Positions 1 through 64,000 of a stretch of 64,000 bases of DNA are shown here, in pieces (positions within the stretch are counted from its first letter, which is position 1; every line of letters starts with the position of its first letter). The translations under genes were made by a program, and so were the position numbers. The stretch lies in sequence record ON286972. The stretch is one strand, 5' to 3'. A model generated the notes under the pieces. That model was not told the origin of the DNA. It saw only the letters and a program-made list of their open reading frames with translations, and made no database searches. The stretch comes from Escherichia phage A4.

Positions 1-1439
1 TTATTAGCATTGTTAAAATTAGTTTCTTTATTAAACGTGGACACCGAGTTAACTGTTAATAAATTAGTTGAACTACCAGTTCCTAATATAGTATTACCTT
101 TAACGTTCAAATTACCATTAGTTGTAACATTTGAAACCGCCGTAACATCACCCGTTAAAGTACTAATACCATCAACTTCTAAGTTTCCATGTAATTTGGT
201 TACACCATTTTGCATTTCAACTTGTACTTTGTTCATAGAACTAAATGACAAAATATTATTTTCCCCACTAATACCAACATTTGTATTAGAATTATTAGCA
301 AAACGTAATGTTGGTGCGGTTGCGGGTGCAGTGGTGCTTTGATATAAATTCAAAGAACCGTTTGTTACTCGCACACGTTCAACACCTGCTGTGGTTAAAC
401 CAATAGCGGCATCTGCTGGGTGGAAAATACCAGTTTTTGTGTCAGTCCATTTACTTGGATCGTTTCCTGGGTTAGTATTTGGGTCATATGGAGCGTTATT
501 AAAGCCTATAGCTGGCTCTGTAGCACTACCATAAGTTACCCCTAGTCTTCCTTTGCCTATCAGTCCATCATCAACCATAGAGTCACCAGTGCGGCGTAAG
601 CCCTCTAATACGAGGTTATCTAAGGTAGTTTGAACTGTACCTGCGTTGGTACTGAATTGACGTTGACTACCAACCATGATAGTGTTATCATACAGTACTG
701 AAGAAGCTGAAATACTAGCTCTTGACTGACGTAGGCGAATGTTTTTAGTTTCAGTGATGATAATCCAGTCACTATCAGCTAATGCAGTTTGGCCTTGTGG
801 TGTTAAAGATGTATCAAACGGTGTAGTGATCGATTCATCTTGTGCCAAATTCACAAGACCTTCATGACCACTTGCTGGGATTGCAGTTGTTACAATACGA
901 GCAAATGCATAACTTACCAATTTTTTAGTTGGTTCAATTGGGTTTTGATCTATATAATATAGAATTTCAATCCAATCACCTTGACCAGTTGGGTTCACTG
1001 GTGTGAATTTAACTGGATTTGTTGTAGGGGTATTTTGTGTATAGTGCTCTTGTGCGGCATCCATAATACCACGAACTACATAATAATCACCATTCAAAGA
1101 AACTGATGGTGCAGGTAATGCAGCATAGGATGCGGGTGGGTTTGTATCATCTTCAATAGCATCATATGTACCAAGGAATTGCAATCCACTTGTTACAGAA
1201 TCTGGTAATTGAGATGACAATAGTTTACCATTTGCATCTAGGTTTGCAAAACGTCTATACGCAACTGAACCATCTTCAAATTCGAGAACACCTTCGAATG
1301 CTTTCCATTCAGTGTTGTATCGAATCATACCTGTACGCATTTGGTCTGCTGTTACTATCGTTGGGGCTTTTGGTAGTTCAAGGAAAGCTTTGCTATCTAT
1401 GATAACACCACCATCACCACGAATTCTATTAATTGACAT
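1..1439 (-). CDS. tail fibre protein, partial (C-terminus beyond window edge)
   Basis: Minus-strand frame open from ATG 1439-1437 (MSINRIRGDGGVIIDSKAFLELPK...) to position 1; absent from ORF track because no stop lies in the window. Thr/Asn/Gly-rich distal part resembles the 1845-aa fibre. Late-promoter-like motif upstream. Confidence 0.5.
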   Translation of the reverse strand, partial: MSINRIRGDGGVIIDSKAFLELPKAPTIVTADQMRTGMIRYNTEWKAFEGVLEFEDGSVAYRRFANLDANGKLLSSQLPDSVTSGLQFLGTYDAIEDDTNPPASYAALPAPSVSLNGDYYVVRGIMDAAQEHYTQNTPTTNPVKFTPVNPTGQGDWIEILYYIDQNPIEPTKKLVSYAFARIVTTAIPASGHEGLVNLAQDESITTPFDTSLTPQGQTALADSDWIIITETKNIRLRQSRASISASSVLYDNTIMVGSQRQFSTNAGTVQTTLDNLVLEGLRRTGDSMVDDGLIGKGRLGVTYGSATEPAIGFNNAPYDPNTNPGNDPSKWTDTKTGIFHPADAAIGLTTAGVERVRVTNGSLNLYQSTTAPATAPTLRFANNSNTNVGISGENNILSFSSMNKVQVEMQNGVTKLHGNLEVDGISTLTGDVTAVSNVTTNGNLNVKGNTILGTGSSTNLLTVNSVSTFNKETNFNNAN

Positions 1440-1460
1440 TATTGACTATCCTCATACAAT

Positions 1461-1476
1461 TATATCAAGTATTTAT
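1461..1476 (-). promoter_or_regulatory. late-promoter-like motif
   Basis: Minus-strand ATAAATACTTGATATA upstream of the partial fibre gene. Confidence 0.4.
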
Positions 1477-1478
1477 TT

Positions 1479-1512
1479 TAAGAAAAAGAAAAGGCCAACC
1501 ATAGTTGACCTT
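1479..1512 (-). terminator. rho-independent terminator
   Basis: 9-bp stem AAGGCCAAC/GTTGACCTT (one wobble) followed on the minus strand by a U-rich run. Confidence 0.5.
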
Positions 1513-1520
1513 AGTGTTTA

Positions 1521-2309
1521 TTAATTACGTACTGGGATCTTAGATTGATCTGGATATACAAAAGTTGCTGCTTTTTGTGCATCAAAAATAGTAGTTGCTG
1601 CATCAATTGCAGTTTGTTGTGCAGTTGCTGCATCAAAGTAACCGTCGATTTGTGCCAATAGACCATTGAAAATTTCAACCATCTCATCACCATCAACTGT
1701 TACAATCTCACCACTATCTAGATAGATATTAATAGTTTGGGAACCATTAATCGCTTGTGTATAATAGTTGTTTAACATCTGACGACCATTAACATCACTA
1801 GGGAATGTTACATCAACTGTTCCGTCAGCATTTTTATAATGATAACCACTATTAATTAAATTATCTCGTTCATATGCGGTTCTTTGCTTCAAATCAGCTT
1901 TAACATCAGCCAAATCCATATCAATGTAGGTTTGTGTTTTTACTGCTGTTAATGCTGCATATGGTGCTACTTCGGTTTCGTTAAATGTAACTACTGCATC
2001 ACCTTCAATTTTGCGATATTCAAGGTATTCACCCTTTGAATTTCTATCGCCAACAGATACATATTCTAACCACCAAAATCCTTCTTTCTTGCGAACTTCA
2101 TCAGCATTTTGTGGGATTACTGCATTTGGGGTTATTTTTATTCCATACAATGGTCTAATATCACTATATGTGTAATGATATTTACCATTAGGATCATTGG
2201 GTGGTTGTGGACTAAATGAAAGACCTTTTACATTTTTTGGATTTGAAATAATGCTTCCTAGTTTATAATCTGCTGTTGAACTACCACTTACATATGTAAA
2301 TTGAGCCAT
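1521..2309 (-). CDS. hypothetical protein in fibre locus (fibre accessory or distal subunit)
   Basis: 262-aa ORF between two fibre genes with hairpins on both sides; no motif recognised. Confidence 0.35.
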   Translation of the reverse strand: MAQFTYVSGSSTADYKLGSIISNPKNVKGLSFSPQPPNDPNGKYHYTYSDIRPLYGIKITPNAVIPQNADEVRKKEGFWWLEYVSVGDRNSKGEYLEYRKIEGDAVVTFNETEVAPYAALTAVKTQTYIDMDLADVKADLKQRTAYERDNLINSGYHYKNADGTVDVTFPSDVNGRQMLNNYYTQAINGSQTINIYLDSGEIVTVDGDEMVEIFNGLLAQIDGYFDAATAQQTAIDAATTIFDAQKAATFVYPDQSKIPVRN

Positions 2310-2346
2310 AATATTACCTCATTAAAAATTAAATTATTTACAAAGA

Positions 2347-2368
2347 GGTACAGGAAAAATCCTGTACC
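2347..2368 (-). terminator. intergenic hairpin (possible terminator)
   Basis: GGTACAGG-aaaaat-CCTGTACC between the two fibre genes; weak U-tract. Confidence 0.35.
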
Positions 2369-2380
2369 AATTATTTTATA

Positions 2381-5300
2381 TTAAGCAGTACGTTGAGCAA
2401 TAAACATATCTACTACTGGACTGTATCCATCATAAATCAACTGAACGATACTCACTCCACCTGGATTTGTGTTAATTTCACCACCAACGTTTGCATAAGT
2501 TCCGTCCCAATCAAAACTATGTCCACCAGTTGTATCTTGTGCGACATAGATATAATAAGAACCAGCTTTACCACTACCAATTAAACCAGTTATTGGTGTC
2601 ATCATTACGTTTTGATCTAGTGTTATATAATACACATTTGATAGACCATCTGGTGTCCAATTACCACCAACAGCAGCAGTACTTGCAGTAACTTTAGGTG
2701 ATGGAGTAACAGCATACTTTTTAGTAGTTACACTTTCAGTTACTAAATCAGCAATATCTGTATGTAGTGTACCTTCAATAGTTACATCTTTAGCAAATGT
2801 TGCATTTTCAGCAAATGAAGATGTACCAGTAACTGTGATTGCATCAGCAGACGCAGAACCTAGTGTTACAGCACCTTTAAGGTTAGTAGCACCAGTAATT
2901 GCTGCACCACCCGCAACTACATTGAAGCCACCCGCAGTGATTTCGATACCACCAGTACTAACAGTTAGTTTCTTACCGATAGTAACAACATCAGATAGTG
3001 TAGTTGCACCAGTAACTGCTAGAGTTGTGTTAATCTTAGCACTTGCCATAGTTGCTAGGCCAGAAGTTGTAATAGTTGCAGTAGTTACTGCACCAGACGC
3101 ACTAACGTTTGCACCAGACACATCACCAGTTGTGGTGATTGCACCATCACCAGCGTTGATAGTAGCACCATTAGTTGCAATACCACCTTTCAAAGTACTC
3201 AAACCTTCAGCAGTGATTGTTGAACCAACTGTTAGGGTTGTACCAGCAGCGATAAAGGTTGTAGAAGTTAGAGATTTAACTTCAACTGCACTTGCAGATT
3301 GGTCCAGTGTACCAATAATCTTACCACTAACAGTAAAGTCGCCAGTAGTTACTGCGTTACCATTAACAGTTAGGCTGTTAGCTGTTGAACCTTGTGCACC
3401 GAATGTTGCAGCACGTGCGTGCATATCTTCATCAGTAGTAATATCCTCAACTGCGTGAATTGTGGTATTAGAAGTTAATGAGTTCAGGGAAATATCCTGA
3501 CCAGCCAAATCTACTGAACCGTTAATATTACCAGCAACAAATAGGTTACTACCAATATAAGTATCACCAACAAATTGGATAGTTTCCGGTCTTGAACTAA
3601 CTTTAGGACCGATGATAATACCTTTCGCAGAAATATCAGCTTTAGGCATAGTCACAGTAGAAGCATCAGAGATGTTCACGGATGCACCATTAACAACCAA
3701 AGCACCACCAACAGTCAAACCAGTAGTTACCGCTGCACTACCAAATGTACCTTTACCAGTTGTGGTAATTGTAGTACCAGTAATGTCACCAGCAGCAGTG
3801 ATTGCGGTATTTGCACTAACAGCCAAACCACCAGTTAGAGTGCTTAGACCAGTAACTTCTAGTGTTTCTCTGGATTTCAAGCTTTTCGCATCAACTGGAG
3901 TAGTAGATAGATCCAATGTTCCAGGGTTTAGTGTTCCATTAATGGTAACATCACCAGAAACTGTTAGTGAACTGAGAGCAGCTTCACCAGCGGTTAGTTT
4001 TCCAGTTAGATTTGTAGTACCAGTAACAGCCAAAGCACCACCAGCACTTAGAGCACCAGTAACTTCCGCACTACTTAATGTAGCTTTACCACTTGTTGAA
4101 AGAGTAGTAGTGTTAGTACCACCATTTAGAGTTGAAACACCAGTAACAGTTAGTGTAGTACCAGCAGTTACAGAACCGAGTGCAGTTAAGTTAGCACTTG
4201 CATCAACACCTTCAACGTTTAGAACAGCAGAACCTAAGTTTAGGCTACCTTCAGGTGTAAATGCACCTTTAACAGTTAGGTCACCAGTAACAACTGCATC
4301 ACCTGAAACATCAACACTTGCTAGTGTTGCTTTACCAGAAGTTTGTAGAGTTGCGGATTGAACTTCACCAGTAGTTTTGATTAATGCAGAACCTGCATCA
4401 ACCCCACCAGATAGAGTACTTAGTCCAGTAACACCTAATGTTTCACCAATTGTCAAATAACCACCAACAGTTGCGTCATTATCAACTGCTACACCAACAC
4501 CAGTAGCACTTACTTGGATTGATTTAGAAGTAATTTTACCACCAACATCAACAGTACCATCAAAAGTTGCAGCACCTACAGTATGTAGGGTTGAACTTAG
4601 TGTAGTTGCACCAGAAATTGTTGGAGCACCAGTAATTGTACCAGTAGTTAGAATTAGGTCAGTACCAACAGTAGTACTTGTAGTACTTGCTAATGAGTTA
4701 GTTTCCAAATCAGCATTTGTGATAGTCAAGTTACCATCGATAGTAACGTCATTATCAACTTGTAGTGATTTAACAGTCAAATCAGTTGTACTAAAATCAA
4801 CGGAAGTTGCAGTGAAAGCACCTTCAACGTGCAAATCACCAGTAACATCTGTTGGTTTAGCTAGTGTTATTTTATCTCCAGCACTTGTGTATGAACCAGC
4901 ACTTACTGAACCATCAACCACTGCCGCAGCAGCAACTTTCAAGTTTCCAGAAGCAACAGTCAAGCCACCTTTAGCAGTAATACCACCGACGTTTACAGTT
5001 ACTGCGTTACCAAATGTTGAAGTACCAGTAACTTCAAGTGCACCAGAAACGGTCGCTTTACCACCGACTGTTGCATCACCAGTAACATTCAATTTACCAG
5101 CGGTTGCTTCAGTACTTGTTAGTTTTGGTAGAATACTTGGTTCAGTATTTTCAGTAACAGTAATAACACCAGAAGAAGTTAGTGATTTAACAGTTAGATC
5201 TGCCGCAGCAGCATTAATTGCACCATCAACAGTTAAGCTTCCACCAATGGTTGCACCTTCAGTTGTTGTTAATGATTTAGAACTGATATCAACTGGGCTT

Positions 5301-7918
5301 AAATCTAATCCACCTTCAGGTGTAAATGTACCTTTAACAGTTAAGTCACCATGTGCAACTGTATCATTTTCTAAATTAATACCATCGGTATTAACAATAG
5401 AAGGAGTAGTTACAGAAACAGCAGAAACAGCAGCCAATGTACTTTCACCAGTAACATTTAATGTAGAAATGTTTGCTGTAGTTACTGTTGCTGTACCAGT
5501 TGTACTGTTAGTTGTAGTAATATCAGTACTTTGTAATTTTGGTAGAATGTTAGTTCCAGTAGCATCATTACTAATCACAGGACCAGCACTAGTTAAAGAT
5601 TTAACACTTACATCTGCTGCACTTAAATCTACAGTACCATCAACAGTTAGGTTTCCACCTATATGTGCACTTTCAGATACATCAAGTGTTTTAACAGTTA
5701 CATCAGCCGCACTTAGGTCAATAACACCAGCCGTTAAAGTTCCAGTAACATTCAAATCACCACCAACTGATGCATTATGATCTACACTTAGACCAGTTCC
5801 GGTTCCGGTAATTTGTGCGGAAGCTGCGGTCACTTTAGTAGTTGCTGTGATATTTGGGGCAGAGATAGTACCGTCAGATTCAATTGAACCAGTTTCTAAT
5901 GCATCAGAACCAACACCAGTAACTTTACCAGTAACTTCAACTTTCAAGCCACTAAAGAGTGCGTTTCCACCAACACTTAGATTAGTTCCCACTGCAACTT
6001 CTTCAGTTGTGGTTACAGAATTAGGTAGAATGTCTAGACCATCAACGTTTGCTTTAATTGCAGCACCAGATAGTGTACCAGTAACGTTCAAATCTTTAAC
6101 AGTGGTTGTTTGACCAACAACTTCAAATAAACCATCAACTACCGTGTTACCAACCAATGTGGTAGTACCGTCAACTGTTAGGTTTCCAGATGCAGTTACG
6201 TCAACACCTTTAACATTACCAGATGCAGTTACATCTTTAGGAGTAATGTCTTGACCAGCTAGTGTAATACCAGTTGTAGTTCCAGTAACAGTCAAATCAG
6301 TTATAGTTGTGCCTTTTAGAACGGAATCCCCATCAACTGTTAGTGTACCAGAAGCATCTAGATTAACACCACTAATATTACCAGAAGCAGTTACATCTTT
6401 AGGTGTAATATCTTGACCAGAAATGTCAGGAACAAAACCAGTAACTGTACCAGTGAAATTAACGTCTTTGAATTGAGCCTTACCATCCACATCTAGAGTT
6501 AATGTATTTGGATCTTGTACCGCATTACCAGTTATTTTCAAATAATCAAATAGGTTCAAACCTTTTGCTGTAATACCGTAGGTAGATGCAGATACATCAC
6601 CAAATGTAGCAGTTTTCAGTACTGTTAGATTTGCTGGGGTCATTAATTCAGACTGTACTTCGTTTTGTAGAATTACAGTTGGGCGTAAACCAGGAGCAGT
6701 ATATGTAAAGTTAACTTTAGCATTCGTGTCTGCTACGTTTCCACCTAAAGTGACAGATTTTAAATTAGCATTCGCAGTTGAACCAACAATATTAGATTCT
6801 AGGTTTAATGCACCTTTTAGTGTAGTTAGTTTTTCAACAACTAAATTATCCGCAGTAATATCACTTAGTACAAAGTTACCTGATAGTGTTCCAGTAATAT
6901 CCAAATCACCAACAGTAGTTTTACCAGTAATATTAGTAGTTCCATCAACTTGTAGGTCAGTTAATTGTGTTTTACCTTTAGTTACACGTAGAATTGGTGT
7001 GGTTGGATCTTGTATTGAGTTACCAGAAAGTGTTAGGTAATCAAATAGGTTCAAACCTTTTGCGGTAATACCATTGGTTGCTGCTGATACATCACCAAAT
7101 GTAGCAGTTTTAAGTACTGTTAGATTTGCTGGAGTCATTAGCTCGGACTGTACTTCGTTTTGTAGAATTACAGTTGGGCGTAATCCTGGAGCAGTGTATG
7201 CAAAGCCTAGGCGTGCAGTCGAGTCCGCTGCATTAGAACCTAAAGATACAGCTTTTATGTTTGCTACAGTATTAGTACCAATGATGTTTGATTCTAGGGT
7301 TACAGCACCTTTTAATGTAGATAGTTTTTCAACAACTAAATTATCGGTATTAACATCCCCTAATGTGAAATCACCATCTAATTTACCAGTTACAGTTAGA
7401 TTCTCAACGGTTGCACCAGTTGCAGTAATATCAGTTGCTGATACAGTTGCAATGGTTGCTTCATTAGCAGTTAATTTATCAAAGCTTGCAGTGGTTGCTG
7501 CCGCAGCAGTGAGGTTACCATTTAATGTTGTTGTACCATTAACTTCTAATGCAGAAGTGGTGGTATCTTGAAAAATTGCTTTTCCTGATGTTTGTGTAAT
7601 ATCTTTGGCAAAAGTAGAAGTGCCATTAAAAGTAGCATTGGAATTAATAGTTGCTGTATCGGAACCAGCAGTAGTATTACCAATAACTGTATTGCCAAGT
7701 ACATCCATTCCACCCTTAAGTGACGCTTTGCCTGTAACATCGAGTGTTGTGTTGATTGTTGCTTGATCTACTGTAATTGCAGTGAAGGTAGCATCAGCGA
7801 AACTAACGGTCCCCTTAATGGTTACGTTTTTATCGAAGACCGCATTACCTTTAACTGATAATTCTTTACCAACATTAGTATTACCAGTTACTGCTAGATC
7901 TGTTTTTATCGAGTACAT
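2381..7918 (-). CDS. long tail fibre protein, highly repetitive
   Basis: 1845-aa ORF rich in Thr/Gly/Val/Ala with recurring LTVDG and DLTVKSL beta-strand-like repeats and two tandem ~165-aa repeats; GGAGGG Shine-Dalgarno before the ATG. Confidence 0.6.
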   Translation of the reverse strand: MYSIKTDLAVTGNTNVGKELSVKGNAVFDKNVTIKGTVSFADATFTAITVDQATINTTLDVTGKASLKGGMDVLGNTVIGNTTAGSDTATINSNATFNGTSTFAKDITQTSGKAIFQDTTTSALEVNGTTTLNGNLTAAAATTASFDKLTANEATIATVSATDITATGATVENLTVTGKLDGDFTLGDVNTDNLVVEKLSTLKGAVTLESNIIGTNTVANIKAVSLGSNAADSTARLGFAYTAPGLRPTVILQNEVQSELMTPANLTVLKTATFGDVSAATNGITAKGLNLFDYLTLSGNSIQDPTTPILRVTKGKTQLTDLQVDGTTNITGKTTVGDLDITGTLSGNFVLSDITADNLVVEKLTTLKGALNLESNIVGSTANANLKSVTLGGNVADTNAKVNFTYTAPGLRPTVILQNEVQSELMTPANLTVLKTATFGDVSASTYGITAKGLNLFDYLKITGNAVQDPNTLTLDVDGKAQFKDVNFTGTVTGFVPDISGQDITPKDVTASGNISGVNLDASGTLTVDGDSVLKGTTITDLTVTGTTTGITLAGQDITPKDVTASGNVKGVDVTASGNLTVDGTTTLVGNTVVDGLFEVVGQTTTVKDLNVTGTLSGAAIKANVDGLDILPNSVTTTEEVAVGTNLSVGGNALFSGLKVEVTGKVTGVGSDALETGSIESDGTISAPNITATTKVTAASAQITGTGTGLSVDHNASVGGDLNVTGTLTAGVIDLSAADVTVKTLDVSESAHIGGNLTVDGTVDLSAADVSVKSLTSAGPVISNDATGTNILPKLQSTDITTTNSTTGTATVTTANISTLNVTGESTLAAVSAVSVTTPSIVNTDGINLENDTVAHGDLTVKGTFTPEGGLDLSPVDISSKSLTTTEGATIGGSLTVDGAINAAAADLTVKSLTSSGVITVTENTEPSILPKLTSTEATAGKLNVTGDATVGGKATVSGALEVTGTSTFGNAVTVNVGGITAKGGLTVASGNLKVAAAAVVDGSVSAGSYTSAGDKITLAKPTDVTGDLHVEGAFTATSVDFSTTDLTVKSLQVDNDVTIDGNLTITNADLETNSLASTTSTTVGTDLILTTGTITGAPTISGATTLSSTLHTVGAATFDGTVDVGGKITSKSIQVSATGVGVAVDNDATVGGYLTIGETLGVTGLSTLSGGVDAGSALIKTTGEVQSATLQTSGKATLASVDVSGDAVVTGDLTVKGAFTPEGSLNLGSAVLNVEGVDASANLTALGSVTAGTTLTVTGVSTLNGGTNTTTLSTSGKATLSSAEVTGALSAGGALAVTGTTNLTGKLTAGEAALSSLTVSGDVTINGTLNPGTLDLSTTPVDAKSLKSRETLEVTGLSTLTGGLAVSANTAITAAGDITGTTITTTGKGTFGSAAVTTGLTVGGALVVNGASVNISDASTVTMPKADISAKGIIIGPKVSSRPETIQFVGDTYIGSNLFVAGNINGSVDLAGQDISLNSLTSNTTIHAVEDITTDEDMHARAATFGAQGSTANSLTVNGNAVTTGDFTVSGKIIGTLDQSASAVEVKSLTSTTFIAAGTTLTVGSTITAEGLSTLKGGIATNGATINAGDGAITTTGDVSGANVSASGAVTTATITTSGLATMASAKINTTLAVTGATTLSDVVTIGKKLTVSTGGIEITAGGFNVVAGGAAITGATNLKGAVTLGSASADAITVTGTSSFAENATFAKDVTIEGTLHTDIADLVTESVTTKKYAVTPSPKVTASTAAVGGNWTPDGLSNVYYITLDQNVMMTPITGLIGSGKAGSYYIYVAQDTTGGHSFDWDGTYANVGGEINTNPGGVSIVQLIYDGYSPVVDMFIAQRTA
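6404..7396. repeat. tandem intragenic duplication (2 x ~495 bp) in the long fibre gene
   Basis: DNA near 6541-6700 and 7041-7200 is near-identical; encodes two ~165-aa copies each containing TAPGLRPTVILQNEVQSELMTPANLTVLKTATFGDVSA. Confidence 0.7.
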
Positions 7919-7965
7919 TCATTTCCCTCCATTTGGGTAAAATTAAAATACTTATTAACTGTGTT

Positions 7966-7985
7966 AATATGTAATTATTTATTTG
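7966..7985 (-). promoter_or_regulatory. late-promoter-like motif (variant)
   Basis: Minus-strand CAAATAAATAATTACATATT upstream of the 1845-aa fibre gene. Confidence 0.3.
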
Positions 7986-7993
7986 TATATATG

Positions 7994-8025
7994 AAAAAGC
8001 CAGGCACTAAGACATCATACCTGGC
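7994..8025 (-). terminator. probable terminator
   Basis: GCCAGG...CCTGGC stem with large loop, then UUUUU on the minus strand. Confidence 0.4.
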
Positions 8026-8032
8026 ATAAATC

Positions 8033-8935
8033 TTATTTCCCAGCGATAACAATCTTACCACTGAATTGTTCATCAGATACAAAAGTAACATTACCATCTG
8101 TATCAATTTGTGTATCCACGAATACCAAATCAAACGGTGCAGATGCTGTTGAACCAGGTACATCATTACCATAGATTGCCACGTACAAAGAATCAGGACT
8201 TTGTTTATGTGTATCAGCAGTGACAGTGTAAGTGAATTTATCAGCAGCAGCAATCCAGTCTGCTTTGTTAATCAATTTTCCGTATGGGGTAGTCATAGCG
8301 GTTGCTCCTATAATATTAACTTTAACCTCAGTAATACCATCTGGGAGGCCAAGCATTTTAATTGTAATATCCCCAAATCCAGACACTGTAATTTCGGAAT
8401 TAACCACACTACGAATATTTGGATTACCGTCTGTTGGTGTATCTTCCATTTGAACTAAAATGTCACGACCACGGTCATGTTGTGATTCAGGAATGGTATA
8501 TGTATATTCATCGACTGTTCCAGGAATAAGAACAAATGCTGCAACAGGGACAGAGAATGAAGTTACATAAGGACTATCGGTTACTGGACCACCACCATTA
8601 AATGGTTTCCAAATCCCAAGGTCTTTAATATATATTTGAACGATGTTGGTTGCATCAACCATAAAATAAACATCACCATCAGTTCCTAGTGTATCAGCAG
8701 GAGCGATATCACCACGCAAAATACCACTTGCACCACTACCACCATGAGCATTAAAATATGCTAAGGTTACTAGGTGTGTGTTTGCGGTTGGGTCACCAGC
8801 AGAAACCGGAAGAAGTCTTGTTCCAGAATAATCTTGGATTTGCACAATATCACCATTTGTTGTGAATTGTGCACCATTTTTACCTAGAATAAATTTCTTC
8901 TTCAAAGTTCCTTCTAAATTAGAAAAAACTGCCAT
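8033..8935 (-). CDS. tail fibre / tailspike protein (short paralogue)
   Basis: 300-aa ORF; N-terminus MAVFSNLEGTLKKKFILGKNGA is near-identical to the N-terminus of the adjacent 723-aa protein. Confidence 0.5.
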   Translation of the reverse strand: MAVFSNLEGTLKKKFILGKNGAQFTTNGDIVQIQDYSGTRLLPVSAGDPTANTHLVTLAYFNAHGGSGASGILRGDIAPADTLGTDGDVYFMVDATNIVQIYIKDLGIWKPFNGGGPVTDSPYVTSFSVPVAAFVLIPGTVDEYTYTIPESQHDRGRDILVQMEDTPTDGNPNIRSVVNSEITVSGFGDITIKMLGLPDGITEVKVNIIGATAMTTPYGKLINKADWIAAADKFTYTVTADTHKQSPDSLYVAIYGNDVPGSTASAPFDLVFVDTQIDTDGNVTFVSDEQFSGKIVIAGK

Positions 8936-8952
8936 TTTGAAATATCTCCTTA

Positions 8953-11124
8953 TTATGGAAGTGTAATGTATGTAATTGGGGATTCGGCTAACAATGGAGT
9001 CCCATCAGGGAAAGCAGTTTTTATTTCGTCTGCTATATCAATGCAAAATACCGAGTTGACCACGTATGTAGCTCGTGTTATATGAGTGTGGAGATCAGTC
9101 CCATTTTCACCAGCACCAGGAATTACAATTCTTGTACCTGCTGCTTTAGCATATTGGTTTGTACCCCATGCAGTGTTATGTGTTCGAATAGTTTTAGCAC
9201 CAACTACTGCTGCTTTAAGCTGTTCATATTTTCCTACGAATGCACCAGCTACTGTTACTACATATTTACCCCCAGATTGTTTGTGTAAAATTGTTCCTTT
9301 GGGGAAATATCTACCACCTGGGAATTCATCATAAGGTAGATAATATTGCTCCGTGACTGGTATCAGTACTGGGCCACGGTGACCAGTTCCATCTATTTCA
9401 GTTGTTACCGTGAAGTTATTACCAGATTGATCTATTCTATCAACATACATTCGTGAGAATGAATAATTTGATATATTAGCGTCATCTTGAACTATATTAC
9501 CAATCCAACTGGTATATGTATAATTAGTTCTGGTATAAACGCCACCACCTTCACCATCTTGATATTGACCAATTACATCTAAATTCTTTGTATAAATTTT
9601 ACTGAATTTTGATGATGATGGTAATCCACGCCAATATAATTTTTCACAAGTTATATTGTGCATATCAGTTTCGTTAGTCCATGCGTTTGCACCGGATGTG
9701 TATATTTCTATACTAGATTCAGGAATGAAAACGTTTTGAACTTTAAAATCTTTTGGTGGACCTGCATACCATGCATATTGGTGTGTTGCATCAGCAGGGT
9801 TAACACCCCATGTAAATTTAATCATTCTGTTTGTTGGTGCAGTTGCTGGATCATCCAAATAGCGACCAGTTAATCCGTCAACAACAAAATCTTGACATCC
9901 ATAAGTGATGATACCTGCGGCAGTTAAGCCAGTTCCAGTTGATATTGTGGTTGATGGAAATGTCTCATTATCTATTATATTAAAATTCTTACCGACTTCA
10001 ACGTGTATACATTGACGACAGTTATATACTCTATTTCGAGCAATAGTGAAGTTTTTAACATATTGACTATCTGGAATATCAACTCCATATGGACCTTTAC
10101 CAGCAACACCGATACCGATACCCCAGTTTGATAGTGGGATTGGAGCGTTAGTACCATCAACGTTTTCAATATGGTTTCCTTCAATGATTAGACCATCAGT
10201 GAAGTGTCTTGAAACTACGTTTAATTCAATACCATCACCATAGATATCGTGAATATGGTTATATGCATAGCGAGCATATTTTACTATCTCACCACTACCA
10301 CCTTGCTGTAGAACACCAAAGTTAACATCGTACATTTCATTGAAACAAAAGTCGAGAATACCTTCTGAAGTTAAATCACGCATAAAGAATGCACAGGTGA
10401 ATGTTGTACCATAAAAGCGGTTGAAATAGAACTTACCATTACCACCAGAAAACTGAATATAACTACGAGCAATGTTTGCCCCTTGTATTTTACAGTTGGT
10501 TGCTGATATCATTGTTTTACCAGTGCCAGTTAATGTGCCACCATACCATTCAATATTTTCAAAATATATTGCTTTGGATAAACGATAAACACCTTTACCT
10601 TGTATTTGGATATCATGAGCTTTAGCGTAATCAGCACAAGCTTGAACTGCGTCAGTATCATCAGCAATACCATCACCGATAGCACCAAATTCTTCAGGTG
10701 TTATATAATACAAAGCTTGTTGTAGTGTTCCACCAGAAACCAAACCAATATAATCAGAACCATTAGTACTGGATAATACTTTAGTATTAACATACATTGA
10801 TTTTATCCATGCACCATTCTTCTTAGCGAAAATATCTAGGATACCACCACTTTCTTGGTCTAATTGCAAATAAGTATAATTATTCTTACCAAGACTATTA
10901 TCTGGGATTTCATTCCCAAATAATACGGTTGGGTGGTCAGCGAGATACTTTGCAGTAATCGCTGAATTATCATTAATCGGTTCACCAACTTGTACGGGCA
11001 ATAAGATGCTTCCGAAACTATCTGTAATAGACAGGGAATTGTTAGCATAATTAATTAATGCCCCATTTTTACCAAGTATAAACTTGGTTTTCATTGTCCC
11101 TTCAAAGTTAGAAAAAACTGCCAT
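8953..11124 (-). CDS. tailspike protein with probable parallel beta-helix (putative depolymerase)
   Basis: 723-aa ORF; shared N-terminal anchor MAVFSNFEGTMKTKFILGKNGA; central region has periodic hydrophobic/Asn/Gly turns (IIEGNHIENV..., FTIARNRVYNC...) typical of pectate-lyase-fold tailspikes. Confidence 0.5.
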   Translation of the reverse strand: MAVFSNFEGTMKTKFILGKNGALINYANNSLSITDSFGSILLPVQVGEPINDNSAITAKYLADHPTVLFGNEIPDNSLGKNNYTYLQLDQESGGILDIFAKKNGAWIKSMYVNTKVLSSTNGSDYIGLVSGGTLQQALYYITPEEFGAIGDGIADDTDAVQACADYAKAHDIQIQGKGVYRLSKAIYFENIEWYGGTLTGTGKTMISATNCKIQGANIARSYIQFSGGNGKFYFNRFYGTTFTCAFFMRDLTSEGILDFCFNEMYDVNFGVLQQGGSGEIVKYARYAYNHIHDIYGDGIELNVVSRHFTDGLIIEGNHIENVDGTNAPIPLSNWGIGIGVAGKGPYGVDIPDSQYVKNFTIARNRVYNCRQCIHVEVGKNFNIIDNETFPSTTISTGTGLTAAGIITYGCQDFVVDGLTGRYLDDPATAPTNRMIKFTWGVNPADATHQYAWYAGPPKDFKVQNVFIPESSIEIYTSGANAWTNETDMHNITCEKLYWRGLPSSSKFSKIYTKNLDVIGQYQDGEGGGVYTRTNYTYTSWIGNIVQDDANISNYSFSRMYVDRIDQSGNNFTVTTEIDGTGHRGPVLIPVTEQYYLPYDEFPGGRYFPKGTILHKQSGGKYVVTVAGAFVGKYEQLKAAVVGAKTIRTHNTAWGTNQYAKAAGTRIVIPGAGENGTDLHTHITRATYVVNSVFCIDIADEIKTAFPDGTPLLAESPITYITLP

Positions 11125-11137
11125 TAATCAATCCCCC

Positions 11138-12265
11138 TTAGATGTTGTTTTCAATTGGTTGGATTGGTGCTTGCCATGCTAGAGTACAAATTACTTTCAT
11201 TTGACCATAATTACTGTTATTAACTGATTCATTAAAAACACAAGCAATGATTTCATCTTCTGCTGACGGTTCATGGTTTGTTTCATTAACGATAAAGCGT
11301 AGTGCACGGTTGATATCAAAATAATCAACTGGTGCAATAATAGTACCACCGATATCTTCTTGTGCTTCCCCACCTACACGAATGTGCATTTCAGTTACAG
11401 GGTCAATATAAGCTTGGGTGATATCAACTTCAATATTAGTTACTACATAACCTGCTGGGCATGTACCGATTACCAATACTGCGTTGGTCCATGAATGATC
11501 AATCGTGTTTACAACGATAATTGAATCTTTACCATTCTGACCCGGATCACCTTGCTTACCTTCTGGACCAGGTTCACCATCTTTACCACGGAACTCAATA
11601 CCTTCACTCCATTCTTTTGTTGGAGGGGTGGTTTGATTATTAATATCTACGTAATATAGTTTTCCATCAGTCGTGTTATAGAAGCAATAATCTTCTGGTA
11701 AGTTATCAATACTTGGGAAAGCAGGACCGTCACTGTCAATATGGAAACGACCACGTGGACCTTGTTCACCACGGAAATCAATACCATTACTCCATGAACC
11801 AGCTTTTTGATTATAAAAATACACTTTACCATCGGAAGTATTATAGAAAGTATATTGGTCAAATAGACCAGTGGTTGGGAAAACAGGACCAGAAGAATCA
11901 ATTTTAAATGATTTACCTGGTGCACCAGTATCACCTTTACCAAATTCTACTGTGTTCCAAGTACTTGGTTCTACACCAGCATCATTTGTTTTAAAATATA
12001 GTTTTGCAGTTCCATTTGCTAGACTTAAATAACACCAACCTTCTGGTTTATCAACTGCAAATGTACCGTCTGGTATTTCCATACCAACATCATCAGGATA
12101 GAAATTTTTACCATTAGTACCGTCATGTCCAACGACTAGACCCAAATCTTGTATTGTATTATCAGCGAATGTTACAATCAAATGTCCAGCAGAGTTAATT
12201 ACTAAACTCTTAATACCAGAATTGTTACATGAACCGCCAGACCCATTGTTGAATGAAATTGTCAT
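11138..12265 (-). CDS. tail fibre protein with collagen-like Gly-X-Y repeats
   Basis: 375-aa ORF with GDTGAPGKS, GEQGPRGRF and GKDGEPGPEGKQGDPGQNGKD triplet runs, each followed by an FxIDSxGPxFP...FYNTxDGK unit, repeated three times. Confidence 0.55.
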   Translation of the reverse strand: MTISFNNGSGGSCNNSGIKSLVINSAGHLIVTFADNTIQDLGLVVGHDGTNGKNFYPDDVGMEIPDGTFAVDKPEGWCYLSLANGTAKLYFKTNDAGVEPSTWNTVEFGKGDTGAPGKSFKIDSSGPVFPTTGLFDQYTFYNTSDGKVYFYNQKAGSWSNGIDFRGEQGPRGRFHIDSDGPAFPSIDNLPEDYCFYNTTDGKLYYVDINNQTTPPTKEWSEGIEFRGKDGEPGPEGKQGDPGQNGKDSIIVVNTIDHSWTNAVLVIGTCPAGYVVTNIEVDITQAYIDPVTEMHIRVGGEAQEDIGGTIIAPVDYFDINRALRFIVNETNHEPSAEDEIIACVFNESVNNSNYGQMKVICTLAWQAPIQPIENNI

Positions 12266-12291
12266 AATTATTCCCTTTATGAATTGTTATC

Positions 12292-12307
12292 ATATAGGAA
12301 TATTTAT
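12292..12307 (-). promoter_or_regulatory. late-promoter-like motif
   Basis: Minus-strand ATAAATATTCCTATAT upstream of the collagen-like fibre gene; identical 16-mer at 48038-48053. Confidence 0.45.
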
Positions 12308-12334
12308 CTGTTCAATGCAGCAACGAAGACCAAT

Positions 12335-12344
12335 AATAAATAAA
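12335..12344 (+). promoter_or_regulatory. late-promoter-like motif
   Basis: ATAAATAAAT ~30 nt before ATG 12375. Confidence 0.35.
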
Positions 12345-12374
12345 TGAAAGTTCACTACACAAAAGGGCTTAACA

Positions 12375-12872
12375 ATGGCTTTAAGATCAAAGAATTTTCT
12401 TTTCAAACGCAAAGGAAAAGATGGAGCTATTCAGGATTTTCCAGATTCTGATAGTTGGTATCCATCAAATGACGATTATCACTGGAACGAAGTGACATTA
12501 CCAATGGCAAGCGGTGGCTACTATGGTAGTACAACTGGTCTACATACAATTTCCTTCACATTACGTGAATTTATTGGAAGAATTTATGTGTTAGCAACAT
12601 TAGCTAGTAACCCAACTGATGATGATTGGTTCCCGATTAAATTTACCGAATCATGTAATTATTATCTGGAATTTACTGATACCAGAATTTACAACCCAAA
12701 TAATGGCGATAGTATGCTTGAGCATGGTACAACTGGCACATTTGCAGAAACACTAACTGGTAATTTTACATATTTGAAAGTTGGTATCGACCGTAATTAC
12801 ATTAGTCAGAATCCAACTGATATTCAAAAGAGTATGGCTGGAAAAATTGAAGAAATTTTAATAAACTTTTAA
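12375..12872 (+). CDS. hypothetical protein
   Basis: 165-aa ORF, first of three co-oriented genes; AAAGGG Shine-Dalgarno and ATAAATAAAT motif upstream. Confidence 0.3.
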   Translation: MALRSKNFLFKRKGKDGAIQDFPDSDSWYPSNDDYHWNEVTLPMASGGYYGSTTGLHTISFTLREFIGRIYVLATLASNPTDDDWFPIKFTESCNYYLEFTDTRIYNPNNGDSMLEHGTTGTFAETLTGNFTYLKVGIDRNYISQNPTDIQKSMAGKIEEILINF

Positions 12873-12875
12873 GGA

Positions 12876-13490
12876 TTGGAAATGAAATTAGAAACAGAAC
12901 AACCAAAACTGTTCGTTAAGGGTCATGTACTAATTACTGACGTTACTGATCCTGCGAATGAAAAAATTGTACTCGATAAATCGAACGCAATTCACCCAGA
13001 AAACATGAGTACTGCAATCGCTAACGCACTAGCATATAACCAAGATAGTTCTGGTATCCCAGTTGGTTCAATATCAGAAATGCGTTTTGGTAACGGTGGT
13101 ACTGTAGTATTGAGTACTGGGCGTGTAACATACAAAAAACCACGTGTAACTTCATTTGGTGGTCTATATTCACAAACATATTTGAAGAAAATAAACCCAC
13201 GAATCTCAAGTAGTATTGATTCACAATATAATAACATCACAACTGTTCATATTCCAGGTCAAGCATACACCGATATCGTTTGTATTTGTACTTTGGGACT
13301 AGGTGAACCAGTAGACCAGAATACAAGTTCAAGTACTAACATGGACGGTACTTACGTATTTGATGAATTGGGTTTATATACTGATGGTGATAATGGTATG
13401 CCGTTATCTCATATTATTTTCCACCCAGTAGAGAAAAGTGCGAACCGTGTTTTACAAATAAAATATACTGTTCGTGTACAACTACAGTAA
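12876..13490 (+). CDS. hypothetical protein
   Basis: 204-aa ORF tightly packed after the previous gene. Confidence 0.3.
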   Translation: MEMKLETEQPKLFVKGHVLITDVTDPANEKIVLDKSNAIHPENMSTAIANALAYNQDSSGIPVGSISEMRFGNGGTVVLSTGRVTYKKPRVTSFGGLYSQTYLKKINPRISSSIDSQYNNITTVHIPGQAYTDIVCICTLGLGEPVDQNTSSSTNMDGTYVFDELGLYTDGDNGMPLSHIIFHPVEKSANRVLQIKYTVRVQLQ

Positions 13491-13500
13491 GGAGTGGTAA

Positions 13501-14598
13501 ATGAATAATTATACTATATATCGCAGTGATGGAAGCGTTTATGCTTCCATTCCAAACAACGTTATCCTTGGTCCTAACCAACCAGGTACTAACCCAGTTC
13601 CTATTAACTTAGTTGGGCGTAATAAGGTTGGTTATGGTCAAGCATGGAACGAAAACTTTCTACACTTAGTTGAGCATTTTAGTGGTCCATCTGCACCACG
13701 TGGTAGTGTTAAAGGACAAATTTGGTATAAAAACACTGGTAACATTGGTGAACTACTTATTTCTCTAGTAGATAACGCTCGTCAACCAATAGACACTGCT
13801 TCTGAAGCAGATTGGGCATCAATCCCAATGATCACAATTTTCAACACCATCCCAGATGGCGAAAGTAGTGTTATGGGTCGTATGGTTTTGACAAATAACG
13901 GTGATTCACTCCGTGTTTTGATGAAAAACAAAGAATGGCGTGAAATTCAAACATCTCGTCCTGAAAACAAAGAATATTCATCACTATTGGATATAAACTA
14001 TGATTTAGGTAAAAAATATATTGAATTTACCCAAACTGAAAGTACTAAGACACTTGCATATTTCAACTTAGGTGGTGGTTCTAAGGTAGATCCAGACAAC
14101 TGGACATCATTTAGTAATGGTAATGGTGTTTTCCAATTCGGAAGTAACTATTTCTATGATTTGAAGATTATGATTCGTGAAGTACAGGATAGTACTGGTG
14201 AAGTTGTTTCTTTACCATTCAACTCCAAGACATTTATCATTAAAGGTCAATTCTATATTGACAATGAAGGTGCTTTTGTGCCAGGTTCTATACCATGTAG
14301 TGAGATTCCAGACCCACGTCGAATTACAAGTCTGGAAGTTATTAAAGATGTTATTACCAGTTCACAACCAACTTGGGATGTTAATATGGTAGTTAATGGT
14401 GTGGACCCAACAATTCCAAATCCAGGTGGAATGACGAAGACTGATTATGAAGCATGGGTTATCAACTCACTCAATACTAATAAACATTTAGGTTTCCGTG
14501 TTGATGGTTCAATTTCCGGTTTAGGAACTGGTCAAAGTGTTAAGCTTCAGGCTTCAGTACTGCTTAATATAACTGGTATTCCTATTATTGGTGTGTAA
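13501..14598 (+). CDS. hypothetical protein (possibly structural)
   Basis: 365-aa ORF with GGAG Shine-Dalgarno; followed by a strong bidirectional terminator. Confidence 0.3.
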   Translation: MNNYTIYRSDGSVYASIPNNVILGPNQPGTNPVPINLVGRNKVGYGQAWNENFLHLVEHFSGPSAPRGSVKGQIWYKNTGNIGELLISLVDNARQPIDTASEADWASIPMITIFNTIPDGESSVMGRMVLTNNGDSLRVLMKNKEWREIQTSRPENKEYSSLLDINYDLGKKYIEFTQTESTKTLAYFNLGGGSKVDPDNWTSFSNGNGVFQFGSNYFYDLKIMIREVQDSTGEVVSLPFNSKTFIIKGQFYIDNEGAFVPGSIPCSEIPDPRRITSLEVIKDVITSSQPTWDVNMVVNGVDPTIPNPGGMTKTDYEAWVINSLNTNKHLGFRVDGSISGLGTGQSVKLQASVLLNITGIPIIGV

Positions 14599-14600
14599 TA

Positions 14601-14633
14601 CAAAAGAAAAGGAGCCATTGGCTCCTTTTTTTA
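14601..14633. terminator. bidirectional rho-independent terminator
   Basis: aaaagaaaaGGAGCCattGGCTCCttttttt at a convergent junction; T-runs on both strands. Confidence 0.7.
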
Positions 14634-15095
14634 ATATCTATATGGTAGACTATTGACAAATTGTGTACCAGCGTTTATACTTTCCCATAAAGAATAAAAA
14701 TCTTTCATCAAATTGACATTTAATAATGTATTTTTAGCTCCAGGGTGAAGAGGTTTAGGCCATGAGCCAATTTTAACCCAAGCATATCCAGAGCTTTCCT
14801 TATTGAGAATAGGAACAAACTCATTTTCAACAACAACAACGAAAGAATAATATTTGAACTTACCATTCTTAGTACAAAATACATCAAAGGGTATAATATC
14901 AATTATATCAGGTAACGAATCTCCCAATTCTTCTCGTATTTCACGATGCAAAGCTTGCAAAGGGGATTCGTTGTATTCGAGTTTTCCACCAACAAAAGCC
15001 CAGTTGTTTGAATAGGTACTGCTTTCAGATCTAAGATTGAGCATCATATGACCAGTACTTTTAGATAAAAATATTGCTCCTACTGCCTCATTCAT
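14631..15095 (-). CDS. Nudix hydrolase
   Basis: Complete Nudix box GKLEYNESPLQALHREIREELGD (GX5EX7REUXEEXGU). Confidence 0.8.
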   Translation of the reverse strand: MNEAVGAIFLSKSTGHMMLNLRSESSTYSNNWAFVGGKLEYNESPLQALHREIREELGDSLPDIIDIIPFDVFCTKNGKFKYYSFVVVVENEFVPILNKESSGYAWVKIGSWPKPLHPGAKNTLLNVNLMKDFYSLWESINAGTQFVNSLPYRY

Positions 15096-15104
15096 ACATC
15101 CTCC

Positions 15105-16448
15105 TTATTTGTCAGTGAATGATATCTTCCAATATCCCTGACGGTATTGCGACATAATACTCTTATGCCATTTGAATTTTTCATTGTATCTATAATAGTG
15201 ACTGTCTTGACGATTGTAAACATAATTAAGTACTGAAGACGGTTCAATTAGTTCAGCACCTTCATTTGTTATTTTGAACAAATAATTTGGTGGAATAACT
15301 GTGTCTTTGTAAATTAAATCTCTTGCACTATTATTTACATAATATTGTTCAGGTATAGCTGAATACAATTCTGCATCTTTGGATATCAACGCTATGATAG
15401 AGTAATCGACAACATAATTACTACTATCCAATTGAACAACAATCTTGTTTGCCTTATCTTCGTGTCCCATTGATATTATAGTTCCACGCAAAGGATTACT
15501 TTCTTCGATTGCTTGTTGGAATTTAATACCGAGTTTCTTATCTTTGTATTCAGGCTCTAAGTACTGAATATATTTCTCCCAAGAATATATACCACCGTTG
15601 GATGTTCTCTCACTCATACTTTGACTTACCAATGTAAGGACATAAGTATCTGCGTTTTTATCCGATGCTTCTGTTATTTCTTCAACTTTGATGCATAAAT
15701 TTTTAGGAGTGAATACATCAGTAATTATATCCTGATAGTTTCCTATTTCAAAATCCAATTCATCACGACCACTTTCTATATTAGTTGTTATCTGTTGTAT
15801 AAGCTTTGGCTTTTCAACGATAGCAGGTAATGATAACCATATAGTTGTTTCAAATGTAAGAACCATAATATCAAGTTCAGTATCAGTTCCTTGTGGAAAT
15901 CCACGAGTACTGAATTGACAGTCAATTAATTCCACATCACTTTGTGCCGTCCAGTCTAATGGGTTATCAGATAGTTGCAATTGAACACTTGGAGCAAACA
16001 ATGTACTGATTTGCTCATATAATTCCATTTTTGTTTGCAGTTGTGTAACCCATATGTTTAAATCAAATGTAAATGTCCAAGGTACAGGGTTATGTCTTGT
16101 TATTTTATACTGCTTATCCAACTCAGGAGTGAATTCATTTGGTGCAGGGGACTTATTTGTCCCCATAATAATAGTTTCGTTCGCATTTGAACGAATACTT
16201 TTACGATCCAATTTCAATTGATTCACACTAATAGTCATGATCGGTGCAGTAGGCATTACGTTCTCACTGTTACCATTGATAACAGCAGCAGCCAAACGTG
16301 AAATATCTGCATATCTACATGGAACTTGCTTGTATCTTGGTTTACCTTCGTCATCAACTCCATTTTGTACTTGAAACCCACCAAAAATCCTGATAAGATG
16401 TTTCAGTACTCGACGAAATTGACCATCATAGTAGTATTCTACTTTCAT
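15105..16448 (-). CDS. hypothetical protein
   Basis: 447-aa ORF; start overlaps the stop of the upstream gene (ATGA), suggesting translational coupling. Confidence 0.35.
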   Translation of the reverse strand: MKVEYYYDGQFRRVLKHLIRIFGGFQVQNGVDDEGKPRYKQVPCRYADISRLAAAVINGNSENVMPTAPIMTISVNQLKLDRKSIRSNANETIIMGTNKSPAPNEFTPELDKQYKITRHNPVPWTFTFDLNIWVTQLQTKMELYEQISTLFAPSVQLQLSDNPLDWTAQSDVELIDCQFSTRGFPQGTDTELDIMVLTFETTIWLSLPAIVEKPKLIQQITTNIESGRDELDFEIGNYQDIITDVFTPKNLCIKVEEITEASDKNADTYVLTLVSQSMSERTSNGGIYSWEKYIQYLEPEYKDKKLGIKFQQAIEESNPLRGTIISMGHEDKANKIVVQLDSSNYVVDYSIIALISKDAELYSAIPEQYYVNNSARDLIYKDTVIPPNYLFKITNEGAELIEPSSVLNYVYNRQDSHYYRYNEKFKWHKSIMSQYRQGYWKISFTDK

Positions 16449-17953
16449 TCTTTATCCCCTTTTGCACGGTATAGAGTGTTTGGTTTTGCCGCGTCGTGTA
16501 ATGGGACACGATTAGGACTGTTAACGAACTCGGTTAGGGCTAAATCTGCACCTTCCCACGGTTTACGTCCACCATAATCAAAGATTACCCAAGATTTTTT
16601 AACTTCACTGTATTCCCAAAGAGTTACAGGGTTGTAATCCGTGCGATAGAAGTATTCACCATCAGTAGGATCAGATGGGAACGTGTCCCCTTCTTGCACA
16701 GTGCCGCGAGCAGGTGGAATTTTAGGTCTTGAATCTTGTTGCGAGTCTATGTTACCATACACACTGTTAGAACTGAAAGGTAAGTTAACATGTGTATCTG
16801 GTGGAACTTGCCATGTACCATCTAAGTACTGGTACATTGTTGGTTTTTCATATTGAATGTAAAAATCCTCAGCATTTTTAGGTGGAACGTCACCAGTTGA
16901 GTATTCAACGTCACAATTGAGCCACTTTTTGAGAGATTTGTCATATTGATACAGGGAATATCCAGTAACATCTGAATCATTCTCTTTATAGAAGAAATCA
17001 CCATCAGATGGTTTACGTGGAAACGTTGTTCCATACGGTACTGAAACATTTTCCCATGAATTGTTGACTTTCTCTTTCAGTACTGGTAAAGTTTTCTTCA
17101 AGAAGTACATTTTGTTAGCTGGTTCTTCTGGGAAGTCATATCCATTAAGAACAAACTTTGACAAATCGGTTGTATCTGGTCTATCATCGTATATATGTTC
17201 ATTTGTGAAGTGGATATAAGGGACTTCATCATCAGCTTGCATTATAATACGGTTCATGATATCCATTTCGTTATCATAACTGCTGTTTGGTGAAGAACCA
17301 TTGGAACCACTGTTACCATTACCATTATTTGGGTCATCTGGGTTGTCTGGATAATCATTATTAGTAAGTAAGTCCGCGTACTCAGGTGAATCGGTAATAG
17401 GTTTGACACGAATTTTGTAAATGTGATGTTGCCATGTTGCAGAGTAACCTTCAGATGTTCTAAAGCCGTCCTGAACTACGTAAAAACGGTTTAAACCTGA
17501 ATCTTTACCAACAACATCGAAATCACGAAGGTTTGGAAGTTCAATTACATCACCAGGCATAATTTTTCTTCCCAATCGCTGCATCATTGTGTTATAATGA
17601 ACTGTAATGTCCATTGTGTTGAAGTTAAAGAACAACCCAGGAATTTTTAAATCAGGTGTTGCTTCTTGGACTTGATAAACACAACTAAGTGTGATAGCCT
17701 CTAGATTGTAACTACGATTTGAGGTTTCACCAAAAATTAGGTCACCAATACTTGACGCAGCGGAACCATCAGTGATATAATCACCACCGTAAGAATAGTC
17801 GTTAGGAGTTGTTGATGGTTTAGCACCGACAAAGGCATAAAGCCACATGTCTACGCCACCAATATTGTATTGTTCAGCAATGGCAGAATCTATGAATTTA
17901 TAATCATTGGTTCTACCTTTTTTCCACATTCTGTATGCCATTTTGTTCTCCAA
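16445..17953 (-). CDS. hypothetical protein with internal repeats and Asn/Gly-rich linker
   Basis: 502-aa ORF; repeated FPxxPSDGDFFY...W units and an NNDYPDNPDDPNNGNGNSGSNGSS low-complexity segment; GGAG Shine-Dalgarno. Confidence 0.35.
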   Translation of the reverse strand: MENKMAYRMWKKGRTNDYKFIDSAIAEQYNIGGVDMWLYAFVGAKPSTTPNDYSYGGDYITDGSAASSIGDLIFGETSNRSYNLEAITLSCVYQVQEATPDLKIPGLFFNFNTMDITVHYNTMMQRLGRKIMPGDVIELPNLRDFDVVGKDSGLNRFYVVQDGFRTSEGYSATWQHHIYKIRVKPITDSPEYADLLTNNDYPDNPDDPNNGNGNSGSNGSSPNSSYDNEMDIMNRIIMQADDEVPYIHFTNEHIYDDRPDTTDLSKFVLNGYDFPEEPANKMYFLKKTLPVLKEKVNNSWENVSVPYGTTFPRKPSDGDFFYKENDSDVTGYSLYQYDKSLKKWLNCDVEYSTGDVPPKNAEDFYIQYEKPTMYQYLDGTWQVPPDTHVNLPFSSNSVYGNIDSQQDSRPKIPPARGTVQEGDTFPSDPTDGEYFYRTDYNPVTLWEYSEVKKSWVIFDYGGRKPWEGADLALTEFVNSPNRVPLHDAAKPNTLYRAKGDKE

Positions 17954-17982
17954 AATAAATCGGTATATCTGTATTTACTAGG

Positions 17983-18010
17983 TAGACAAACTGAAAGAAT
18001 GTGATATAAT
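17983..18010 (+). promoter_or_regulatory. sigma70-like early promoter upstream of clpA
   Basis: TAGACA-N16-TGaTATAAT (extended -10), ~40 nt before the clpA AGGAG/ATG. Confidence 0.5.
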
Positions 18011-18049
18011 GATTTTAATGACAGTGAGAAGAATCACATAGGAGAGAAC

Positions 18050-20335
18050 ATGAATTTAACACAGCTATTCAAAAGCAGCGACGACCTTGCAACCTCTATG
18101 GGTCATACTTTCTTGACAATCGATCACATCAGTGCTACAGTGCTGACAGTGGATAGCATTATTGATGTATTTGGGACAATGAACGTTGACGCAACGAAAG
18201 TGCGTGATCGCTTGATTGAATATCTGAAAAATACCAATGTTCCACACGCACCACGCAGCACTATGGGGGAAGAAGTTAATCGCACTACACTAATCGTCAA
18301 TCGTGTAATGCAAGAACTATCTAAGAAATCTGTCATCGAACAACTCAAACGTGACGATTTCTCAATTGATGCATTCTTTGTACTGTTTGAATGTTTGTCA
18401 TTCCCAAACACTGCATTAGAAGCAGCATTGTTGGAAGAGGGTGTAACTCGTACTGAAGCGGCCCGTACTCTTCAGAAATATGTAGAATCTCTTGATTCTG
18501 AAATTAACCTACAAAGCATCGCTGATGAACCTACTGGGGAGAAAAAGGTGGCTCAACAACAACCTGCATCAAAACAGAAATCAATCGAAGATTACACGAC
18601 CAACCTAACACAGTTGGCTAAAGATGGTAAACTGGACCCAATGATTGGTCGTCAAAAAGAACTGGACGCACTAATTGAAACTCTGGCTCGTAAAACTAAG
18701 AAGAATGCTATTCTGACTGGTGAAGCTGGTGTTGGTAAAACTCAGATTGTTGACGGTCTAGCACAAGCCATTGTTGATGGTAATGTACCAGAACATCTAC
18801 AAAACATTGAGATTTTATCTCTTAACGTTGGTGCACTAACTGCTGGTACTAAGTATCGTGGTGAATTCGAAGAACGTATTGATAATCTTCTCAAAGAACT
18901 GAAGAAACGTGAAAATACAATCGTGTTCATTGACGAAATCCATATCATGGTAGGTGCAGGTTCTGCAAGCAACGGTTCAATGGATATGAGTAACATGTTG
19001 AAACCAGCACTATCTCGTGGTGAGATTCGTGTAATCGGTGCAACTACTTATGATGAATACCGTAAAAACATCGAGAAAGATAGTGCATTGACTCGTCGTT
19101 TCATGAAAATTGACGTAGTTGAGCCAACTATTGAAGAAACTCGTGCGATTGTAAATGGTCTGCAAGGTACATATGAGAAATTCCATAACGTAACTTTCAG
19201 TACTGAAGCAATGGATGCGATTGTGTCTTTGAGTGATAAGTTCCTGAAGAACAAACACTTCCCAGACAAAGCAATCGACCTTATGGATGCAGCAGCAGCT
19301 AAGAAACGTTCACGCGATGAATCTGATAATGTGATTTCACTACGCACAATTCAAGAAGTTGTTGCGGGAATTGCAAACTTGGATATCAACGTAGTAGCTT
19401 GTACTGAAACTGAACGTATGAAGTCACTACCAGCAGCACTTCGTAGCCGTGTATTCGGTCAAGAAGAAGCAGTGGAGAAATTGGTTGATAACGTAATGGT
19501 TGCACGTGCAGGACTTCGTGAGAAAGCAAGTGTTCAGGGTGCATTCATGTTTGTCGGTCCGTCTGGTACTGGTAAAACTGAAATCACTAAAGCACTAGCC
19601 GATGCAATGGGTTCTGAACTGATTCGCTTCGATATGTCTGAATTTTCACAAGAACATACCGTTGCAAAACTAATTGGTTCACCTCCTGGCTATGTTGGTC
19701 ACGATACTGGTAATGGTCTGCTACTCGACAAAATTGAGCAATTCCCGAATGCAGTTCTACTGCTGGACGAAATTGAAAAAGCACACCCTAAAGTACTGCT
19801 AACCTTCCTACAGGTTCTGGATGAAGGTCACCTAACTGGTTCACAGGGTAAAACTGTATACTTTAACAACGTAACAGTTATTATGACAACCAACTTGGGT
19901 GCAGCAGATGCAAATAAACGTAGTCTGGGTTTGAGTGGTGGTGAAACAGCACAGGAGAAGGCAGTGAAAGCTTTCCTACCACCTGAATTCCTAAACCGTA
20001 TCGATAGCATCGTGAAGTTTAATGAGCTATCCAGTGAAGCTATCCAGAGCGTTATTGATAAGTTCATGGCTGGTCTAAATGAGCAAATCAAAGAGCGTGG
20101 CGTGAAAGTAACACTGACTAAAGCGGCACGTGAATGGTTAGAAGCAAATGGTGTTCAGCCTGGAATGGGTGCACGTCCAATGAAACGTACAATCGAGCAG
20201 AACATCCGTGTTCCTCTGGCTAAAGAAATGCTATGCGGTTCACTGGTAAATGGTGGTAACGTAACATTTGATGTGATTAACGGAAAGTTGGGTATCAAAC
20301 CAAAACGTCAAGTTAAAACCCCATCTGTAGTGTAA
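18050..20335 (+). CDS. clpA: ClpA-like AAA+ unfoldase (Hsp100/Clp ATPase, two AAA+ modules)
   Basis: Walker A GEAGVGKTQ and GPSGTGKTE; Walker B IVFIDEIH and LLLDEIEKAH; N-domain present; no ClpB middle coiled coil; LGL tripeptide (KRSLGLSGG) at the ClpP-docking IGL-loop position; reads close to E. coli ClpA along its length. Confidence 0.9.
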   Translation: MNLTQLFKSSDDLATSMGHTFLTIDHISATVLTVDSIIDVFGTMNVDATKVRDRLIEYLKNTNVPHAPRSTMGEEVNRTTLIVNRVMQELSKKSVIEQLKRDDFSIDAFFVLFECLSFPNTALEAALLEEGVTRTEAARTLQKYVESLDSEINLQSIADEPTGEKKVAQQQPASKQKSIEDYTTNLTQLAKDGKLDPMIGRQKELDALIETLARKTKKNAILTGEAGVGKTQIVDGLAQAIVDGNVPEHLQNIEILSLNVGALTAGTKYRGEFEERIDNLLKELKKRENTIVFIDEIHIMVGAGSASNGSMDMSNMLKPALSRGEIRVIGATTYDEYRKNIEKDSALTRRFMKIDVVEPTIEETRAIVNGLQGTYEKFHNVTFSTEAMDAIVSLSDKFLKNKHFPDKAIDLMDAAAAKKRSRDESDNVISLRTIQEVVAGIANLDINVVACTETERMKSLPAALRSRVFGQEEAVEKLVDNVMVARAGLREKASVQGAFMFVGPSGTGKTEITKALADAMGSELIRFDMSEFSQEHTVAKLIGSPPGYVGHDTGNGLLLDKIEQFPNAVLLLDEIEKAHPKVLLTFLQVLDEGHLTGSQGKTVYFNNVTVIMTTNLGAADANKRSLGLSGGETAQEKAVKAFLPPEFLNRIDSIVKFNELSSEAIQSVIDKFMAGLNEQIKERGVKVTLTKAAREWLEANGVQPGMGARPMKRTIEQNIRVPLAKEMLCGSLVNGGNVTFDVINGKLGIKPKRQVKTPSVV

Positions 20336-20369
20336 AAAGAAAAGGAGAGCCATTGGCTCTCCTTTTTTG
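20336..20369. terminator. bidirectional rho-independent terminator, near-copy of 14601-14633
   Basis: aaaagaaaaGGAGAGCCattGGCTCTCCtttttt at the clpA / giant-gene convergent junction. Confidence 0.7.
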
Positions 20370-23300
20370 TTATTGAATATTCAATAGATTTTCTATATCA
20401 GTTCCAGTAATTGACAATCCATTTCTGAATGTATCTAATGGAATTGGTGGATAGAAGTTTTGATATTGAGTAAACTTATCAATGCTCCCCAAGTTCAATC
20501 CATTAAAGCTATAAGACGTTCCTTTAGTAAAATTATGTTCCGCACTATACATGACACCACGTAATAGACGGTCAGTGTTTCTTACCTGAACCTTCTCATA
20601 TCCAACCACAATAATATCATCATTCTGTGCCGCAGCACCTGACAGTACTGAATCAGTAATGATATATGGGCTTATTGAACGAGGTTTAGCAACATAAGTG
20701 ATTGCCTCATCTTCAACGGTTGTAATGTTAATTACACCACATCCTACTTCTTTGATGAACGTGTTATTGACCACAGGTTGTGCATACTGCCACACGCGAT
20801 CATAACTTAGTACTGGTTGAATAACATCAACATCGTATTCAAATACAGTGATTTCAATACCATCAGTCATTTTAGCTCGTACTAGTTCACCCAGGACACC
20901 TTTACCAGAGATTGGCTGATTGTAACCATTATCAATTGTAATACCATCAACTTCAAAAATCTCATTGGAAACTAACCACAAATCAATTTCATCAGGTGTG
21001 ATACCATCATTGAATTTACCACCATATAATGTTTCGTCATAGAATACTTCATAGTTCAATGCATGTATACTGTAATGACGATTATTTTCATATAGTTTAA
21101 GTCCATTGTCATCAAACTCAGGGTCTTGGAAAGTGCGGATTCTAACTAAGTTCATTGATAATGTATAAAAACGCTCATTACTTTCACGCTTAGTTATACT
21201 ATCAAACATTAACACTACACCATTACTATCAACCAACTCTACGTTACCATTACCCAATACACGTACTGTGTATAGTTTTGGTTTTTTAGAGGATTGGATT
21301 TTACTAGCACTTAATATAGTTACCCAGTTACCGTCTTGGAATCGTACATAATCTTCACCATCTGGCGTGAAAATCATAACCTTATCACCATCTTTCAAAC
21401 CTTCATCGTGAACCTTGATTTCAGTAATTGTTTTAATTTCTGAAATTGGGAAGAAGTATTTTTCAGATTCTTTGAACACATCTTTACCCATATTCTCAAT
21501 GACAATATCATATGATGGAATACTTACAACTGCTTCTGACATATTGTAAGGGTTTTGTACGATCATACCCTCAATCTGGAATCTACTTGTGTCTTTTAAT
21601 TGCTCTTGAGCAACTTCATCGAAACCGTAACCATCAACAGTGAAACGTAATTGTGCCATTGTTCTTCCTGATGGGTTTAGTTCAGAAATGTCGATGATAT
21701 AAGGATCAATCTCACTATCTTTAACTTCCCATTTAATGGATTTGGTTTGTGATTCCAATGCCAAGTTATCGAATGCATTCATATCATTGAAATATTTTGC
21801 AGTATTGATACTTTCCAGTACTTCAACATATGCAGAATACATTGGATTATTCTGGTCTTGTGGTAAATCATTTAAATCAATTTCAGCCAATACAACTGAT
21901 TCTCCGGTTGTTATGAATAAGTCTTCCATGAAATCAGATATGCTGTAACTTTCAGGAATCGGTAGATATTCACCTGCCGCATTCACAACATACACATATT
22001 TCCTTGGCATCATAACAAAAGCATACTTATCAACTGCACGATTACTTAAGATTTCTCTAGCAACATAATAATGATCTAGAATATTCTTATTAAATGTTTG
22101 TCGCATTGCAGATAACACATGAACGGTATCAGAATAATAACGGTCATTTAATGTGGTATCATACTTGTAGCAATAAACACCATATTCTATCTCTAGTATA
22201 TTACGAACTTGGTCTTCATTAGTAAACTCAGGGTGATTTTTCTTGATCATATCGACATATTTTTCATATAATTCAATACTAATCTCAAAATAACCATAGT
22301 TGTAATCACTACTTGCACTGAACCCAAAAGGTAGGCGAGTATTAGGATTATCATTATAGTTCGTACCCTTAAATGGACAACCAATCTCATTAGAAACCAT
22401 GTCATCAGATATATTCTTAAACATTTTCACACGAGTTGCTAATGTATTGTATTGAATATATTTCTTAACGTCTTCTAAAATGTTACTGTTGTTTGTATCA
22501 GCAGTTACCTGCTCCAAATCAGCAGTAAATTGGTCAGTCATTGCAATATCAGTTGAATGGGCTTTATACCATGCATCAATTCCTTTAATGACACCATTAC
22601 TAATATCCAAATCTGAATATTTGGTAGTCATTTCAATACCAATCTGTGAAATTAAGGTATTATTATCATATTCAGGGAATGTATAAACATATCTCTGTAA
22701 TTCATAATCATTTCCTATATCCGAAGCATTAGATTGATACTTACTATTGGTTGATTTCAACTCATCAATTGTATAATTACTATCATACGGGTCACATTGA
22801 ATATTATCATAATGCATAATAACGTCGATTTCTTGGAATCGTCTGTTAGGTGTGATAAAGTCACTTGGTAGTGAACCAATCTTTTCCCAACGTTGGGTTA
22901 CGTCATTAAATTGTGCATATTCTAAATCCCAAATGTCTTTTTCAGTCTTAACCCACACACCATCAACTAAAATATAGCCATCTGGGTCAAGGTCATTACT
23001 GATACCATTAATCAAATCATCATCAGAAGTTTTCTGTTCTATTTGAGAACGGATTTTGGTTCTGTATGGTTTAACTTCTTCGAAGTACTCAACAATTTGA
23101 TTAATCAAGTTGTCATTTGAGTAGTTTTGTACGAGAGATTGTTCTAAACCTACAATATAGATATATGAGGTTTTGAATACCCAGTCAACAACACTTTGTT
23201 CAGTGTGTACGTACTTAACCATATCAAAAACAATATTACTTTGATATAAGTTGAATGAATTTTTCAACAACGCTAACGCATTACGAACGTTAACCTCATG

Positions 23301-26300
23301 AGAATTCAAAGAACCATCATCATTGTAAACATTGTACCCAGAATATAACATTGAATTCAATTCAACTGTACTATTCTCACGTCCAATAGCTTTCCAGTAT
23401 ATATTATTACGAGATGCAGTCTTGATGTATAATGTCCAAACACCATCACTATCAGTTACACGGATAATATCACCAATTTGGTAATTTTTAGTGTTTGCGT
23501 CATCTAAACTAACTTCTTGTGTATATTCAGTGTTGCTATCGTATCCAGTATCGTACCAATCAGCCAGATTCCAGTACTGGGTCATATCCAAAGATGTACC
23601 AAGTGATTCTATGAAGTCAGCTTGTTTAATCATCTTGTGTTGACCTTCACCTCTATTTTCTAGAGTGATTGTAACAGTACTACCAACTGCACTTGGACTG
23701 TTCATCAATTGAATGTATCCATTTGGATCAATGTGAACAAAATATACTGAACTAGAAGATAATGGTGCTGGTAGAGTTCCGATGGAACTTACAAATACTG
23801 CATCATTCTCTTTAAAGCGGTTATCTTCTGGTGCAATTACCAATTCATTGTTAAATGATAGAACACGGAATGTAATATCATTTGGGTTCATTTTTAATGT
23901 TTTCACATTAAACACATCATTCATAACAACACTGTTAGTTGTGATGTTCTGTGAACGGTAAAAGTTATTTGCACTCTCAACAAACGCACGACGAGCTTCA
24001 ATGACATTCTGGAACCAAGTTTTATTAGAACCTAAACCAGTTTCAACTTTAGGATAAATTATTTCATTTACAACACCAGTTGAAGTAGTTTCTTGACCAA
24101 TTAGTGAGTTCCATAGTGAATTCCAAATATCTGGGTTAAAGTCATAACTATCACCTTCTTTACAGAGTTGATATTGATCATGCTTCAGTACTTCGATATT
24201 GTCATTTCTATATGAAATTGTCAAAATGCTTGTATCATCATTAACTTCAAATTGCATATTACTTAGAATGAAACTATTTTCATTAATAGGTGCAAACCAA
24301 GGAACATTCAATTGTGTTGGATCTTGAATAATACGTGCAATATCAGTACAAGACTTACTACGAGTAGTCATTGGTGGAACATAAATGGTATTACGAACCC
24401 AGAAATAATAACGAACTACATATGTATCAGTGATTGGATCATATTCCATAGATGAACTGTAGTTCTCATCCATTGCAATCCCACTTGGGAGATACATAGT
24501 ATTGTTTTTATTTTTATTGGCTTGTTCTGCACAATATTTTTCCCAGTTGTATGGTTCTACTGGTGAACTAACCCATTCTAGAACATCAATAACACTGTGT
24601 GGTAATAATTTACCCCAATTATAACGCTTATATTCATTAGTTGCTTTTACATCAACGTTACCATCCTCATCAAAGATTGGACGGGTATAATCCAGATAGA
24701 ATGCAGTGCTAGTGTTCCACCACACTTTACCTACCTTTTCAGCACCCCATGCTTGTAATAGTTCACCGTTACTGCTATACTGTGCTGGGTCCACTGGAGA
24801 GATGAAATCAACATCTTGCATTGCAACCCCAGGAATAACACCGTTAATTGGGTCAAACACATTCAAATACAATGCAGTAATGTTTGTTCTTTCATCATAC
24901 GTAGTAGGACGGTCAAACAAAGTGCTTTCAGGTGCACTGTAACTATATTTTTTAGCAATATATTCATCGCGTTCTTGTTGAGTACTAAATCTACTAACAT
25001 AACGATACAAACGTGGTGCTGATTCTACTGTTGAAAAGTCAATAGTAATGGAAGTGTCAAATGGCACTACCATAACTTTTGGATCTAGTCCAGAAGTGTA
25101 GTATTGGCATTCATCACGTAGGGCATCAGGCATAAAGTTTGTTTCATCAACAAAATAATAATAATCACCATCATTGAGTGGGATATCATCAGACAATAGT
25201 ACTTTACAATATTGCTCAGCATATGGATCTTCACTTTCAATTGGTGTAATAGAAACCATTGTAATACCAGTATCTACTAAATCATACACATTCCATTCGT
25301 TATTGATATCTTGGAACATCCAAACAGATGTTGGGATTTTACCAGAATTATTCATATAACTAATGCGGTCTTGATTTGCAGTTTCGTAATTTAATGTGGT
25401 ATAATCAATTTCATCTAGGGTTACTGGTCCAATATTAGGTAATTGGATATTCTCACTTCTCCCATTACGCATAGGGAATGAGAATTTACCTTTTGGACGA
25501 CTAATCCAGCGTGAATCTTCACCAATTTCACCATAATATACAATTTCATTCTCAGATTCAACCTTATCGGAATAACGGTCAAATGTAATCATTTGTGGTT
25601 GTTGTTTAAACTCATTATTAATTAGTTTAAATTGAAGATTTTTAACACCATCAATGTTACCATAAGAACCAACACGGAATGCCCATTCTTGTAATGCTTT
25701 ATACTCATCAGTATTATATGATTTAGATACACGTAATACTTTTTCTAGTACTTGGTTAGTGCCTTTATCATGAATAAAACCTTTATAGAAATCAATTCGA
25801 CCAGGCTCATTAGTGATCATACGTTGTAAGTAATCACGAGACTGATAGCCAATTAAGTGGTTTGAAAGTTCATTTAATTGAACATCACTAACTGGGGTTT
25901 CATTATCATAATACTGTTGGAAATTAGACACCAAAGTTTCAAATGATGGTAATGTACCAGCTTCTAGGATGATAAATCCAGGAGCTTGTAAACGTCCAGA
26001 CCATGAACCAGTGATATATCCATACAATTTAATCAATTCTTGAACTGCACCATAGGTTGGTTCATAGATATAATCACCGAAAATCGTCTGATCATCAAAA
26101 ATAACAGCATGTTCATAAGAACTGATACTTAAACGAATAAGTGCTATGCGTTTATTTGATTCTTCAGTAGTTCTTACCGTGAATATGTTACCAATACGAG
26201 ATGTTTCAATCTCAAATTGACGTATACCTTGGTTTGAATCATCTAATAATGACCAAACACCACCACTATTTTGTGCAATTGACTGAACTGAACCAAAATC

Positions 26301-29300
26301 TGTACCAAATTTAGCATTAATTGCTGATGGGGTACAAGAAATGAATTCACCAGTACTCAATTGTTGTTGACTCCAGATTAAAAAGTCTTTTGCAATTGTA
26401 TTCCAGTCCTGTTGGATACCAGATTCATCAACTTCTTCAAAAATCCAACCATGTTGCTTTAGATACTCACCATAACCACAAATAAATGTGTAAACTTCCT
26501 GGAAGGTATTCATCAAAGTTCCGTAAGGAATGGATGCATCATTTTTCCACTCATTATAATGAACAACATTACGATTATCAACTTTCAAAGATACTTTATG
26601 ACCGTTTTTAACAGGCAATTTATAATTGAATGTTGCAGAAACTAAATCATAACCATCAATTTGGTAAGCACTACCAGTCCAAGTAATTTTAATTGCACTC
26701 ATTTGCTCATTTCTAATATTATTAGAACGAACTAAACCGATAGATTGGTTTTCTTGTGAAATTAGACCAGTTGCTTCTGATGTAAATGTTAATTGATCAG
26801 CTTTAGTGAATCCACCTAGTTTATGACCCACATTAATATGAGAAGAACGAACAATTTCACCGTACTTAGTTGTAATATTTTTGTTTTGATACATCAAATA
26901 ATCACTAACAATCATTTGATAACCAATAACGCGAGTACTATTCTCACCATGTACGATTGTATCACTATTAAAGTTCAAACGTAAACGAGTATCACCATAT
27001 AAAAACTGTGGTTCATTACCAGATACAGTTTTTAATGTATTATTTCGGGTATCCCAGAAATAGTTTGTGAACTGTGCAGGTTTAGCTTTGAATAACATCA
27101 ATAATTCATCATATGCAAACATTGCTGTGTTCATATAAGTGAATTCCATATCACCCATATCACCATAAGTCCACGGTTCAGCACGATGATTTAGACTACC
27201 ATATACAAGACCTAAAACTTCAGGAGCAATGTACTCAATGACGCAAATATCAACACCAGATGCTGTCTGCTTGCCTGTTTTAGTGATCTTAAAGGGTTGT
27301 GTACCAAAACGTTTGTACTTGTCATATTGACCTTTACGTGCACCAAACAAGATAGTACCCGTTGAGCTATCACCTTTCTCGTTACCAACGTCCCATAACC
27401 CACTAGGAACCATGTTACCTTGTTCGTTGATAACTAATGCCTCATAAACATAAACAACATCACCATCACGTTCGCCAACTTGAACTGCGGTAGGTTCATA
27501 TTCCTGGTTCCACCAAACTGGACGTTGGGAGAAACCAAACATTTCCCACGGATGGGTTGCTGGGCGATATGTACCAAATTGGTCAGTGTAGATTGCTCGC
27601 CATGAACCACGGGCTGCTATTTGTGTTTGTTGACCATTAACCATATAATGTGTTCCAGTATAGTTCCAAGTCATCCAGTTATTTGGATCATAATCATGTG
27701 AACTGTTACTGATACCATTGGTTGCGATGAAGTTAATATAACCACGTAGTAGTAAGTTCTTTTTCTCTTCGTCATTATACTCTGTATCTCTGAAATACGG
27801 AGTCGGGAAAAGATCAGAAGCATCTAGCTTAGGTTGGTAATCTTCATCTTTGAAAATAACATCAATACTATTGAAAATTCTATTTTCTAACTCATATATA
27901 ACGTCATCCATTTTATCAACACCGTTTATTACACGGTATGCTTTAGTGATTGCACCTGTATGACTGATGTTATAACAGCTTTGCTTACTACCAGCATTCA
28001 AAAATGTTGCTTTTTCTGGAACGTGTGCTTTCAAAATACCCAAAAACTGTGGAGTTGGTGGTACAAACGCACGAATGAAGCCAGAAGTACTTGCTACGTT
28101 ATCATAATAGAATGGGAAAGTATTATCATGACCCATATTAATAATTGTTAGAATTTCATCAACAATATTAGAAGCATTATTAGCTAAGAAGTTTGCTGGG
28201 TTCTCATTGTACAAACGGATCATTTGTGTATTGAACTTGTTTACGAAACGGAAATATTCGGATTGCATAAACAATACAGATTCAAATAGGTCAATATCTT
28301 CATTTGCAGAATGTGCCATTAACGGTAGCATTGATGCTTCGTTTTGAATAATCTTAGTACCAACGGAGTTATCCACTAAACCTTTAGACAAACGATCTTC
28401 GTAGTCGTTGAAATCATCAACGGAACCACTGGTGATATTCTTTTGAATGATATCTTTAAAATGTAATGTAAAATTACTTTGGTTGATATAAAGAATATTA
28501 TCGTTGTATGGGTTATTTTGTAAATTGATTGGGATTTCATATGCACCCAACTCTTTATTTGGTACTTCAGTACTGCTGTATGTTCTAATTTGAATCACTG
28601 ATTCATCTTTAAGAGCTACATCTTCACCTAAAGTGATGCTTTGAACCTTGTTATTATATACATGACGTGTATAATCGGTTACATCAACTCCATCAACTTG
28701 AATTTCAATGATTTCGGTACTCTTACCATCAATAATTTTCTGGGCTAATTCAAATGTGCGATTGAAACGTTCACTTTGAATACCTTCACCACTAATTACA
28801 TGCCAATCCATATAGGTTTGACGTTCTTCTTTGTAATATTGATAGGTACGATCCACTTCAGTAACATATGCATACATACCTTCTAATGGATTTTTAAAGT
28901 TTTCCATTTCGAATACAGTATTGAATACACGATACATATCAGTGTGTTCTATTTGTGGCGTTTGTTTAACGAATTGCTTTGAATCTTCCTTAGAACGAAC
29001 CCAATCGGTCTTAAGGTGTAGTTCATTATCTTTACCAACTACATTATAGTAGTACAATCCAGAAATTTCAGTTTCAACACCCAAATGATCATATGTATAA
29101 CGAACACTTTGTAGGAAGTTTTCGTACATATAGTAATTATAATTACCTAGTTCGATATTATAACCATATACTTTATCAGTGCCGTAATTATAGTTGATTT
29201 TAAAACCAAATAGGGATGAACCAACAAAATTACTTGATGGATAAATTGTAGAATCATTTAATTTAAAACCATCACGGTCATATAATTGGAATTGTGGGAA

Positions 29301-30347
29301 TACGTTTACACCAGATTTTGTTTGTGCTCTAATCCAGTTAACACCATTCCAGTACATGGATGTATTTTTATATACATTACCATCACGCACCAAAATAACA
29401 TCACCATTATGTGGCTCACCACTTGGGCGGTCGTCAGTTTCTTCATCTGGGTCCAATGCTAGACCATATGTGCGAGAACCATCTTGCATTTTCTTAATAA
29501 AAACTTTATAAATGCGGTTGTTTTCACCAACGTTACCTATACTAGTGAAAAGAATACGCATACCATCTTGTGGAATAATCCCGTCAATACGAATACCATC
29601 ATTTACGTCTTTTTGGACGATATCTTCTGGTTTAATTGTATCAGAGAAAAGATCCACAACACCACGGAAATGTGTCCCGTAGTTAATTAATTCGATATTT
29701 TTATTGTACTCGATGATTGGTGCTTGTGCACGAATAAAACGAGTATCTTGTGTCATGTCAGCAGTTAGTACTGTTCCATCTTCTAGTGTTTGACCAATAG
29801 TATACCAAAAGTTCTGTAGGGACCATGTGTTTCCGTTATCAGCACCACGTTCCATAACAATAAAGTCAGGAGTTGTGATACCATAACTATTTTTACTATC
29901 CCACAAATAGGAACTATAGTTGGTCATTTTGTTTGGGTTAATTGGCGGTGTCCAAGAATAGAACTTACCAGAAAATAGACGGCTCTCGTTTGAAGTTAAC
30001 GTGCCGTAGTGTTCCATGTAGCCAACCAAATCATCATAAAATTGAAGCGAACGAATGCTTGTGTCATCATTACGAGACACATATGCTGTTGATAATTGAT
30101 ATAGCTGACGTTCAACGGTTGCTTCGTCAAGGAAAATCTTAGCAGATGCAGCAGGAGAACCCATATCACCAATATATCCATCAACGATTTCATTATCCGC
30201 TGGATTGAACCATTGTTGAATTACATCATCACTAACCTTTTGAATGTCTTCTAAGCCTTGCATCCATTCAGGTAATCTTTTAATGAAAAGCTTCTGTTGT
30301 ACTGCTTCTGCCGTTTTAGTTGGTAGAAACTTAAAATTATTAGTCAT
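20370..30347 (-). CDS. giant baseplate-associated structural protein (at the T4 gp7 / P2 gpI position)
   Basis: ~3325-aa continuous ORF with no low-complexity repeats. Start moved from 30377 to the ATG at 30347, which has a GGAG Shine-Dalgarno 8 nt upstream; the 30377 ATG has none. Assignment by position after the gp25 and J-like genes only. Confidence 0.5.
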   Translation of the reverse strand: MTNNFKFLPTKTAEAVQQKLFIKRLPEWMQGLEDIQKVSDDVIQQWFNPADNEIVDGYIGDMGSPAASAKIFLDEATVERQLYQLSTAYVSRNDDTSIRSLQFYDDLVGYMEHYGTLTSNESRLFSGKFYSWTPPINPNKMTNYSSYLWDSKNSYGITTPDFIVMERGADNGNTWSLQNFWYTIGQTLEDGTVLTADMTQDTRFIRAQAPIIEYNKNIELINYGTHFRGVVDLFSDTIKPEDIVQKDVNDGIRIDGIIPQDGMRILFTSIGNVGENNRIYKVFIKKMQDGSRTYGLALDPDEETDDRPSGEPHNGDVILVRDGNVYKNTSMYWNGVNWIRAQTKSGVNVFPQFQLYDRDGFKLNDSTIYPSSNFVGSSLFGFKINYNYGTDKVYGYNIELGNYNYYMYENFLQSVRYTYDHLGVETEISGLYYYNVVGKDNELHLKTDWVRSKEDSKQFVKQTPQIEHTDMYRVFNTVFEMENFKNPLEGMYAYVTEVDRTYQYYKEERQTYMDWHVISGEGIQSERFNRTFELAQKIIDGKSTEIIEIQVDGVDVTDYTRHVYNNKVQSITLGEDVALKDESVIQIRTYSSTEVPNKELGAYEIPINLQNNPYNDNILYINQSNFTLHFKDIIQKNITSGSVDDFNDYEDRLSKGLVDNSVGTKIIQNEASMLPLMAHSANEDIDLFESVLFMQSEYFRFVNKFNTQMIRLYNENPANFLANNASNIVDEILTIINMGHDNTFPFYYDNVASTSGFIRAFVPPTPQFLGILKAHVPEKATFLNAGSKQSCYNISHTGAITKAYRVINGVDKMDDVIYELENRIFNSIDVIFKDEDYQPKLDASDLFPTPYFRDTEYNDEEKKNLLLRGYINFIATNGISNSSHDYDPNNWMTWNYTGTHYMVNGQQTQIAARGSWRAIYTDQFGTYRPATHPWEMFGFSQRPVWWNQEYEPTAVQVGERDGDVVYVYEALVINEQGNMVPSGLWDVGNEKGDSSTGTILFGARKGQYDKYKRFGTQPFKITKTGKQTASGVDICVIEYIAPEVLGLVYGSLNHRAEPWTYGDMGDMEFTYMNTAMFAYDELLMLFKAKPAQFTNYFWDTRNNTLKTVSGNEPQFLYGDTRLRLNFNSDTIVHGENSTRVIGYQMIVSDYLMYQNKNITTKYGEIVRSSHINVGHKLGGFTKADQLTFTSEATGLISQENQSIGLVRSNNIRNEQMSAIKITWTGSAYQIDGYDLVSATFNYKLPVKNGHKVSLKVDNRNVVHYNEWKNDASIPYGTLMNTFQEVYTFICGYGEYLKQHGWIFEEVDESGIQQDWNTIAKDFLIWSQQQLSTGEFISCTPSAINAKFGTDFGSVQSIAQNSGGVWSLLDDSNQGIRQFEIETSRIGNIFTVRTTEESNKRIALIRLSISSYEHAVIFDDQTIFGDYIYEPTYGAVQELIKLYGYITGSWSGRLQAPGFIILEAGTLPSFETLVSNFQQYYDNETPVSDVQLNELSNHLIGYQSRDYLQRMITNEPGRIDFYKGFIHDKGTNQVLEKVLRVSKSYNTDEYKALQEWAFRVGSYGNIDGVKNLQFKLINNEFKQQPQMITFDRYSDKVESENEIVYYGEIGEDSRWISRPKGKFSFPMRNGRSENIQLPNIGPVTLDEIDYTTLNYETANQDRISYMNNSGKIPTSVWMFQDINNEWNVYDLVDTGITMVSITPIESEDPYAEQYCKVLLSDDIPLNDGDYYYFVDETNFMPDALRDECQYYTSGLDPKVMVVPFDTSITIDFSTVESAPRLYRYVSRFSTQQERDEYIAKKYSYSAPESTLFDRPTTYDERTNITALYLNVFDPINGVIPGVAMQDVDFISPVDPAQYSSNGELLQAWGAEKVGKVWWNTSTAFYLDYTRPIFDEDGNVDVKATNEYKRYNWGKLLPHSVIDVLEWVSSPVEPYNWEKYCAEQANKNKNNTMYLPSGIAMDENYSSSMEYDPITDTYVVRYYFWVRNTIYVPPMTTRSKSCTDIARIIQDPTQLNVPWFAPINENSFILSNMQFEVNDDTSILTISYRNDNIEVLKHDQYQLCKEGDSYDFNPDIWNSLWNSLIGQETTSTGVVNEIIYPKVETGLGSNKTWFQNVIEARRAFVESANNFYRSQNITTNSVVMNDVFNVKTLKMNPNDITFRVLSFNNELVIAPEDNRFKENDAVFVSSIGTLPAPLSSSSVYFVHIDPNGYIQLMNSPSAVGSTVTITLENRGEGQHKMIKQADFIESLGTSLDMTQYWNLADWYDTGYDSNTEYTQEVSLDDANTKNYQIGDIIRVTDSDGVWTLYIKTASRNNIYWKAIGRENSTVELNSMLYSGYNVYNDDGSLNSHEVNVRNALALLKNSFNLYQSNIVFDMVKYVHTEQSVVDWVFKTSYIYIVGLEQSLVQNYSNDNLINQIVEYFEEVKPYRTKIRSQIEQKTSDDDLINGISNDLDPDGYILVDGVWVKTEKDIWDLEYAQFNDVTQRWEKIGSLPSDFITPNRRFQEIDVIMHYDNIQCDPYDSNYTIDELKSTNSKYQSNASDIGNDYELQRYVYTFPEYDNNTLISQIGIEMTTKYSDLDISNGVIKGIDAWYKAHSTDIAMTDQFTADLEQVTADTNNSNILEDVKKYIQYNTLATRVKMFKNISDDMVSNEIGCPFKGTNYNDNPNTRLPFGFSASSDYNYGYFEISIELYEKYVDMIKKNHPEFTNEDQVRNILEIEYGVYCYKYDTTLNDRYYSDTVHVLSAMRQTFNKNILDHYYVAREILSNRAVDKYAFVMMPRKYVYVVNAAGEYLPIPESYSISDFMEDLFITTGESVVLAEIDLNDLPQDQNNPMYSAYVEVLESINTAKYFNDMNAFDNLALESQTKSIKWEVKDSEIDPYIIDISELNPSGRTMAQLRFTVDGYGFDEVAQEQLKDTSRFQIEGMIVQNPYNMSEAVVSIPSYDIVIENMGKDVFKESEKYFFPISEIKTITEIKVHDEGLKDGDKVMIFTPDGEDYVRFQDGNWVTILSASKIQSSKKPKLYTVRVLGNGNVELVDSNGVVLMFDSITKRESNERFYTLSMNLVRIRTFQDPEFDDNGLKLYENNRHYSIHALNYEVFYDETLYGGKFNDGITPDEIDLWLVSNEIFEVDGITIDNGYNQPISGKGVLGELVRAKMTDGIEITVFEYDVDVIQPVLSYDRVWQYAQPVVNNTFIKEVGCGVINITTVEDEAITYVAKPRSISPYIITDSVLSGAAAQNDDIIVVGYEKVQVRNTDRLLRGVMYSAEHNFTKGTSYSFNGLNLGSIDKFTQYQNFYPPIPLDTFRNGLSITGTDIENLLNIQ

Positions 30348-30380
30348 GTATAGGACTCCATAAATTCGTTCATTCATTTG

Positions 30381-30392
30381 ATTTATTTATGC
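30381..30392 (-). promoter_or_regulatory. late-promoter-like motif before the giant gene
   Basis: Minus-strand CATAAATAAAT ~35 nt upstream of ATG 30347. Confidence 0.4.
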
Positions 30393-30395
30393 TAT

Positions 30396-30419
30396 AAAAA
30401 AGGCGACCCGAAGGCCGCC
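30396..30419 (-). terminator. terminator/attenuator between J-like gene and giant gene
   Basis: Minus-strand GGCGGCC-UUCG-GGUCGCC (one G-U) followed by UUUUUU. Confidence 0.5.
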
Positions 30420-30428
30420 ACGATTTTA

Positions 30429-33400
30429 TTAAAAACCAATATTAATATTACTTTTAGCTAGAGAGTTAACGATTTGTACGTTATCAACGGTAGCAGTACT
30501 AATGAATATTTGGTCAGGTCTAGAAGGTATCTCAAACAATGAACCAAACTTAGAATTAGGGTTTTGAGCTACAATTACAACAGTACTAATGTGTCTACCA
30601 AGTTGGGTATGAAGGTACGTACACAAATCAGTATAATAGAAACTTTCACCAAAATCCCAGTTCTCAACTGCAAAGTACTGGTTAGTTAATGAAACAATAT
30701 TTTGACGAATTTCATCATCACTCATTGTACTATTAGGTAATTTCACTACTTTGAAATCAGCTTTATAATCCGGTGCTGCACTATTACCAAATAAAGGCAA
30801 ATATTCAGCACTGTGCCATATCAAACTATCACTAATTACAGTTTTCTTCTCAACATCCTTGAAGATATCTTGTAATTCAACCGATGTTGGTGGTTTAGGC
30901 ATATCACCTTTAGCACCATTCTTCAACCAAATATCAACTTCTGTCTTATATGAGTTTGTTAAAACATACATATCAATTAAGTTGGTTCTGCTTGGGTCGA
31001 TTCGATTATCATCTGGTGCATAATGCTTCCAGTGGAAGTTAATAGACGTTCTAGCATTAGTTTTTATAGTAAGTTCAGATGTAATATCCTTATAACCATA
31101 ATAATTAAGCTTTTTATTAGCGTCAACACTTGTACCCATGTTTTTAATACAACGATAGAAAGCAGTTTCTGGAGTAGCCGCACTTGGGTCTGTAACTTCA
31201 GTCATGTTCTGAATTAGAACACCCAAACGGTCATTGTTATTACCAACTGTTTGTTCGATGAAGTAATATTGCCCTTCGTATTGGAATGCAATAATAAAAC
31301 CAGTACCTTTACTATATAGTTCACTTAGTGTAGTTGAGCGAATTTCATTATTACGAATGAATTCTTGTCTCTTGTACGCATTAGTTTCCGCTAATGCCTG
31401 ATCCATTGTGTAATTCCATGTTGAATCCATGATAGTGAATGATGAATTTGGTAATGTCAATGAAGAAATAGTAAAATCTTCATTTTGTTGAAATACCAAT
31501 ATACCACCATATTTTCTAGAATCTTCACCTGTCCAATCAGGAACAATAGATTGGAATTGGTTAGGATTTAATGGAATACCATTACTATCCATACTTTCTG
31601 ATGTAATTACAACTCTTGAACCATCCAAATAACCATTTTCTTGTTTTATTGTATCCAGAATCTGGAAATCAATGTTATTGGTTAGGCCCACGTTACTAGT
31701 ACTGGTAGAGTTTGATGAAAGAATCTCAATTTTATCACTTTGCACTGAACCAGTACTAATATCAGTGATTTTCTTAGAGCTTACAAAGTAAAAACGAACT
31801 TTTTCTCCACCAACAAATACATACTCAACACCATTGGAATCAAATTCCCATGTTTCAGCAGTGTATTGGATGTTAACCATCACCTGTACTAACGAACCAT
31901 TGTATGTTATAGTATCACTAGTGGTTGTCATTTCCAAAGGAACCCATGTAGTGGATACAATATCATAAATTAGAATAAAGTTAGTTTTCTTATCTAACAT
32001 TGCAGCAATATTTTGTACTTCAACTGTGTTGAAACGAGTTCTATATGGGCTAATGTACTCCTGAATCTGCATAGAGGAAGAAATTGGTGTACTTAGAACA
32101 TAAAAACCGTTAGGTAACACGCTAACAATACTAGCCCATACGATATTATTTGAACTACTACCGAATTTAATTAATGTACCAACTTTATAATCACCATAAA
32201 TTGTACCAGTTGCCCCAATAATACGACCATAAGTATTAGTTGCATAGCTTGAACTATATGATGGAACCCAGTTTTGTTGTAATTCAACACGTACTGTATT
32301 CTGCGGATATGCTTGATACTTCTGAATAACAGCATTTTCACCAATTAATGGTTGTATATCATCGATAACAATACTAGAATTAGATTTAGTACTTGGTAAA
32401 TTAACAGATTTATTGTATTTGGTGACATTTTTGTACATTGCACCATCATCACTAAACACGTCAGTGTTTTGATACTTACCAGTTGGGTCATTTATGTCAA
32501 TAAATCGTGATTGTCCACTGTAAATTCGGTTAATCGCTTTAGATTTCAGTACTGCATTACCTTGACTCAACGGAGCAATGTTATAATCTTCACCATTCAC
32601 AAAACGGTTTTGAGTATAATACATTTGTGGTGCACGAGCTTTAATTTGCTCAAGGGTTTCTGCACTTTGTGCACGGTCTGATTCAAATTGTAAACTAAAT
32701 TTAATATCTAATGTACTATTCTCATAGTTAGATTGTGATTTAGTTCTGTAAATGTACTTAACACTTTTGTTTTGAATGTCAGCAGTTTTGATGTTGTATG
32801 TTTCGCCATTACTAACACGATACCAAACGCGATATGTACCACGTGGAACAACACCACTACGTGAATCAGGGAACTTAATACTGATTTGGTCACGATCACG
32901 AGTAGTTACCGCATAAATTGTTTTAAGTTGGCGTGTTACAGTGTTATATGCGATACTTTCCATCGATGGAACCTTAGTCCATTTAGTACGAACTATACCA
33001 TCTTCAGTGATTTCCTGTACCCATACGTCAGTTTCGTTAATATTGTCTACGTTTATATCCTGAATACGGTTTTCTTGTCTTACATCGTATTGGAAATCTT
33101 GATATTGTAATGTTCCTTGAATAAAATAAACAAAGAATCCAGTATTAGGTGAACTAAAACCATTACCATCATTCTGATACACAATATATTTCTGTTCTTG
33201 TGGCTCAGGGTGTCTTTCATCAACACCAATAACGTTAATATCTGGGTTTACGACTTCAAATGTCATCGATTCACCATTTACTGTTGCGGTGAATGGTAAA
33301 TTAGGTGCAGACATAGGTAAAGTGTTCATTCTATACAAATGACGAGACACACCATTAATATCTAAACGTTTTACTGGATTACCAAACTGGTTCGTACTGA

Positions 33401-33893
33401 CAAATGCACTATTCATCACCAGAATAAAGTTTTCATACCAGTTAGAGTCCATTGGGTCATTCCAACGGATAATTTTATCTTTAAGAGATTCGTTATAGCT
33501 GTTGCGAACGTCTTGGTTAGTTTTAATTTCAGTTAGTTTTGCTGTTGCTCGCCCTGGATATGCACGACGAGGTGAATATGAGATCATTTTAGCTAATTTA
33601 AGTACAGATGCACGACGACTAGCAGTATCTAGGAAGTTTTCACGCGTGTTTAAATCCATACGAAATGCTAAGTTTTGTCCAAGCATCGCAATGGTATCTA
33701 AAATGAAGATAAACTGGTCATTCTCAATCCAGTCATTGAATGAATCAGGATATGTTTGACGCAAATAATCAATCATACTTTGACGTATAGTATCGAAGTC
33801 ATAAGCCGTCAGATTTATTTTATAGAAACTTTCATATACCTGGGTCCAGTCTTCCCCCGCGTATAAATTAGATTGTCTTTTTTGTTGTGACAT
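30429..33893 (-). CDS. baseplate wedge protein (at the gp6 / P2 gpJ position)
   Basis: 1154-aa ORF directly downstream of the gp25 homologue; assignment by conserved W-J-I gene order only. Confidence 0.45.
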   Translation of the reverse strand: MSQQKRQSNLYAGEDWTQVYESFYKINLTAYDFDTIRQSMIDYLRQTYPDSFNDWIENDQFIFILDTIAMLGQNLAFRMDLNTRENFLDTASRRASVLKLAKMISYSPRRAYPGRATAKLTEIKTNQDVRNSYNESLKDKIIRWNDPMDSNWYENFILVMNSAFVSTNQFGNPVKRLDINGVSRHLYRMNTLPMSAPNLPFTATVNGESMTFEVVNPDINVIGVDERHPEPQEQKYIVYQNDGNGFSSPNTGFFVYFIQGTLQYQDFQYDVRQENRIQDINVDNINETDVWVQEITEDGIVRTKWTKVPSMESIAYNTVTRQLKTIYAVTTRDRDQISIKFPDSRSGVVPRGTYRVWYRVSNGETYNIKTADIQNKSVKYIYRTKSQSNYENSTLDIKFSLQFESDRAQSAETLEQIKARAPQMYYTQNRFVNGEDYNIAPLSQGNAVLKSKAINRIYSGQSRFIDINDPTGKYQNTDVFSDDGAMYKNVTKYNKSVNLPSTKSNSSIVIDDIQPLIGENAVIQKYQAYPQNTVRVELQQNWVPSYSSSYATNTYGRIIGATGTIYGDYKVGTLIKFGSSSNNIVWASIVSVLPNGFYVLSTPISSSMQIQEYISPYRTRFNTVEVQNIAAMLDKKTNFILIYDIVSTTWVPLEMTTTSDTITYNGSLVQVMVNIQYTAETWEFDSNGVEYVFVGGEKVRFYFVSSKKITDISTGSVQSDKIEILSSNSTSTSNVGLTNNIDFQILDTIKQENGYLDGSRVVITSESMDSNGIPLNPNQFQSIVPDWTGEDSRKYGGILVFQQNEDFTISSLTLPNSSFTIMDSTWNYTMDQALAETNAYKRQEFIRNNEIRSTTLSELYSKGTGFIIAFQYEGQYYFIEQTVGNNNDRLGVLIQNMTEVTDPSAATPETAFYRCIKNMGTSVDANKKLNYYGYKDITSELTIKTNARTSINFHWKHYAPDDNRIDPSRTNLIDMYVLTNSYKTEVDIWLKNGAKGDMPKPPTSVELQDIFKDVEKKTVISDSLIWHSAEYLPLFGNSAAPDYKADFKVVKLPNSTMSDDEIRQNIVSLTNQYFAVENWDFGESFYYTDLCTYLHTQLGRHISTVVIVAQNPNSKFGSLFEIPSRPDQIFISTATVDNVQIVNSLAKSNINIGF

Positions 33894-33941
33894 TTATTAA
33901 TCCTTTAAGCCAATAAAGTACTGGGTCAGTACTGAAATTTT

Positions 33942-33957
33942 ATATAGAAATATTTAT
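33942..33957 (-). promoter_or_regulatory. late-promoter-like motif
   Basis: Minus-strand ATAAATATTTCTATAT upstream of the J-like gene. Confidence 0.45.
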
Positions 33958-33985
33958 CCAAAAGAAAAGCACTCCGAAGAGTGCT
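33957..33985 (-). terminator. rho-independent terminator after gp25 gene
   Basis: Minus-strand AGCACUC-UUCG-GAGUGCU followed by UUUUCUUUU. Confidence 0.55.
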
Positions 33986-33992
33986 TAGTAAA

Positions 33993-34388
33993 TTATAATT
34001 TAGATGTTGTGAATGTCGCCATTCTATTATTACTTCTGGCATCAAACACTATAGTTAGTTGTTCTAATTTATCAAGCATTACATACTCTAAAATTATATC
34101 CAAACGATAACCATATTCAACATTACTAACTGTTAGATTTTTTAAATTCAAACGTGGGTCTAATGAAATAATTCTACGAGCGTCAGCTTCTAAAAGATTT
34201 TTTGTATTATAACCATCAAGTTCAAAAATCAAATCCCAAGCAATGAAACCATAATCAGCATCAAATGCTCTTTCACCTTTCTTTGTATTGAAGTGGTTCA
34301 TCAAATCCTGTCTCACCAACTCAGCATCATACAGAGTTTGTGTTTTACCCACAACAGGAGTAGAGAAACCTTTAAAAACTATTGCCAT
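33993..34388 (-). CDS. gp25: baseplate wedge protein gp25 (gpW family)
   Basis: TKKGERAFDADYGFIAWDLIFE aligns with T4 gp25 TRKGSRPFDPEFGCDLSDQLFE; size (131 aa) fits. Confidence 0.8.
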   Translation of the reverse strand: MAIVFKGFSTPVVGKTQTLYDAELVRQDLMNHFNTKKGERAFDADYGFIAWDLIFELDGYNTKNLLEADARRIISLDPRLNLKNLTVSNVEYGYRLDIILEYVMLDKLEQLTIVFDARSNNRMATFTTSKL

Positions 34389-34401
34389 AGACTTTCCTCA
34401 T

Positions 34402-34890
34402 TTATACGGATTCAACAATCCTTGCCATTTTTTCAGCACGAGAAGTTGTTTGACGATACCAAGCGGAATCACGCATTTCTTTGCCAGCGGTTTTATAATC
34501 ACCACGACCCAATGCTGCCATTGCTTTCTTAAAGTTCAATACACGAGATTTACCCATTTGGAATACCATCATCCAAAGTACACGTTGTACTTGAATAGGT
34601 GCAGTCATTCCGAATTGATCGTAAATCTCTTTTGCTTCTCTGTATGCATTTAGGGAATCTTTTTGAAGTAATGCTTCAGCTTCAGCTTCCGTTAGCCCTG
34701 CACTGAAATTTTCACCTTTTAGTACTAAGTGACCATATCCAATGGTATCTAGTCCTAGGCTATCTTTATAAACTCTGAATTTACCATTCTTGAAATAACC
34801 TAATTTAGTTTGGAAAGCAATAGTACCTTCAAACTCTTTAATTTCTTTCAAATACTGTGCATCATCAGGTTTAATTTCCCATTTACTCAT
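34402..34890 (-). CDS. T4-type lysozyme (GH24), stand-alone
   Basis: EFEGT...DTIGYGHL...MVFQMG...SAWYRQT matches T4 lysozyme catalytic Glu/Asp/Thr and the conserved MVFQMG block; paralogue of the gp5 C-terminal domain; two AATAAATATT motifs upstream. Confidence 0.85.
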   Translation of the reverse strand: MSKWEIKPDDAQYLKEIKEFEGTIAFQTKLGYFKNGKFRVYKDSLGLDTIGYGHLVLKGENFSAGLTEAEAEALLQKDSLNAYREAKEIYDQFGMTAPIQVQRVLWMMVFQMGKSRVLNFKKAMAALGRGDYKTAGKEMRDSAWYRQTTSRAEKMARIVESV

Positions 34891-34903
34891 ATACTTCTCC
34901 TAT

Positions 34904-34929
34904 AATATTTATTGGATAAAATATTTATT
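34904..34929 (-). promoter_or_regulatory. tandem late-promoter-like motifs before the lysozyme gene
   Basis: Two AATAAATATT copies on the minus strand between the gp5-like stop and the lysozyme ATG. Confidence 0.4.
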
Positions 34930-37588
34930 GACATGCCTCAATTCTACGAGCCATTAACTCTGCACGACGAGTTGTTTGACGATACCAAGCTGAACTACGT
35001 ATATGAGCAGCAGCACCACGATAATCACCTTTAGCTAAACATCCAAGCATACCCTTGAATTTTTGAACTTTGTATTTGCCCATTTGGAATACCATTTGAC
35101 ATAGTACTTGTTGAGCAATAACAGGTGTTTTTAAATCCCATGCCGCATATATTGATTTGGCATCATTAATTGCTTGCGTACTGTCTCGTACTAATATTGC
35201 TTCAGCTTCTGCTTCAGTTATACCACCAGAAAAATCTTCACCTCCGACAATAAGGTGTCCATATCCAATTGTAGGGAATCCACGGCTATCAATATAACGC
35301 CAGAATTTTCCATTTCTGAAATATCCAAGTGCTGTTTGATATTGGATAGTACCTTCGTGTTCTTTAAGTTCGGATATAAATTGGGAATCACCCGGAGCAA
35401 CTTTCCATCCAACGGCAGTTTTATCAACATTACCTACATTATAATTTTGTTCAACTTTTGGAGCGGTTCCTGCATTTCGAGGCTTACGTTCTCTACGACG
35501 AGGAACATGACGAGAACCACGTTGTGAATAACCAGTTCCAATAGTTCGTATGCGAGTTGATATTACCAATTCATCACTATCAGCAGATGGTCTGACCACA
35601 TCTTTAGGGTTATTTTGTGTTGATGGTTGACCCCCAATTAATGTTTTATTCGCAGCGGCAGAACCCTGACCAGTTACAGTTGTGTAGAATAATCCAGGAT
35701 CAACTGAACCACTAAAACCATAGATATTAGATGAGCGAACTCTTATTTCAAATCGTAATATACCATTAGCAGTTCCTATCACTTGTCCTTTTTCAACAAC
35801 ATCTTTATTGAATAGGTCAGAAGTTAAACCATAGAAAACAGATTTATAACCAGATTTATGCTCAACAATAAGAGCATCACCACTGATACCAACAATCCCA
35901 CCATCTGGTGCAACCACACTTCCACGGGCTTGAATTTCCCATCCACTACTATCACGCTTGGTTCCATTCTCGGTCGTTACACCCTTACCCCAATAACCAT
36001 TCTGGCGAATAGTACCGCTACATGGCATAAGCATATGCAAACCTTCAAACGTCTGCGAATAACCAGTCATTCCTGGTTCAGCCGCCATTAAATCTTGTGT
36101 TTGAACTTCACTTGTCTCTGGGGCATAATTTACAAATTGAATTGCTTCTGTTTCTTGTTGCTCTGCAAGTGTAGGTTGAACATCATTTGCTGGTTGTGGC
36201 TCAACTGGAGATGTTGTACTACCTTGACCACCACCACTTATACCAGGATCAACCCTATCACCGTGGTTTTCTGCATCTTTCCAGTTAGCAATCATATGAA
36301 TGTGGTCATTAAGACCCACTGATGGAGTTTTGAAGTCAGGAGCCATGAATGCAGCACTACCACTATTACCTGCACTATCAACTGTTAGGTTTTGACCACC
36401 ACCACTAATGTTAACGGATGAACCACCAATAACGTTTGCAGAGGATGAACCTTTAATAGATGCAGTTGACCCAGCCGTAATATCAGTACTGCTACCACTT
36501 TGAAGACGTAATGAAGCACCAGTAACCAAACGAAGATCAGCACCAGAATTAATTACAACCTGACCATTGACCTTAGCATCCAAATTACCTACCAATTCCA
36601 GTTTGGTATTTCCACCAACACGAGTATTGAAGTCTTGCCCACTTTCAATATTATAAGAACGACCTGCAACCATGTTAATATCTTGACCTGCACGAATGTT
36701 TATGTTTTTATCACAGTGCATTTCAATATCACCATCGCCAGTGAATTTAATACGAGCCGTGCCATCACGGTTAATTAATAAAACATTACCAGTAGCTTCA
36801 GAAATAAGAAGTTGTGCACCACTACGCGTTTTAATAACAATACCTTCATTCTTACGGGAACCAACACGAGTGTCATTAACTGGGTTGTTAAATTGTGTGT
36901 CTTGGTATCCATCAGGGTCTTGATCCCATGTTGGCTTGGTCAATTCTTCTTCTGTATATCCATCATCAAGAATAAAACTATTACCACGAGGTGTACTCAT
37001 ACCATATACAGTACTGGTTGTTTGACGAGTACTGCTGCGGTTTGCAACACCTGCTTCATCATCGTATAATAAGTTTTGTTTTTTCAATCCTTCAACAGCA
37101 GGAACGTTAATATATTTGTCTTGCATGTCAGTTGTGATTGTGTTACGATCATAATCAGTTACTGGTAATGGCATATCAGTACCATTGTAATTGGTATCCG
37201 CAGTTGCCATTCCAGGAACCATTGTATTCATACGTTGGTCATAAACACATCCAATCCAGTAAGCTTGGAATGTACGTGCTTGTGCAAAAATAACAACAAC
37301 AGTACATCCCACATCTGGTGGAACGGCCCAAAAACCATAACCCTTTGGATATTGTCCATAACTATCTGCACTCGGTATTCCTGGAGTTTTGCCAGCAAAC
37401 GGAGCCATATAAGAAGCTTCAATCCATGAATCTTTAGAGTTTTTATCACTTTGTGAACCTTGTATCCATACTTTTAGCTTACCAGATTTCGTAGGATCAC
37501 GGTTATCCATAACGGTTGCTAATTGTGGATAAGATGGGTCAAAACGACCCAACTGTTCCTTTGCATACTTTTTACTTGTATCTGCCAT
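34925..37588 (-). CDS. gp5: baseplate central spike, gp5-like, with C-terminal lysozyme domain
   Basis: N-terminal OB-fold-like segment (GRFDPSYPQLATVMDNRDP...), beta-helix-like repeats (aa ~285-410), an M23/LytM-like segment with zinc ligands replaced (…GILRFEIRV, aa ~505-635) and a C-terminal GH24 lysozyme domain (aa ~725-887). Confidence 0.75.
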   Translation of the reverse strand: MADTSKKYAKEQLGRFDPSYPQLATVMDNRDPTKSGKLKVWIQGSQSDKNSKDSWIEASYMAPFAGKTPGIPSADSYGQYPKGYGFWAVPPDVGCTVVVIFAQARTFQAYWIGCVYDQRMNTMVPGMATADTNYNGTDMPLPVTDYDRNTITTDMQDKYINVPAVEGLKKQNLLYDDEAGVANRSSTRQTTSTVYGMSTPRGNSFILDDGYTEEELTKPTWDQDPDGYQDTQFNNPVNDTRVGSRKNEGIVIKTRSGAQLLISEATGNVLLINRDGTARIKFTGDGDIEMHCDKNINIRAGQDINMVAGRSYNIESGQDFNTRVGGNTKLELVGNLDAKVNGQVVINSGADLRLVTGASLRLQSGSSTDITAGSTASIKGSSSANVIGGSSVNISGGGQNLTVDSAGNSGSAAFMAPDFKTPSVGLNDHIHMIANWKDAENHGDRVDPGISGGGQGSTTSPVEPQPANDVQPTLAEQQETEAIQFVNYAPETSEVQTQDLMAAEPGMTGYSQTFEGLHMLMPCSGTIRQNGYWGKGVTTENGTKRDSSGWEIQARGSVVAPDGGIVGISGDALIVEHKSGYKSVFYGLTSDLFNKDVVEKGQVIGTANGILRFEIRVRSSNIYGFSGSVDPGLFYTTVTGQGSAAANKTLIGGQPSTQNNPKDVVRPSADSDELVISTRIRTIGTGYSQRGSRHVPRRRERKPRNAGTAPKVEQNYNVGNVDKTAVGWKVAPGDSQFISELKEHEGTIQYQTALGYFRNGKFWRYIDSRGFPTIGYGHLIVGGEDFSGGITEAEAEAILVRDSTQAINDAKSIYAAWDLKTPVIAQQVLCQMVFQMGKYKVQKFKGMLGCLAKGDYRGAAAHIRSSAWYRQTTRRAELMARRIEACQ

Positions 37589-39738
37589 TACTCACCACCT
37601 GGGTTTATTATACTATCTTTACGTTTAAGTGCACGAGCGACAATAGCACCTTGAATTTGTTGCGTGAAAGTACCGTTTGTACCAAAATCATGAATTATTT
37701 TGTTTACGCGATAGATTGTTTCGTTGAATGTGGTTGGCGTGGTTATGTCCAAAATACCAGTATTATCATTAATTGAAACTACTGGTTGTAATTTCAATAA
37801 CAAATATGCTTCAGTTGAAATATAATTTGCATATTTGAAATCCTCTGGATTTATATATAATGCTTCACCATTTACCAACATATCCAAATATTGAAGATAT
37901 GCATGATCACCCCATCCCAACCAATATGGGTCACCAATAACACGCATATCCAACTTACACATAAATGGACGGTTATAATAGTTGTCGCGTATTTTACGTC
38001 TGTCCATTTCATATGTACTGCTATTATCGTTATCAGATGCTGATAAGGTTGTATGGTTATTTGTTGCTTCAGTTGGTATAGTGAATATTTCACCTCTACG
38101 GTCGCCAATACCATCAGCACCCATATCATTTTCTTCATATACACTACGATAATCTTCAATGTATTCTGGAAGGACATGAACTTTATAATTCATATAAGCA
38201 TCTTGTTCTGCTTGATTACCCACACCCATTGCATTTTTTAATTGCTCATCTATTTCATTAAGTAAAGCTGTTTGGGCTTGTGTTATAATTTCACCTTTAC
38301 TTCGTGCTTTTCTTATATCACTAGTTTTATTCCAAGCATCCAACGGGTTACTATATTGAACCCCTTGTATGGTCAATTCTTGTGATGCATGTGTACCACT
38401 TCTGTTACCTTGGTCTTGTATTGGGCCTGGGTTACGTGTAGTAGCTACATAAAATTGTTGGTCGAAATTCATATCCAAATCTAATATTTCATTATTCAAT
38501 CCACTGAATTGATAATTGTATATTTTCATTCTTAACTTTTCTTCATTATCTCTAGGGTCAAGATAACGTTCAGAGTTTTCTAGGAATGTCTCGAAGTTAA
38601 AGTTTTCTGGCTGTAAATCGGATTCATGAACAACATCACCAATACGAAAACGAACAATATTAAAAATAACTTTATATACTGATGTGTTACGTAAATTATC
38701 AAAACCAACATATTGTTTAAGTGGGATTATATTAACAAATTGACGAACGCTAGTACTATCCCCTTCACGAACAGTACATGCATCAATAACATCATCAATT
38801 ATTCTTGATATTGGTGTACTTGGATTCCATGAAAAGTTTTTAGAACCCTGTGAACCATTTTTTGTTGAAGTTACTTCAGTCATTTGTTTAGAATCATAGT
38901 TTATGAACATATCAGCAAGTTCAGGTGCAACTTTAAATTCAAAAAATTTACCTTCTGCCAGTTCTGGAAATTTCATACACAAATAACCATACTGTTGTTC
39001 TGACATTTCATTTAACTTATCTTCCAAATCATAACAAAATGCTCCAAATTGTGCAGCAGTACATGAGAATGTTTCTTTTAATGTCCATTCTACGTTATCA
39101 ACCAATGCAGCACGATTGTGTACTAAGTTAATGGTATATAACATTGTACTACCAGTTGTACTGGCACTTGCTTTAACGTTGTTAATCTTCACTGACCAAC
39201 GTTTTGTAGTGTTTGGTATGACTTGAGGAACACCATCTTCATTATAACCAATGAACTTTAGTTCAAGGATTAATGGTAAATCCATAAATTTATGATAACG
39301 AAGTTTATTACTTAATGATATCAACTCATCATAAAAACTCATACTATTGTTTTCTGACATACTTATTGAAGCAGTATTAAATGTATAGTTTGTTGTCATA
39401 CCAGGAGTTGAGGGACCAGCTTGCGTCATCTGAACATTTGTGATATTATACTTACCAGTAACACCACTTTCAGTGATTACATAACGTTGAACTTCAGCAT
39501 CTGGATTTGACCAGAACATTTTAAAGTCATCTTTATCTAAGGCAAACAAAGTAAAGTGCCATGTTGCTGAATTGTATTTTAATAAAACATTTTCATTGTC
39601 AATAATAAAATCAGAAATCTTTTTATCGTCATAAATTCTATCAGTATGTGTGCTTTGGATTGGTTTTGATTGTACATTACTTACTTTAGCACCATATTTG
39701 TTACTCTGACTAGGGTCTAGTCCAATTTTAGTATCCAT
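37588..39738 (-). CDS. baseplate hub-position protein (hypothetical)
   Basis: 716-aa ORF whose stop overlaps the gp5-like start (TAATG); sits where gp27/gpD-type hubs lie; no direct motif match seen. Confidence 0.35.
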   Translation of the reverse strand: MDTKIGLDPSQSNKYGAKVSNVQSKPIQSTHTDRIYDDKKISDFIIDNENVLLKYNSATWHFTLFALDKDDFKMFWSNPDAEVQRYVITESGVTGKYNITNVQMTQAGPSTPGMTTNYTFNTASISMSENNSMSFYDELISLSNKLRYHKFMDLPLILELKFIGYNEDGVPQVIPNTTKRWSVKINNVKASASTTGSTMLYTINLVHNRAALVDNVEWTLKETFSCTAAQFGAFCYDLEDKLNEMSEQQYGYLCMKFPELAEGKFFEFKVAPELADMFINYDSKQMTEVTSTKNGSQGSKNFSWNPSTPISRIIDDVIDACTVREGDSTSVRQFVNIIPLKQYVGFDNLRNTSVYKVIFNIVRFRIGDVVHESDLQPENFNFETFLENSERYLDPRDNEEKLRMKIYNYQFSGLNNEILDLDMNFDQQFYVATTRNPGPIQDQGNRSGTHASQELTIQGVQYSNPLDAWNKTSDIRKARSKGEIITQAQTALLNEIDEQLKNAMGVGNQAEQDAYMNYKVHVLPEYIEDYRSVYEENDMGADGIGDRRGEIFTIPTEATNNHTTLSASDNDNSSTYEMDRRKIRDNYYNRPFMCKLDMRVIGDPYWLGWGDHAYLQYLDMLVNGEALYINPEDFKYANYISTEAYLLLKLQPVVSINDNTGILDITTPTTFNETIYRVNKIIHDFGTNGTFTQQIQGAIVARALKRKDSIINPGGE

Positions 39739-39749
39739 GTGTTACTCCA

Positions 39750-40064
39750 TTAACCTACACTGCGTGTACCATTCAGGTATGCTTGAATGCGTTGACTTGA
39801 AGGTATTCTAATAGTTATACCAGTTTGAAAGTTGTAAATAGGGTCTTCACCCAATAAATCAGGGTTAAGTAATGCAAATACGTAATACAAACGCTCATTG
39901 CCATACATTTCATACGCTAAACGCCACGGTTGGTGGTTGTACTTTGCAGGTATTTCATAAAAATCATCAGTATCTGCTGGAATTATGTCACGAGGTAATG
40001 TATAATCCAGATACCATGTTTGTTTAACTTTTGCATAAGGTGAATATTGACTATAGTTTGACAT
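39750..40064 (-). CDS. LysM-like small baseplate protein (tail protein X-like)
   Basis: 104-aa ORF; YEIPAKYNHQPWRLAYEMYGNERLYYVFALLNP...GITIRIP fits a LysM-like fold as in P2 gpX / T4 gp53. Confidence 0.45.
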   Translation of the reverse strand: MSNYSQYSPYAKVKQTWYLDYTLPRDIIPADTDDFYEIPAKYNHQPWRLAYEMYGNERLYYVFALLNPDLLGEDPIYNFQTGITIRIPSSQRIQAYLNGTRSVG

Positions 40065-40822
40065 TAAATGAATCCTCCATTGCGAAGCATATCACCACGC
40101 TTAAATGCGTTAAGATTAAACTTCTTAGTCATAAATTCTGATGTTGGTTGCTCTTCTAATTGAATAGTTACAGATATCTTTTGTGGAACCCACACTTCAT
40201 CTTGTGGATTCATGTACCCAGAACTTCTTAATTGTTCAAAAAATTGTCTACTATCCATATCGGACAAATTAAAAGTACTGTTACTACTATCCAATGGTAC
40301 TTGAATATAAGAAACATCATTTGGATAGGTAAAATTATATGATTTCATTACTACAGGAATATCATTATATGTATAACGACCATACCCACTTAGTAATAGG
40401 ATTGGTGGTGGTGCACCAGGAACAGCTAAATCGGGGTTATTAGCTGATGCAGCTTTTCTACCAAAATCCATCAATGATACAGAGCGAATAAAATGCATAC
40501 ATGCTAAAGTGTATAGAGCTTCAGCAGCAGTATTTGCATAAAATTCACCTTGTATCGTGAAAATAGTATTACTTGTATTTTTATAGTTGTTATAGTTACT
40601 ATTTGAATGCACAGGAGACTGTGTTTCATACTGAATACTTCTTTGTTCAGTGATTGTTGGCGTTACGGTCCATACCAAACCATTGGTTGGACGCAAAAAC
40701 GATAGTAGTGTTGGGTTGGCTCCGTCACCAAAATCCCCATACACATAGTTAGCACCAGCGGCTTTAGGTCTTAGTCGGATTCGACGATCAATCATTTGTG
40801 TTACTCCATTACAAGGAAACAT
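40064..40822 (-). CDS. hypothetical baseplate protein
   Basis: 252-aa ORF, first gene of the minus-strand baseplate operon. Confidence 0.3.
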   Translation of the reverse strand: MFPCNGVTQMIDRRIRLRPKAAGANYVYGDFGDGANPTLLSFLRPTNGLVWTVTPTITEQRSIQYETQSPVHSNSNYNNYKNTSNTIFTIQGEFYANTAAEALYTLACMHFIRSVSLMDFGRKAASANNPDLAVPGAPPPILLLSGYGRYTYNDIPVVMKSYNFTYPNDVSYIQVPLDSSNSTFNLSDMDSRQFFEQLRSSGYMNPQDEVWVPQKISVTIQLEEQPTSEFMTKKFNLNAFKRGDMLRNGGFI

Positions 40823-40839
40823 TTGAAGTATTTATAGGT

Positions 40840-40867
40840 GGGACAAAGCTGATTTTAGTGCTATAAT
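40840..40867 (+). promoter_or_regulatory. sigma70-like promoter upstream of gene 55
   Basis: GGGACA-N16-TGcTATAAT. Confidence 0.5.
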
Positions 40868-40919
40868 ATTAGCGATGGCACACGGATTGTGCCTATTGGT
40901 CATTACATGGAGAGTTACA

Positions 40920-41759
40920 ATGATAAACAAGCCGAAGCGTAAGAAGTATCTGAATAACGCAGACTTATTACGTGAAATACATAAAAGTAAGATATCATAC
41001 TGCTGGCTTTTGGATAAAAGTTATGGTATGTATGATTATATTGTGTTTCATGAGTCTGAAATCACAGAAGAATTACTTGAAAAGGCAAAAGCAGCACGAA
41101 TCAAACGTTTGAATAATGAAATGCTTGATAGTGTTCGCGAAAAAGAGAATATGAGTGCTAAGAAAGCAAAGGAATATGCTGATGAGCACGGTCTATTCGT
41201 AAATGATGTACCACTGGATGAAGTGGTGATTAGAGTTATCACTGATGAGCACATTCCACCAGATACACGAGTGAATTTTGAACCATTTAAACATTATATC
41301 GTTGATAATGAAGGTATTCTGTATGAAGTTGTTCGTTCACATTGGAAAGGCGACTTGGAAGATGGCGATTTCTGCTTAACACATGGTAAAATCACAAATG
41401 AACTCGGTAAAATGTTCATTAAACTAGCCGAAGAGATCTCTCACAAATCTAACTACAGAAATTATACGTATTTGGATGAAATGATGGGTGATGCTAGAAT
41501 ACAATTAGTTAAAAATGCACTTCTCTTTAAAGAGAGTATCTTGTATAAGAAAGATAAACCCGCTGTCCAACTAAATCCTTTCTCATACTATACGTCATTC
41601 GTTAACAATAGCTTCCGTTCTATTTTGAACAGTGAGAAGAATGTACGTAACATTCGCGACGACCTTCTTGAGATGCATGGTTTTACACCATCACATACAA
41701 GACAGATTGAAATCGAAATGAATATGATTGAAAGGAAAAATGACGATGGCACTATTTGA
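40920..41759 (+). CDS. gp55: late-transcription sigma factor gp55-like
   Basis: KPKRKKYLNNADLLREI aligns with T4 gp55 KPKYNYVNNKELLQAI, and NPFSYYTSFVNNSFRSILNSEK with [23 protein letters not shown]. Start set at ATG 40920 (GGAGAG Shine-Dalgarno) instead of 40875. ~280 aa versus ~185 in T4. Confidence 0.75.
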   Translation: MINKPKRKKYLNNADLLREIHKSKISYCWLLDKSYGMYDYIVFHESEITEELLEKAKAARIKRLNNEMLDSVREKENMSAKKAKEYADEHGLFVNDVPLDEVVIRVITDEHIPPDTRVNFEPFKHYIVDNEGILYEVVRSHWKGDLEDGDFCLTHGKITNELGKMFIKLAEEISHKSNYRNYTYLDEMMGDARIQLVKNALLFKESILYKKDKPAVQLNPFSYYTSFVNNSFRSILNSEKNVRNIRDDLLEMHGFTPSHTRQIEIEMNMIERKNDDGTI

Positions 41760-42777
41760 TAAAGCAATTACATTCACTGATATTCATTTAGGATTAAAGA
41801 ATAACAGTAAGCAGCACAACGAAGATTGTTTGAACTTCATTAAATTTATGATTGATGAAGCCAAAAAGAAAGGTATTAAAGTATGTGTGTTTATGGGAGA
41901 TTACTTCCATAACCGCAGCAACATTAATATTCAAACATTAAACTATGGTTTACAAATTCTCCAATTACTAAATGACAACTTTGATAAAGTTTACTTCTTA
42001 GTTGGGAACCATGACATGTATCATAAAAACAAACGCGATATTACAAGTATTAATATGGCACAAGTTTATGAAAACATCGAGTTCATTAATGAAATTACTA
42101 CAATCGACGATTGTACTTTCATTCCATTTATGATTGAAGATGAATACAAAATGCTACCTAAATTACAAAGCAAATATGTATTTGGTCATCTTGAATTACC
42201 TGGATATTTGCTTAACAAAATGGTAGAAATGCCAGATCATGGCAAAGAGACTGAAGGTTCTTTTGGTGGTTGTGAGTATGTTTTTAGTGGGCATTTCCAT
42301 AAACGACAATCAAAACTCACATCCAAAGGAACTCGTGTCATTTATACTGGTAACTGTTTCCCTCATAACTTCTCAGACACATGGGATGATGCTAGAGGTG
42401 TTATGATTCTTGAACACGGTTCAGAACCAACATTCAAATCATGGGATGCTGCACCGAAATACAGAACATTTACTTTGTCAGAGCTACTAACTGATCCAAG
42501 TTATTACTTACAAGATAACTCTATCTCGAAAGTTCAGGTTGATATTCCAATCACAACTGATGAGATTAGTTTTATTCGTGATACTTTTACTAAACTTTAT
42601 AATATTCGTGAGTTTAACGTTGTTACAAGTAAACAAAGTATCAAAGAACTTTTGGAAGAAGGTGAACACTTTGAAAGTACTGAATCAGTTGATGAGATAG
42701 TTTTACAACAAATCATGGAAATTGATTCTCCAATGTTCGACAAGAATCTACTAATACAAATCTATAGATCATTATAA
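41746..42777 (+). CDS. gp47: recombination endonuclease subunit gp47 (Mre11/SbcD-like)
   Basis: Metallophosphoesterase motifs FTDIHLG, GDYFHNR, VGNHD, GHFH; start at ATG 41746 after AAGGA; overlaps gene 55 end by 14 nt. Confidence 0.85.
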   Translation: MALFDKAITFTDIHLGLKNNSKQHNEDCLNFIKFMIDEAKKKGIKVCVFMGDYFHNRSNINIQTLNYGLQILQLLNDNFDKVYFLVGNHDMYHKNKRDITSINMAQVYENIEFINEITTIDDCTFIPFMIEDEYKMLPKLQSKYVFGHLELPGYLLNKMVEMPDHGKETEGSFGGCEYVFSGHFHKRQSKLTSKGTRVIYTGNCFPHNFSDTWDDARGVMILEHGSEPTFKSWDAAPKYRTFTLSELLTDPSYYLQDNSISKVQVDIPITTDEISFIRDTFTKLYNIREFNVVTSKQSIKELLEEGEHFESTESVDEIVLQQIMEIDSPMFDKNLLIQIYRSL

Positions 42778-42786
42778 GGGACACGG

Positions 42787-44934
42787 ATGTTAAACATTAC
42801 ACGTATAACAATGAGGAATTTCTTTTCCTTTGGTAATGCACCACAAGTTATTGATTTAAATGGTGCTGACATATCTTTAGTACTCGGTCAAAACAATGAT
42901 GCTGTCATTGAAGGTGGTGATAGTTCTGGTCGTCGTAACGGTGTAGGTAAAAGTGCAATTATTCAAGGTCTTGTTTTTGGACTATTTGGAAAAAGTATTG
43001 GTAACGATATTAAAATTCCAAACTTAGTTAATAAAACAAATGCTAAAAATTGTGAAGTTACCGTTGAGTTCGAGAAAGACGGTATACAATACCTTGTTGA
43101 GCGTGGGCGTAGTCCCACATATTTCAATTTCATCACTCTAGGTCAGGACAATAAAGTTCTCGATGAATCAAGAGGTGAAAAGAAAGATACACAAGAAGAT
43201 CTAAATGAAATTCTCGGAATCTCTCAATTACTTTTTGAGCACATTGTAGTACTGAATGCTAACGTTGAACCTTTCCTTGCTCTTTCTTCACAGAAACAAC
43301 GTGATATGATTGAAGAGCTATTAGGTATTACCCAATTAACAGAGAAAGCTGAACTGTTAAAGGATATGAACAAAGAGTCAAAACGTTTAGCTGACCAAGA
43401 GAAGTTTAAAATTGAAACAGTTGCAGCAAGTAATGAACGCATTCAACGCAGCATTGAAACCTTACAGGAACAGGCTAATAAGTTTGAAATTGATAAGGCT
43501 AATAGAGTGCAAAAACTAAAAAGTGAATTGGAAGTATACAGTACTTTTGTATTTTCTGATTTATATGCTGCTGCTGAAGAGAAAGAAGAAGCACTTCTAC
43601 ACATCTCTAAACGTTTACAACTCGAACGTAGAGTTCAAGAACTTGCAGTGAAATATGATCAGTACGATAGAGAACTAGCCACTAATAAAAATATTATTCA
43701 GCATAGTATCGATAAATTAAAAACTATTGATATTGAATCTGAATTAAAAAACCATGAAGAAATGGAACTGTGGAAACAACTAGAATCTATCTTAAAAGAT
43801 AATCAGTTGCAAAAGAATTTCAAAACACAGAAACTAAATTCACTAAATCTTTCGTTGAATGCTCATATTAAATCTCTTACAGCAGAAGAAGAGAAATTAA
43901 AATCAGTTGAGGATAGTAAATGTCCACTTTGTTTATCAGAGTTGGAGCATAATGAGCATGGTAATGGTATAAAAGATAAGATTAATGATACTATTCGTCT
44001 AATCAGAGAAAATATAAGTAAGGTTGAGTTGGAAATTGCAACACTATCAGATGAAATCAATGCAATTGAGATATTTGATATGCCCCCTAAACCTGTAACT
44101 TTCTATAATACCCTTACCGAAGCCCAAATGCATGACCATAAGCTACAAGAACTTATTAAAAAGAGTGAGGAAGAACAAATTAACATCTACCGTGATGAAC
44201 TAATGTCTTCTTATGAGGCTCTTGATGCATTAGAAGTAAAGGAAGTTCCAGATGCGTTGAATAAATCAGAAGTTAAAGAGTTAGAAATGACTTTTAACTC
44301 ACTTACTCAACAACTTGAACACGAATTGAACACAACTAATACGTTTATTAGTCAGATTAATACTTTAACAACCGATTCGTTGGTTCCTATTGATTATACT
44401 GACTTCAATAACCTTGAAAAATTGGCTAATCACCAAGATTTCTTAGTTAAACTATTGCTCAATAAGGATAGTTATGTTCGTAAACGTATCATTGAACAAA
44501 ATATCTCATATTTGAACTCCAGATTGCAGTATTATATTGATATGTGTGGTTCAGAACACAATGTGGTCTTCTTGAATGACCTTAGTGTTGAGATTGAGAA
44601 GAGTGGGCAGTACTTTGACTATAAACAATTGAGTCGTGGAGAACGAACACGTGTTAATATTGCATTATCATGTGCTTTCCGCGATACTTATGAATCATTA
44701 TATCAAAGTATTAATATTCTTATCATAGATGAGATGATAGATCAGGGTCTTGATTCAAGTGGTGTTCTAAGAGTATGGTCAATCTTCCAGGATATGGCTG
44801 CTGTACGTGGTAAAAACGTATATGCAATATCTCACAGAGAAGAATTACTATCTAAAACAGAAAAAATCCTTAAAGTGGTTAAAGAAGACGGTTTCAGTAC
44901 TGTTGAATATGCTACTCTTGATGATATTTTCTAA
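42787..44934 (+). CDS. gp46: recombination endonuclease ATPase gp46 (Rad50/SbcC-like)
   Basis: Walker A GRRNGVGKSAI, zinc hook CPLC, long coiled coils, signature SRGERTRVNIAL, Walker B ILIIDEMIDQGLD; aligns with T4 gp46. Confidence 0.9.
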   Translation: MLNITRITMRNFFSFGNAPQVIDLNGADISLVLGQNNDAVIEGGDSSGRRNGVGKSAIIQGLVFGLFGKSIGNDIKIPNLVNKTNAKNCEVTVEFEKDGIQYLVERGRSPTYFNFITLGQDNKVLDESRGEKKDTQEDLNEILGISQLLFEHIVVLNANVEPFLALSSQKQRDMIEELLGITQLTEKAELLKDMNKESKRLADQEKFKIETVAASNERIQRSIETLQEQANKFEIDKANRVQKLKSELEVYSTFVFSDLYAAAEEKEEALLHISKRLQLERRVQELAVKYDQYDRELATNKNIIQHSIDKLKTIDIESELKNHEEMELWKQLESILKDNQLQKNFKTQKLNSLNLSLNAHIKSLTAEEEKLKSVEDSKCPLCLSELEHNEHGNGIKDKINDTIRLIRENISKVELEIATLSDEINAIEIFDMPPKPVTFYNTLTEAQMHDHKLQELIKKSEEEQINIYRDELMSSYEALDALEVKEVPDALNKSEVKELEMTFNSLTQQLEHELNTTNTFISQINTLTTDSLVPIDYTDFNNLEKLANHQDFLVKLLLNKDSYVRKRIIEQNISYLNSRLQYYIDMCGSEHNVVFLNDLSVEIEKSGQYFDYKQLSRGERTRVNIALSCAFRDTYESLYQSINILIIDEMIDQGLDSSGVLRVWSIFQDMAAVRGKNVYAISHREELLSKTEKILKVVKEDGFSTVEYATLDDIF

Positions 44935-44947
44935 TATAATGAATAAA

Positions 44948-44970
44948 GGGAGCCTTAGCTCCCTTTTTTT
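44948..44970 (+). terminator. rho-independent terminator after gene 46
   Basis: GGGAGC-ctta-GCTCCC then TTTTTTT; the convergent endo VII-like stop codon lies inside the hairpin. Confidence 0.65.
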
Positions 44971-45446
44971 ATATCTAACATGTTTAATTTGCCGTCCTTA
45001 ATAAGCTTCCTAGCCTGTTTTACACGAGCAGTAGTGTTGCTACCAGGGACAACTCCTAACCCTTCCAGAATCGCGTTTTGCTGCGTTGCTGGGAGCCTTT
45101 TAAACTTATTAACATCCACAGTTAATGCCGTGTGATGAATCACTTGCTCTTCTGGTGGAATATTATTGTTCTTTTCAAGATAATCTGCCAGATTTCTTAG
45201 TACTTCATGAAGAGGTTTATCAGTTAAATGACGCAAGTATCGATTGAAAGAGTTCTGCACCTTACCTTCCCATGCGTTAACCTCATTTTGTAGAACTTCT
45301 CTACAATGCTGGTTTTCGAAGTGATAGTGGTCGAGTACTGGTTTCTTAATCGGTTCCTTGATTATAGGATCAATACCTTTTTGCTTTTTTAATAATTCAT
45401 TTCTGTACGTAGCAGCTTCCTTACTATCTTTAAGTCTTCGTTTCAT
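44955..45446 (-). CDS. endonuclease VII-like nuclease (T4 gp49-like) lacking zinc-binding cysteines
   Basis: LDHYHFENQ...LQNEVNAWEGK...SFNRYL...YLEKN aligns with T4 endo VII LDHDHELNG...LCNLCNAAEGQ...KFNRSG...YLKSD; catalytic D/H/H/N/E kept, the four Cys ligands are absent. Confidence 0.55.
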   Translation of the reverse strand: MKRRLKDSKEAATYRNELLKKQKGIDPIIKEPIKKPVLDHYHFENQHCREVLQNEVNAWEGKVQNSFNRYLRHLTDKPLHEVLRNLADYLEKNNNIPPEEQVIHHTALTVDVNKFKRLPATQQNAILEGLGVVPGSNTTARVKQARKLIKDGKLNMLDIKKGS

Positions 45447-45469
45447 AATGTGCCTTAGATCTAAGTTAG

Positions 45470-45486
45470 TTTATGAAATATTTATG
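45470..45486 (-). promoter_or_regulatory. late-promoter-like motif before the endo VII-like gene
   Basis: Minus-strand CATAAATATTTCATAAA ~25 nt upstream of ATG 45446. Confidence 0.4.
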
Positions 45487-45543
45487 AAATACATTCCTAA
45501 GAAATTTTTAAGTACTTTTTTTATAAAAAAGATTAGATATTTT

Positions 45544-45571
45544 GAGACACTTTTAAATTGCGTGCTATAAT
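45544..45571 (+). promoter_or_regulatory. sigma70-like promoter firing into the ORF-free region
   Basis: GAGACA-N16-TGcTATAAT; same spacing as the clpA and gene 55 promoters. Confidence 0.45.
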
Positions 45572-45577
45572 GTTTCA

Positions 45578-46064
45578 TGTAGTACTGACAATCCTGTTGA
45601 ATGCAGAAATGCATATAAATTAGAACCTAATCCACTCGAAAATGTAGAGGGTAGATGAGCAGTTCAACAGTGCGATGAGCAAAAGAAACCCGTTAGATGT
45701 GGGCATATTATGAACCCCTCACGGCGACACGGCTCAATAAAGAACTCCGATAAGCATACAGAGAGTTCCTCGATAGTTCCTCGATAGATGTATAAGGATC
45801 GCACCTTACCAGATTTGCTAAGGGAGTTTGATGATTCATTTCATTAAACAGCCTGAAGTTTGATTGTATAGACTTTCAGGTGAGTGTCAGGATGTTTAAG
45901 ACTGACGACCGTTGCACATGACTGCGATAGAGAGAAACAGAGCAACCCGCTTTCGTTCTTAATATTTTTACAATATAATTACGTTTAAATTTTAAGAAAT
46001 TCGCAATACAATAATACCGATGCCATCAGCGTCAAGAAACAGAGACTTAATTGTCTCTTTTTTA
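45578..46064 (+). ncRNA. candidate non-coding transcript (promoter to terminator), family unknown
   Basis: Bounded by the promoter at 45544-45571 and the hairpin/T-run at 46041-46064; contains an 8-bp stem-loop (CCTGAAGT...ACTTTCAGG), a tandem 11-bp repeat and only very short ORFs. Confidence 0.3.
46041..46064 (+). terminator. candidate terminator inside the ORF-free region
   Basis: AGAGAC-ttaatt-GTCTCT then TTTTTT. Confidence 0.5.
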
Positions 46065-46149
46065 TTATCTTCATTCCCCTGCGGGGGGATGAAATATCCT
46101 CAACAAATCCCGTCAAGTATTAAATCATTTAAAGTTCTTTATAATTATA

Positions 46150-46245
46150 TTAAAATGAATATGAGTTAACGTAGTTAACGAATATTCTTCAGCTAACGAA
46201 TGAAATGAGTTAGATGAGTTCAATATAAATCAAATGAATTCCTTC
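46150..46245. repeat. cluster of short direct repeats (iteron-like)
   Basis: GTTAACG x2, TAACGAAT x2, ATGAGTT x3 within ~90 bp, followed by an A-tract. Confidence 0.4.
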
Positions 46246-46307
46246 AAGAATAAATCTTTTAAGATCATAATTTCTTTCATCTACTTTGTAAGTAAAAATC
46301 CAAAAAA

Positions 46308-46341
46308 CAAAAACAAAAAAAAACCAGCAACAATGTGCTGG
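46308..46341 (-). terminator. rho-independent terminator
   Basis: Minus-strand CCAGCA...UGCUGG hairpin followed by a run of nine U. Confidence 0.6.
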
Positions 46342-46354
46342 CTTCTTATGAGTA

Positions 46355-46516
46355 TTAGTGCTTCTCGTTCATCTTCTTTACTTTCTTATTGTATGCCTTA
46401 ATAAGCATATCTCTGTCATTTACTGGCATATTAAGTAGAGTTGCATAATCGACATTATCTACATAAACAGCAGCATCCATAAGGGCATTTTTAATATCTG
46501 ATTTATTCAACTCCAT
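46355..46516 (-). CDS. small hypothetical protein (53 aa)
   Basis: Short ORF (MELNKSDIKNALMDAAVYVDNVDYATLL...) between the zinc-ribbon gene and a terminator; weak Shine-Dalgarno; below ORF-track size cut-off. Confidence 0.2.
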   Translation of the reverse strand: MELNKSDIKNALMDAAVYVDNVDYATLLNMPVNDRDMLIKAYNKKVKKMNEKH

Positions 46517-46533
46517 ATCATCCAGAAGTTCTT

Positions 46534-47421
46534 TTATTTCTTCTGGGTTTGAGAAGAGAAGCTGAGATCGAAAAAATGAGTAGGGTCATACTTTAATCCA
46601 GTAAGTTCCCATTGATGCTGACATTCAATACATTCAACTTCCATTGTATGCGATACACCAATCTCTAGTACTTCATCCATTTTCTCTCTGATTTGCTTGA
46701 TCACTTCTTTTGATTGAGTACCTAACCATTCACTTATGAATTTCTTATCTGATACTTCATCACCATCAGGAGTAATTACTTTATCAATAACTCCAGCAAT
46801 CATATCAAAGTTTAGTTGTGCCATGTTTTCAAATACTTCAGAAAACATTTTAATTTTATCATCTTCTGAAATATCAATAGTACTCTCAAGATACTTAGTT
46901 TTTTGTTGTTCAGCTAACATACGTTGAGAAAACTCTGAATATTCTTTCCAAGTAAGTGGTCTGAACTGAAGAGACAAACCATTATTAAGATCAATACTAG
47001 GAATTTCAGTAAAAGATTCTGCCGTTTCCAATAGATAAGAAAGATCACGTTCAAAACGGCCTTCTTTGGAACATGATGGACATACGACATTGACATCATA
47101 ACTGGTTTCTTTGGATGCTAACTTGATAGCAATAAGAATTTGCTCAACATCATTGACAAAAAGCTCATCTGCGTTTAGAATGTTTGGTACACAGTTTTCG
47201 ATAACAGATGACACTGCACTACCATTGAGTAACATATCAGGTGTATTGAGCATCATTTCGTCACGAGCACTACGAGCACAGACACCACATTTAATGCCTT
47301 TGCTCCCCAATACACCATCTTTGTACTGGAAAATGTTGTTAGTGACGAGTTTAGTACTAATTTCTTCGATTTTTGTGTATTTTGCTAACGGGTTCATTGA
47401 CATAATACTTTCTCCATGCAA
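46534..47421 (-). CDS. Cys-rich (zinc-ribbon) hypothetical protein
   Basis: 295-aa ORF with CGVC, CPSC and CIEC pairs suggesting two zinc ribbons; function unassigned. Confidence 0.5.
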   Translation of the reverse strand: MHGESIMSMNPLAKYTKIEEISTKLVTNNIFQYKDGVLGSKGIKCGVCARSARDEMMLNTPDMLLNGSAVSSVIENCVPNILNADELFVNDVEQILIAIKLASKETSYDVNVVCPSCSKEGRFERDLSYLLETAESFTEIPSIDLNNGLSLQFRPLTWKEYSEFSQRMLAEQQKTKYLESTIDISEDDKIKMFSEVFENMAQLNFDMIAGVIDKVITPDGDEVSDKKFISEWLGTQSKEVIKQIREKMDEVLEIGVSHTMEVECIECQHQWELTGLKYDPTHFFDLSFSSQTQKK

Positions 47422-47480
47422 TAATTATGAAAGTATTTATGTATGTTCAAAACTTCAAAATCACCCAAGAGGAATATTTT

Positions 47481-47969
47481 ATGATAAAGACAACAATCAA
47501 ACGTTTGTTCCAAGCCTTTGGTATCTTTATGGTTGTTATGTTAGTAATCGGTATGATTGTTCCGAAAAGCGAAACATCCACAACTAAAGAATCAGAGTAC
47601 AAAGAGCAGTTAACTAAACGTGAATTACCAACACAAATTGTTAGCTACAAAGGTAAACTGTATAACGAAGATCCTAACGAGGAACATTTAAAATGGACAT
47701 TCATCCAATTCACTGTTAACGGTGATGAAGTACTGATGGGTCAGACATATGAATCATGGAGTTATATTGGAAGTACTGCATCTGGATATGATGTTTATTA
47801 CAACATTAACGACTTCACTTATACTGTCGGCGGTGTTCAAAAGACAGTAAAACTTGAAGGTACATTGTATGTTAATAGAGAAACAAACTCTATCATATTC
47901 AGTAATAAAAATGTTAGTGACGGTTCACCAAAACGAACCTATAGTGCAGTACTGGAACCACGATACTAA
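47481..47969 (+). CDS. membrane-anchored hypothetical protein
   Basis: Start set at ATG 47481 (AAGAGGA Shine-Dalgarno); one N-terminal hydrophobic helix FGIFMVVMLVIGMIV then soluble domain; terminator follows. Confidence 0.45.
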   Translation: MIKTTIKRLFQAFGIFMVVMLVIGMIVPKSETSTTKESEYKEQLTKRELPTQIVSYKGKLYNEDPNEEHLKWTFIQFTVNGDEVLMGQTYESWSYIGSTASGYDVYYNINDFTYTVGGVQKTVKLEGTLYVNRETNSIIFSNKNVSDGSPKRTYSAVLEPRY

Positions 47970-47989
47970 AATAATTAAATAAAATCAAA

Positions 47990-48024
47990 GCCCATATGGT
48001 TAATATCCATGTGGGCTTTTTTTA
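47990..48024 (+). terminator. rho-independent terminator
   Basis: 10-bp stem GCCCATATGG/CCATGTGGGC (one wobble) then TTTTTTT. Confidence 0.7.
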
Positions 48025-48037
48025 TACATTGCATTTC

Positions 48038-48053
48038 ATAAATATTCCTATAT
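48038..48053 (+). promoter_or_regulatory. late-promoter-like motif
   Basis: ATAAATATTCCTATAT ~25 nt before ATG 48077. Confidence 0.45.
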
Positions 48054-48076
48054 AAACTTAATGTAGGAATTATTAT

Positions 48077-50248
48077 ATGGCTGTAAACAACAGTGATTAC
48101 TTACTACAACAGATAGTGAATAAATCTAATGATACCGTAGATGGTCTTTCAGCTATACGTGAATTGTTAGCAGAAAGTTTAAAGAATGATAAAAAGAAAA
48201 ATAATGGTGGTGGTAACCCATCACCTGGCGATTCATCTGGACCAAGTGGTGGTGGACGCGGTTCTCGTGGTAATTCATCCTCTATGGGTAAAATGTTCAG
48301 AGCAATGTCCAGCGAAATGACAAACGTTGGTAAAACAATGATGAGTACTTCAGCGAATGTCAGTACTGTCATTAACTCAATGGGTATGAGTGCATCATCC
48401 GTAGCTGGCTCTCTTTCTATGATCCCTGGTCCTGTAGGAATGGCAGCATCAGCATTTAAAATGGTTGCTGATGTAGGGATGGCAGTATATAACGTAATGA
48501 ACGCCCAGCTTGAAATGTACAACAGAGTCAACAGTGCGGGTGTTTCTCTTGCTGAAGGTTATGGCTCTTTGCTAAAAGGTTCAGGTTCAGCGTTAATGTC
48601 TATGGATCTATTCAGTGAAGTAATATCAACTCATAGTGATGTTATTGCACAATTGGATGGTTCGTATGGAGATGGCGTTAAGGAATTTGGTAAATTGTTA
48701 GGTGTAGTTCAAAATGCCCAAGATAAACTTGGCCTATATGGTATGTCACAAAAAACTTTATCAGATTTAGCAGCACGTAACATCAAAATTCAAAAACAAT
48801 TTGGTGGTGCAGAACTAGTAAGGAATATAAACCAAGCACAAAGTACCCAAGAGTTAATTAAAACTATGTCTACTTTTAGTAAGACAATGGGTATGTCAAT
48901 TGATGAATTACTTAAAAAGACACAATCACTTGATAAATCATTTGATGCAAGAATACTAAAAACTACACTAAACAACTGGGTGGGACTATCAGAAGAAACC
49001 GCAACATTAACCACTAAAGCACTTACCGAAGCGGCAGGTGGTATGGGGGATATGGGTACTGATTTCCTAAGATTGATTAGCCACAGAATATCAATTGGTG
49101 GTGTTCCTGATGATTTATTATCTCCAATGATTAGCGAATTCGCTGACCTTGGTGAGAACATGGTTAAGTCTGGTGTAACCGATGCAAAAGCTATACGTGA
49201 AGCACAATATCAGTGGGTGAAGAAAAACAGAAAACGCGTTGAAGCAGATATGGAAGATATGCAACGAAGTCAAAACTTCACCGCTGCCGCATTTGCTAAG
49301 CAAATGTTAGATATGGAAGCTGCAATTAATGCTGACAAAAATCGACCAGCAGATAAAATCGCAGAATTTACTGATAGATTGAACAGATGGGTCAGTACTG
49401 AATTTGTTGCTCCATTCAATAAAATGTATGCTGATGTTCAAAATAATGTTGTTGATTATTTGACAGCAATTGCAGATCGTACCGATAGTGCATGGGGATT
49501 TATTTGGGAATTGGCTAAAGATGGATTTGGGTTAGTTCCAATATTCAAGGATGCGGTTTCTTATGTTGACCGTATTGGTAACGAATTTGTATTATGGCTT
49601 GAGGGATTGGGTTCTGACATATTTGGGGACACATATACTCAAGTTTCAAAAGCATTCGATGACTTCATGAAGAATCTCATGGATTTACCTGGAAAGTTAT
49701 GGGATAAAGTAAAAGGATGGTTTGGTTCAGATGATAAATCTGAAAAACAAGAAGAACCTAAAAAGAAAATAGAAGAGAAAGCTACATCTTTCTGGGATTC
49801 TATTGGTAATTCAGTAGACGATTTCACAAAATTTGTAGAAGAAAAAACACTTGACTTCCAAAAATGGAAATCTTCTAAATTATATACACCACCTAGACCA
49901 TTTAACGTAGATAATGCATATCGAGTCTTGGGCTATGAACCACCTAAAAACGTCCAGACTACAGTAATGCCAAATACACCACCTATGATGGAATTAACTC
50001 GTAAACATTATGATAAATCCGCATGGAAACCTGGTGAAGCACCATTCCCACCAGAACCAGATCGTGATATAAAATCTCTGGTAACGCCTCAAAACGGAAC
50101 TATAAATAATGACATGAGTTCAGAAGAGATCAAAGAAATTTTTAAACGTCTAGCAGAAATGAGTGAACAATCACTCGCAGCAACAAATCAGACAAATAAT
50201 TACTTAAGAACAATTTCTGAAAATACACAAGGTGAACGCAATAGTTAA
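48077..50248 (+). CDS. hypothetical virion protein (Gly/Ser/Met-rich N-terminus)
   Basis: 723-aa ORF immediately upstream of portal; late promoter motif upstream. Confidence 0.4.
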   Translation: MAVNNSDYLLQQIVNKSNDTVDGLSAIRELLAESLKNDKKKNNGGGNPSPGDSSGPSGGGRGSRGNSSSMGKMFRAMSSEMTNVGKTMMSTSANVSTVINSMGMSASSVAGSLSMIPGPVGMAASAFKMVADVGMAVYNVMNAQLEMYNRVNSAGVSLAEGYGSLLKGSGSALMSMDLFSEVISTHSDVIAQLDGSYGDGVKEFGKLLGVVQNAQDKLGLYGMSQKTLSDLAARNIKIQKQFGGAELVRNINQAQSTQELIKTMSTFSKTMGMSIDELLKKTQSLDKSFDARILKTTLNNWVGLSEETATLTTKALTEAAGGMGDMGTDFLRLISHRISIGGVPDDLLSPMISEFADLGENMVKSGVTDAKAIREAQYQWVKKNRKRVEADMEDMQRSQNFTAAAFAKQMLDMEAAINADKNRPADKIAEFTDRLNRWVSTEFVAPFNKMYADVQNNVVDYLTAIADRTDSAWGFIWELAKDGFGLVPIFKDAVSYVDRIGNEFVLWLEGLGSDIFGDTYTQVSKAFDDFMKNLMDLPGKLWDKVKGWFGSDDKSEKQEEPKKKIEEKATSFWDSIGNSVDDFTKFVEEKTLDFQKWKSSKLYTPPRPFNVDNAYRVLGYEPPKNVQTTVMPNTPPMMELTRKHYDKSAWKPGEAPFPPEPDRDIKSLVTPQNGTINNDMSSEEIKEIFKRLAEMSEQSLAATNQTNNYLRTISENTQGERNS

Positions 50249-50263
50249 AGGATTAATAATATA

Positions 50264-51991
50264 ATGAGTTGGAAACGTCACATGACTATGGGAAGATCAA
50301 AATTATCGATCGTACCCCAGCAATCCAATAGTAATAAATCCCCTGGGAGCAAAACTAATTTTGCTTCCTACCTTCCGGTGGTTTATAACGGATTGGCAAA
50401 CCGTACTGACCGTTACAGTCAATACGACCAGATGGATCAAGACCCAGAAATCAGAACGGCACTAAACATTATTGCTGACTTTTGTACACAGAGTACTGAA
50501 GATTTTGGTCTACCATATAAAATTAAATATAAAGATAATATTGGTGATACGGAAGTAACCACTATTGAAGACCGCTTAGATGCATGGACTGAACAGAATG
50601 ATTTCAAAACAAGAATGTATGAAATTGTTCGCGGACTACTTAAGTACGGTGACCAGTTCTTTATTCGTGACCCAGAAACATTCGACTGGTATTGGGTTAA
50701 CCCAAAAAATGTCGAACAGGTTTTTGTTAACGAAGCAACCGGAAAAACACCAGTAATATACTATATAAGAGATGTATCTCTTAACCTTAAAGATAAAGTT
50801 TTTAGTAACCTTCAAATTGGTTTTGATAAAGCTTCATATCCAGGGGCAATACCGAACACACTAGGTGGTGGTGGTCAAGTTGCCGCAGGTGGTGCATCTG
50901 GTTTTACCAACCAAGGTAATAGTTCCGATCCATTTAATACAAATGGTCGTATGGATATTATACCAGTTGGTGCAGAACACGTAATTCATCTGTCACTAAA
51001 TACAGGACAAGATGGAGTTTGGCCTTTCGGTACAAGTATACTAGAAGATGTCTTTAAAGTCTACAAACAAAAAGAACTTCTTGAAGATAGTATTATTATC
51101 TATCGTGTACAACGTGCACCAGAACGCCGCGTATTCAAAATTGATGTTGGTGATATGCAAACTAACCAAGCAATGGCATATGTTGAACGCTTTAAAAATG
51201 AAATCCATCAAAGACGTATACCTTCTAATAAAGGTGGCAGTACTTCATTGATGGATGCAGCATACAACCCACTAAGTATATTGGAAGACTATTTCTTCCC
51301 ACAAACTTCCGAAGGTCGTGGTTCAGATGTTCAAACACTACCTGGTGGTGATAACTTAGGTCAGATTGATGACTTGAGATATTTTAATAATAAACTAATT
51401 CGTGGCTTACAAATCCCAGCATCTTACCTTCCACAAGGTCCAGATGACGGCGGCGTATCACTATTTGGTGATGGTGCAACTCAAGCAATGGCAAGTGAAT
51501 TACGTTTTAATAACCAATGTATGCGTTATCAGCGTCTAGTTGCAAAAATTTTCGATGCCGAATTTAAGCGTTTTATGGTAAAAAATGGATATAACATTAG
51601 TACTTCTTCTTTTGAAGTTATTATGAATCCACCAATTAACTTGGCTTCTTATCGTAAAGCAGAATTGGATGCGAAACTCATTAATACATATATGCCACTT
51701 AATGAATTACCATATATGGCGAAACAAACTATCCTTGAAAAAATGGGCTTCTCCCAGAAAGATATTGTTAAAAATGAACAGCTATGGTTACAAGAGAATC
51801 CACAAGATTCTAATGCACCACAACAAGAAGATGTTGCTGGATTACAGTCAGTTGGTATCGACTCTCCTAATGACCCAGGTATGGACCTAGGATTAGATGC
51901 AGATGGTAATCTGGAAAGTGCTGACGCTGAATACCAAAATCAGCAAGGAAATGGCTCTTTTGACCCTAATAATTTAGGTGAATCTTTTTAA
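50264..51991 (+). CDS. gp20: portal vertex protein gp20
   Basis: IIYRVQRAPERRVFKIDVGDM...TLPGGDNLGQIDDLRYF aligns with T4 gp20 [21 protein letters not shown]...TLPGADNTGNMEDIRWF. Confidence 0.9.
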   Translation: MSWKRHMTMGRSKLSIVPQQSNSNKSPGSKTNFASYLPVVYNGLANRTDRYSQYDQMDQDPEIRTALNIIADFCTQSTEDFGLPYKIKYKDNIGDTEVTTIEDRLDAWTEQNDFKTRMYEIVRGLLKYGDQFFIRDPETFDWYWVNPKNVEQVFVNEATGKTPVIYYIRDVSLNLKDKVFSNLQIGFDKASYPGAIPNTLGGGGQVAAGGASGFTNQGNSSDPFNTNGRMDIIPVGAEHVIHLSLNTGQDGVWPFGTSILEDVFKVYKQKELLEDSIIIYRVQRAPERRVFKIDVGDMQTNQAMAYVERFKNEIHQRRIPSNKGGSTSLMDAAYNPLSILEDYFFPQTSEGRGSDVQTLPGGDNLGQIDDLRYFNNKLIRGLQIPASYLPQGPDDGGVSLFGDGATQAMASELRFNNQCMRYQRLVAKIFDAEFKRFMVKNGYNISTSSFEVIMNPPINLASYRKAELDAKLINTYMPLNELPYMAKQTILEKMGFSQKDIVKNEQLWLQENPQDSNAPQQEDVAGLQSVGIDSPNDPGMDLGLDADGNLESADAEYQNQQGNGSFDPNNLGESF

Positions 51992-52061
51992 TAATAAATA
52001 ACAATGTATATAAATGAAGGGAACGTAAAAAATTCCCTTCATATTAATGCAAGGAGATAGC

Positions 52062-52292
52062 ATGTTAAAGGATATCTTTGAATCGAATTCTGATTCTATG
52101 TACGACCCTGAAGATGATCAGACCGTATATAAAATTACGGATTCTAGAAAACCCAAACTCACATTGCAAGTACTTAACAATCTGCGTAAGTACAGAGAAT
52201 TTAAAGCAAATGAAGAACAGCGTAGAAATAATGTAGTCGCTGTTGTTTATGCTCCAGCACCAGCACCTGATGCTAATGCCGGAATGATGTAA
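52062..52292 (+). CDS. small head-module protein (possible prohead core component)
   Basis: 76-aa ORF between portal and acidic protein; start at ATG 52062 five nt after AAGGAG. Confidence 0.4.
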   Translation: MLKDIFESNSDSMYDPEDDQTVYKITDSRKPKLTLQVLNNLRKYREFKANEEQRRNNVVAVVYAPAPAPDANAGMM

Positions 52293-52333
52293 TACCTTAA
52301 AAATCGCTCTTTTTAAAGCTTTTAAAAATGACG

Positions 52334-52363
52334 AATTTTTTCAGTACTAAATAATATCATACT
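52334..52363 (+). promoter_or_regulatory. conserved 30-nt leader element before the acidic head protein gene
   Basis: AATTTTTTCAGTACTAAATAATATCATACT; near-identical to 55102-55133. Confidence 0.45.
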
Positions 52364-52396
52364 TTATAGGAATTAAATATATCTTTGGAGGATATA

Positions 52397-53239
52397 ATGG
52401 CTAATTTAAAACTACTACAAGAAGCAATCGAAGCTTTTGCTAACGGCGAGCAAGATGTAGCTGATAAAAAAATGCGTAAGTACTTTGTTGAACAAGCACA
52501 AGAAATTAACAAAGAACTAGAAGAAAGCATGGACGACGAAGAATGCTGCGATGAAGACGACAAAGAAGAGAAACTAGAAGAAGACTTCGACGTTTCCCCA
52601 GATGCTGGTCTTAATAGTCAAATCGAATATTCTCTTGGTGAAGAAGACAAGAGTGCTGAAGATGATATCGAATTCCAAGCTGGTGAAGAAGATTCTGAAG
52701 GTGAAGTTGGTGCAGAAGGTGAAGAAGTCCCTTCCGAAGACCAATGGGCGTCCATTCAAGATGCTTTCCGTGGCCTACAACAAATGTTTGATGAAATCTC
52801 CGGCGAAGGTGAAGTTGACCTAGACGCTGAAGAACCAGTAGGTGGCGAAGAAGAAGTTGATCTAGAAGTTGGTTCCGAAGACGGCGGTGATGATTTCGCT
52901 GATGTTCAATTCGGTGATGAAAAAGTTGGTGAGTCTTTCAAACTAAAAGCAGTTGCTGATGTTGATAAGAAAGAAAAAGCTGGTGCAAATACTAAATCCC
53001 CAGTTGCTTCCCAAGCTAAATCTCCAGTACAAGGCGTAGCTCCAGTAAAAATCGCTAAAAACTCAACTCCAGTAGTTGATGACAAATTTGATGGCGTAGA
53101 TACTGAATCTCACACCGTACCAGAAGATATGAATAATGTTATGGATAGCGGCAAAGGCGTAATGAAAGACGTTAAGAAAGTAACCACTGGTTCTTCTAAG
53201 TCTCGTTCCCCACTACCAAAATCACAACCAAAATTCTAA
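52397..53239 (+). CDS. highly acidic prohead core / scaffold-like protein
   Basis: Long Asp/Glu runs (EEDSEGEVGAEGEEVPSED...); start at ATG 52397 after GGAGG (track start 52385 is TTG inside the Shine-Dalgarno). Confidence 0.5.
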   Translation: MANLKLLQEAIEAFANGEQDVADKKMRKYFVEQAQEINKELEESMDDEECCDEDDKEEKLEEDFDVSPDAGLNSQIEYSLGEEDKSAEDDIEFQAGEEDSEGEVGAEGEEVPSEDQWASIQDAFRGLQQMFDEISGEGEVDLDAEEPVGGEEEVDLEVGSEDGGDDFADVQFGDEKVGESFKLKAVADVDKKEKAGANTKSPVASQAKSPVQGVAPVKIAKNSTPVVDDKFDGVDTESHTVPEDMNNVMDSGKGVMKDVKKVTTGSSKSRSPLPKSQPKF

Positions 53240-53269
53240 TAATAAATAAAACAAAGAAAGGAGATCATT

Positions 53270-53890
53270 ATGAGTATGATTCGTGAATGGTCTTCATTCA
53301 ATGATTCACAAATTGTTATGGAACATCGTGATAATGGGCTGGGAGGTCGCGATTGCTATCTTCGTGGTATCGCAATTCAAGCTGACCAGCGTAATTTGAA
53401 CGAAAGAATTTACCCTTTAGCCGAAATTGCTAAAGCTGTTAATAATATGGCTCAACGTTTGGCTAAAGGCGAAAGCATTCTAGTAGAATGTGACCACCCT
53501 GAAACTTTGACTATTAACCTTGACCGTGTAGCAGCAATGATTACTAAAGTCTGGATGGAAGGTTCTAATGGGATGGCAGAAATCAAATTACTTGATACTG
53601 CACATGGTCAAAATATTCGTAAAATGCTCGAAGCAGGTGTAAAACTTGGTGTAAGTTCTCGTGGTTCCGGTAACGTTGATTATAATGGAATAGTTTCTGA
53701 TTTCGAAATTATCACAATTGATATTGTTGCTCAACCTAGTGCTCCCGAAGCGTACCCAACAGCGGTATTTGAGTCTTTGATGAGTAAGTACGGCTCACCT
53801 TGCAATGGACCTAAAAAAATCACAGAATCTAAATCAGTAAATAAACTAGATTCTGAAATTTATGATTTTTTCAAGAAATTAAAAGGTTAA
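53270..53890 (+). CDS. gp21: prohead core protease gp21
   Basis: NERIYPLAEIAKAV, VECDHPE, GVSSRGSGN, VAQPSAPEAYPT align with T4 gp21 KRLYPKRILEKAV, GELNHP, GVSSRGLGS, VWGPSAPDAWVTP. Confidence 0.9.
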   Translation: MSMIREWSSFNDSQIVMEHRDNGLGGRDCYLRGIAIQADQRNLNERIYPLAEIAKAVNNMAQRLAKGESILVECDHPETLTINLDRVAAMITKVWMEGSNGMAEIKLLDTAHGQNIRKMLEAGVKLGVSSRGSGNVDYNGIVSDFEIITIDIVAQPSAPEAYPTAVFESLMSKYGSPCNGPKKITESKSVNKLDSEIYDFFKKLKG

Positions 53891-53902
53891 CATTTTAAAA
53901 TT

Positions 53903-53918
53903 ATAAATATTTGTATAT
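53903..53918 (+). promoter_or_regulatory. late-promoter-like motif before scaffold gene
   Basis: ATAAATATTTGTATAT, then ATTTCAGTACT leader and AAAGGAG Shine-Dalgarno. Confidence 0.5.
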
Positions 53919-53958
53919 TTGAAGTACAGATATTTCAGTACTTAAAGGAGAGAACAGA

Positions 53959-55077
53959 ATGTCTAAATTAGAAAAGCTTCTAAAAGAATCATCTCTTTCT
54001 GATGAAGCAAAACAGCTAATTCAGGAAGCATGGAATGAAGAAAAGAACACACTAGCCGCTGAAATGCGTGAAGAAATGAAAGGCCGTTATAAACAAGACC
54101 TAGCTGAACTAACAGAAGGTCTTAACACTATGGTTACTCAAGTTATCGCTGAAGAAATGGGTGCAGTATATGACGAGAAAAAACGTCTCGTTGAAGACCG
54201 CGTTACCCTCCGTAAAACTCTTGGTAACTTCTCTGAATTCGCTAATTCAGTACTAGCTGAAGAAGTTAAACAAATGCGTAACGAACGTAAACTAGTTCAA
54301 GAAAGCCTCGGTAAATTCGTTAATTTCTCTAACGGTATCCTAGCTGAAGAACTAAAAGAATTCCACAGCGAAAAACGTCAACTAGTAGAAGCTCGTGTAA
54401 AACTACTTGCTGAAGGTTCTCGTCAAATTGCAGAAGCACGTAATAACTTTATCAAACGTACCTCTGAAAGTGCTGCTAAATATATTGCAGAAACCACTCA
54501 GAAAAATCTTTACGCTTTGAAACAAGATCTTGCTGAAGCTAAACAAAATATGTTCGGTCGTAAAATCTTTGAAGCATTTGCTCAAGAATTTAATACCAAA
54601 CAATTTAATGAGAATTCACTACTTCGTTCTTTGACTGAATCAATCAAATCTAAAGAAGATGAGATTGCTCAAGTTAAACAAGAACTAAATGAATCTGTTA
54701 ACGCAGTTAAAGAAGTTCAATCAAAACTACGTATCATGGAAGATACACAGGCACGCAATGCGATTATGTCTGAATTGGTTAAGCCTTTGACTAGTCAACA
54801 AAAACAAATTATGGAATCCCTTCTAGCTGCTTCTCCAACAGAAAAGCTTAAAGAAGATTTCAGCAAGTACCATAAGTCTGTACTTAACGGTACTAAAGTA
54901 AATGAATCTGCTACCACTCGTCAAGCAGTTCAACCTTCAGCGAAGAAAACAACCCTAGCAGAAGGTAAAGTAATCACTGGCAACCGTCAGGCTATTGTTG
55001 AAAGCGAAGAAATGACCGCTGACGATATGGCATTCCTAAAAGAACTCGACGTTCTTTCTGGTATCAATAAAAAATAA
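53959..55077 (+). CDS. gp22: prohead scaffold protein (at the gp22 position)
   Basis: 372-aa charged protein with coiled-coil character, between protease and capsid genes; late promoter motif upstream. Confidence 0.6.
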   Translation: MSKLEKLLKESSLSDEAKQLIQEAWNEEKNTLAAEMREEMKGRYKQDLAELTEGLNTMVTQVIAEEMGAVYDEKKRLVEDRVTLRKTLGNFSEFANSVLAEEVKQMRNERKLVQESLGKFVNFSNGILAEELKEFHSEKRQLVEARVKLLAEGSRQIAEARNNFIKRTSESAAKYIAETTQKNLYALKQDLAEAKQNMFGRKIFEAFAQEFNTKQFNENSLLRSLTESIKSKEDEIAQVKQELNESVNAVKEVQSKLRIMEDTQARNAIMSELVKPLTSQQKQIMESLLAASPTEKLKEDFSKYHKSVLNGTKVNESATTRQAVQPSAKKTTLAEGKVITGNRQAIVESEEMTADDMAFLKELDVLSGINKK

Positions 55078-55101
55078 ACATTTTAAAGCATTTTAATAAT
55101 C

Positions 55102-55133
55102 AATTTTTTCAGTACCATAAATAATAACATACT
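55102..55133 (+). promoter_or_regulatory. conserved leader element before major capsid gene
   Basis: AATTTTTTCAGTACCATAAATAATAACATACT containing CATAAATA. Confidence 0.5.
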
Positions 55134-55169
55134 GAAAAACGAATATAACATCTTTAAGGAGATAATATA

Positions 55170-56345
55170 ATGTCACAACTACTAAATGAATCCAAATGGG
55201 TAGCAGTTAAAGAGAAACTAGTTGAAGGTCTTCAAGGTACTCGTAAATCCGTAATGGAAACCGTTCTTGATAACCATCGTAAAGTTATGCTACAAGAATC
55301 TGCAACCGCTGGTGCAACTTCTGCTGGTAACATCGCTACTCTAAACAAAGTGATTCTACCAATTATGCGTCGTGTAATGCCAACCGTTATCGCTAACGAA
55401 ATCATCGGTGTTCAACCAATGACTGGCCCAGTTGGTCAAATCCACACTCTACGTGTTCAATACGCTGACAACGCACCAGGTGTTGTAGCTGGCGAAGAAA
55501 TGCTATCTCCATTCAAGATTGCTAAATCTTACACTGGTGAGCTAAACTCTGACAACAGCAACCCACAAGCTGCTCCTACTAGCCAACTAGAAGGTACTAT
55601 GGGTCGTCGCGTTAACATCCGTATCCTACGTGAAACTGTTGAAGCGAAATCTCGTCGTCTATCTGCACGTTGGACTGTTGAATCTGCACAAGATGCACAA
55701 TCTCAACATGGTATCGACGTTGAAGCTGAACTAATGGCTGCTATCGCACAAGAAGTTACCGTTGAAATCGACCAAGAACTACTAAGCCGTCTACGTGCTC
55801 TACCAGGTGCTGCTGCTGTAACTTATGACCAATCTAAAGTAACTGGCGTTGCTACTTTCGTTGGTGATGAGCACGCTGCTCTAGCTACCCTAATCAACCG
55901 TCAAGCGAACGAAGTTGCTCGTCGTACCAAACGTGGTGCTGCGAACTGGGCTGTTGTTTCCCCAACCGCTCTAACTATTCTACAATCTGCAACTACTTCT
56001 AGCTTTGCACGTACTACTGAAGGTACTTTTGAAGCACCAACTAACGTTAAATTCGTTGGTACTCTAAACAGCACCATGCGTATCTTTGTTGATACCTACG
56101 CAAGTGACGTAGAAGATATTCTAATTGGTTATAAAGGTAATGCAGAAACTGATGCTGGTGTATTCTATTGCCCATACATCCCACTAATGGCATCTGGTAC
56201 TGTTATGGACCCTAACACTGGAGAACTCGTTACAACTTTCTTAACCAGATACGGGTATGTTCAGTTGACCGATAGCACCAGTTCACTAGGTAACGCTGCG
56301 GACTACTACAGCAAAATCGCTATCAAAAACGTTACTTTCATGTAA
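55170..56345 (+). CDS. gp23: major capsid protein gp23-like
   Basis: IANEIIGVQPMTGPVGQ, VEAKSRRLSARWTVESAQDAQSQHGIDVEAEL and GYKGNAETDAGVFYCPYIPL align with T4 gp23; strong terminator follows. 391 aa versus 521 in T4. Confidence 0.9.
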   Translation: MSQLLNESKWVAVKEKLVEGLQGTRKSVMETVLDNHRKVMLQESATAGATSAGNIATLNKVILPIMRRVMPTVIANEIIGVQPMTGPVGQIHTLRVQYADNAPGVVAGEEMLSPFKIAKSYTGELNSDNSNPQAAPTSQLEGTMGRRVNIRILRETVEAKSRRLSARWTVESAQDAQSQHGIDVEAELMAAIAQEVTVEIDQELLSRLRALPGAAAVTYDQSKVTGVATFVGDEHAALATLINRQANEVARRTKRGAANWAVVSPTALTILQSATTSSFARTTEGTFEAPTNVKFVGTLNSTMRIFVDTYASDVEDILIGYKGNAETDAGVFYCPYIPLMASGTVMDPNTGELVTTFLTRYGYVQLTDSTSSLGNAADYYSKIAIKNVTFM

Positions 56346-56368
56346 TAATAAAGAATTTAAATATACTA

Positions 56369-56398
56369 GGGACTCTTCGGAGTCCCTTTTCTTTTTTT
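56369..56398 (+). terminator. strong rho-independent terminator after major capsid gene
   Basis: GGGACTC-ttcg-GAGTCCC then TTTTCTTTTTTT. Confidence 0.8.
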
Positions 56399-56474
56399 CA
56401 GAAAAAAAGCTTGACAAGTAGATTTTAATTATATATAATTACCACATACCAAAAATCACAAAGAGACAAATAAA

Positions 56475-57581
56475 ATGCCAAAAGTAAGTATCGACAAAGA
56501 AAAATTCATTGAAGAGATGAACAACAAGTATGGAGCATATGGTGAATTTGATTTCAGCACTTTAGTATTCAAAGCCAGTAAGACAACAGTTAAATGTAAT
56601 AAATGCGGAAAAGAAAATACTAAACCTGCACTACGTCACATTTCATGTACATGTTCTTCATGTTATTCAAACATGTCACAGCGTTCGAACAACGAAAAAT
56701 TTATCAGCACGGTAGAAACTAAATTTGGAAAAGATAAATTCAAATTTGATAAACTAAATTACATTAACGCTATAACAAAAGTAACAATACTCTGTACAGA
56801 CGAAGAACATAACGATTACTTTGAAATTACACCAAACAAATTTCTTACTGGTAAGGGATGTCCTATATGTAATAAAAATGAAGCATACAGTACTGAAGAA
56901 TTCGTAGAAAAAGTAAAAGAAAATTATGGTGATTCATTAGATTTAACTAACACAGTATATGTAAATCAAAAAACTAAAGTAACTGTGTATTGTAAAGCGG
57001 GTAACCATGAATGGACAGTTGATCCGAAAACTTTACTTGTTGGTAAGACTGGTTGTGGTACATGCTCCGGTAAAGGTGGTCGCAGTACTGAACGTTTCAT
57101 TGAACTGGTATCACCTATCCATAACCATAAGTATGATTATAGTTTGGTTGAATATACTATAAGCGAGAATTATGTTGATATTGTATGTCCAACTCATGGT
57201 GTTTTCTCCCAACAACCAAAAGCACATATGGCTGGTAAAGGATGCCCATCATGTGGTGAATATGGATATCAGCCATCAAAACCTGGATATTTCTATGTTC
57301 AAAAACTAACTAATAAAGATAAGACAGTGTACAAGTATGGAATCACTGGCGATATGAAACGCCGTGTAAATGAGCAAAGTCGTCATTCTGATTTTGAACA
57401 CACTGTACTGGTAGAACGTTACTTTGAAGATGGTCATAAACCCTTAGTACTGGAAAAGTTTTTGAAACAATACATTGATAGTGGTGTAGTAACTACTGAA
57501 GAGTTGCCATCAGGATTCACAGAAACTTTTGATGCTAAGTATCTTGAAACAGTACTGGAGATTGTAAATACATTTGAATAA
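56475..57581 (+). CDS. zinc-ribbon repeat protein with C-terminal GIY-YIG-superfamily-like domain (putative free-standing endonuclease)
   Basis: Four ~60-aa modules each ending in a Cys pair (CNKCGKEN / GKGCPICN / GCGTCSG / GKGCPSCG), then GYFYVQKL...YKYGITGDMKRRVNEQSRH; motif reading only. Confidence 0.45.
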   Translation: MPKVSIDKEKFIEEMNNKYGAYGEFDFSTLVFKASKTTVKCNKCGKENTKPALRHISCTCSSCYSNMSQRSNNEKFISTVETKFGKDKFKFDKLNYINAITKVTILCTDEEHNDYFEITPNKFLTGKGCPICNKNEAYSTEEFVEKVKENYGDSLDLTNTVYVNQKTKVTVYCKAGNHEWTVDPKTLLVGKTGCGTCSGKGGRSTERFIELVSPIHNHKYDYSLVEYTISENYVDIVCPTHGVFSQQPKAHMAGKGCPSCGEYGYQPSKPGYFYVQKLTNKDKTVYKYGITGDMKRRVNEQSRHSDFEHTVLVERYFEDGHKPLVLEKFLKQYIDSGVVTTEELPSGFTETFDAKYLETVLEIVNTFE

Positions 57582-57605
57582 ACACTAAGCAGGGAAGCTT
57601 TCACT

Positions 57606-57956
57606 ATGTTAACTGTATACATTTTTAAAAAAGAAGAGTACTTAAAGAGTCAGTACTCAAAAATTGAGATCAATGTTCCTTATGGAACGTTGGTGGGTTA
57701 TGATGAGGCTACGGAGACGTTGTATTACAATGATGATCGTCTGGATTACAGTACTGATCATTTTATAGAAGATATATTGAGTACTGAATCAGAAGACATG
57801 TTGTATGAAGAATATATTGACAAATACAAAGAACGCATGTCGAAGTTACATGCTGATGCTCCAGTACTGAACACTCCTAAAACCCCATCCGAGTTTGATC
57901 CTCAAAATCCATTTCAACGCCTGATAGATGCGGGTGTAAACTTCAGAATTAGTTAA
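57606..57956 (+). CDS. hypothetical protein
   Basis: 116-aa ORF between the two GIY-YIG-like genes. Confidence 0.3.
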   Translation: MLTVYIFKKEEYLKSQYSKIEINVPYGTLVGYDEATETLYYNDDRLDYSTDHFIEDILSTESEDMLYEEYIDKYKERMSKLHADAPVLNTPKTPSEFDPQNPFQRLIDAGVNFRIS

Positions 57957-57986
57957 TAATAAATATCTCCATACTAGGAGATATCT

Positions 57987-58295
57987 ATGTCACAAATATG
58001 TTATGTAATCACTAATAGTGCATGGCCTGAATATGTAAAGATAGGCTTCACTACAAAATCAGAGATGAAAGAGCGTTTAGGTGTTTATCAGACAGCTTCA
58101 CCATTCAGGGATTTTGAGGTATACCATCAGGTTATGTTTGACGATGCACGAACAGCAGAAAAGGAAGTGCATAAGAGATTAAAGCAAATGAATGCAACAA
58201 GGCAACCTAACTCTGAATGGTTCAAGATGCCTAAAAAGTTAGCTGCAAATATTATTGATTCCGTATTGGATGATATGGAAAATGATTTACTATAG
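57987..58295 (+). CDS. T5orf172 / GIY-YIG-like domain protein
   Basis: CYVITNSAWPEYVKIGFTTKSEMKERL...VH..L...EWF fits the T5orf172-type GIY-YIG pattern; GGAG Shine-Dalgarno. Confidence 0.55.
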   Translation: MSQICYVITNSAWPEYVKIGFTTKSEMKERLGVYQTASPFRDFEVYHQVMFDDARTAEKEVHKRLKQMNATRQPNSEWFKMPKKLAANIIDSVLDDMENDLL

Positions 58296-58335
58296 ATATA
58301 AATATGATATATATTAAACAAAAAAGGATTTTTAC

Positions 58336-59946
58336 ATGAGCATAAGTTTTAATCATCCACAGAATACTGTAACCAGTACTGCGGAAAATGGTTCATTGAA
58401 TCTAATAGTACTAGGTGGTACACCAACTAATCCTCGACCAATTAGAATGAATTCTTCATCGGTAATACTACCTGTTCAGGATTTACCTATTGGTGAAGCA
58501 GGGGCGATAGTATTTGACAAAAACACTCTTACTTTGAAGTATCATGATGGTACGAACTGGATTGAAATGTTAAGTGCTGCCGATGTAGTTGCACCAATTG
58601 AACAACAGATTCAGGATATCAATTCTATACTTGGAACTAAGGTTGATAGAGTAACCTATTCAATGTCATCAATTCCAACTGCTTCTATTAGCGGAACTAC
58701 ATTGAATATTATATTCCCAACACCTTCATCAATTCAAGGAGCTAATGGTTTGTACACGAGTGCTAAACCTGGATGTATTATGCATTATAGCTTGACATCT
58801 GGACAAACCGTTGCTAGTATACGTGAACAAATGTCGGGTAGTACTGGTGGACAGAGTGGTCGTGACGGCTCCCAAGCTAAACCGTGGAAAACATCCGATG
58901 GTTGGTGTTTTGCTGATGGTATGTGGTGGCAGTGGCAAGGTGCTAATGGTACAATAACCAAACAAGTACCAAACTTGAACCGTGATGGATATTTAAGAAG
59001 TATCACCACTAGTGGTATAACCAAAACTGACGCAATTATTGCAGGTGGTGGTTCATTAACACCGAGTACTTTCACTATTCCAGACCACATTCATGGGACT
59101 GGTAAAATGTTAGGTACTAACGGTAGTGATGCGGATGATGCTGTTTTCATTAGTGGTAGAGCATGGAATGATGGCAGAGGCTATCGTGGTCCTGCAATCT
59201 TTGGTGATAAGAATGCCCGTATGGAGTTTAGTGTAGATGGTAATAATGCAGCAACTGCATTATCAACTTCACAACCAATTTATGATGATGCGAATGCCCG
59301 CACAATAACCCATAACCATACAGTAACAGGTATTGACGTACCACACTTTAACACTGCAATTTTGTATAACATTTCCGAACCATCAGTTGCGATGAGCGAA
59401 AATACTGCAAATGATCGTTTTGTTCGTAAAACTGGTGATACAATGTCTGGTGAATTATACATTGCTAACCGTGCTGGTATTCGTGGTGGTGGTGATTTGT
59501 ACTTATTCTTCCAGAACGCTAGTGGTGGTGAACGTGCAGCAGTATACTTCCAAGGTAATGAACTAAGACTTCGTGCTGGTGGTGGTGCTGTAACAGTTAA
59601 CAGTGGTGGTTCTTTGTATATTCCAGGTTCATTAACAGTTAACGCAGCATCAGCAACTGTCGGAACGAAACATATAGTACGTTCTGTTAACGGCTCAACT
59701 GCTGGTTCTGATGGTAATGTAAATATATCTGTCGGATCAGTACAAGATGTACGTTTTTTCAATCAAGATTATTATTGGCCGGGTGGTAATGAGTTATCAT
59801 GGCACTTTGTGTGTCCATCAGGTGCAGTACTAAGTGGTATAAATGTACAAGATGTTGGTAAAAACTCTGCTGATAACATTGGTGGTGTGAATTATAAATT
59901 TATACAAATTTTGGTTGATGGTAGCTGGAGAAATATAAACGGATAA
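58336..59946 (+). CDS. tail fibre protein
   Basis: DRFVRKTGDTMSGELYI fibre hallmark plus Gly-rich beta repeats; N-terminus MSISFN mirrors MTISFN of the collagen-like fibre protein. Confidence 0.5.
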   Translation: MSISFNHPQNTVTSTAENGSLNLIVLGGTPTNPRPIRMNSSSVILPVQDLPIGEAGAIVFDKNTLTLKYHDGTNWIEMLSAADVVAPIEQQIQDINSILGTKVDRVTYSMSSIPTASISGTTLNIIFPTPSSIQGANGLYTSAKPGCIMHYSLTSGQTVASIREQMSGSTGGQSGRDGSQAKPWKTSDGWCFADGMWWQWQGANGTITKQVPNLNRDGYLRSITTSGITKTDAIIAGGGSLTPSTFTIPDHIHGTGKMLGTNGSDADDAVFISGRAWNDGRGYRGPAIFGDKNARMEFSVDGNNAATALSTSQPIYDDANARTITHNHTVTGIDVPHFNTAILYNISEPSVAMSENTANDRFVRKTGDTMSGELYIANRAGIRGGGDLYLFFQNASGGERAAVYFQGNELRLRAGGGAVTVNSGGSLYIPGSLTVNAASATVGTKHIVRSVNGSTAGSDGNVNISVGSVQDVRFFNQDYYWPGGNELSWHFVCPSGAVLSGINVQDVGKNSADNIGGVNYKFIQILVDGSWRNING

Positions 59947-59949
59947 TTT

Positions 59950-60405
59950 ATGATAACTTTAAAAAATTTTAAATCATATGAAGGTAATGACCCTAAATTA
60001 AAAAAATTAAATGTTGCTTTTTTAATTTCAGAATGTGGAATGGATTGGTATGATTCTCAAAAATTATTTTCCGAAAATACAATGAAAATTGTGGTTGATA
60101 AAAATAATATAGTTTGCAATGCAACACGTGATATTACTATGATGTATCCAGTGGATGCTAGTGTATATGAAATTGAATATGATGGTGATGGACATGAACT
60201 AAGAGGAAAAATATATCATGAAGAAGATGGCACTTTTTCTGAAAGACCACCTCGTAAACCTACCCCACAACAAATATTCAATGATTTGAGTGAACGTAAA
60301 AAAGTACTGGACATGAAGAAAGAATTCGATATGTTGAGCACTGAAGAAGCTGCTGAGTACGAGAAGCTAATCTCTGATCTTAAAGAAGTACTAAATCTAC
60401 TATAA
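59950..60405 (+). CDS. hypothetical protein (possible fibre assembly chaperone by position)
   Basis: 151-aa ORF immediately after a fibre gene; 13-bp-stem terminator follows. Confidence 0.3.
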   Translation: MITLKNFKSYEGNDPKLKKLNVAFLISECGMDWYDSQKLFSENTMKIVVDKNNIVCNATRDITMMYPVDASVYEIEYDGDGHELRGKIYHEEDGTFSERPPRKPTPQQIFNDLSERKKVLDMKKEFDMLSTEEAAEYEKLISDLKEVLNLL

Positions 60406-60413
60406 TACATAAA

Positions 60414-60453
60414 ATAGACATACTACTCATTTAGGTAGTGTGTCTATTTTTAT
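60414..60453 (+). terminator. rho-independent terminator
   Basis: 13-bp stem ATAGACATACTAC/GTAGTGTGTCTAT (one wobble) then TTTTTAT. Confidence 0.6.
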
Positions 60454-60605
60454 CCCTTTAAATTGGATGTATTTTTATTAAATTAAAATAAATATCAATG
60501 CTTATGTACAGAGTAGAAAACTATTAAGTACAGTGCTCTATTTTGTTTATAAGTTTTTTTATTTTATTTTTAATAATTTACAGTCAAAAGAGGGGTTTTA
60601 TATAC

Positions 60606-61103
60606 ATGTTAATTTATAGAGGTTGGGAACAGTATTATCCAGAATCTGAATATTCATTTTCATTTTATAGAGATGAAAATGGCAATGATTGGTATGAATT
60701 GCGTGATGAATTAATGAAATTGTCCAATGTTTGTGGTTTTCTTGTAGCTTATCGCGGGGATGGAGATCCAAATAATAATTACATCGCCAGTGCTAGTTCG
60801 GAAATTGATAGACTCTCTCCTGTAAATCATGATTTGTATATTGTAGATATAAGTATCATACCTGATGATTTCTTAGAGAATCCGTGGAATTATATGTTGT
60901 ATAATGATACAATAGTTCCAAATGCAATCATGCGACAACAAGAAATAGACATGGCAGTTCGTTGGGCTGATGAAGAAATCAAGATGCTAACGACCCCACG
61001 CTTACTTCAAGCTTATCTAGCAGAAGTTCGTGCATACCGTGCAGAACTGTTGGCAATAGATTTAAATGAAACCCCATTTATTGATTTACCATTCAGACCA
61101 TAA
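60606..61103 (+). CDS. hypothetical protein
   Basis: Track ORF begins at a TTG (60543) in AT-rich spacer; ATG 60606 has an AGAGGGG Shine-Dalgarno and is taken as the start. Confidence 0.35.
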   Translation: MLIYRGWEQYYPESEYSFSFYRDENGNDWYELRDELMKLSNVCGFLVAYRGDGDPNNNYIASASSEIDRLSPVNHDLYIVDISIIPDDFLENPWNYMLYNDTIVPNAIMRQQEIDMAVRWADEEIKMLTTPRLLQAYLAEVRAYRAELLAIDLNETPFIDLPFRP

Positions 61104-61110
61104 AATTTTT

Positions 61111-61138
61111 GGGACACATTGAGAAGTACTGATATAAT
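61111..61138 (+). promoter_or_regulatory. sigma70-like promoter upstream of the polymerase block
   Basis: GGGACA-N16-TGaTATAAT. Confidence 0.45.
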
Positions 61139-61205
61139 AGAGACATTCCACGAGGAACATTGTGGAGTGTCTATTTTTTTTTCATTAACACATGGAGATA
61201 CAACA

Positions 61206-61508
61206 ATGGCTAAGTCTAAAAAAGAAGCAAAAGTAGAAATTCGTGACCTAAACGACGAACAACGTAAACGTCTAAGTGATGGTCTAAACAATGCAGTGGT
61301 ACAGCTAACCTTTATTGATGATACCAAAGCTTCCTATACTGATTTCATCAACTCTCTTTCTGATGAGCTAGGTATTGATGCATCCGATATCAAACAAGCT
61401 GCACAACGCATTTACAAAGGCGATTACTTTGATAAGCAAAACAAACTAGACAACATCGAAACTATCCTAAGCGTAACTAATAATCTACCACAAGCTGATG
61501 ATTATTAA
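61206..61508 (+). CDS. hypothetical small protein
   Basis: Start at ATG 61206 after GGAG; early-type promoter (GGGACA-N16-TGaTATAAT) just upstream. Confidence 0.35.
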   Translation: MAKSKKEAKVEIRDLNDEQRKRLSDGLNNAVVQLTFIDDTKASYTDFINSLSDELGIDASDIKQAAQRIYKGDYFDKQNKLDNIETILSVTNNLPQADDY

Positions 61509-61535
61509 TCAGTACTGAATACTTAAAAATTTATG

Positions 61536-61563
61536 AGCCTCCAATGTTGGGGGCTTTTATTTT
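61536..61563 (+). terminator. rho-independent terminator before the polymerase gene
   Basis: AGCCTCC-aatgtt-GGGGGCT then TTTTATTTT. Confidence 0.55.
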
Positions 61564-61593
61564 AACTTAATACAATGTAAAGGAATACAATAG

Positions 61594-64000
61594 ATGTATA
61601 TCGATGCTTATATGGAACGTAAACGTACTGGTGATATTCTTCATGTAGTTGAACGTAAAAACGGGAAGCGTATTCTCCGTGAACTGGAGCCAGTATTTGA
61701 GTATTATGTAGAATCACCATTAGGTACACACAAAACTGTATATGGTACAATGGCACAACATCTTGAGTTTTCTTCACAGGCTCAAATGAATAAAAGCGTA
61801 GAGCAACACAAAAGTGAAGGTCTACGAATTTTTGAAAGTGATTGTAACATTACGTTTAAAACGTTAGCGAAAGAGTACATGGGTAAGGGTTCTCCTGACC
61901 TTAACATTGCATTCTTCGATATCGAAACAGACTTCCATAAGAAGTTTGGGTATGCACCACCATCAGACCCGTTCAACCGTGTAACTGCAATTTCTTTGTA
62001 TCAATCATGGACTGGTAAGGATTATGTTTTAACACTTCCTCCAGTTGACATGGAAATTTACGAAGCACAAGACATTGTTCGACGTTTGAACGAAGAGACA
62101 AATGATCCTAACAGTACTGTCATCCTTTATACGGATGAAAAAGAAATGTTTATGGAATTCTTTAGTCTTATTGATGATTCTGATGTATTATCAGGGTGGA
62201 ATAGTGAGTTCTTTGATATTCCATACATGATTAACCGCACAAAGAAAATCTTCAATGAAGCAACCACTGCTCGTTGGTGCTTGTGGAATAAGAAGCCTAG
62301 TGCTCGTGAAGCAGATAACTTTGGTAAAACTGTAGTAACCTATGATTTAGTTGGTCGTGTTCACTTAGATTATCTTGCTCTTTATAAGAAACATGCTGGT
62401 CAAGTTGAACAATCATATAAACTAGATTACATTGCAGAGAAAGTAACTAAAGAGAATAAAGTATCTTATGAAGGTTCTTTGGATAAACTATATCGTGAAG
62501 ATTACATTACCTTCTTGCGTTATTCTAAGCAGGATAGTATTCTTCTGAAGAAAATTGATGCTGTATGTGACTTTATCAACCTGCACAACCGTCTTGCTCA
62601 TAAAGAGTGTGTACTAATTAGTACTACAATGGGTTCGGTAGCTCTGATTGATACTGCAATTATTAACCTTGCACATAGTCGTGGTGAAGTGGTATTCAAC
62701 AAAGCACCTAAAGATGATTTTGAAGTTGATTATGAAACAGAATCATATGAAGATGAAGATGATGAAGCAGATGAGAAAATTAGTGCTAAAGCTGCTGGTG
62801 CATGGGTACAAGATCCAGTACTAGGTTTGGTGAGTGATTTGGGATGTACTGACTTTAACTCACTGTATCCAACTGTACTTCGTACACTTGGTATGAGTAC
62901 TGAATGCATTCTTGGTCAACTTCGTCAGGATTACACTGATGCGTATCTTGCTGCTAAAATTCAAGAGCAAAAGGCCAAATCCAAATCGAAATCATTCGAA
63001 CCAGACTGGACTGCTGCATGGCATGGTTTGTTTGCTGCTGTTGAGTTTACAATGGTTCATGAGAAATCAGATCAAACGATCATTGTTGATTTGGAAGATG
63101 GAAGTTCTTTCCAGGCGACAGGTAAAGAGTTGTATGATATAATCTTTGCCGAGGACAGTACTATTGTTCTAAGTGCTAACGGAACACTATTTGACAAGTC
63201 TAAGTATGGTGTAATTCCAGACATTCTAACTCAATGGTATTCTGAACGTAAAGCACAACAAAAGATGGTAATTGATTACAAACACATGTATAGTGATGGT
63301 TGGGAATTTAATGGTCATGAGAAAGTTGAACCACTTCTATCCAACTATACTCCTGGTACAATGTTCCGCACCAACTTACATGAAAATGATCCTGTTTATC
63401 TATTGCGTATTGCAATTGGTAAAGGTCAATGGGAAGATGTAGCTAAACTAATTGTTGAAAATGGTTTAGAACTAAAAGACGGAAGAATTTTCTGTTCTAA
63501 AGAAGATAAAGCATATTTCAAACAACAAAGTGCATTCTGGAAACAGAACCAGCAGATTCGTAAGATTCTTCTAAACAGTCTATATGGTGCACTATTGAAC
63601 AAAGGTTCACGTTTCTTTGATAAGCGTTTGGGTCAGTCTGTTACCTTAACTGGTCGTTCTATGACTAAACACATGGCGAGTCGTATCAATGAAATTACAA
63701 CTGGTGTTTACAATCACCAGGGTGGTTCTGTAATTTATGGCGATACTGACTCCGTATACTTCAGTGTAACCCATTACTTGAAAGAACAAGGTATTCCGTA
63801 CAATCTATCTAAAGAAGAAATTGTTGATATGTACATTAAAATTGGTGATGAAGTTGGTGAGTCCTTCCCATCTTTTATGCATCAGATGTTCAACACTGGA
63901 ATTGAGAAAGGTAAGATTGTAGGTGCTGACCTTGAGATGGTAGGTTCTCGTGGATTGTTCCTGAAGAAGAAACGTTATGCAATTCTGAAGTACTGGGAAG
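61594..64000 (+). CDS. gp43: DNA polymerase gp43 (family B), partial, 3' end beyond window
   Basis: Exo I FFDIETDF, Exo II SGWNSEFFDIPYM, motif A CTDFNSLYPT, motif B KILLNSLYG, motif C YGDTDS; aligns with T4 gp43. Confidence 0.95.
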   Translation, partial: MYIDAYMERKRTGDILHVVERKNGKRILRELEPVFEYYVESPLGTHKTVYGTMAQHLEFSSQAQMNKSVEQHKSEGLRIFESDCNITFKTLAKEYMGKGSPDLNIAFFDIETDFHKKFGYAPPSDPFNRVTAISLYQSWTGKDYVLTLPPVDMEIYEAQDIVRRLNEETNDPNSTVILYTDEKEMFMEFFSLIDDSDVLSGWNSEFFDIPYMINRTKKIFNEATTARWCLWNKKPSAREADNFGKTVVTYDLVGRVHLDYLALYKKHAGQVEQSYKLDYIAEKVTKENKVSYEGSLDKLYREDYITFLRYSKQDSILLKKIDAVCDFINLHNRLAHKECVLISTTMGSVALIDTAIINLAHSRGEVVFNKAPKDDFEVDYETESYEDEDDEADEKISAKAAGAWVQDPVLGLVSDLGCTDFNSLYPTVLRTLGMSTECILGQLRQDYTDAYLAAKIQEQKAKSKSKSFEPDWTAAWHGLFAAVEFTMVHEKSDQTIIVDLEDGSSFQATGKELYDIIFAEDSTIVLSANGTLFDKSKYGVIPDILTQWYSERKAQQKMVIDYKHMYSDGWEFNGHEKVEPLLSNYTPGTMFRTNLHENDPVYLLRIAIGKGQWEDVAKLIVENGLELKDGRIFCSKEDKAYFKQQSAFWKQNQQIRKILLNSLYGALLNKGSRFFDKRLGQSVTLTGRSMTKHMASRINEITTGVYNHQGGSVIYGDTDSVYFSVTHYLKEQGIPYNLSKEEIVDMYIKIGDEVGESFPSFMHQMFNTGIEKGKIVGADLEMVGSRGLFLKKKRYAILKYWE

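Follow-up and report, generated by a model that had tools for sequence, protein, structure and literature searches.

The conserved wedge core of contractile injection systems, composed of (gp6)2-gp7 together with gp25 and gp53, is generally regarded as universal. In T4 the peripheral wedge proteins total ~560 kDa per wedge, and in P2 the gene for gpH comes after I. Genes 6 and 7 of T4 overlap stop to start, as do genes J and I of P2. Among the Rak2-like jumbo phages, the reported baseplates are of modest size (~35 x 15 nm; PMC3622015, PMC5259590) and the 'largest ORF', of ~3,330 aa, is represented by PBECO4 gp538 (YP_009150852), CBB_236, phAPEC6 gp245 and PA5oct gp128. These orthologues of the protein described here are annotated as "virion structural protein" only. 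CBB_236 was detected in purified virions with 21 peptides (PMC5259590) and phAPEC6 gp245 (381.9 kDa) with 17 peptides (PMC7247149), while PA5oct gp128 adjoins wedge and hub genes (PMC7318152). A preliminary description of the present DNA had raised the possibility of a conserved giant wedge protein already characterised in close relatives. The protein is indeed conserved in all close relatives and annotated (phrog_10938), but the searchable literature yielded no study that characterises a giant wedge protein or the baseplate of a Rak2-like phage, and there is neither a Pfam model nor a structure for the family.

The window, which is the whole stretch of 64,000 nucleotides from Escherichia phage A4 (ON286972), shows ~77% nucleotide identity to Asteriusvirus and derives from a Rak2-like jumbo myophage. 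It contains an uninterrupted minus-strand ORF of 382 kDa (calculated 382.1 kDa), which the ORF listing gives as 20370..30377 (-), 3,335 aa when counted from the first ATG. Translation from the ATG at 30347 generated 3,325 codons with zero internal stops, in agreement with the ~10-kb ORF and ~3325 aa reported previously. The full-length phrog_10938 match (E = 0, 5221 bits) covered residues 1-3322 against profile positions 1-3324. Moreover, ~56 homologues of 3,310-3,361 aa, which form the closest group and are 44-73% identical from end to end, were collinear with the ORF at 100% coverage, which rules out the frameshift or assembly error considered earlier as an alternative. Regarding the start codon, the ATG at 30377 is located only 6 nt past the promoter-like box, so that translation from it would be leaderless; because it also lacks a Shine-Dalgarno sequence, the short extension is probably not translated. 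The equivalent of 30347 is the start in most orthologues (consensus 'MxNxFKFQP'). From the spacing of the GGAG, the leaderless position of ATG 30377 and the orthologue starts, 30347 is the better start, the same choice as made before. The coordinates of all features are collected in Table 1.

Table 1. Features of the giant gene and its surroundings in the window.
Feature	Position	Strand	Remarks
Giant gene	20370..30347	-	3,325 codons + stop 20370-20372; full-length phrog_10938 match
Terminator, 12-bp stem, between giant gene and convergent ClpB-like gene	20340..20366	-	Hairpin analysis
Lineage-specific C-terminal region, residues 2451-3325	20373..22997	-	Comparison with relatives
Residues 3245-3271, 'IIVVGYEKVQVRNTDRLLRGVMYSAEH'	20535..20615	-	Degenerate copy of C-terminal motif I.I..E.I...RG..GT
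Family-wide conserved core, residues 1-2450	22998..30347	-	Kept down to 25% identity
Residues 2421-2441, 'YFEEVKPYRTKIRSQIEQKTS'	23025..23087	-	Most conserved block of C-terminal half; pLDDT 24-35
Conserved helical N-terminal segment, residues 1-100	30048..30347	-	Invariant I22, P26, P49, G60, R80, Q84
10-codon in-frame extension to first ATG (30377)	30348..30377	-	Probably untranslated
Shine-Dalgarno GGAG	30356..30359	-	8 nt before ATG 30347; same GGAG in PBECO4
Late-type promoter box CATAAATAAAT (T4 late promoter-like TATAAATA)	30381..30391	-	Identical in PBECO4
Intrinsic terminator of upstream gp6-like gene	30396..30419	-	7-bp GC-rich stem, TTCG loop, T6
gp6/J-like wedge subunit (DUF8360), 1,154 aa, upstream partner gene	30429..33893	-	PHROGs matches
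gp25/gpW wedge subunit gene	33993..34388	-	PF04965, E 3.9e-9

The giant gene is bounded at both ends by terminator hairpins. The upstream one (30419-30396) reads GGCGGCC-TTCG-GGTCGCC followed by T6, with a dG of -15.6 kcal/mol and a z of -3.2. PBECO4 retains it with compensatory stem changes, and the G17 record has an annotated terminator beneath the matching region. Although this hairpin had been taken for a possible attenuator of the giant gene, it is placed upstream of the promoter box and is therefore the terminator of the gp6-like gene. With respect to the box itself, 17 of the 20 copies of ATAAATA in the window lie 7-58 nt upstream of the start of a same-strand ORF, which indicates a genuine promoter-type motif and backs the earlier proposal that the giant gene possesses its own late-type signal. 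Terminator, promoter and leader are the same in PBECO4.

In the window, the giant gene comes directly after genes encoding gp53-like, hub/lysozyme, gp25 and gp6-like proteins, and a ClpB-like gene is convergent downstream of it; the orthologues from PBECO4, CBB, phAPEC6 and PA5oct likewise have a gp6-like gene upstream and a convergent ClpB-like gene downstream. The 1,154-aa gp6/J-like protein matched phrog_10646 over its full length and phrog_219 with an E-value of 1e-21. Four distant relatives were also examined. In three of them (P0078, P0099 and P0076; 26-30% identity, from 229-481-kb contigs) the giant gene again follows the gp6-like gene, and its start overlaps the stop of the latter. 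The position in the gp7/gpI slot after the gp25 and J-like genes, as first described, thus holds for the window and PBECO4 as well as for three of the four distant relatives. No gp7 or gpI Pfam domain was detected in the other genes of these wedge clusters, and no equivalents of the T4 genes for gp8, gp9, gp10 and gp11 were seen in these clusters. In the fourth distant relative, P0111, the giant gene is not adjacent to any gp6-like gene; this exception and the lack of similarity to gp7, gpI or TssG speak against a wedge protein.

The family is large, with 1,624 clusters at 50% identity and apparently full-length members of ~2,200 to 6,300 aa. Conservation across the whole family covers residues 1-2450. 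The C-terminal ~870 residues are specific to individual lineages: the nearest relative is 61% identical over residues 2401-3325 versus 78% over residues 1-1200, and BLAST gave no match to residues 2451-3325 in distant relatives. The C-terminal motif I.I..E.I...RG..GT is present in 44 of 120 family members, both near and distant, does not occur in the T4 gene 5-12 region or in any other ORF of the window, and could not be linked to a named domain. Distant members bear CBM5/12, FG-GAP, TIG and FCCH domains. The giant gene of the window is the most divergent copy when set against the phage-collection records: none exceeds 77.7% nucleotide identity to it, with 76% of the gene aligned, and its 3' 2.4 kb is unmatched in these records. 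It is a divergent orthologue in a known but uncharacterised family, already annotated in relatives.

In the preliminary description the protein was viewed as a wedge subunit of the gp7/gpI type, T4 gp7 being roughly a third of it in size, and with 1,032 aa gp7 does represent 31% of its length. An extremely diverged true gp7 homologue, in which a gp7/gpI-type core is buried among accreted domains, would fit the gene order and the overlap, which match T4 6/7 and P2 J/I. Since the neighbouring protein is a recognisable but very distant gp6 relative, its partner could be equally diverged. Such a core could lie, for instance, in residues 1-100, in residues 1201-2125 or around residues 2376-2445, and both the conserved N-terminal helices and residues 1201-2125 are outside what the structural models resolve. 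However, comparison with gp7 homologues, as suggested earlier, disclosed no detectable relation, the hhalign probability being ~0.2% for the giant-family alignment against either T4 gp7 alone or a 24-sequence gp7 alignment, and ~0.2% for a mid-region sub-profile (residues 1380-1630) against gp7. The gp7 Pfam domains PF21428, PF21456 and PF21427, which occur in every gp7 homologue, gave no match at an E-value cut-off of 0.01, nor when the cut-off was relaxed to 10. Concerning gpI, Tail_P2_I (PF09684) was not matched in Pfam or NCBIfam by the whole protein or by residues 1-150, the gpI Pfam models being silent even at E <= 10, and hhalign of the N-terminal and full alignments against a 25-sequence gpI alignment yielded 0.2% and 0.3%, respectively. 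Scans of Pfam, NCBIfam and PHROGs, including relaxed E-values on N- and C-terminal pieces, recovered phrog_10938 only, and neither phmmer with the protein nor a 33-sequence profile matched any PDB chain sequence, N4 vRNAP included. The structural models showed no similarity in fold to gp7 of solved baseplates. Taken together, comparisons of sequence, profile and fold revealed no resemblance to gp7, gpI or TssG, and a diverged gp7 is unlikely.

Two resemblances seen by eye were also considered. A 'NFEK...DFY..KG(T)' stretch at residues ~1468-1530 recalls the conserved T4 gp7 block 'NFEKFC...DFYSTKGIEASYKF' and was unsupported by hhalign of the family alignment, as was an N-terminal 'LLP...E...W.NP' recalling P2 gpI (0.2-0.3%).

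Self-comparison of the giant protein revealed no internal repeats, and the sequence is not of low complexity. The two AlphaFold models, built on alignments of 21-23 sequences and leaving out residues 1201-2125, displayed mixed alpha/beta globular domains and no fibre shape, with 25-26% helix and 23-24% strand according to DSSP, in agreement with the several globular domains expected from the first reading. The confidently modelled part, one third of the length, had no match in the PDB. Residues 21-60 and 2376-2445 are highly conserved, yet the monomer models assign them very low confidence. This is what stretches whose folding depends on a partner would show, and they may be regarded as candidate interfaces only. 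Residues 1-100, also of low confidence in the model, are a candidate partner-binding element. The low pLDDT of conserved segments could as well reflect the cutting of the protein into pieces or the shallow alignments of 21-23 sequences.

These features bear on two other explanations. The protein could be a giant fibre-like or receptor-binding appendage of the baseplate, a counterpart of P2 gpH, the role of gp7 being then missing or fulfilled by an unrecognised small protein. The variable C-terminus and the carbohydrate-binding and Ig-like insertions of distant members would be in keeping with it, but in comparisons with relatives at 25% identity the conserved part still makes up 74% of the chain, unlike in receptor-binding proteins, and the mixed globular domains come without repeats, coiled-coil, beta-helix or collagen-like fibre features. 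Both the window and RaK2 (PMC10253068) have tail fibre and depolymerase genes distinct from the giant gene, and we consider such an appendage improbable. More improbable still is another type of giant virion protein, namely a tape measure, an ejected internal protein, an N4-type virion RNA polymerase or a tail 'whisker', even though the orthologues occur in virions and the gene is the largest of the genome, like the phiKZ tape-measure gene orf181 (PMC12676376). The gene sits within the wedge cluster; a tape measure is hardly compatible with a protein that is only 25% helical and shows no transmembrane-like segment (maximal 19-residue Kyte-Doolittle mean of 1.53), and an N4-type polymerase with the absence of any PDB sequence or profile match, N4 vRNAP included, or any Pfam match. 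Whiskers without an assigned protein are seen on the tails of CBB and phAPEC6 (PMC5259590, PMC7247149), but the protein is conserved in the RaK2 and PA5oct relatives, for which the two papers considered describe no whiskers, and its models show globular domains.

On balance, we favour the view that the giant gene encodes a peripheral wedge or 'arm' protein of the Rak2-like baseplate. This view is based on the conserved slot after the gp53-like, hub/lysozyme, gp25 and gp6-like genes, the lack of a rival gene with a gp7/gpI domain in the clusters, and the late-type promoter box together with the presence of orthologues in purified virions. It also takes into account the conserved N-terminal 2,450 residues followed by a variable C-terminus, as is usual for tail proteins with an inward anchor and outward interactions, the surface-type insertions (CBM5/12, FG-GAP, TIG, FCCH) of distant members and the candidate interfaces at residues 21-60 and 2376-2445. 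We infer that one copy would be present per wedge, thus six per virion, and would bind the inner wedge, in which two gp6-like subunits are combined with gp25 and the gp53-like protein; elsewhere among contractile systems, this joining falls to gp7, gpI or TssG. As a single chain, the conserved part of 2,450 residues would form most of the outer baseplate, a space taken in T4 by gp7 with gp8, gp9, gp10 and gp11, so that the protein may act in the role of gp7 and perhaps also in those of gp8 to gp11. The fast-evolving ~870 C-terminal residues would point outward, either docking lineage-specific branched tail fibres or contacting the cell surface. A further, only tentative proposal is that the family is not a diverged gp7 at all and represents an independent single-chain solution for the whole outer baseplate, replacing the T4-type gp7-gp8-gp9-gp10-gp11 set by a 2,450-residue scaffold of largely unseen folds throughout a very large jumbo-phage clade, most of which is uncultured.

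Whereas gp25, gp53 and a relative of gp6 can be recognised in this clade, the gp7 slot is occupied by a chain of 382 kDa that shows no detectable relation to gp7. The protein probably makes up the bulk of the baseplate in Rak2-like phages that are therapeutic candidates against E. coli, Klebsiella, Salmonella and Pectobacterium, and a natural candidate for the attachment site of branched depolymerase fibres. Its structure would reveal whether a non-homologous replacement of the 'universal' wedge core exists, and where host-range modules dock.

Among described systems, T4 gp7 is resembled in the slot directly after a gp6-type gene and in late expression and, presumably, as a single-copy wedge subunit joining the inner wedge to the periphery. 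The giant protein differs from it in being 3.2 times longer without detectable similarity, and in that the T4 periphery is built of the separate gp8, gp9, gp10 and gp11, of which the giant-gene clusters show no equivalents. Six chains of 382 kDa would have to fit into the modest Rak2-like baseplate, which counts against a wedge protein. P2 gpI, Mu gp48 and TssG of the T6SS share the slot after a J-type gene and, in distant relatives, the stop/start overlap; to the much shorter gpI (176 aa) there is a 'LLP...E...WxNP' likeness by eye, without statistical support. The other closest systems are the peripheral baseplate proteins PHIKZ027 and PHIKZ087 of phiKZ and the baseplate arm protein of phage 812, as well as the N-terminal anchor domains of branched tailspikes, CBA120 TSP4 and the N-terminus of T7 gp17. 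In view of the mass of the T4 periphery per wedge, a single 382-kDa chain is of the right order.

Translation of the giant gene from the ATG at 30347 gave 3,325 residues with no internal stop (calculated mass 382.1 kDa), within a single unbroken ORF listed in the window at 20370..30377 on the minus strand (3,335 codons if counted from the first ATG). The choice of the later ATG agrees with a GGAG placed 8 nt upstream (30359-30356) and with the N-terminus 'MxNxFKFQP' of most orthologues; moreover, transcripts initiated at the box CATAAATAAAT (30391-30381) would have the upstream ATG (30377) at their extreme 5' end. Among the matches listed, at least about 56 homologues of 3,310-3,361 aa aligned across 100% of the giant protein, so the ORF is not an assembly or frameshift artefact. 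The uninterrupted ~10-kb minus-strand ORF and start of the preliminary description are thus real and correctly located, and the splitting error that it had envisaged is not present. Its statement that the protein is not of low complexity also holds, since the composition is ordinary and no internal repeats were found; neither was any transmembrane-like segment.

The window phage is a Rak2-like jumbo myophage. Megablast returned 54 phage records, every one at 60-80% identity, the best being Asteriusvirus genomes (PBECO4, 121Q and others; ~77.5%) over query bases 2412-10050 only; the 2.4 kb at the gene's 3' end had diverged too far to match. An identical protein was found on an 80-kb Logan contig (ERR10789687), and PBECO4 carries a syntenic orthologue with the same flanking genes (gp538, 3,333 aa, 'virion structural protein'). 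A word-indexed search yielded 174 homologues (3,128-5,233 aa among the 120 listed). When a profile built from alignment positions 1-454 was run against 1.84 billion cluster representatives, 1,624 clusters (at 50% identity) scored E <= 1e-3, 811 of them E <= 1e-30, the longest member reaching 6,281 aa. Short matches were either collinear N-terminal fragments or proteins of ~2,200-2,800 aa ending at the end of the conserved core or lacking inserted domains. Mapping of BLAST coverage indicated that residues 1-2450 are kept in essentially all members and residues 2451-3325 are matched in the closest group only; the nearest relative shares 78% identity over residues 1-1200 versus 61% over 2401-3325. 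FG-GAP, CBM5/12, TIG and E1-FCCH domains are inserted at varying places in distant members, and the motif I.I..E.I...RG..GT lies close to the C-terminus in near and distant members. Neither Pfam nor NCBIfam holds a model for this family.

In Rak2-like phages the gene is already known as a conserved one whose product, termed 'virion structural protein', has mass-spectrometry support. CBB_236 ('structural protein', 21 peptides) adjoins the gp6-like CBB_237, in a paper where 'the largest ORF' serves merely for genome alignment (PMC5259590). In the phAPEC6 virion proteome, gp245 (381.88 kDa, 17 peptides, 'hypothetical protein') stands beside gp244, 'baseplate wedge' (PMC7247149), and PA5oct gp128, among the two largest proteins, adjoins gp129 (wedge), gp130 and gp133 (hub) (PMC7318152). 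Term searches of the RaK2 papers, the paper on the phiKp24 structure and two 2026 publications (a review of jumbo phages and an Asteriusvirus genome paper) turned up no function for the giant protein and no discussion of it, and a literature search for a solved Rak2-like baseplate found none. The earlier suggestion that relatives might hold an already characterised giant protein was therefore half right: it is conserved and annotated there, but the literature searched assigns it no function. Its PHROGs category ('head and packaging') is probably wrong.

Read along the minus strand, the giant gene closes a wedge and hub cluster whose members, with the other features, are listed in the table.

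Features of the window around and beyond the giant gene
Feature	Position	Strand	Remarks
Tail fibre gene	2381-7918	-	1,845 aa; phrog_4549 matched in seven stretches
Depolymerase-like gene	8953-11124	-	723 aa; 'colanic acid degradation', tailspike N-terminal module
ClpB/ClpA-type double AAA+ gene	18050-20335	+	761 aa; convergent with giant gene
Terminator	20366-20340	-	12-bp stem; between giant and ClpB-like genes, common to both
Conserved block region	23013-23192		residues 2386-2445 of giant protein
Hairpin	30419-30396	-	7-bp GC-rich stem, TTCG loop, T6 run
ATAAATA (examples)	30384-30390, 33951-33957, 40829-40835, 53242-53248		
Virion protein		-	252 aa; first in cluster
gp53-like wedge subunit		-	104 aa; second; phrog_7145
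Virion protein		-	716 aa; third
gp5-like hub	34925-37588	-	887 aa; OB fold, DUF2345, M23 peptidase(-like) stretch, C-terminal lysozyme
Stand-alone lysozyme	34402-34890	-	162 aa; second lysozyme, between hub and gp25 genes
gp25		-	sixth; PF04965
gp6/J-like wedge subunit		-	1,154 aa; seventh, directly before giant gene
Tail fibre gene	58336-59946	+	536 aa

The gp6/J-like subunit matched phrog_10646 over its full length and phrog_219 at E 1e-21, with a precomputed DUF8360 and a weak TIGR02243 match, and its N-terminus aligned collinearly with that of T4 gp6. The giant gene consequently lies, as had been proposed, in the slot of gene 7 in T4 and gene I in P2; the order is the same in PBECO4 and in three distant relatives (P0078, P0099 and P0076; 26-30% identity, on contigs of 229-481 kb), and differs in one other (P0111). 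The convergent ClpB/ClpA-type gene (AAA_2 E 2.6e-50, AAA_lid_9, ClpB_D2-small) has the same place in PBECO4, labelled 'ATP-dependent protease'; this phage unfoldase, encoded beside the gene of a 382-kDa structural protein, might serve as a chaperone for it. In the structural module of a distant relative (L003, 26547-28607), a 686-aa gene with Hint/homing-endonuclease intein domains lies downstream of the giant gene.

The best-supported reading, which we consider rather probable, is that the giant protein is the baseplate's peripheral wedge or arm protein. A true gp7 diverged past detection would differ from it in ancestry alone, and all the tests run for gp7 identity were negative. Pfam gave no match to the giant protein even at E <= 10, PF21428, PF21456 and PF21427 being present in all T4 gp7 homologues; NCBIfam gave none, and no PDB chain was matched by phmmer or by a 33-sequence profile. 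Comparison by hhalign of the family alignment with T4 gp7, a 24-sequence gp7 alignment and a 25-sequence P2 gpI alignment returned probabilities of 0.2-0.3%, and no gene of the clusters examined (window, distant relatives) had gp7 or gpI Pfam domains. We regard such a hidden gp7 as doubtful. A gp7-like 'NFEK...DFY..KGT' pattern noticed by eye in residues 1380-1630 reached only 0.2% in sub-profile hhalign.

The model of residues 1-1200 (21 sequences) had a mean pLDDT of 81.4 and a pTM of 0.73, poor prediction being limited to residues 1-100 and to the C-terminal end where the chain was cut; Foldseek against 350,542 PDB chains returned nothing at E <= 1e-3. Both models are mixed (~25% helix, 23-24% strand), residues 1201-2125 lying outside them. 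A giant fibre or receptor-binding appendage is improbable, given that 74% of the length is conserved and the architecture is globular and non-repetitive. Secondary structure, gene location and the absence of any PDB or Pfam match make it very improbable indeed that the protein is a tape measure, an ejected protein, a whisker or a virion RNA polymerase. The most conserved blocks (residues 21-60, 2386-2395, 2426-2435) were predicted by AlphaFold at pLDDT 24-58, and those of the C-terminal half ('VKPYRTKIRS' and flanks; conservation 0.93-0.94) are retained down to 25% identity. These segments, unfolded in the monomer model, are candidate partner-binding elements, for which a gp6-like dimer would be an obvious possible partner; chain truncation and shallow alignments may alternatively account for the low pLDDT.

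T4 late promoters read TATAAATA. ATAAATA is under-represented in the window (20 copies versus 32 expected from shuffles), and 17 of these 20 precede a same-strand ORF start by 7-58 nt, the pattern shown by a T4-type late promoter box; the late-type motif attributed to the giant gene is thereby supported. PBECO4 has an annotated late sigma factor at the spot syntenic with window 40875-41759. The hairpin exists (-15.6 kcal/mol, z -3.2), but the attenuator role first given to it fails because it is located before the promoter box, and it is instead the terminator of the gp6-like gene. Its stem shows a compensatory change (GGCGTTC/GAACGCC in PBECO4, GGCGGCC/GGTCGCC in the window) with loop and T-run unchanged, the promoter box and first leader part (CATAAATAAATCAAATGAATGAACGAATT) are identical, and GGAG is retained. 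From these flanking signals, box and terminators, the giant gene forms its own late transcription unit. In P0078, P0099 and P0076 the stop of the gp6-like gene overlaps its start, an arrangement shared with T4 6/7 and P2 J/I, which by analogy suggests translational coupling; window 30396-30428 was compared in this respect with L003, L004 and the P0078 contig (at ~10001). With a terminator and late promoter between them in the window and PBECO4, expression of the two genes is uncoupled in this lineage.

With the window, a known family gains a divergent member. The family is of interest for being very large, for having no family model or structure and no fold match to a 1,200-residue stretch predicted with confidence, and for sitting at the place of a supposedly universal gp7-type wedge subunit. 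As a peripheral wedge or arm protein, presumably in six copies, the giant protein would be anchored via its conserved part, possibly by binding gp6. The fast-evolving C-terminal ~870 residues would face the host surface or the branched fibres specific to the lineage; all three fibre-type proteins of the window, the 1,845-aa one internally repetitive because of its seven phrog_4549 matches, are candidate partners of this variable end. The giant protein would then stand in functionally for gp7 and would probably occupy much of the space which is built from gp8-gp11 in T4.

What the first reader, a model, noticed from the sequence alone, without database searches (positions are those of the whole stretch)
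34402..37588. gp5-like spike with rearranged domain order, a degenerate LytM-like domain, and a duplicated lysozyme
T4 gp5 runs OB-fold, lysozyme, beta-helix. Here the order reads OB-fold, beta-helix-like repeats (DNA ~36359-36736), an M23/LytM-like segment whose HxH zinc motif is replaced (GILRFEIRV; DNA ~35684-36076), and a C-terminal GH24 lysozyme (DNA ~34928-35416). Immediately downstream is a free lysozyme gene (34402-34890) that is a close paralogue of that C-terminal domain, with matching DNA blocks. This suggests recent tandem duplication or fusion, and the LytM-like domain may act as a non-catalytic cell-wall binding or activator module.
Basis: partly seen in the sequence, partly recalled or inferred. 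Interest (0 to 1): 0.7.

Follow-up and report, generated by a model that had tools for sequence, protein, structure and literature searches.

The report
Jumbo-phage tail spike carrying tethered lysozyme
This is the cell-puncturing tail spike of a Rak2/121Q-type jumbo phage: a needle with an inactive LytM-fold domain and a lysozyme tethered behind it, followed by an old separate lysozyme gene; the layout is real and conserved but was already noted in the literature and is not a recent rearrangement.

Summary
ORF 34925-37588(-) encodes an 887-aa central spike with this domain order:
- OB fold (aa 23-116)
- triple-beta-helix (about 250-405)
- an invariant HxH motif (H429/H431)
- linker
- LytM/M23-fold domain (510-645)
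- linker
- GH24 lysozyme (726-887)

A 162-aa free GH24 lysozyme follows at 34402-34890(-).

- The two lysozymes are 55% identical in protein and 61% in DNA, with synonymous sites saturated.
- The gene pair occurs in lineages whose spikes are only 38-44% identical, so the duplication is old.
- The domain order is not a rearranged T4 gp5. It looks like a P2 gpV/VgrG-type spike with cell-wall-hydrolase cargo appended, a plan that many metagenomic spikes share with GH19, M15 or other cargo.

The architecture was already noted for RaK2 gp078 (2013) and CBB_240 (2017). I did not find the degenerate status of the LytM domain or the internal histidine-cage motif described. The role of the inactive LytM domain remains inferred.

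The parts
34925..37588 (-). Central spike gene, 887 aa (orthologue of RaK2 gp078, CBB_240, 121Q gp587, phAPEC6 gp241)
   Evidence: ORF. [quoted passage not shown] About 77% DNA identity to 37 Asteriusvirus-type phages. 99% identical protein P0001 on a 351,638-bp contig.
37241..37522 (-). OB-fold domain, aa 23-116
   Evidence: Pfam PF04717 Phage_base_V, 29.4 bits against a cut-off of 23.8. The N-terminal 200 aa are the most conserved part: 92% identical to 121Q, dN/dS 0.05.
36842..37240 (-). Conserved neck between the OB fold and the helix, aa 117-249. The structure was not resolved by the monomer model.
   Evidence: Many invariant residues (PRGNSF..DDGY..W221..Q229..D239). pLDDT below 50 for aa 118-196.
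36374..36841 (-). Triple-beta-helix needle, aa ~250-405
   Evidence: Profile A3 hits VgrG 9jg8 (3e-5), central spike 8kea, VgrG1 4uhv/4mtk and the gp5-type spike 9f4a. Pfam DUF2345 28.8 bits. pLDDT 71-86.
36251..36346 (-). Apex-like segment with the invariant HxH motif (H429, H431; codons at 36296-36304), aa 415-446
   Evidence: H429 and H431 are invariant in 51 homologues. HxH is the signature of the gpV Apex histidine cage (bioRxiv 10.1101/2023.02.25.529910). The best PDB match of profile A4 is the C-terminal apex of 9ndy gp021 'puncture apparatus' with the HxH aligned, but E is 0.27.
36062..36250 (-). Linker 1, aa 447-509: Gly/Ser/Pro-rich, then the conserved P-A-N-D-V motif and a predicted strand plus helix
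   Evidence: A467 invariant, D469 nearly invariant. Strand 478-486 and helix 490-500 in the model. dN/dS 0.26.
35654..36061 (-). Degenerate LytM (M23-fold) domain, aa 510-645. Catalytic positions are replaced: S547, E551, G587, I610, R612.
   Evidence: for fold and homology. for the motif replacements in all family members. dN/dS 0.20 against 121Q. The clade occurs only in spike-length proteins.
35414..35653 (-). Linker 2, aa 646-725, with the conserved ELVVxTxVxSIG strand and a basic stretch (PRRRERKPR)
   Evidence: L650, V675, G691 and P696 invariant. Strand 675-682. dN/dS 0.36.
34928..35413 (-). C-terminal GH24 lysozyme domain, aa 726-887, catalytic E745/D767/T773
34402..34890 (-). Free GH24 lysozyme gene, 162 aa, catalytic E21/D43/T49, no signal or transmembrane segment; paralogue of the spike's C-terminal domain
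   Evidence: AGGAG ribosome-binding site 7 nt upstream of the start codon. Maximum hydropathy 0.81. dN/dS 0.12 against 121Q.
33993..34388 (-). gp25-like baseplate wedge gene, last gene of the transcription unit
   Evidence: Pfam GPW_gp25 36.6 bits. PHROG 43.
33967..33986 (-). Terminator-like hairpin directly after gp25. It places the free lysozyme inside the baseplate operon.
   Evidence: This is a consensus match only.
37588..39738 (-). 716-aa virion structural protein gene upstream. Its stop codon overlaps the spike start codon (TAATG). It may be the hub partner, but this is not shown.
   Evidence: PHROG 11190 'virion structural protein'. No Pfam or PDB sequence match. Junction sequence.

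Best explanation
The 887-aa protein is the trimeric central spike of a contractile jumbo-phage tail. Its first ~445 residues form a self-sufficient puncturing device of the P2 gpV / VgrG type: an OB fold that seats it on the hub, a triple beta-helix needle, and a histidine-cage (HxH) apex.

The remaining ~440 residues are cargo on two long tethers: a catalytically dead LytM-fold domain, then an active GH24 muramidase. When the sheath contracts, the needle crosses the outer membrane and carries three copies of this module into the periplasm. There the lysozyme cuts the glycan strands locally so the tail tube can pass.

The dead LytM domain has lost its zinc site. It most likely acts as a non-enzymatic accessory that either holds the lysozyme on the sacculus or docks and positions the cargo on the spike before firing.

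The free 162-aa lysozyme is an old paralogue, co-transcribed with the baseplate genes. It is most likely a soluble late lysozyme, comparable to T4 gene e relative to gp5, rather than a virion part.

Shown here: the domain identities and order, loss of the catalytic residues, retention of the lysozyme triad, purifying selection, and the age and spread of the arrangement.
Inferred: the trimer, metal binding, where the cargo sits, what the LytM domain binds, and the role of the free lysozyme.
For: - Domain map.
- M23 homology and fold.
- Loss of all key residues in every family member, while the nearest non-spike relatives keep them.
- The dLytM clade is confined to 870-985-aa spike proteins.
- GH24 triad conserved in both copies.
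- Invariant HxH at the end of the helix. Its meaning in gpV-type spikes.
- The best PDB match of that segment is the apex of another phage puncture protein: (weak).
- Purifying selection on every domain (dN/dS 0.05-0.36).
- Baseplate operon context (gp53-like, 716-aa protein, spike, lysozyme, gp25-like, terminator, gp6-like).
- Orthologous spikes were detected in virions by mass spectrometry (CBB_240 in PMC5259590; phAPEC6 gp241 in PMC7247149). The free lysozyme orthologues were not.
- A separate SAR-type endolysin is predicted elsewhere in these genomes.
- Distant spikes carry GH24, GH19, M15 or Phage_lysozyme2 at the same C-terminal position.
Against: - No trimer model or structure was available. 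In the monomer model the apex segment has pLDDT below 50.
- The apex assignment rests on an invariant two-residue motif plus a non-significant profile hit (E 0.27).
- In known spikes the HxH apex is C-terminal. HxH cages also occur inside fibres as mere trimer registers, so this one need not be the tip.
- The former active-site positions of the LytM domain vary widely across the family. That is not what a conserved peptidoglycan- or protein-binding groove would show.
- The 'linkers' carry conserved motifs and predicted secondary structure, so 'flexible tether' is too simple.
- Failure to detect the free lysozyme in virions is negative proteomic evidence for a small, possibly low-copy protein.
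- No enzymatic activity was measured.
Confidence: 0.6

Rival explanations
1. The dead LytM domain mimics bacterial LytM factors (EnvC, NlpD, DipM). Once delivered into the periplasm, it activates host amidases or lytic transglycosylases, so the phage recruits host autolysins to open the wall alongside its own lysozyme.
Against: The positions lining the former catalytic groove, which is the surface EnvC uses (to my knowledge, not tested here), are highly variable across the family. Yet the hosts' amidases are conserved. The resemblance is only at fold level, at 20-25% identity. Active M23 enzymes score almost as well.
Confidence: 0.1
2. The LytM-fold domain and the conserved linker strands are purely structural. 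They fold back and pack around the beta-helix or under the hub. This parks the lysozyme beside the needle, as the gp5 lysozyme sits in T4, and possibly keeps it masked until the spike fires.
For: The invariant residues of the domain are fold-determining Gly, Pro and aromatic residues rather than groove residues. Both linkers contain conserved motifs and predicted strands, as expected for segments that dock on something. Linker 1 is about 65 residues, which is long enough (my estimate, not computed) to run back along a needle built from about 150 residues per chain.
Against: No contact information was obtainable. Cysteine covariation between the domains is not clean. Masking is not obviously needed, because the cytoplasm contains no peptidoglycan.
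Confidence: 0.3
3. One reading: a recent tandem duplication or fusion created the spike-borne and free lysozyme pair, on a gp5 whose domains were rearranged.
For: The two copies are adjacent, collinear and gap-free over 158 residues, and share an N-terminal extension. Exact DNA blocks of up to 21 nt exist. Within-genome paralogues are somewhat more alike than orthologues from the most distant lineages, and in GAP32 they are 60% identical, so some later homogenisation cannot be excluded.
Against: DNA identity is 61%, dS about 1.27, and codon sharing is near the codon-bias expectation. The 21-nt block is not significant (P = 0.16). Paralogues are 52-55% identical in both this phage and 121Q, against 75-79% for orthologues. 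The pair is present in lineages with 38-44% spike identity. The fused architecture is universal in the family.
Confidence: 0.03
4. The free lysozyme is a low-copy baseplate or spike-associated virion protein, not a soluble lysis enzyme.
For: It lies inside the baseplate operon, between the spike and gp25 genes and upstream of the only terminator-like hairpin. That position is conserved in distant lineages. [quoted passage not shown]
Against: It was not detected by mass spectrometry in CBB or phAPEC6 virions, while the spike was. Two lineages do without it. It is about as similar to prophage endolysins (52%) as to the spike domain.
Confidence: 0.2

Closest known systems
Orthologues in Rak2-like jumbo phages: RaK2 gp078, vB_PcaM_CBB CBB_240 (with CBB_239), GAP32, 121Q gp587/gp586, phAPEC6 gp241
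   Same: Same length, same domain order, same neighbours. The RaK2 paper called the domain composition 'very unusual' and noted a beta-helix plus a C-terminal lysozyme and three related lysozymes (PMC3622015). The CBB paper noted the OB fold, a weak central M23 hit (E 6.5e-4), a C-terminal lysozyme and the adjacent free lysozyme (PMC5259590).
   Different: This window is a further member: 77-78% protein identity to 121Q, 99% to an unnamed third-party-annotated record. In the papers I read, the degenerate state of the M23 domain, the invariant HxH and the age of the duplication are not described.
Phage T4 gp5 (tail-associated lysozyme; PDB 1K28 and related)
   Same: A baseplate central spike with an OB fold, a T4-lysozyme-type domain and a triple beta-helix. 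As in T4, a free paralogous lysozyme exists; T4 gene e and the gp5 lysozyme domain are paralogues (my own knowledge).
   Different: The order is OB, helix, (LytM), lysozyme instead of OB, lysozyme, helix. There is an HxH motif at the end of the helix, whereas gp5 lacks it and uses the PAAR protein gp5.4. There is an extra LytM-fold domain. The lysozyme is only about 30% identical to T4L and has a hairpin insertion after the catalytic Glu.
P2 gpV / phi92 gp138-type spikes (OB fold, beta-helix, iron-binding Apex)
   Same: An OB fold, an intertwined beta-helix and a conserved HxH immediately after the helix.
   Different: In gpV the HxH lies about 12 residues from the C-terminus. Here 456 residues follow it. 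Metal binding was not tested.
'Evolved' T6SS VgrG spikes with C-terminal effector domains (e.g. P. aeruginosa VgrG2b metallopeptidase, PMC6899460)
   Same: A puncturing spike whose chain continues past the beta-helix into a periplasm-acting cell-wall effector. The helix region matches VgrG profiles.
   Different: A phage virion protein, not a secretion system. No fused gp27-like module was detected. HxH rather than a PAAR cap. The purpose is entry rather than killing.
Phage phi29 gp13 (tail-knob protein with lysozyme and M23 domains)
   Same: A tail-tip protein that combines a muramidase domain with an M23-fold domain for wall penetration (PMC9662197).
   Different: The gp13 M23 domain is an active D,D-endopeptidase. 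gp13 belongs to a short non-contractile tail on a Gram-positive host and has no OB fold or beta-helix.
Bacterial degenerate LytM factors: EnvC, NlpD, DipM, SpoIIQ
   Same: An M23 fold without the zinc ligands. These are the best structural matches.
   Different: 20-25% identity. They are bacterial regulators with coiled-coil, LysM or membrane partners. No partner or activator function is shown for the phage domain.

Membership tests
GH24 / T4-type phage lysozyme (both copies) | Sequence match to the family profile above the curated cut-off | tested here: met
   PF00959 scores 34.0 bits (spike) and 38.2 bits (free) against a cut-off of 22.3.
GH24 / T4-type phage lysozyme (both copies) | Catalytic Glu, Asp and Thr equivalent to T4L E11/D20/T26 | tested here: met
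   Spike E745/D767/T773; free copy E21/D43/T49 (alignments). E745 and D767 are nearly invariant in the family.
GH24 / T4-type phage lysozyme (both copies) | T4-lysozyme fold | tested here: met
GH24 / T4-type phage lysozyme (both copies) | Muramidase activity | not testable with these tools
   Needs an enzyme assay.
M23 metallopeptidase | M23/LytM beta-sheet fold | tested here: met
M23 metallopeptidase | H(x)nD zinc-binding motif | tested here: not met
   S547 and E551 in the window. The family shows R/N/H/S and I/T/E/L at these positions. Family definition from PMC9662197.
M23 metallopeptidase | HxH motif and the catalytic His about 30 residues upstream of it | tested here: not met
   I610 and R612 replace HxH; G587 replaces the upstream His. 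No His occurs at these columns in any of 51 homologues.
Degenerate LytM factor (EnvC/NlpD/DipM type) | M23 fold lacking the catalytic motifs or zinc | tested here: met
   Definition in PMC9662197.
Degenerate LytM factor (EnvC/NlpD/DipM type) | Binds and activates a peptidoglycan hydrolase | not testable with these tools
   Needs biochemistry. Variable groove residues give weak evidence against a conserved partner.
Contractile-tail central spike (gp5 / gpV / VgrG superfamily) | N-terminal OB-fold domain | tested here: met
   PF04717 scores 29.4 bits against a cut-off of 23.8.
Contractile-tail central spike (gp5 / gpV / VgrG superfamily) | Triple-stranded beta-helix after the OB fold | tested here: met
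   Profile A3 hits the VgrG and gp5 helices at 3e-5 to 1e-2. DUF2345 scores 28.8 bits, just under the cut-off. The trimeric state itself was not tested.
Contractile-tail central spike (gp5 / gpV / VgrG superfamily) | Encoded among baseplate genes and present in virions | tested here: met
   The neighbours are gp53-, gp25- and gp6-like genes. Orthologues were found in virions by MS in published work, not for this phage itself.
gpV-type Apex (histidine cage) | Conserved HxH directly after the beta-helix | tested here: met
   H429 and H431 are invariant in 51 sequences.
gpV-type Apex (histidine cage) | HxH located near the C-terminus of the spike | tested here: not met
   456 residues follow the motif. 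Criterion.
gpV-type Apex (histidine cage) | Octahedral Fe coordination by three HxH copies at the tip | not testable with these tools
   Needs a trimer structure or metal analysis. The only sequence link to a solved apex is E 0.27.
T4 gp5 architecture | Order OB fold, lysozyme, beta-helix, with a separate PAAR tip protein | tested here: not met
   The order is OB, helix, LytM, lysozyme. No PAAR hit in the 25 window ORFs scanned. The rest of the roughly 350-kb genome was not seen.

The most novel reading that the evidence does not exclude
The spike is an iron-capped gpV-type needle whose chain continues past the apex into tethered cargo. The dead LytM domain of that cargo mimics the bacterial regulators EnvC, NlpD and DipM and switches on host periplasmic amidases or lytic transglycosylases at the entry site. 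In that case the phage breaches the wall partly with the host's own autolysins.
Probability: 0.08. Interest if true: 0.75.

Novelty: new variant of a known kind. Interest (0 to 1): 0.35.

Why it matters
Central spikes have been characterised structurally in two forms: T4 gp5, with the lysozyme inserted before the needle, and P2 gpV, a bare needle with an iron apex.

This family shows a third plan that is common in jumbo and metagenomic phages. It is a complete needle with cell-wall hydrolases appended behind the apex motif, much like effector-carrying VgrG spikes of type VI secretion.

If the internal HxH really forms the tip, the rule 'HxH near the C-terminus marks the apex' needs amending. 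The question of how about 50 kDa of cargo per chain is stowed and released at the tip also becomes a concrete structural problem.

The dead LytM domain is, as far as I could find, an undescribed use of that fold in a phage entry device. The practical value is modest: better annotation of these spikes, and two candidate muralytic enzymes.

Tried and rejected
- A single-sequence search of the spike against PDB sequences found only lysozymes. The M23 and VgrG links needed family profiles.
- I tried to show that shorter distant homologues end just after the HxH. Only P0089, P0090 and P0096 have an HxH at a comparable position, each followed by 85-100 more residues. Most others have none, so this gave no clean support.
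It was redone with a smaller set, and the lysozyme tree stayed unresolved.
- Cysteine covariation between the LytM and lysozyme domains was tested as a proxy for contact. There was no consistent pairing.
- The 716-aa upstream protein was tested as a gp27-like hub. It has no Pfam or PDB sequence match, so it is left unassigned.
- No supplementary peptide tables were held for phAPEC6. The CBB supplements gave no peptide positions, so I could not tell whether the C-terminal domains are present in virions.
- A literature search for 'degenerate LytM' with 'phage' and 'spike' found no papers.
- My first numbering of the catalytic-His equivalent (G585) was wrong. It was corrected to G587 after a profile alignment.
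They were used only to place motifs.


Full report
**What the window is.** The region lies in a late structural operon of a jumbo myophage of the Rak2/121Q/PBECO4 group. The 3.2-kb stretch matches 37 phage records, 32 of them nearly full length, at about 77% DNA identity. Almost all are 320-380-kb Escherichia or Salmonella phages. A protein 99% identical to the spike sits on a 351,638-bp contig (P0001). All genes are on the minus strand, in this order:

| Gene | Coordinates |
|---|---|
| gp53-like wedge | 39750-40064 |
| 716-aa virion protein | 37588-39738 |
| spike | 34925-37588 |
| free lysozyme | 34402-34890 |
| gp25-like | 33993-34388 |
| terminator-like hairpin | 33967-33986 |
| gp6-like wedge | 30429-33893 |

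The 716-aa gene's stop codon overlaps the spike's start codon (TAATG). The free lysozyme has its own AGGAG ribosome-binding site.

**Check of the observation.**
- Pfam finds the OB fold (aa 23-116, above the cut-off), a VgrG-type helix (DUF2345, just below the cut-off), a weak M23 match (aa 555-608, 20 bits, below the cut-off) and Phage_lysozyme (aa 765-882, above the cut-off).
- An AlphaFold2 model built on 51 homologues is confident for the helix (about 250-395), a beta-rich domain (510-650, pLDDT 85-92) and the lysozyme (720-887).
- A profile of the helix region matches VgrG and gp5-type spike helices in the PDB, with 9jg8 at 3e-5, plus 8kea, 4uhv, 4mtk and 9f4a.

**The middle domain.** The weak Pfam hit is real.
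- A 32-sequence family profile retrieves only M23/LytM chains at the top of a PDB sequence search: LasA 9e-7, SpoIIQ 4e-6, DipM 3e-5, then zoocin A, Csd2/TagE, Pgp3, ShyA and EnvC.
- A separate domain model (pLDDT 87, pTM 0.80) gives 50 of 50 top Foldseek matches as M23/LytM folds, led by DipM, Csd3 and EnvC.

The M23 family is defined by the H(x)nD and HxH motifs, and folds lacking them are termed degenerate (PMC9662197). Here the residues at those positions are S547 and E551 for H(x)3D, G587 for the upstream catalytic His, and I610 and R612 for HxH. Only the structural His of 'IxHxxGY' (H577) and the 'FEIR' arginine (R616) remain. None of 51 homologues, down to 36% identity, has more than one of the key residues. 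The nearest non-spike relatives in an exhaustive search of 1.84 billion representatives include canonical enzymes with all of them.

That search also shows the spike-type domain is a tight clade. Seven representatives score above 130 bits, all 872-984 aa long with the domain at the same relative position. Scores then fall to 76 bits or less. dN/dS for the domain against 121Q is 0.20. This is therefore an ancestral, maintained, non-catalytic LytM domain, not a decaying one.

The copies align without gaps over 158 residues at 55% identity. DNA identity is 61%, third-position identity 49%, dN 0.42 and dS about 1.27. Among 87 identical residues, 54 use the same codon, against 47 expected from codon usage. 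The longest exact block (21 nt, encoding the conserved AWYRQTT) is not unusual once conserved residues are allowed for (P = 0.16).

Paralogues are 52-55% identical both here and in 121Q, whereas orthologues are 75-79% identical. The spike / free lysozyme / gp25 order is also found next to spikes only 44%, 40% and 38% identical to this one (P0077, P0079, P0084). Two related lineages (P0080, P0082) go straight from spike to gp25.

A bootstrapped NJ tree does not resolve the history. The core spike-domain clade gets 92%, the core free clade plus the core spike clade 45%, and all free copies together 0%. Within-genome identity exceeds the most distant orthologue identities, and it reaches 60% in GAP32. 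One ancient duplication with later homogenisation therefore cannot be separated from repeated duplication. Either way, the last such event predates the radiation of the core group, so 'recent' is rejected.

Direct paralogy is supported by a shared N-terminal W-x-V-x-x-x-D extension that is absent from the related 150-aa enterobacterial prophage endolysins. Those endolysins are otherwise about as similar to the free copy (52%) as the spike domain is.

Directly after the helix, two histidines (H429 and H431, in 'LNxHIH') are invariant in all 51 homologues. They are the only invariant residues in an 80-residue stretch.

In P2 gpV, phi92 gp138 and many other spikes, an HxH motif at the end of the helix forms an iron-binding histidine cage. 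It is the recognised signature of the Apex domain. Spikes without it, such as T4 gp5, use a separate PAAR protein (bioRxiv 10.1101/2023.02.25.529910).

The best PDB match to a profile of this segment is the C-terminal apex of a 207-aa phage 'puncture apparatus' protein (9ndy gp021), with the HxH aligned. At E = 0.27 this is only suggestive. No PAAR domain was found in the 25 window ORFs scanned, which is weak negative evidence given a genome of about 350 kb.

If this is an apex, it is unusual in being internal, because 456 residues follow it. The same paper notes that HxH cages also occur inside fibres as trimer registers, so the tip assignment remains an inference.

**How it most likely works.** Residues 1-445 look like a complete gpV/VgrG-type puncturing device. 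Residues 447-887 are cargo: linker, dead LytM domain, linker, active lysozyme.

This is not a shuffled T4 gp5. More distant spikes sharing the N-terminal part carry GH24, GH19, an M15 peptidase or a Phage_lysozyme2 domain at the same C-terminal position. That pattern parallels effector-bearing VgrG spikes of type VI secretion (PMC6899460).

The likely sequence of events is as follows. Sheath contraction drives the needle through the outer membrane, three tethered muralytic modules reach the peptidoglycan, and the lysozyme opens it for the tube.

For the LytM domain I favour a non-enzymatic accessory role: holding the lysozyme on the sacculus, or docking the cargo on the spike. Host-autolysin activation in the manner of EnvC, NlpD or DipM is a less likely but more interesting rival. 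The variability of the former active-site positions, the conserved motifs and the predicted strands in both linkers lean towards a structural or docking role. Nothing here is decisive.

The free lysozyme has no signal or membrane segment. It is under strong purifying selection (dN/dS 0.12). Its orthologues were not detected in CBB or phAPEC6 virions, whereas the spike orthologues were. I regard it as a soluble late lysozyme, comparable to T4 gene e relative to gp5. Its conserved place inside the baseplate operon keeps a virion role open.

**Relation to the literature and novelty.** The unusual architecture has been reported. [quoted passage not shown] For CBB_240 the OB fold, a possible central M23 domain (E 6.5e-4), the C-terminal lysozyme and the adjacent lysozyme CBB_239 were all described (PMC5259590). 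[quoted passage not shown]

I did not find four points described in the papers read or searched:
- the demonstration that the M23 domain is a universally degenerate LytM fold confined to this spike clade;
- the invariant internal HxH;
- the evidence that 'needle plus C-terminal hydrolase' is a broad modular class;
- the dating of the lysozyme paralogy.

This is a modest advance on a known protein family, not a new kind of system.

**Verdict.** The domain order and the non-catalytic LytM domain stand, while the recent duplication and the rearrangement of gp5 do not. Interest is moderate to low. The architecture is conserved, annotated and already remarked upon, but the internal histidine-cage motif and the dead LytM domain pose a concrete structural question worth a trimer prediction or a baseplate reconstruction.

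Noticed in passing
window 20370-30377 (-): A 3335-aa ORF with no Pfam match lies directly downstream of the gp6-like wedge gene. Counterparts are 121Q gene 582 ('virion structural protein') and a 3508-aa ORF in the distant locus L002.
   Followed up: no
window 33894-33992; L001 4756-5520: Phage 121Q carries an HNH endonuclease gene between its gp6-like and gp25-like genes. The window has only a 99-nt spacer there, containing a terminator-like hairpin (33967-33986, minus strand).
   Followed up: partly
L002 6001-9004; L006 4001-7269: Two distant lineages (spikes P0082 and P0080) have the spike gene followed directly by gp25, with no free lysozyme. P0077, P0079 and P0084 do have one. This means either a loss or a later gain of the free copy.
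   Followed up: partly
GAP32 proteins P0174 and P0036 (no locus fetched): In Cronobacter phage GAP32 the free and spike-borne lysozymes are 60% identical. That is as close as each is to its orthologue in the window (56% and 62%), which hints at concerted evolution between the neighbouring copies.
   Followed up: partly
window 36062-36250 and 35414-35653 (-): The two 'linkers' of the spike are not featureless. Linker 1 has a conserved P-A-N-D-V motif (A467 invariant) with a predicted strand (478-486) and helix (490-500). Linker 2 has a conserved ELVVxTxVxSIG strand (V675 invariant) followed by a basic PRRRERKPR stretch. Their function is unknown.
   Followed up: no
window 36251-36304 (-), spike aa 429-446: Beyond the invariant HxH, most family members have a third His two residues later (HIHxH; the window has Ile there) and a conserved 'NHS/NHG' about 13 residues downstream. 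This may be a more elaborate metal site than the gpV cage.
   Followed up: no
spike aa 523, 645, 886: Cysteines are conserved in 65%, 45% and 75% of homologues respectively. C886 is the penultimate residue. No clean covariation was found that would indicate a fixed disulfide between the LytM and lysozyme domains.
   Followed up: yes
window 14631-15095 (-) and 15105-16448 (-): A NUDIX hydrolase gene (56.8 bits) lies immediately next to the T4 gp15-like tail-sheath stabiliser gene (80.6 bits), within the structural gene block.
   Followed up: no
window 57987-58295 (+) and 44955-45446 (-): There is a 102-aa ORF with a T5orf172/MUG113 domain (49 bits). There is also a 163-aa ORF with a weak Endonuclease VII match (18 bits, below the cut-off).
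   Followed up: no
window 37586-37590: The stop codon of the 716-aa virion protein gene overlaps the spike start codon (TAATG), which suggests translational coupling of the two proteins.
   Followed up: partly
both lysozyme copies; spike aa 747-763, free aa 23-39: Both copies, and the related 150-aa enterobacterial prophage endolysins, share an insertion of about 13 residues (TxxYQxxxGYFxNGKF) right after the catalytic Glu. T4 lysozyme lacks it, so it marks a distinct GH24 subfamily.
   Followed up: partly

Follow-up and report, generated by a model that had tools for sequence, protein, structure and literature searches.

Four promoter sites of Escherichia phage A4 belong to a class predicted in the related jumbo phages CBB and GAP32

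Four intergenic sites in a 64,000-nucleotide stretch of Escherichia phage A4 (sequence record ON286972; 'the window' below is this whole stretch) are new members of a promoter class that had already been predicted in two relatives, CBB and GAP32. The sites are non-random and orthologous to sites in CBB; they are kept throughout the clade and, within lineages, evolve in a concerted way. We judge it somewhat better than an even bet (a probability of about 0.55) that the class is private to Rak2-like phages and is read by a phage factor, most likely the RpoD-like sigma of these phages.

The class in phage A4 and in its relatives

The window belongs to a Rak2/121Q-like jumbo myovirus. A 10-kb piece of it matched 56 phage records, all of them Rak2/121Q-like jumbo myoviruses (top identity ~80%), with hosts in Escherichia, Salmonella, Klebsiella, Erwinia, Yersinia, Cronobacter and Serratia. 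The gene order of the window is the same as in 121Q, CBB, GAP32, RaK2, Munch, EJP2, Serratia BF, XaC1, XbC2 and fENko-Kae01.

A sequence-only reading of this DNA had proposed that four promoters share an unusual GACA-N16-TATAAT architecture and form a defined early or middle class, possibly dependent on a phage activator as T4 middle promoters depend on MotA. All four were located exactly where that reading had placed them, in intergenic DNA, on the + strand and pointing into + strand genes (Table 1). The pattern is indeed enriched in the window, with five matches on both strands against 0.43 expected, and five or more in 0 of 100 shuffles. The downstream features were also as described, namely a ClpA-like gene, a gp55-like gene, an ORF-free stretch, and a 100-aa gene followed by a family B DNA polymerase. 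The extended -10, TGnTATAAT, had been credited to only three of the sites; it is present in all four. The fifth match, at 34017-33992 (-), we take as probably a chance one, as it has the box GGCGACA and no TG; the stop codon of a gp25-like ORF shares bases with its TATAAT, and a terminator comes directly after. A generic sigma-70 consensus scan of the window showed no enrichment (67 matches against 74 expected), which makes the signal specific to the GACA-N16-TATAAT pattern; TGNTATAAT alone occurs 14 times against 7.4 expected, about a 2-fold excess.

Table 1. Positions of the promoters and associated features. Positions refer to the window, except in the last two rows, where they refer to locus extracts
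Feature	Position	Strand	Details
Class promoter 1, before ClpA-like gene	17982..18010	+	variant GTAGAC(A), 14 bp, TGATATAAT; GACA 17985-17988, TG 18002-18003, TATAAT 18005-18010
ClpA-like AAA+ ATPase gene	18050..20335	+	Pfam AAA_2, AAA, ClpB_D2-small
Class promoter 2, before gene 55-47-46	40839..40867	+	TGGGAC(A), 14 bp, TGCTATAAT; GGGACA 40840-40845, TG 40859-40860, TATAAT 40862-40867
Gene 55 5' UTR hairpin	40877..40893	+	GGCACA-cggat-TGTGCC
Promoter 2 operon	40920..44934	+	gp55-like, gp47-like, gp46-like; relatives' annotation
gp55-like late sigma	40920-41759	+	PHROG 12791, E 1e-151
gp47-like and gp46-like genes	41728-42777 and 42787-44934	+	Pfam Metallophos, AAA_23, SMC_N
ORF-free stretch containing promoter 3	45447-46533		
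Class promoter 3, into ORF-free region	45543..45571	+	TGAGAC(A), 14 bp, TGCTATAAT; GAGACA 45544-45549, TATAAT 45566-45571
Structured non-coding RNA (~490 nt), predicted product of promoter 3	45578..46064	+	alignments A2, A3
Perfect TTGACA-N17-TATAAT before endonuclease-like gene	56411..56439	+	no TG; not a class member
Endonuclease-like gene	56475-57581		Pfam hints of zinc-finger, T5orf172
Class promoter 4, before 100-aa gene	61110..61138	+	TGGGAC(A), 14 bp, TGATATAAT; GGGACA 61111-61116, TATAAT 61133-61138
Hairpin at promoter 4	61141..61182	+	13-bp stem + T9, 3 nt after the -10
Promoter 4 genes	61206..64000	+	100-aa gene, terminator-like hairpin, DNA polymerase
100-aa conserved protein gene	61206-61508	+	
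Terminator-like hairpin between 100-aa gene and polymerase	61535-61556		
Family B DNA polymerase	61594 to past window end	+	
Inverted repeats at clamp-like gene promoters of relatives	L002:47684-47730, L007:48427-48470, L010:49037-49080, L008:47097-47140, L005		outside the window
RNA paralogues	L021:2947-3442, L017:~1410-1754, L020:1429-1868		

The GACA-N16 architecture is, however, a local reading of a wider element. In three of the four sites a TGG/A box lies 17 bp from the -10 (TGGGAC, TGAGAC and TGGGAC), and the clpA site has GTAGAC. Since the window boxes stand at N17, GACA-N16 is the TGRRAC-N17 element read two bases further right. The element found throughout the clade consists of TGRRAC, 14 bp and TGnTATAAT, and TGRRAC with 17 bp to the -10 had already been published (PMC5259590). 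The likeness of the A4 sites to TTGACA is 4-5 of 6 positions in the N16 or N18 registers and 2-3 of 6 at N17.

Three promoter types had been predicted in CBB by Buttimer et al. 2017 using MEME (PMC5259590, Table S6). One is a consensus TTGACA-N17-TATAAT with an UP-like element, found mostly in the putative early region; another, of the form ATAAATA, is late. The remaining type, a 'divergent RpoD-like' Promoter 1 with TGAAACG...(A/G)TGnTATAAT and a TGRAAC-N17-TATAAT geometry, has 18 sites, 11 of them before DNA-synthesis genes and one before gp55, and is said to be present also in GAP32 (PMC5259590). Promoter 1 of CBB and GAP32 resembles the A4 sites in having TGRRAC, 17 bp and a TATAAT preceded by TG, and in CBB it stands, as in A4, before clpA, gp55, the small gene 5' of the DNA polymerase and DNA-metabolism genes. 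The boxes differ in that A4 has TG(A/G)GAC(A), which mimics xxGACA, against TGAAACG in CBB; the A4 clpA site is a GTAGACA variant. A promoter of an ORF-free region is absent from the CBB list because only gene-upstream DNA was searched there, and the CBB class is itself a MEME prediction. In the literature searched we found no published transcript or transcription-start data for members of the Rak2-like clade, and no relevant promoter analysis in the papers on RaK2, fEgEco12, Sharanji and N1M2.

At least ten related genomes carry the class at orthologous positions, without exception on the gene strand, so that the four sites do form a defined class, as had been proposed. Ten syntenic loci of 50-64 kb each together gave 29 matches to TGRRAC-N14-TGNTATAAT, against 0.05 expected; all were on the gene strand and 0 on the opposite one. 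Sites 1, 2 and 4 of A4 are the positional orthologues of Porf_235, Porf_244 and Porf_262 of CBB, and site 3 has its orthologue at about 174,388-174,416 of CBB, unlisted by the CBB authors. For promoter 1 we found orthologues in 121Q, with the same variant box, and in EJP2, CBB, GAP32, BF and XbC2, with the canonical box; promoter 2 is kept in nine of ten relatives; promoter 3 has orthologues in 121Q, EJP2, Kae01, CBB, GAP32, BF, XbC2 and XaC1; and promoter 4 is kept in all relatives examined. This positional orthology persists even though the flanking DNA is only 66-70% identical between genomes. A search of IMG/VR with TGRGACA-N13-TGNTATAAT gave, among the matches listed, mostly single chance matches and at least five in a 121Q contig; the A4 genome was absent among the matches listed.

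Lineage-specific versions and the candidate reader

Our scans covered 100-150 kb in EJP2, Kae01 and XaC1 each, and 50 kb in the other relatives. EJP2 has 12 sites, mostly TGAGAC(A) with mostly TGA-TATAAT, and the gap is 17 bp in all of them. The Munch-like fENko-Kae01 has 14, mostly TGGGAC(A) with TGn-TATAAT, and a gap of 18 bp in 11. CBB, GAP32, BF and XbC2 carry 6 each in 50 kb, with TG(A/G)AAC(G), a gap of 17 bp and TGn-TATAAT. In XaC1, all 19 sites have TATACT, 17 bp from TGAAA(C/T), and TTC/TCC replaces TGn at 18 of them. RaK2 has a TTGAAC-like box, a gap of 17-18 bp and a TATAAT-like hexamer. Within a genome, the sites are paralogues of one another that had already separated in the common ancestor; changes common to them are thus concerted. 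Part of this concerted evolution may stem from recombination between the repeated promoter cassettes, a process suggested for the composite promoter/terminator cassettes (PeSLs) of T4-like phages (PMC4122927), and not from co-evolution with a reader. In XaC1, TGAAAC-N17-TATACT was also seen in a tRNA/small-ORF region (L169:6945, 9191, 16639 and 29376), once directly before tRNA-Ser, which shows that the class is not confined to replication genes.

The versions are not distributed by host: they differ between XaC1 and XbC2, for both of which Xanthomonas vesicatoria is the reported host, and EJP2, Kae01 and CBB all infect Enterobacterales yet differ as well. The DNA-binding regions of sigma-70 are essentially identical across Enterobacterales. 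Versions that are fixed per lineage, and that differ on one host species, point to a phage-encoded reader. Clear TTGACA promoters were too few in 50 kb of XaC1 for their -10 to be compared with TATACT.

The best candidate for this reader appears to be a fast-evolving RpoD-like sigma of the phage. Such a protein, with regions 2 and 3 (Pfam), is encoded by every relative and is 33-45% identical between genera; these comparisons concern the relatives, the A4 sigma gene being outside the 64-kb window. The sigmas of CBB and XbC2, the latter with CBB-version promoters, share 73% identity. When the proteins are tentatively aligned, the presumed helix of region 4.2 reads SK(A/P)TLSRRY in CBB and XaC1, where the box is TGAAAC, and SR(S/T)S(I/L)HR(K/C)Y in 121Q and Munch, where the box is TGRGAC, its placement resting on an alignment of ~20% identity to E. 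coli sigma-70. The Munch sigma has the 121Q-like helix despite being 45% identical to that of CBB and 38% to that of 121Q. RaK2, however, breaks the correlation: its helix is of the R..H kind, yet its box is TTGAAC. The residue opposite E. coli E458 is N in XaC1, where the TG is lost, and V in the others. We regard these correlations between sigma helix and promoter box as suggestive.

Chance likeness among four A/T-rich intergenic stretches, with no shared function, is effectively refuted: in a genome of 33-41% G+C, TATAAT-like strings are common, and TGNTATAAT alone is only about 2-fold enriched, but the full pattern (5 against 0.43 in the window; 29 against 0.05 pooled, and only on the gene strand) and the positional orthology stand against it. 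It is also conceivable, though we consider it somewhat unlikely, that the sites are ordinary host sigma-70 extended -10 promoters, firing from the start of infection without a phage factor, whose box is a suboptimal -35 kept for strength. TGnTATAAT, perfect at all four sites, is a perfect host sigma-70 extended -10, with which a -35 is dispensable. The box, moreover, also passes for a partial -35, either as xxGACA at N16 or as tTGRGA at N18 (4-5 of 6 matches to TTGACA), and in Munch and Kae01 GACA lies 17 bp from the -10, which is the sigma-70 optimum. PA5oct, a distant relative, depends on the host polymerase, and its mapped promoters are of the form TTGAC/TATAATA (PMC7318152). CBB, however, has a separate and sharp cTTGACa-N17 class concentrated in its putative early region. 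Furthermore, the box never drifts toward TTGACA and is fixed differently in each lineage, and phages whose hosts have the same sigma-70 carry different versions, two phages on one host species differing even in the -10.

T4 middle promoters combine a MotA box with a sigma-70 -10, and are used through appropriation of sigma by AsiA and MotA. A similar arrangement here, in which an AsiA-like protein would remodel region 4 of sigma-70, a MotA-like protein would bind TGRRAC and host sigma-70 would read the -10, seems to us improbable. The -10 does remain sigma-70-like, the genes served in the relatives match the T4 middle regulon (55, 46/47, polymerase, clamp, topoisomerase and ribonucleotide reductase), and a small HTH regulator adjoins the sigma gene in CBB. 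Yet the box occupies -35 to -30, 17 bp from the -10, whereas the MotA box is centred at -30, and in XaC1 the -10 hexamer and the TG also change in concert, which an upstream activator would not explain. The MotA box, (a/t)(a/t)(a/t)TGCTTtA at 11-13 bp 5' of TAnnnT, is matched 0 times in the window, where shuffles give 1.06, TGCTT is absent from the four A4 sites, and no MotA or AsiA homologue was found among the A4 window proteins scanned. The proposal of a phage factor probably holds, because box, spacing and -10 change together per lineage and not by host, whereas its analogy with MotA, for want of a MotA box, does not.

Genes and RNA elements downstream of the promoters

The class heads genes of replication, recombination and nucleotide metabolism, gene 55, the ClpA-like gene and a multi-copy structured RNA. 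In the gene 55-47-46 operon the PHROG matches were 12791/234. A hairpin in the leader of gene 55 has five pairs, three of them with compensatory changes, and its loop, A(A/C)GGAT, is kept in nine of ten genomes; a role as translational operator or as stabiliser is possible. The hairpin lies ~25 nt upstream of the Shine-Dalgarno sequence. The longest ORF for gene 55 begins within this hairpin, at 40875; a conserved Shine-Dalgarno sequence with its ATG is found at 40920. The annotation of gene 55 in fEgEco12 (L001:5944) has an over-long start that takes in the leader.

T4-type late motifs on the - strand adjoin the class box back to back at 40829-40836 and 17971-17978 (TATAAATA and GTAAATAC, respectively), where they serve divergent structural genes. 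The layout is kept in relatives, with 'gtatttat' immediately 5' of the class box. Elsewhere in the window TTTTTTCAGTAC stands directly 5' of the late-type (A)TAAATA before head genes, at 52336-52347, 55104-55115 and 53932-53941 (+) and in the 33925 region (-).

At promoter 4, the -10 is followed within 1-4 nt by a strong hairpin and T-run in all ten genomes (locus extracts L002-L010 and L016), the stem sequences being unrelated. The predicted start of promoter 4 lies within the 5' arm of this stem. The full stem has -17 to -20 kcal/mol, of which -5.7 to -12 would remain in a transcript begun 7 nt past the -10; a transcript from the predicted +1 retains only about half of the stem energy. The hairpin would thus be a terminator for upstream tail-fibre (late) transcripts, which the transcripts of promoter 4 itself would escape. 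Composite promoter/terminator cassettes are known as the PeSLs of T4-like phages (Arbiol 2010, PMC2839356; Comeau 2014, PMC4122927). The element at 61110-61182 and its orthologues resemble PeSLs in that promoter and stem-loop terminator are fused in one short motif; they differ in the position of the hairpin, so close to the -10 that the predicted start falls inside the stem. The 100-aa protein encoded downstream, whose gene has a promoter and a terminator to itself, gave a match to PHROG 639 'transcriptional regulator' (E 5e-8); we found no Pfam relative for it, and a PDB sequence search gave no meaningful one.

In relatives, the class promoter of a clamp-like gene has its -10 bracketed by an inverted repeat, the arms of which covary between genomes; one arm overlaps box and spacer, and the other begins right after TATAAT. 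After the capsid gene, CBB, GAP32 and BF have a class promoter and a different gene where A4 has the endonuclease-like gene, which is preceded by a host-type promoter. This suggests that the endonuclease-like gene is an inserted mobile gene that brought its own promoter.

The ORF-free stretch entered by promoter 3 contains what we predict to be a structured non-coding RNA. The ~490 nt after 45571 are conserved across genera above the flanking coding DNA, and show no three-base periodicity. RNAalifold gave 72 pairs in 14 helices, 41 of the pairs with compensatory change. Paired cells amount to 94.3%, against 35-43% in slid-partner controls, and the covariation score of 0.416 (at most 0.081 in slid controls) was reached by 0 of 500 shuffles. 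The 3' end is a covarying hairpin at 46041-46058 with a T-run, to 46064. Conservation runs about 100-250 nt past this hairpin, and a second conserved hairpin, CATTCCCC-tgcg-GGGGGATG, lies at ~46070-46130 (+), followed by the block CCTCAACAAATCyCGTCAAG; hairpin and block were seen in all copies, including that of RaK2. The RNA may be longer than 490 nt, or the second hairpin may be a separate element. The A4 copy contains a 12-nt tandem duplication, GTTCCTCGATAG twice at 45765-45788 (+), absent from all aligned relatives.

The RNA is present in 4-5 copies per genome in 71 records, all of the Rak2-like clade. Further copies, each with a class promoter, lie in an ORF-free gap at 258 kb of CBB and, in 121Q and RaK2, directly downstream of the sigma gene. 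In IMG/VR, the core motif was found only in contigs of 345-378 kb or fragments of them, and in about 20 of 27 RNA copies the motif is preceded, at a distance of 346-418 nt, by a class promoter. Rfam 15 gave no match at the gathering score, and nothing relevant at E<=5 for the window or E<=1 for three paralogues; weak matches to the region were terminator look-alikes on the minus strand. A tRNA/tmRNA scan of the ORF-free region was negative, nhmmer showed no homology to the RNA-seq-defined ncRNA001/002 of PA5oct, and we found no annotation, Rfam model or paper describing the RNA in the literature searched. Possible roles are those of an origin or primer RNA and of a host-factor decoy.

Place of the class in the phage programme

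By the genes they serve (the ClpA-like gene, 55-47-46 and the small gene before the polymerase), the A4 sites, if they are active promoters as we infer, would have middle timing. The 'early' label given to them previously is unlikely, as the genes concerned are those of replication, recombination and the late sigma, and the putative early region of CBB is dominated by the consensus TTGACA class. The class may be described, by its gene content, as the functional counterpart of the T4 middle regulon. T4 middle promoters likewise serve gene 55, 46/47 and replication proteins; they have a sigma-70-type -10, often with TG, and a phage-specific upstream element in place of the canonical -35. Unlike them, the class has no TGCTTtA and its -10 co-varies by lineage, as in XaC1; in addition, Rak2-like phages carry a full RpoD-like sigma, which T4 does not. 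Extended -10 promoters of E. coli and T4 early promoters share with the class TGnTATAAT, a weak or partial -35 and a spacer of 16-18 bp. In the class, however, each genome keeps to a fixed upstream element, and the variation between lineages is independent of the host, which is unexpected of a merely degenerate -35.

A possible route of transcription is as follows. The promoters would present TGRRAC at about -35 to -30 (TG[A/G]GACA in A4), a 14-bp A/T-rich spacer and TGnTATAAT; the host RNA polymerase core would be brought to them through contact of a sigma-70-family protein with the extended -10, and the lineage-specific box would be read by a phage-encoded specificity factor. This factor, the RpoD-like sigma, would itself be expressed early, from promoters of the TTGACA consensus; the CBB sigma gene sits in a region dominated by such promoters. 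The resulting cascade would run from host sigma-70 to the phage RpoD-like sigma and then to gp55. Sigma-70-family factors of phages are known to serve middle or late promoters in the case of gp28 of Bacillus phage SPO1 and the sigmas of phiEco32 and 7-11 (PMC8948821). The logic proposed here is the same, in that an early-made sigma redirects the host core to a phage-specific consensus; the -10 of the class nevertheless remains host-like, unlike in those phages, and the pairing of sigma and promoter is here proposed from sequence. More tentatively, the A4 sites may be the DNA half of a phage-private system in which RpoD-like sigma and promoter co-evolve in each lineage, and which also drives the structured RNA.

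Rak2/121Q-like jumbo phages are under characterisation for therapy, and recognition of the class makes it possible to chart, for any genome of the clade, what is probably its middle regulon. Gene starts are corrected as well, such as that of gene 55, which is annotated overlong in some relatives, and a class promoter led to a conserved multi-copy structured RNA that is absent from Rfam. The lineage versions, finally, may offer natural matched promoter/sigma pairs for the study of phage sigma-promoter co-evolution.

Follow-up and report, generated by a model that had tools for sequence, protein, structure and literature searches.

The textbook example of a phage junction resolvase is T4 endonuclease VII, whose structure includes a zinc site built from four cysteines. 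A gene of Escherichia phage A4 (ON286972) carries the catalytic signature of this enzyme without those cysteines. This raises the question of whether its product is an endonuclease VII at all and, if it is, whether the missing zinc site is a peculiarity of one locus or a trait shared more widely. The question matters for function, since the T4 mutants C23S and C61S show neither activity nor DNA binding (PMC6083498), so that activity in the absence of the zinc site is not self-evident. We addressed it in a 64,000-nucleotide stretch of the phage DNA, referred to below as the window. The original prediction had covered positions 44948 to 45486, a span that comprises the open reading frame (ORF) together with a hairpin at one end and an upstream motif at the other.

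Genomic setting

The phage from which the window derives is a Rak2-like jumbo myovirus, and the window has about 80% nucleotide identity to Asteriusvirus phages, among them fEgEco12, Ecwhy_1, and UB. The gene, recognized by ORF calling, by its membership in PHROG 423, and by structural homology to T4 endonuclease VII, occupies 44955..45446 on the minus strand (ATG at 45446..45444, TAA at 44957..44955) and encodes 163 aa. A putative Shine-Dalgarno element, AAGG, can be read from the sequence 6 nt before the ATG (45453..45456, minus strand). The convergent neighbor is a 715-aa SbcC/gp46-like gene (42787..44934, plus strand), which is preceded by an SbcD/gp47-like gene and by a gene for a gp55-like late sigma factor (40875..41759), about 4 kb from the endonuclease gene. 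A baseplate hub gene and further virion genes lie on the other flank.

The order of baseplate hub, small ORF, conserved block, endonuclease VII, and convergent gp46 and gp47 genes recurs in Asteriusvirus, Mimasvirus, Eneladusvirus, and XaC1, and the records inspected from these groups each contained one copy of the endonuclease VII gene.

Homology to T4 endonuclease VII

Residues 2 to 150 of the protein matched PHROG 423, “endonuclease VII,” with an E value of 1.5e-34; T4 gp49 itself matched the same family at 5.4e-61 over residues 1 to 157, its full length. A profile built from the clade (23 jumbo-phage homologues) retrieved T4 endonuclease VII (1e7d/1en7) from the PDB at an E value of 2.4e-6, and hhalign aligned T4 residues 16 to 134 with query residues 19 to 133, reaching into the C-terminal domain, with a probability of 95.3% and an E value of 2.4e-8. 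The T4 gp49 sequence used in our alignments was identical to that of 1e7d/1en7. The clade profile was needed for this result, as a single-sequence phmmer search of the PDB returned nothing relevant. A profile search against the endonuclease VII family was the check attached to the original prediction, and the PHROG match bears the prediction out, although the single-sequence match to Pfam PF02945 (Endonuclease_7) was subthreshold, at 18.0 bits against a gathering threshold of 23.6 (E = 0.0027; query residues 13 to 91, profile positions 13 to 81 of 82). Most orthologues likewise have no precomputed Pfam hit. The missing zinc site, described below, explains why Pfam overlooks such proteins.

An AF2 model, which was computed as a monomer only and from only 23 close homologues, had a mean pLDDT of 86.2, and the order of its secondary-structure elements was that of T4 endonuclease VII. 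The sole significant PDB match of this model in Foldseek was 1e7l_A (E = 1.2e-4, probability 1.00, 160 columns). Its TM-score against T4 endonuclease VII was low, at 0.36, presumably because the comparison set a monomer model against a single chain of a domain-swapped dimer. Together, hhalign, Foldseek, and AF2 describe a T4-type architecture, with an N-terminal beta-beta-alpha-Me domain and a helical C-terminal domain collinear with gp49. As judged from these comparisons, the ORF product is an endonuclease VII homologue, far beyond chance.

Likenesses to T4 gp49 (1en7, 1e7d, 1e7l, and 2qnc) thus extend to PHROG 423, to length (163 aa in the query, 157 aa in T4), to the order of secondary-structure elements, and to the helical C-terminal domain, and a late, packaging-linked debranching of DNA is expected of both. 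The two proteins also share D-H-x-H, the active-site R and N, E-G, FNR, and a downstream His (T4 H105, query H104). They differ in that identity is only 22 to 28%, that the loop between the two beta-strands is about 4 residues shorter in the query, that four residues (IPPE) are inserted in the query ahead of the conserved His, that its gene is convergent to gene 46 with a terminator in common, and that all four of the zinc ligands are replaced.

The active site is retained

The catalytic signature on which the original prediction had rested, LDHYHFENQ...VLQNEVNAWEG...FNRY, is present in the 163-aa ORF. In all alignments, query residues D39, H40, H42, R49, N57, and E60 corresponded to T4 D40, H41, H43, R54, N62, and E65, which have been summarized as metal ligands, catalytic His, and active-site Arg (PMC6083498). 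The codons of D39-H40-Y41-H42 (45321..45332, minus strand) are the counterpart of T4 D40-H41-D42-H43, which supplies a metal ligand and the catalytic His of the beta-beta-alpha-Me finger (PMC6083498). By the alignments and column counts, those of N57-A-W-E60 (45267..45278, minus strand) match T4 N62, a metal ligand, and E65. The R49 codon (45300..45302, minus strand) matches T4 R54, the active-site Arg of the DHHRN motif (column counts; PMC6083498).

These positions are strongly conserved among the 153 sequences that we aligned. The D, H, and H of DHxH were kept in 149, 150, and 151 sequences, respectively, the Arg in 151, and the Asn in 152. The E60 column was more variable, with E in 68 sequences and L in 59; the query has E. 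The protein therefore carries the complete DHHRN catalytic motif (D39, H40, H42, R49, and N57) plus E60, the same constellation of D, H, H, R, and N that is found in the DHHRN/Endonuclease_7 family of Fang et al. (2018), which includes F-CphI, Hpy99I, and T4 Endo VII. Unlike the members of that family, the query has no flanking CX2-4C and CX2C and falls below the Pfam threshold.

The zinc ligands are absent

MAFFT, the comparison of the clade HMM with the PDB, and hhalign agreed in aligning the T4 zinc ligands C23, C26, C58, and C61 with D26, I29, Q53, and V56, so the claim that none of the four zinc cysteines is present held in three alignments. The first T4 zinc knuckle, C23-L-I-C26, is replaced by D26-P27-I28-I29 (codons at 45360..45371, minus strand) and the second, C58-N-L-C61, by Q53-N54-E55-V56 (45279..45290, minus strand). 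C48, the single Cys of the protein, lies at a nonligand position that is Val in T4. The CX2-4C before DHxH and the CX2C before the Asn, treated in the literature as a highly conserved part of the DHHRN motif (PMC6083498), are both lacking. The Cys4 structural zinc site of T4 gp49 cannot form in this protein. Many His-Me fingers are known to have no zinc knuckle (PMC5714182).

Could the cysteines have been lost through a sequencing or assembly error, or could the gene be decaying and inactive? The subthreshold Pfam score is the one point in favor of this explanation, to which we assign a practically negligible probability. Four independent codon changes would be required, the ORF is intact, no variation is seen at the catalytic residues, and conservation follows the pattern expected under purifying selection. 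A sequencing error that hides the Cys codons, which the original prediction had named as a possible refutation, is excluded, because 10 database contigs encode the identical protein and the databases list over 100 homologues at 56 to 90% identity, and all 22 of the 22 aligned lack the canonical ligand set.

Zinc-less proteins form a large branch of the family

An exhaustive profile search returned 590 representative clusters (50% identity level) at an E value of ≤1e-3. We aligned the best 150 of these 590 with T4, obtaining 153 aligned sequences in which 148 representatives could be scored at the ligand columns. Among these 148, a sample in which the zinc-less proportion is biased because the 150 are the nearest neighbors of a zinc-less query, the four ligand columns contained no Cys in 75, a single Cys in 59, two in 3, three in 4, and all four in 7; neither Cys nor His was found at any of the four columns in 57. 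Over the 153 aligned sequences, the C23 column was divided between D (81) and C (68). The other columns were more mixed, with T 77, L 32, and C 12 for C26; H 41, D 37, S 33, Q 13, and C 8 for C58; and V 38, A 26, S 25, and C 21 for C61. Twenty-eight of the 150 representatives had no Cys anywhere in the knuckle and active-site stretch that we examined, and several had none in the whole protein.

Lack of the cysteines is thus the majority state among the relatives of the query, and by these counts the zinc-less branch is clearly large. Its members share the pattern G-x-D-P-I-T ... LDHxH ... R-x-V-L-x-R-x-x-N-x-x-E/L-G-K. The rarity that the original prediction had implied was not borne out: 75 of the 148 nearest representatives are without ligand Cys, and orthologues have already been annotated as EndoVII. 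The locus is not odd in having no zinc ligands, since a large branch shares this trait, and its gene is an ordinary orthologue, already annotated in published phage genomes. In the literature that we searched, we found no paper describing a zinc-less endonuclease VII clade and no biochemically characterized zinc-less member.

The closest orthologues are those of other Rak2-like phages (GAP32_241, phAPEC6 gp234, CBB_248, and 121Q), which have 62 to 90% identity, the same synteny, no canonical CxxC...CxxC, and the annotation “EndoVII packaging and recombination endonuclease”; we noted no difference of substance between them and the query. Zinc-less examples also occur outside the jumbo phages. 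The rV5-like orthologues, at about 43% identity, are annotated as EndoVII, and their representative KB57 gp124 has three Cys, all at noncanonical positions (37, 48, and 55). The phiKMV-like endonuclease VII proteins of Ralstonia phage RSB1 (gp21) and Klebsiella phage KpV71 (gp30) likewise belong to PHROG 423, and they too already bear an endonuclease VII annotation. They differ from the query in being shorter (121 to 140 aa) and in being encoded in a DNA metabolism block beside an exonuclease gene. RSB1 gp21, the one phiKMV-like protein inspected that has no site, resembles the query in missing all four ligands (S, T, Q, and E there), whereas KpV71 gp30 keeps a CxxC...HxxC set. In 350-kb jumbo phages, in rV5-like phages, and in the one phiKMV-like phage checked (RSB1), the only endonuclease VII-type gene encodes a zinc-less protein.

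One member of the family, P0175 (446 aa), is split within the catalytic LDH|xH motif by about 290 additional aa. This insertion starts with CFDEETEVLT and ends with VVGN followed by C, and it looks like an intein in the active site.

Since most of the nearest relatives are without the T4 zinc site, the fold can evidently be maintained in another way. One explanation is that the structural metal site has been relocated to the jumbo-clade residues C48, H73, H104, and H105, which would make the enzyme zinc-dependent after all. Among 23 aligned jumbo-phage homologues, H73, H104, and H105 do not vary and at least 90% have C48, and some relatives have cysteines at other, noncanonical positions (37, 48, and 55 in KB57; 37, 48, and 56 in P0101). 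Against this, the corresponding columns of the wider family do not look like ligands: position 48 was V in 70 sequences, C in 47, and I in 25; position 73 was W, H, Y, or K; and position 105 was Pro in 105 of 153. C48, H73, and H105 are conserved inside the jumbo clade only, whereas H104 is conserved even in T4, which contains zinc. The representatives with no Cys in the stretch examined, or with none at all, also speak against it, and we searched the aligned representatives for a substitute metal site conserved family-wide and found none. We consider a relocated site unlikely. The knuckle might be stabilized by other means, candidates being the Asp-Pro that is nearly invariant where T4 has C23 and the Arg that frequently follows the C58 position in the family, a residue that is Asn in this phage.

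A broader proposition is that the zinc-less branch is the dominant form of endonuclease VII in phages, resolving junctions either metal-free or by way of the relocated C48/H73/H104/H105 site. We regard this as rather unlikely. If it were true, the fold would not be defined by the “essential” Cys4 zinc of T4 gp49, which would then be a solution specific to one lineage. Proteins of this kind would be an easy biochemical target, as a zinc-independent resolvase or mismatch-cleaving enzyme.

Resolvase or homing nuclease

The likely identity of the gene product is the endonuclease VII-type structure-specific nuclease of the phage, the functional counterpart of T4 gp49, transcribed late and working without the Cys4 zinc site. 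An alternative hypothesis is that it is a free-standing, sequence-tolerant homing nuclease, or one that degrades host DNA, which uses the DHHRN motif in the manner of F-CphI and is not a resolvase. The DHHRN motif does occur in homing endonucleases and in a restriction enzyme as well (PMC6083498), and the gene adjoins a repeated, unannotated element. The similarity to T4 gp49, which runs along the whole protein and includes part of the C-terminal domain, is evidence against this hypothesis, and no additional DNA-binding domain is present in the query. In a survey of jumbo phages, T4 endonuclease VII-like resolvases were nearly complementary in their distribution with RuvC (PMC7824862). We favor a resolvase because of this complementarity, the single copy per record, and the fixed syntenic position across several genera, and we judge a homing or host-DNA-degrading role to be very unlikely.

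For dimerization, junction cleavage, late timing, and the stabilization of the fold, we infer the following for the resolvase. The protein would be a dimer, by homology with T4, and in its beta-beta-alpha-Me (His-Me finger) site, D39 and N57 would coordinate one Mg2+. H40 would act as the general base, assisted by H42, R49, and E60. The former zinc knuckle would presumably be held by side-chain packing and hydrogen bonds, for example, by the Asp-Pro at the C23 position. The enzyme may then introduce paired nicks at branch points, that is, at Holliday junctions and other branches of the replicated and recombined concatemer, and this debranching, before or during packaging, would make the DNA packageable. 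The packaging-associated role proposed in the original prediction is thus one that homology suggests.

A probable late promoter and a shared terminator

A late-type motif had been predicted upstream of the gene, and our analysis agrees. CATAAATA (45479..45486, minus strand), 33 nt upstream of the ATG, matches the T4 late consensus TATAAATA at 7 of 8 positions. The exact consensus was not enriched in the window (4 copies versus about 9 expected), and this had cast doubt on the motif; the doubt was overturned by the positions of NATAAATA, which is TATAAATA with its first base relaxed. Seventeen of the 20 copies of NATAAATA in the window lie 7 to 58 nt upstream of a same-strand gene start, mostly of virion genes; examples are at 12301-12308(-), 33951-33958(-), 48037-48044(+), 53902-53909(+), 55116-55123(+), and 58297-58304(+). 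Only about 2% of strand positions fall within 60 nt upstream of a start, and the positional signal is therefore strong. Copies of the control word TATAAAT[CGT] were scattered inside genes. NATAAATA behaves as the late-promoter core of this phage. The virion gene at 48077 has the same word as CATAAATA at the same 33-nt distance, and phAPEC6 has an exact TATAAATA at the position aligned with CATAAATA. In GAP32, CBB, Yen9-04, pEa_SNUABM_12, and XaC1, the 45-nt segment bearing the motif is absent at the aligned position. The positional motif, taken with the encoded gp55-like sigma factor, makes late transcription a reasonable expectation: the gene is probably transcribed late from CATAAATA by the host RNA polymerase with the gp55-like sigma factor of the phage.

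At the other end of the gene, transcription would probably stop at a hairpin that also terminates the convergent gene 46. This bidirectional terminator (44945..44973, both strands) has a 9-bp stem and a 4-nt loop, the hairpin itself being AAAGGGAGC-TAAG-GCTCCCTTT at 44945..44966. Its folding energy was -17 kcal/mol, the z score was -3.8 for one strand and -3.6 for the other, and no shuffled sequence folded equally well. Our scan classed it as terminator-like on both strands: gene 46, on the plus strand, has a T-run following the hairpin, and the minus strand has UUUAUUCAUU. The stop codon had been placed inside the terminator of gene 46, and more exactly the TAA (44955-44957) sits in the 4-nt loop. 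The last codons of the endonuclease gene, AAA AAA GGG AGC TAA, double as the A-tract, the 5′ arm of the stem, and a portion of the loop. Because the K-K-G-S codons are at once A-tract and 5′ stem arm, the conserved C-terminal KKG[SA] is dual-coded with the terminator. phAPEC6 keeps this arrangement. GAP32, which is more distant, has GGAGCC/GGCTCC as its stem versus GGGAGC/GCTCCC here; the arms are still complementary, and the TAA is again in the loop.

A candidate structured RNA upstream of the gene

The approximately 0.87 kb between the ATG of the endonuclease gene and the next upstream terminator contains no credible ORF. Directly upstream of the gene, at about 45590..46090 (minus strand), it holds a candidate structured RNA of approximately 470 to 500 nt that is mostly unannotated and whose conservation across genera exceeds that of the flanking proteins. 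We located this block at 269 places in 71 Rak2-like phage records, with 3 to 5 copies per genome; other loci include L004:2200-3007, L005:2225-3001, L006:2250-3007, L007:2255-3007, L009:2197-3007, L010:2194-2992, and L052:2501-3501. An alignment of 19 sequences predicted 46 pairs, and compensatory double changes were seen in 24 of these. In this alignment, 94.9% of the cells were paired, versus 41 to 49% when the partners were slid; 122 cells showed double changes, versus 10 to 21 in the slid controls; and the covariation score was 0.397, versus 0.06 to 0.09. From G-U pairs that are invariant or nearly so, the RNA can be assigned to the minus strand of the window, in the direction of the endonuclease gene. 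Rfam scans of the conserved block matched no known family, and a search for tRNAs within the window found none.

The possibility that the RNA is a leader or guide for endonuclease VII was rejected as the main reading. The second copy in GAP32, the only other copy whose neighbors were inspected, lies among unrelated hypothetical genes and not beside the endonuclease VII gene, and we therefore read the block as an independent multicopy structured RNA. More speculatively, it might work with the nuclease. In Yersinia phage fHe-Yen9-04, an adenine methyltransferase gene is inserted between the small ORF and the RNA block (L007:1444-2250), and in XaC1, two hypothetical ORFs are inserted at that place (L010:1262-2193); despite these insertions, the block still adjoins the endonuclease VII gene in both phages. 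In Alcyoneusvirus KP13-7, the block is absent from the position upstream of endonuclease VII.

Several signals accompany the block. A near-consensus sigma-70-type promoter at 45542-45571 (plus strand; TTGAGA, an 18-nt spacer, TATAAT, and an extended -10 TG) points away from the endonuclease gene and runs antisense into the RNA block. Its -35 and -10 elements are kept in GAP32, CBB, Yen9-04, and XaC1, where the minus-strand alignment reads ATTATA[GC]CAC ... TGT[CT][TC]CA. A terminator-like hairpin at 46041-46058 (both strands) lies inside the conserved block. An A6 run precedes it on the minus strand, so that on the plus strand it is followed by T6, and its paired sequences differ from genus to genus in a compensatory manner (GAGAC/GTCTC, GTACT/AGTAC, and TACC/GGTA). 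Another terminator-like hairpin, at 46318-46347 (minus strand), lies 3′ of a 53-aa ORF (46355..46516; PHROG 18291).

Elsewhere in the window, an 1,845-aa ORF (2381-7918, minus strand) contains many families of internal direct repeats of 30 to 220 nt with 60 to 97% identity, several of them spaced 495 nt apart. This repeat structure suggests that its product is a repetitive fiber- or adhesin-like structural protein.
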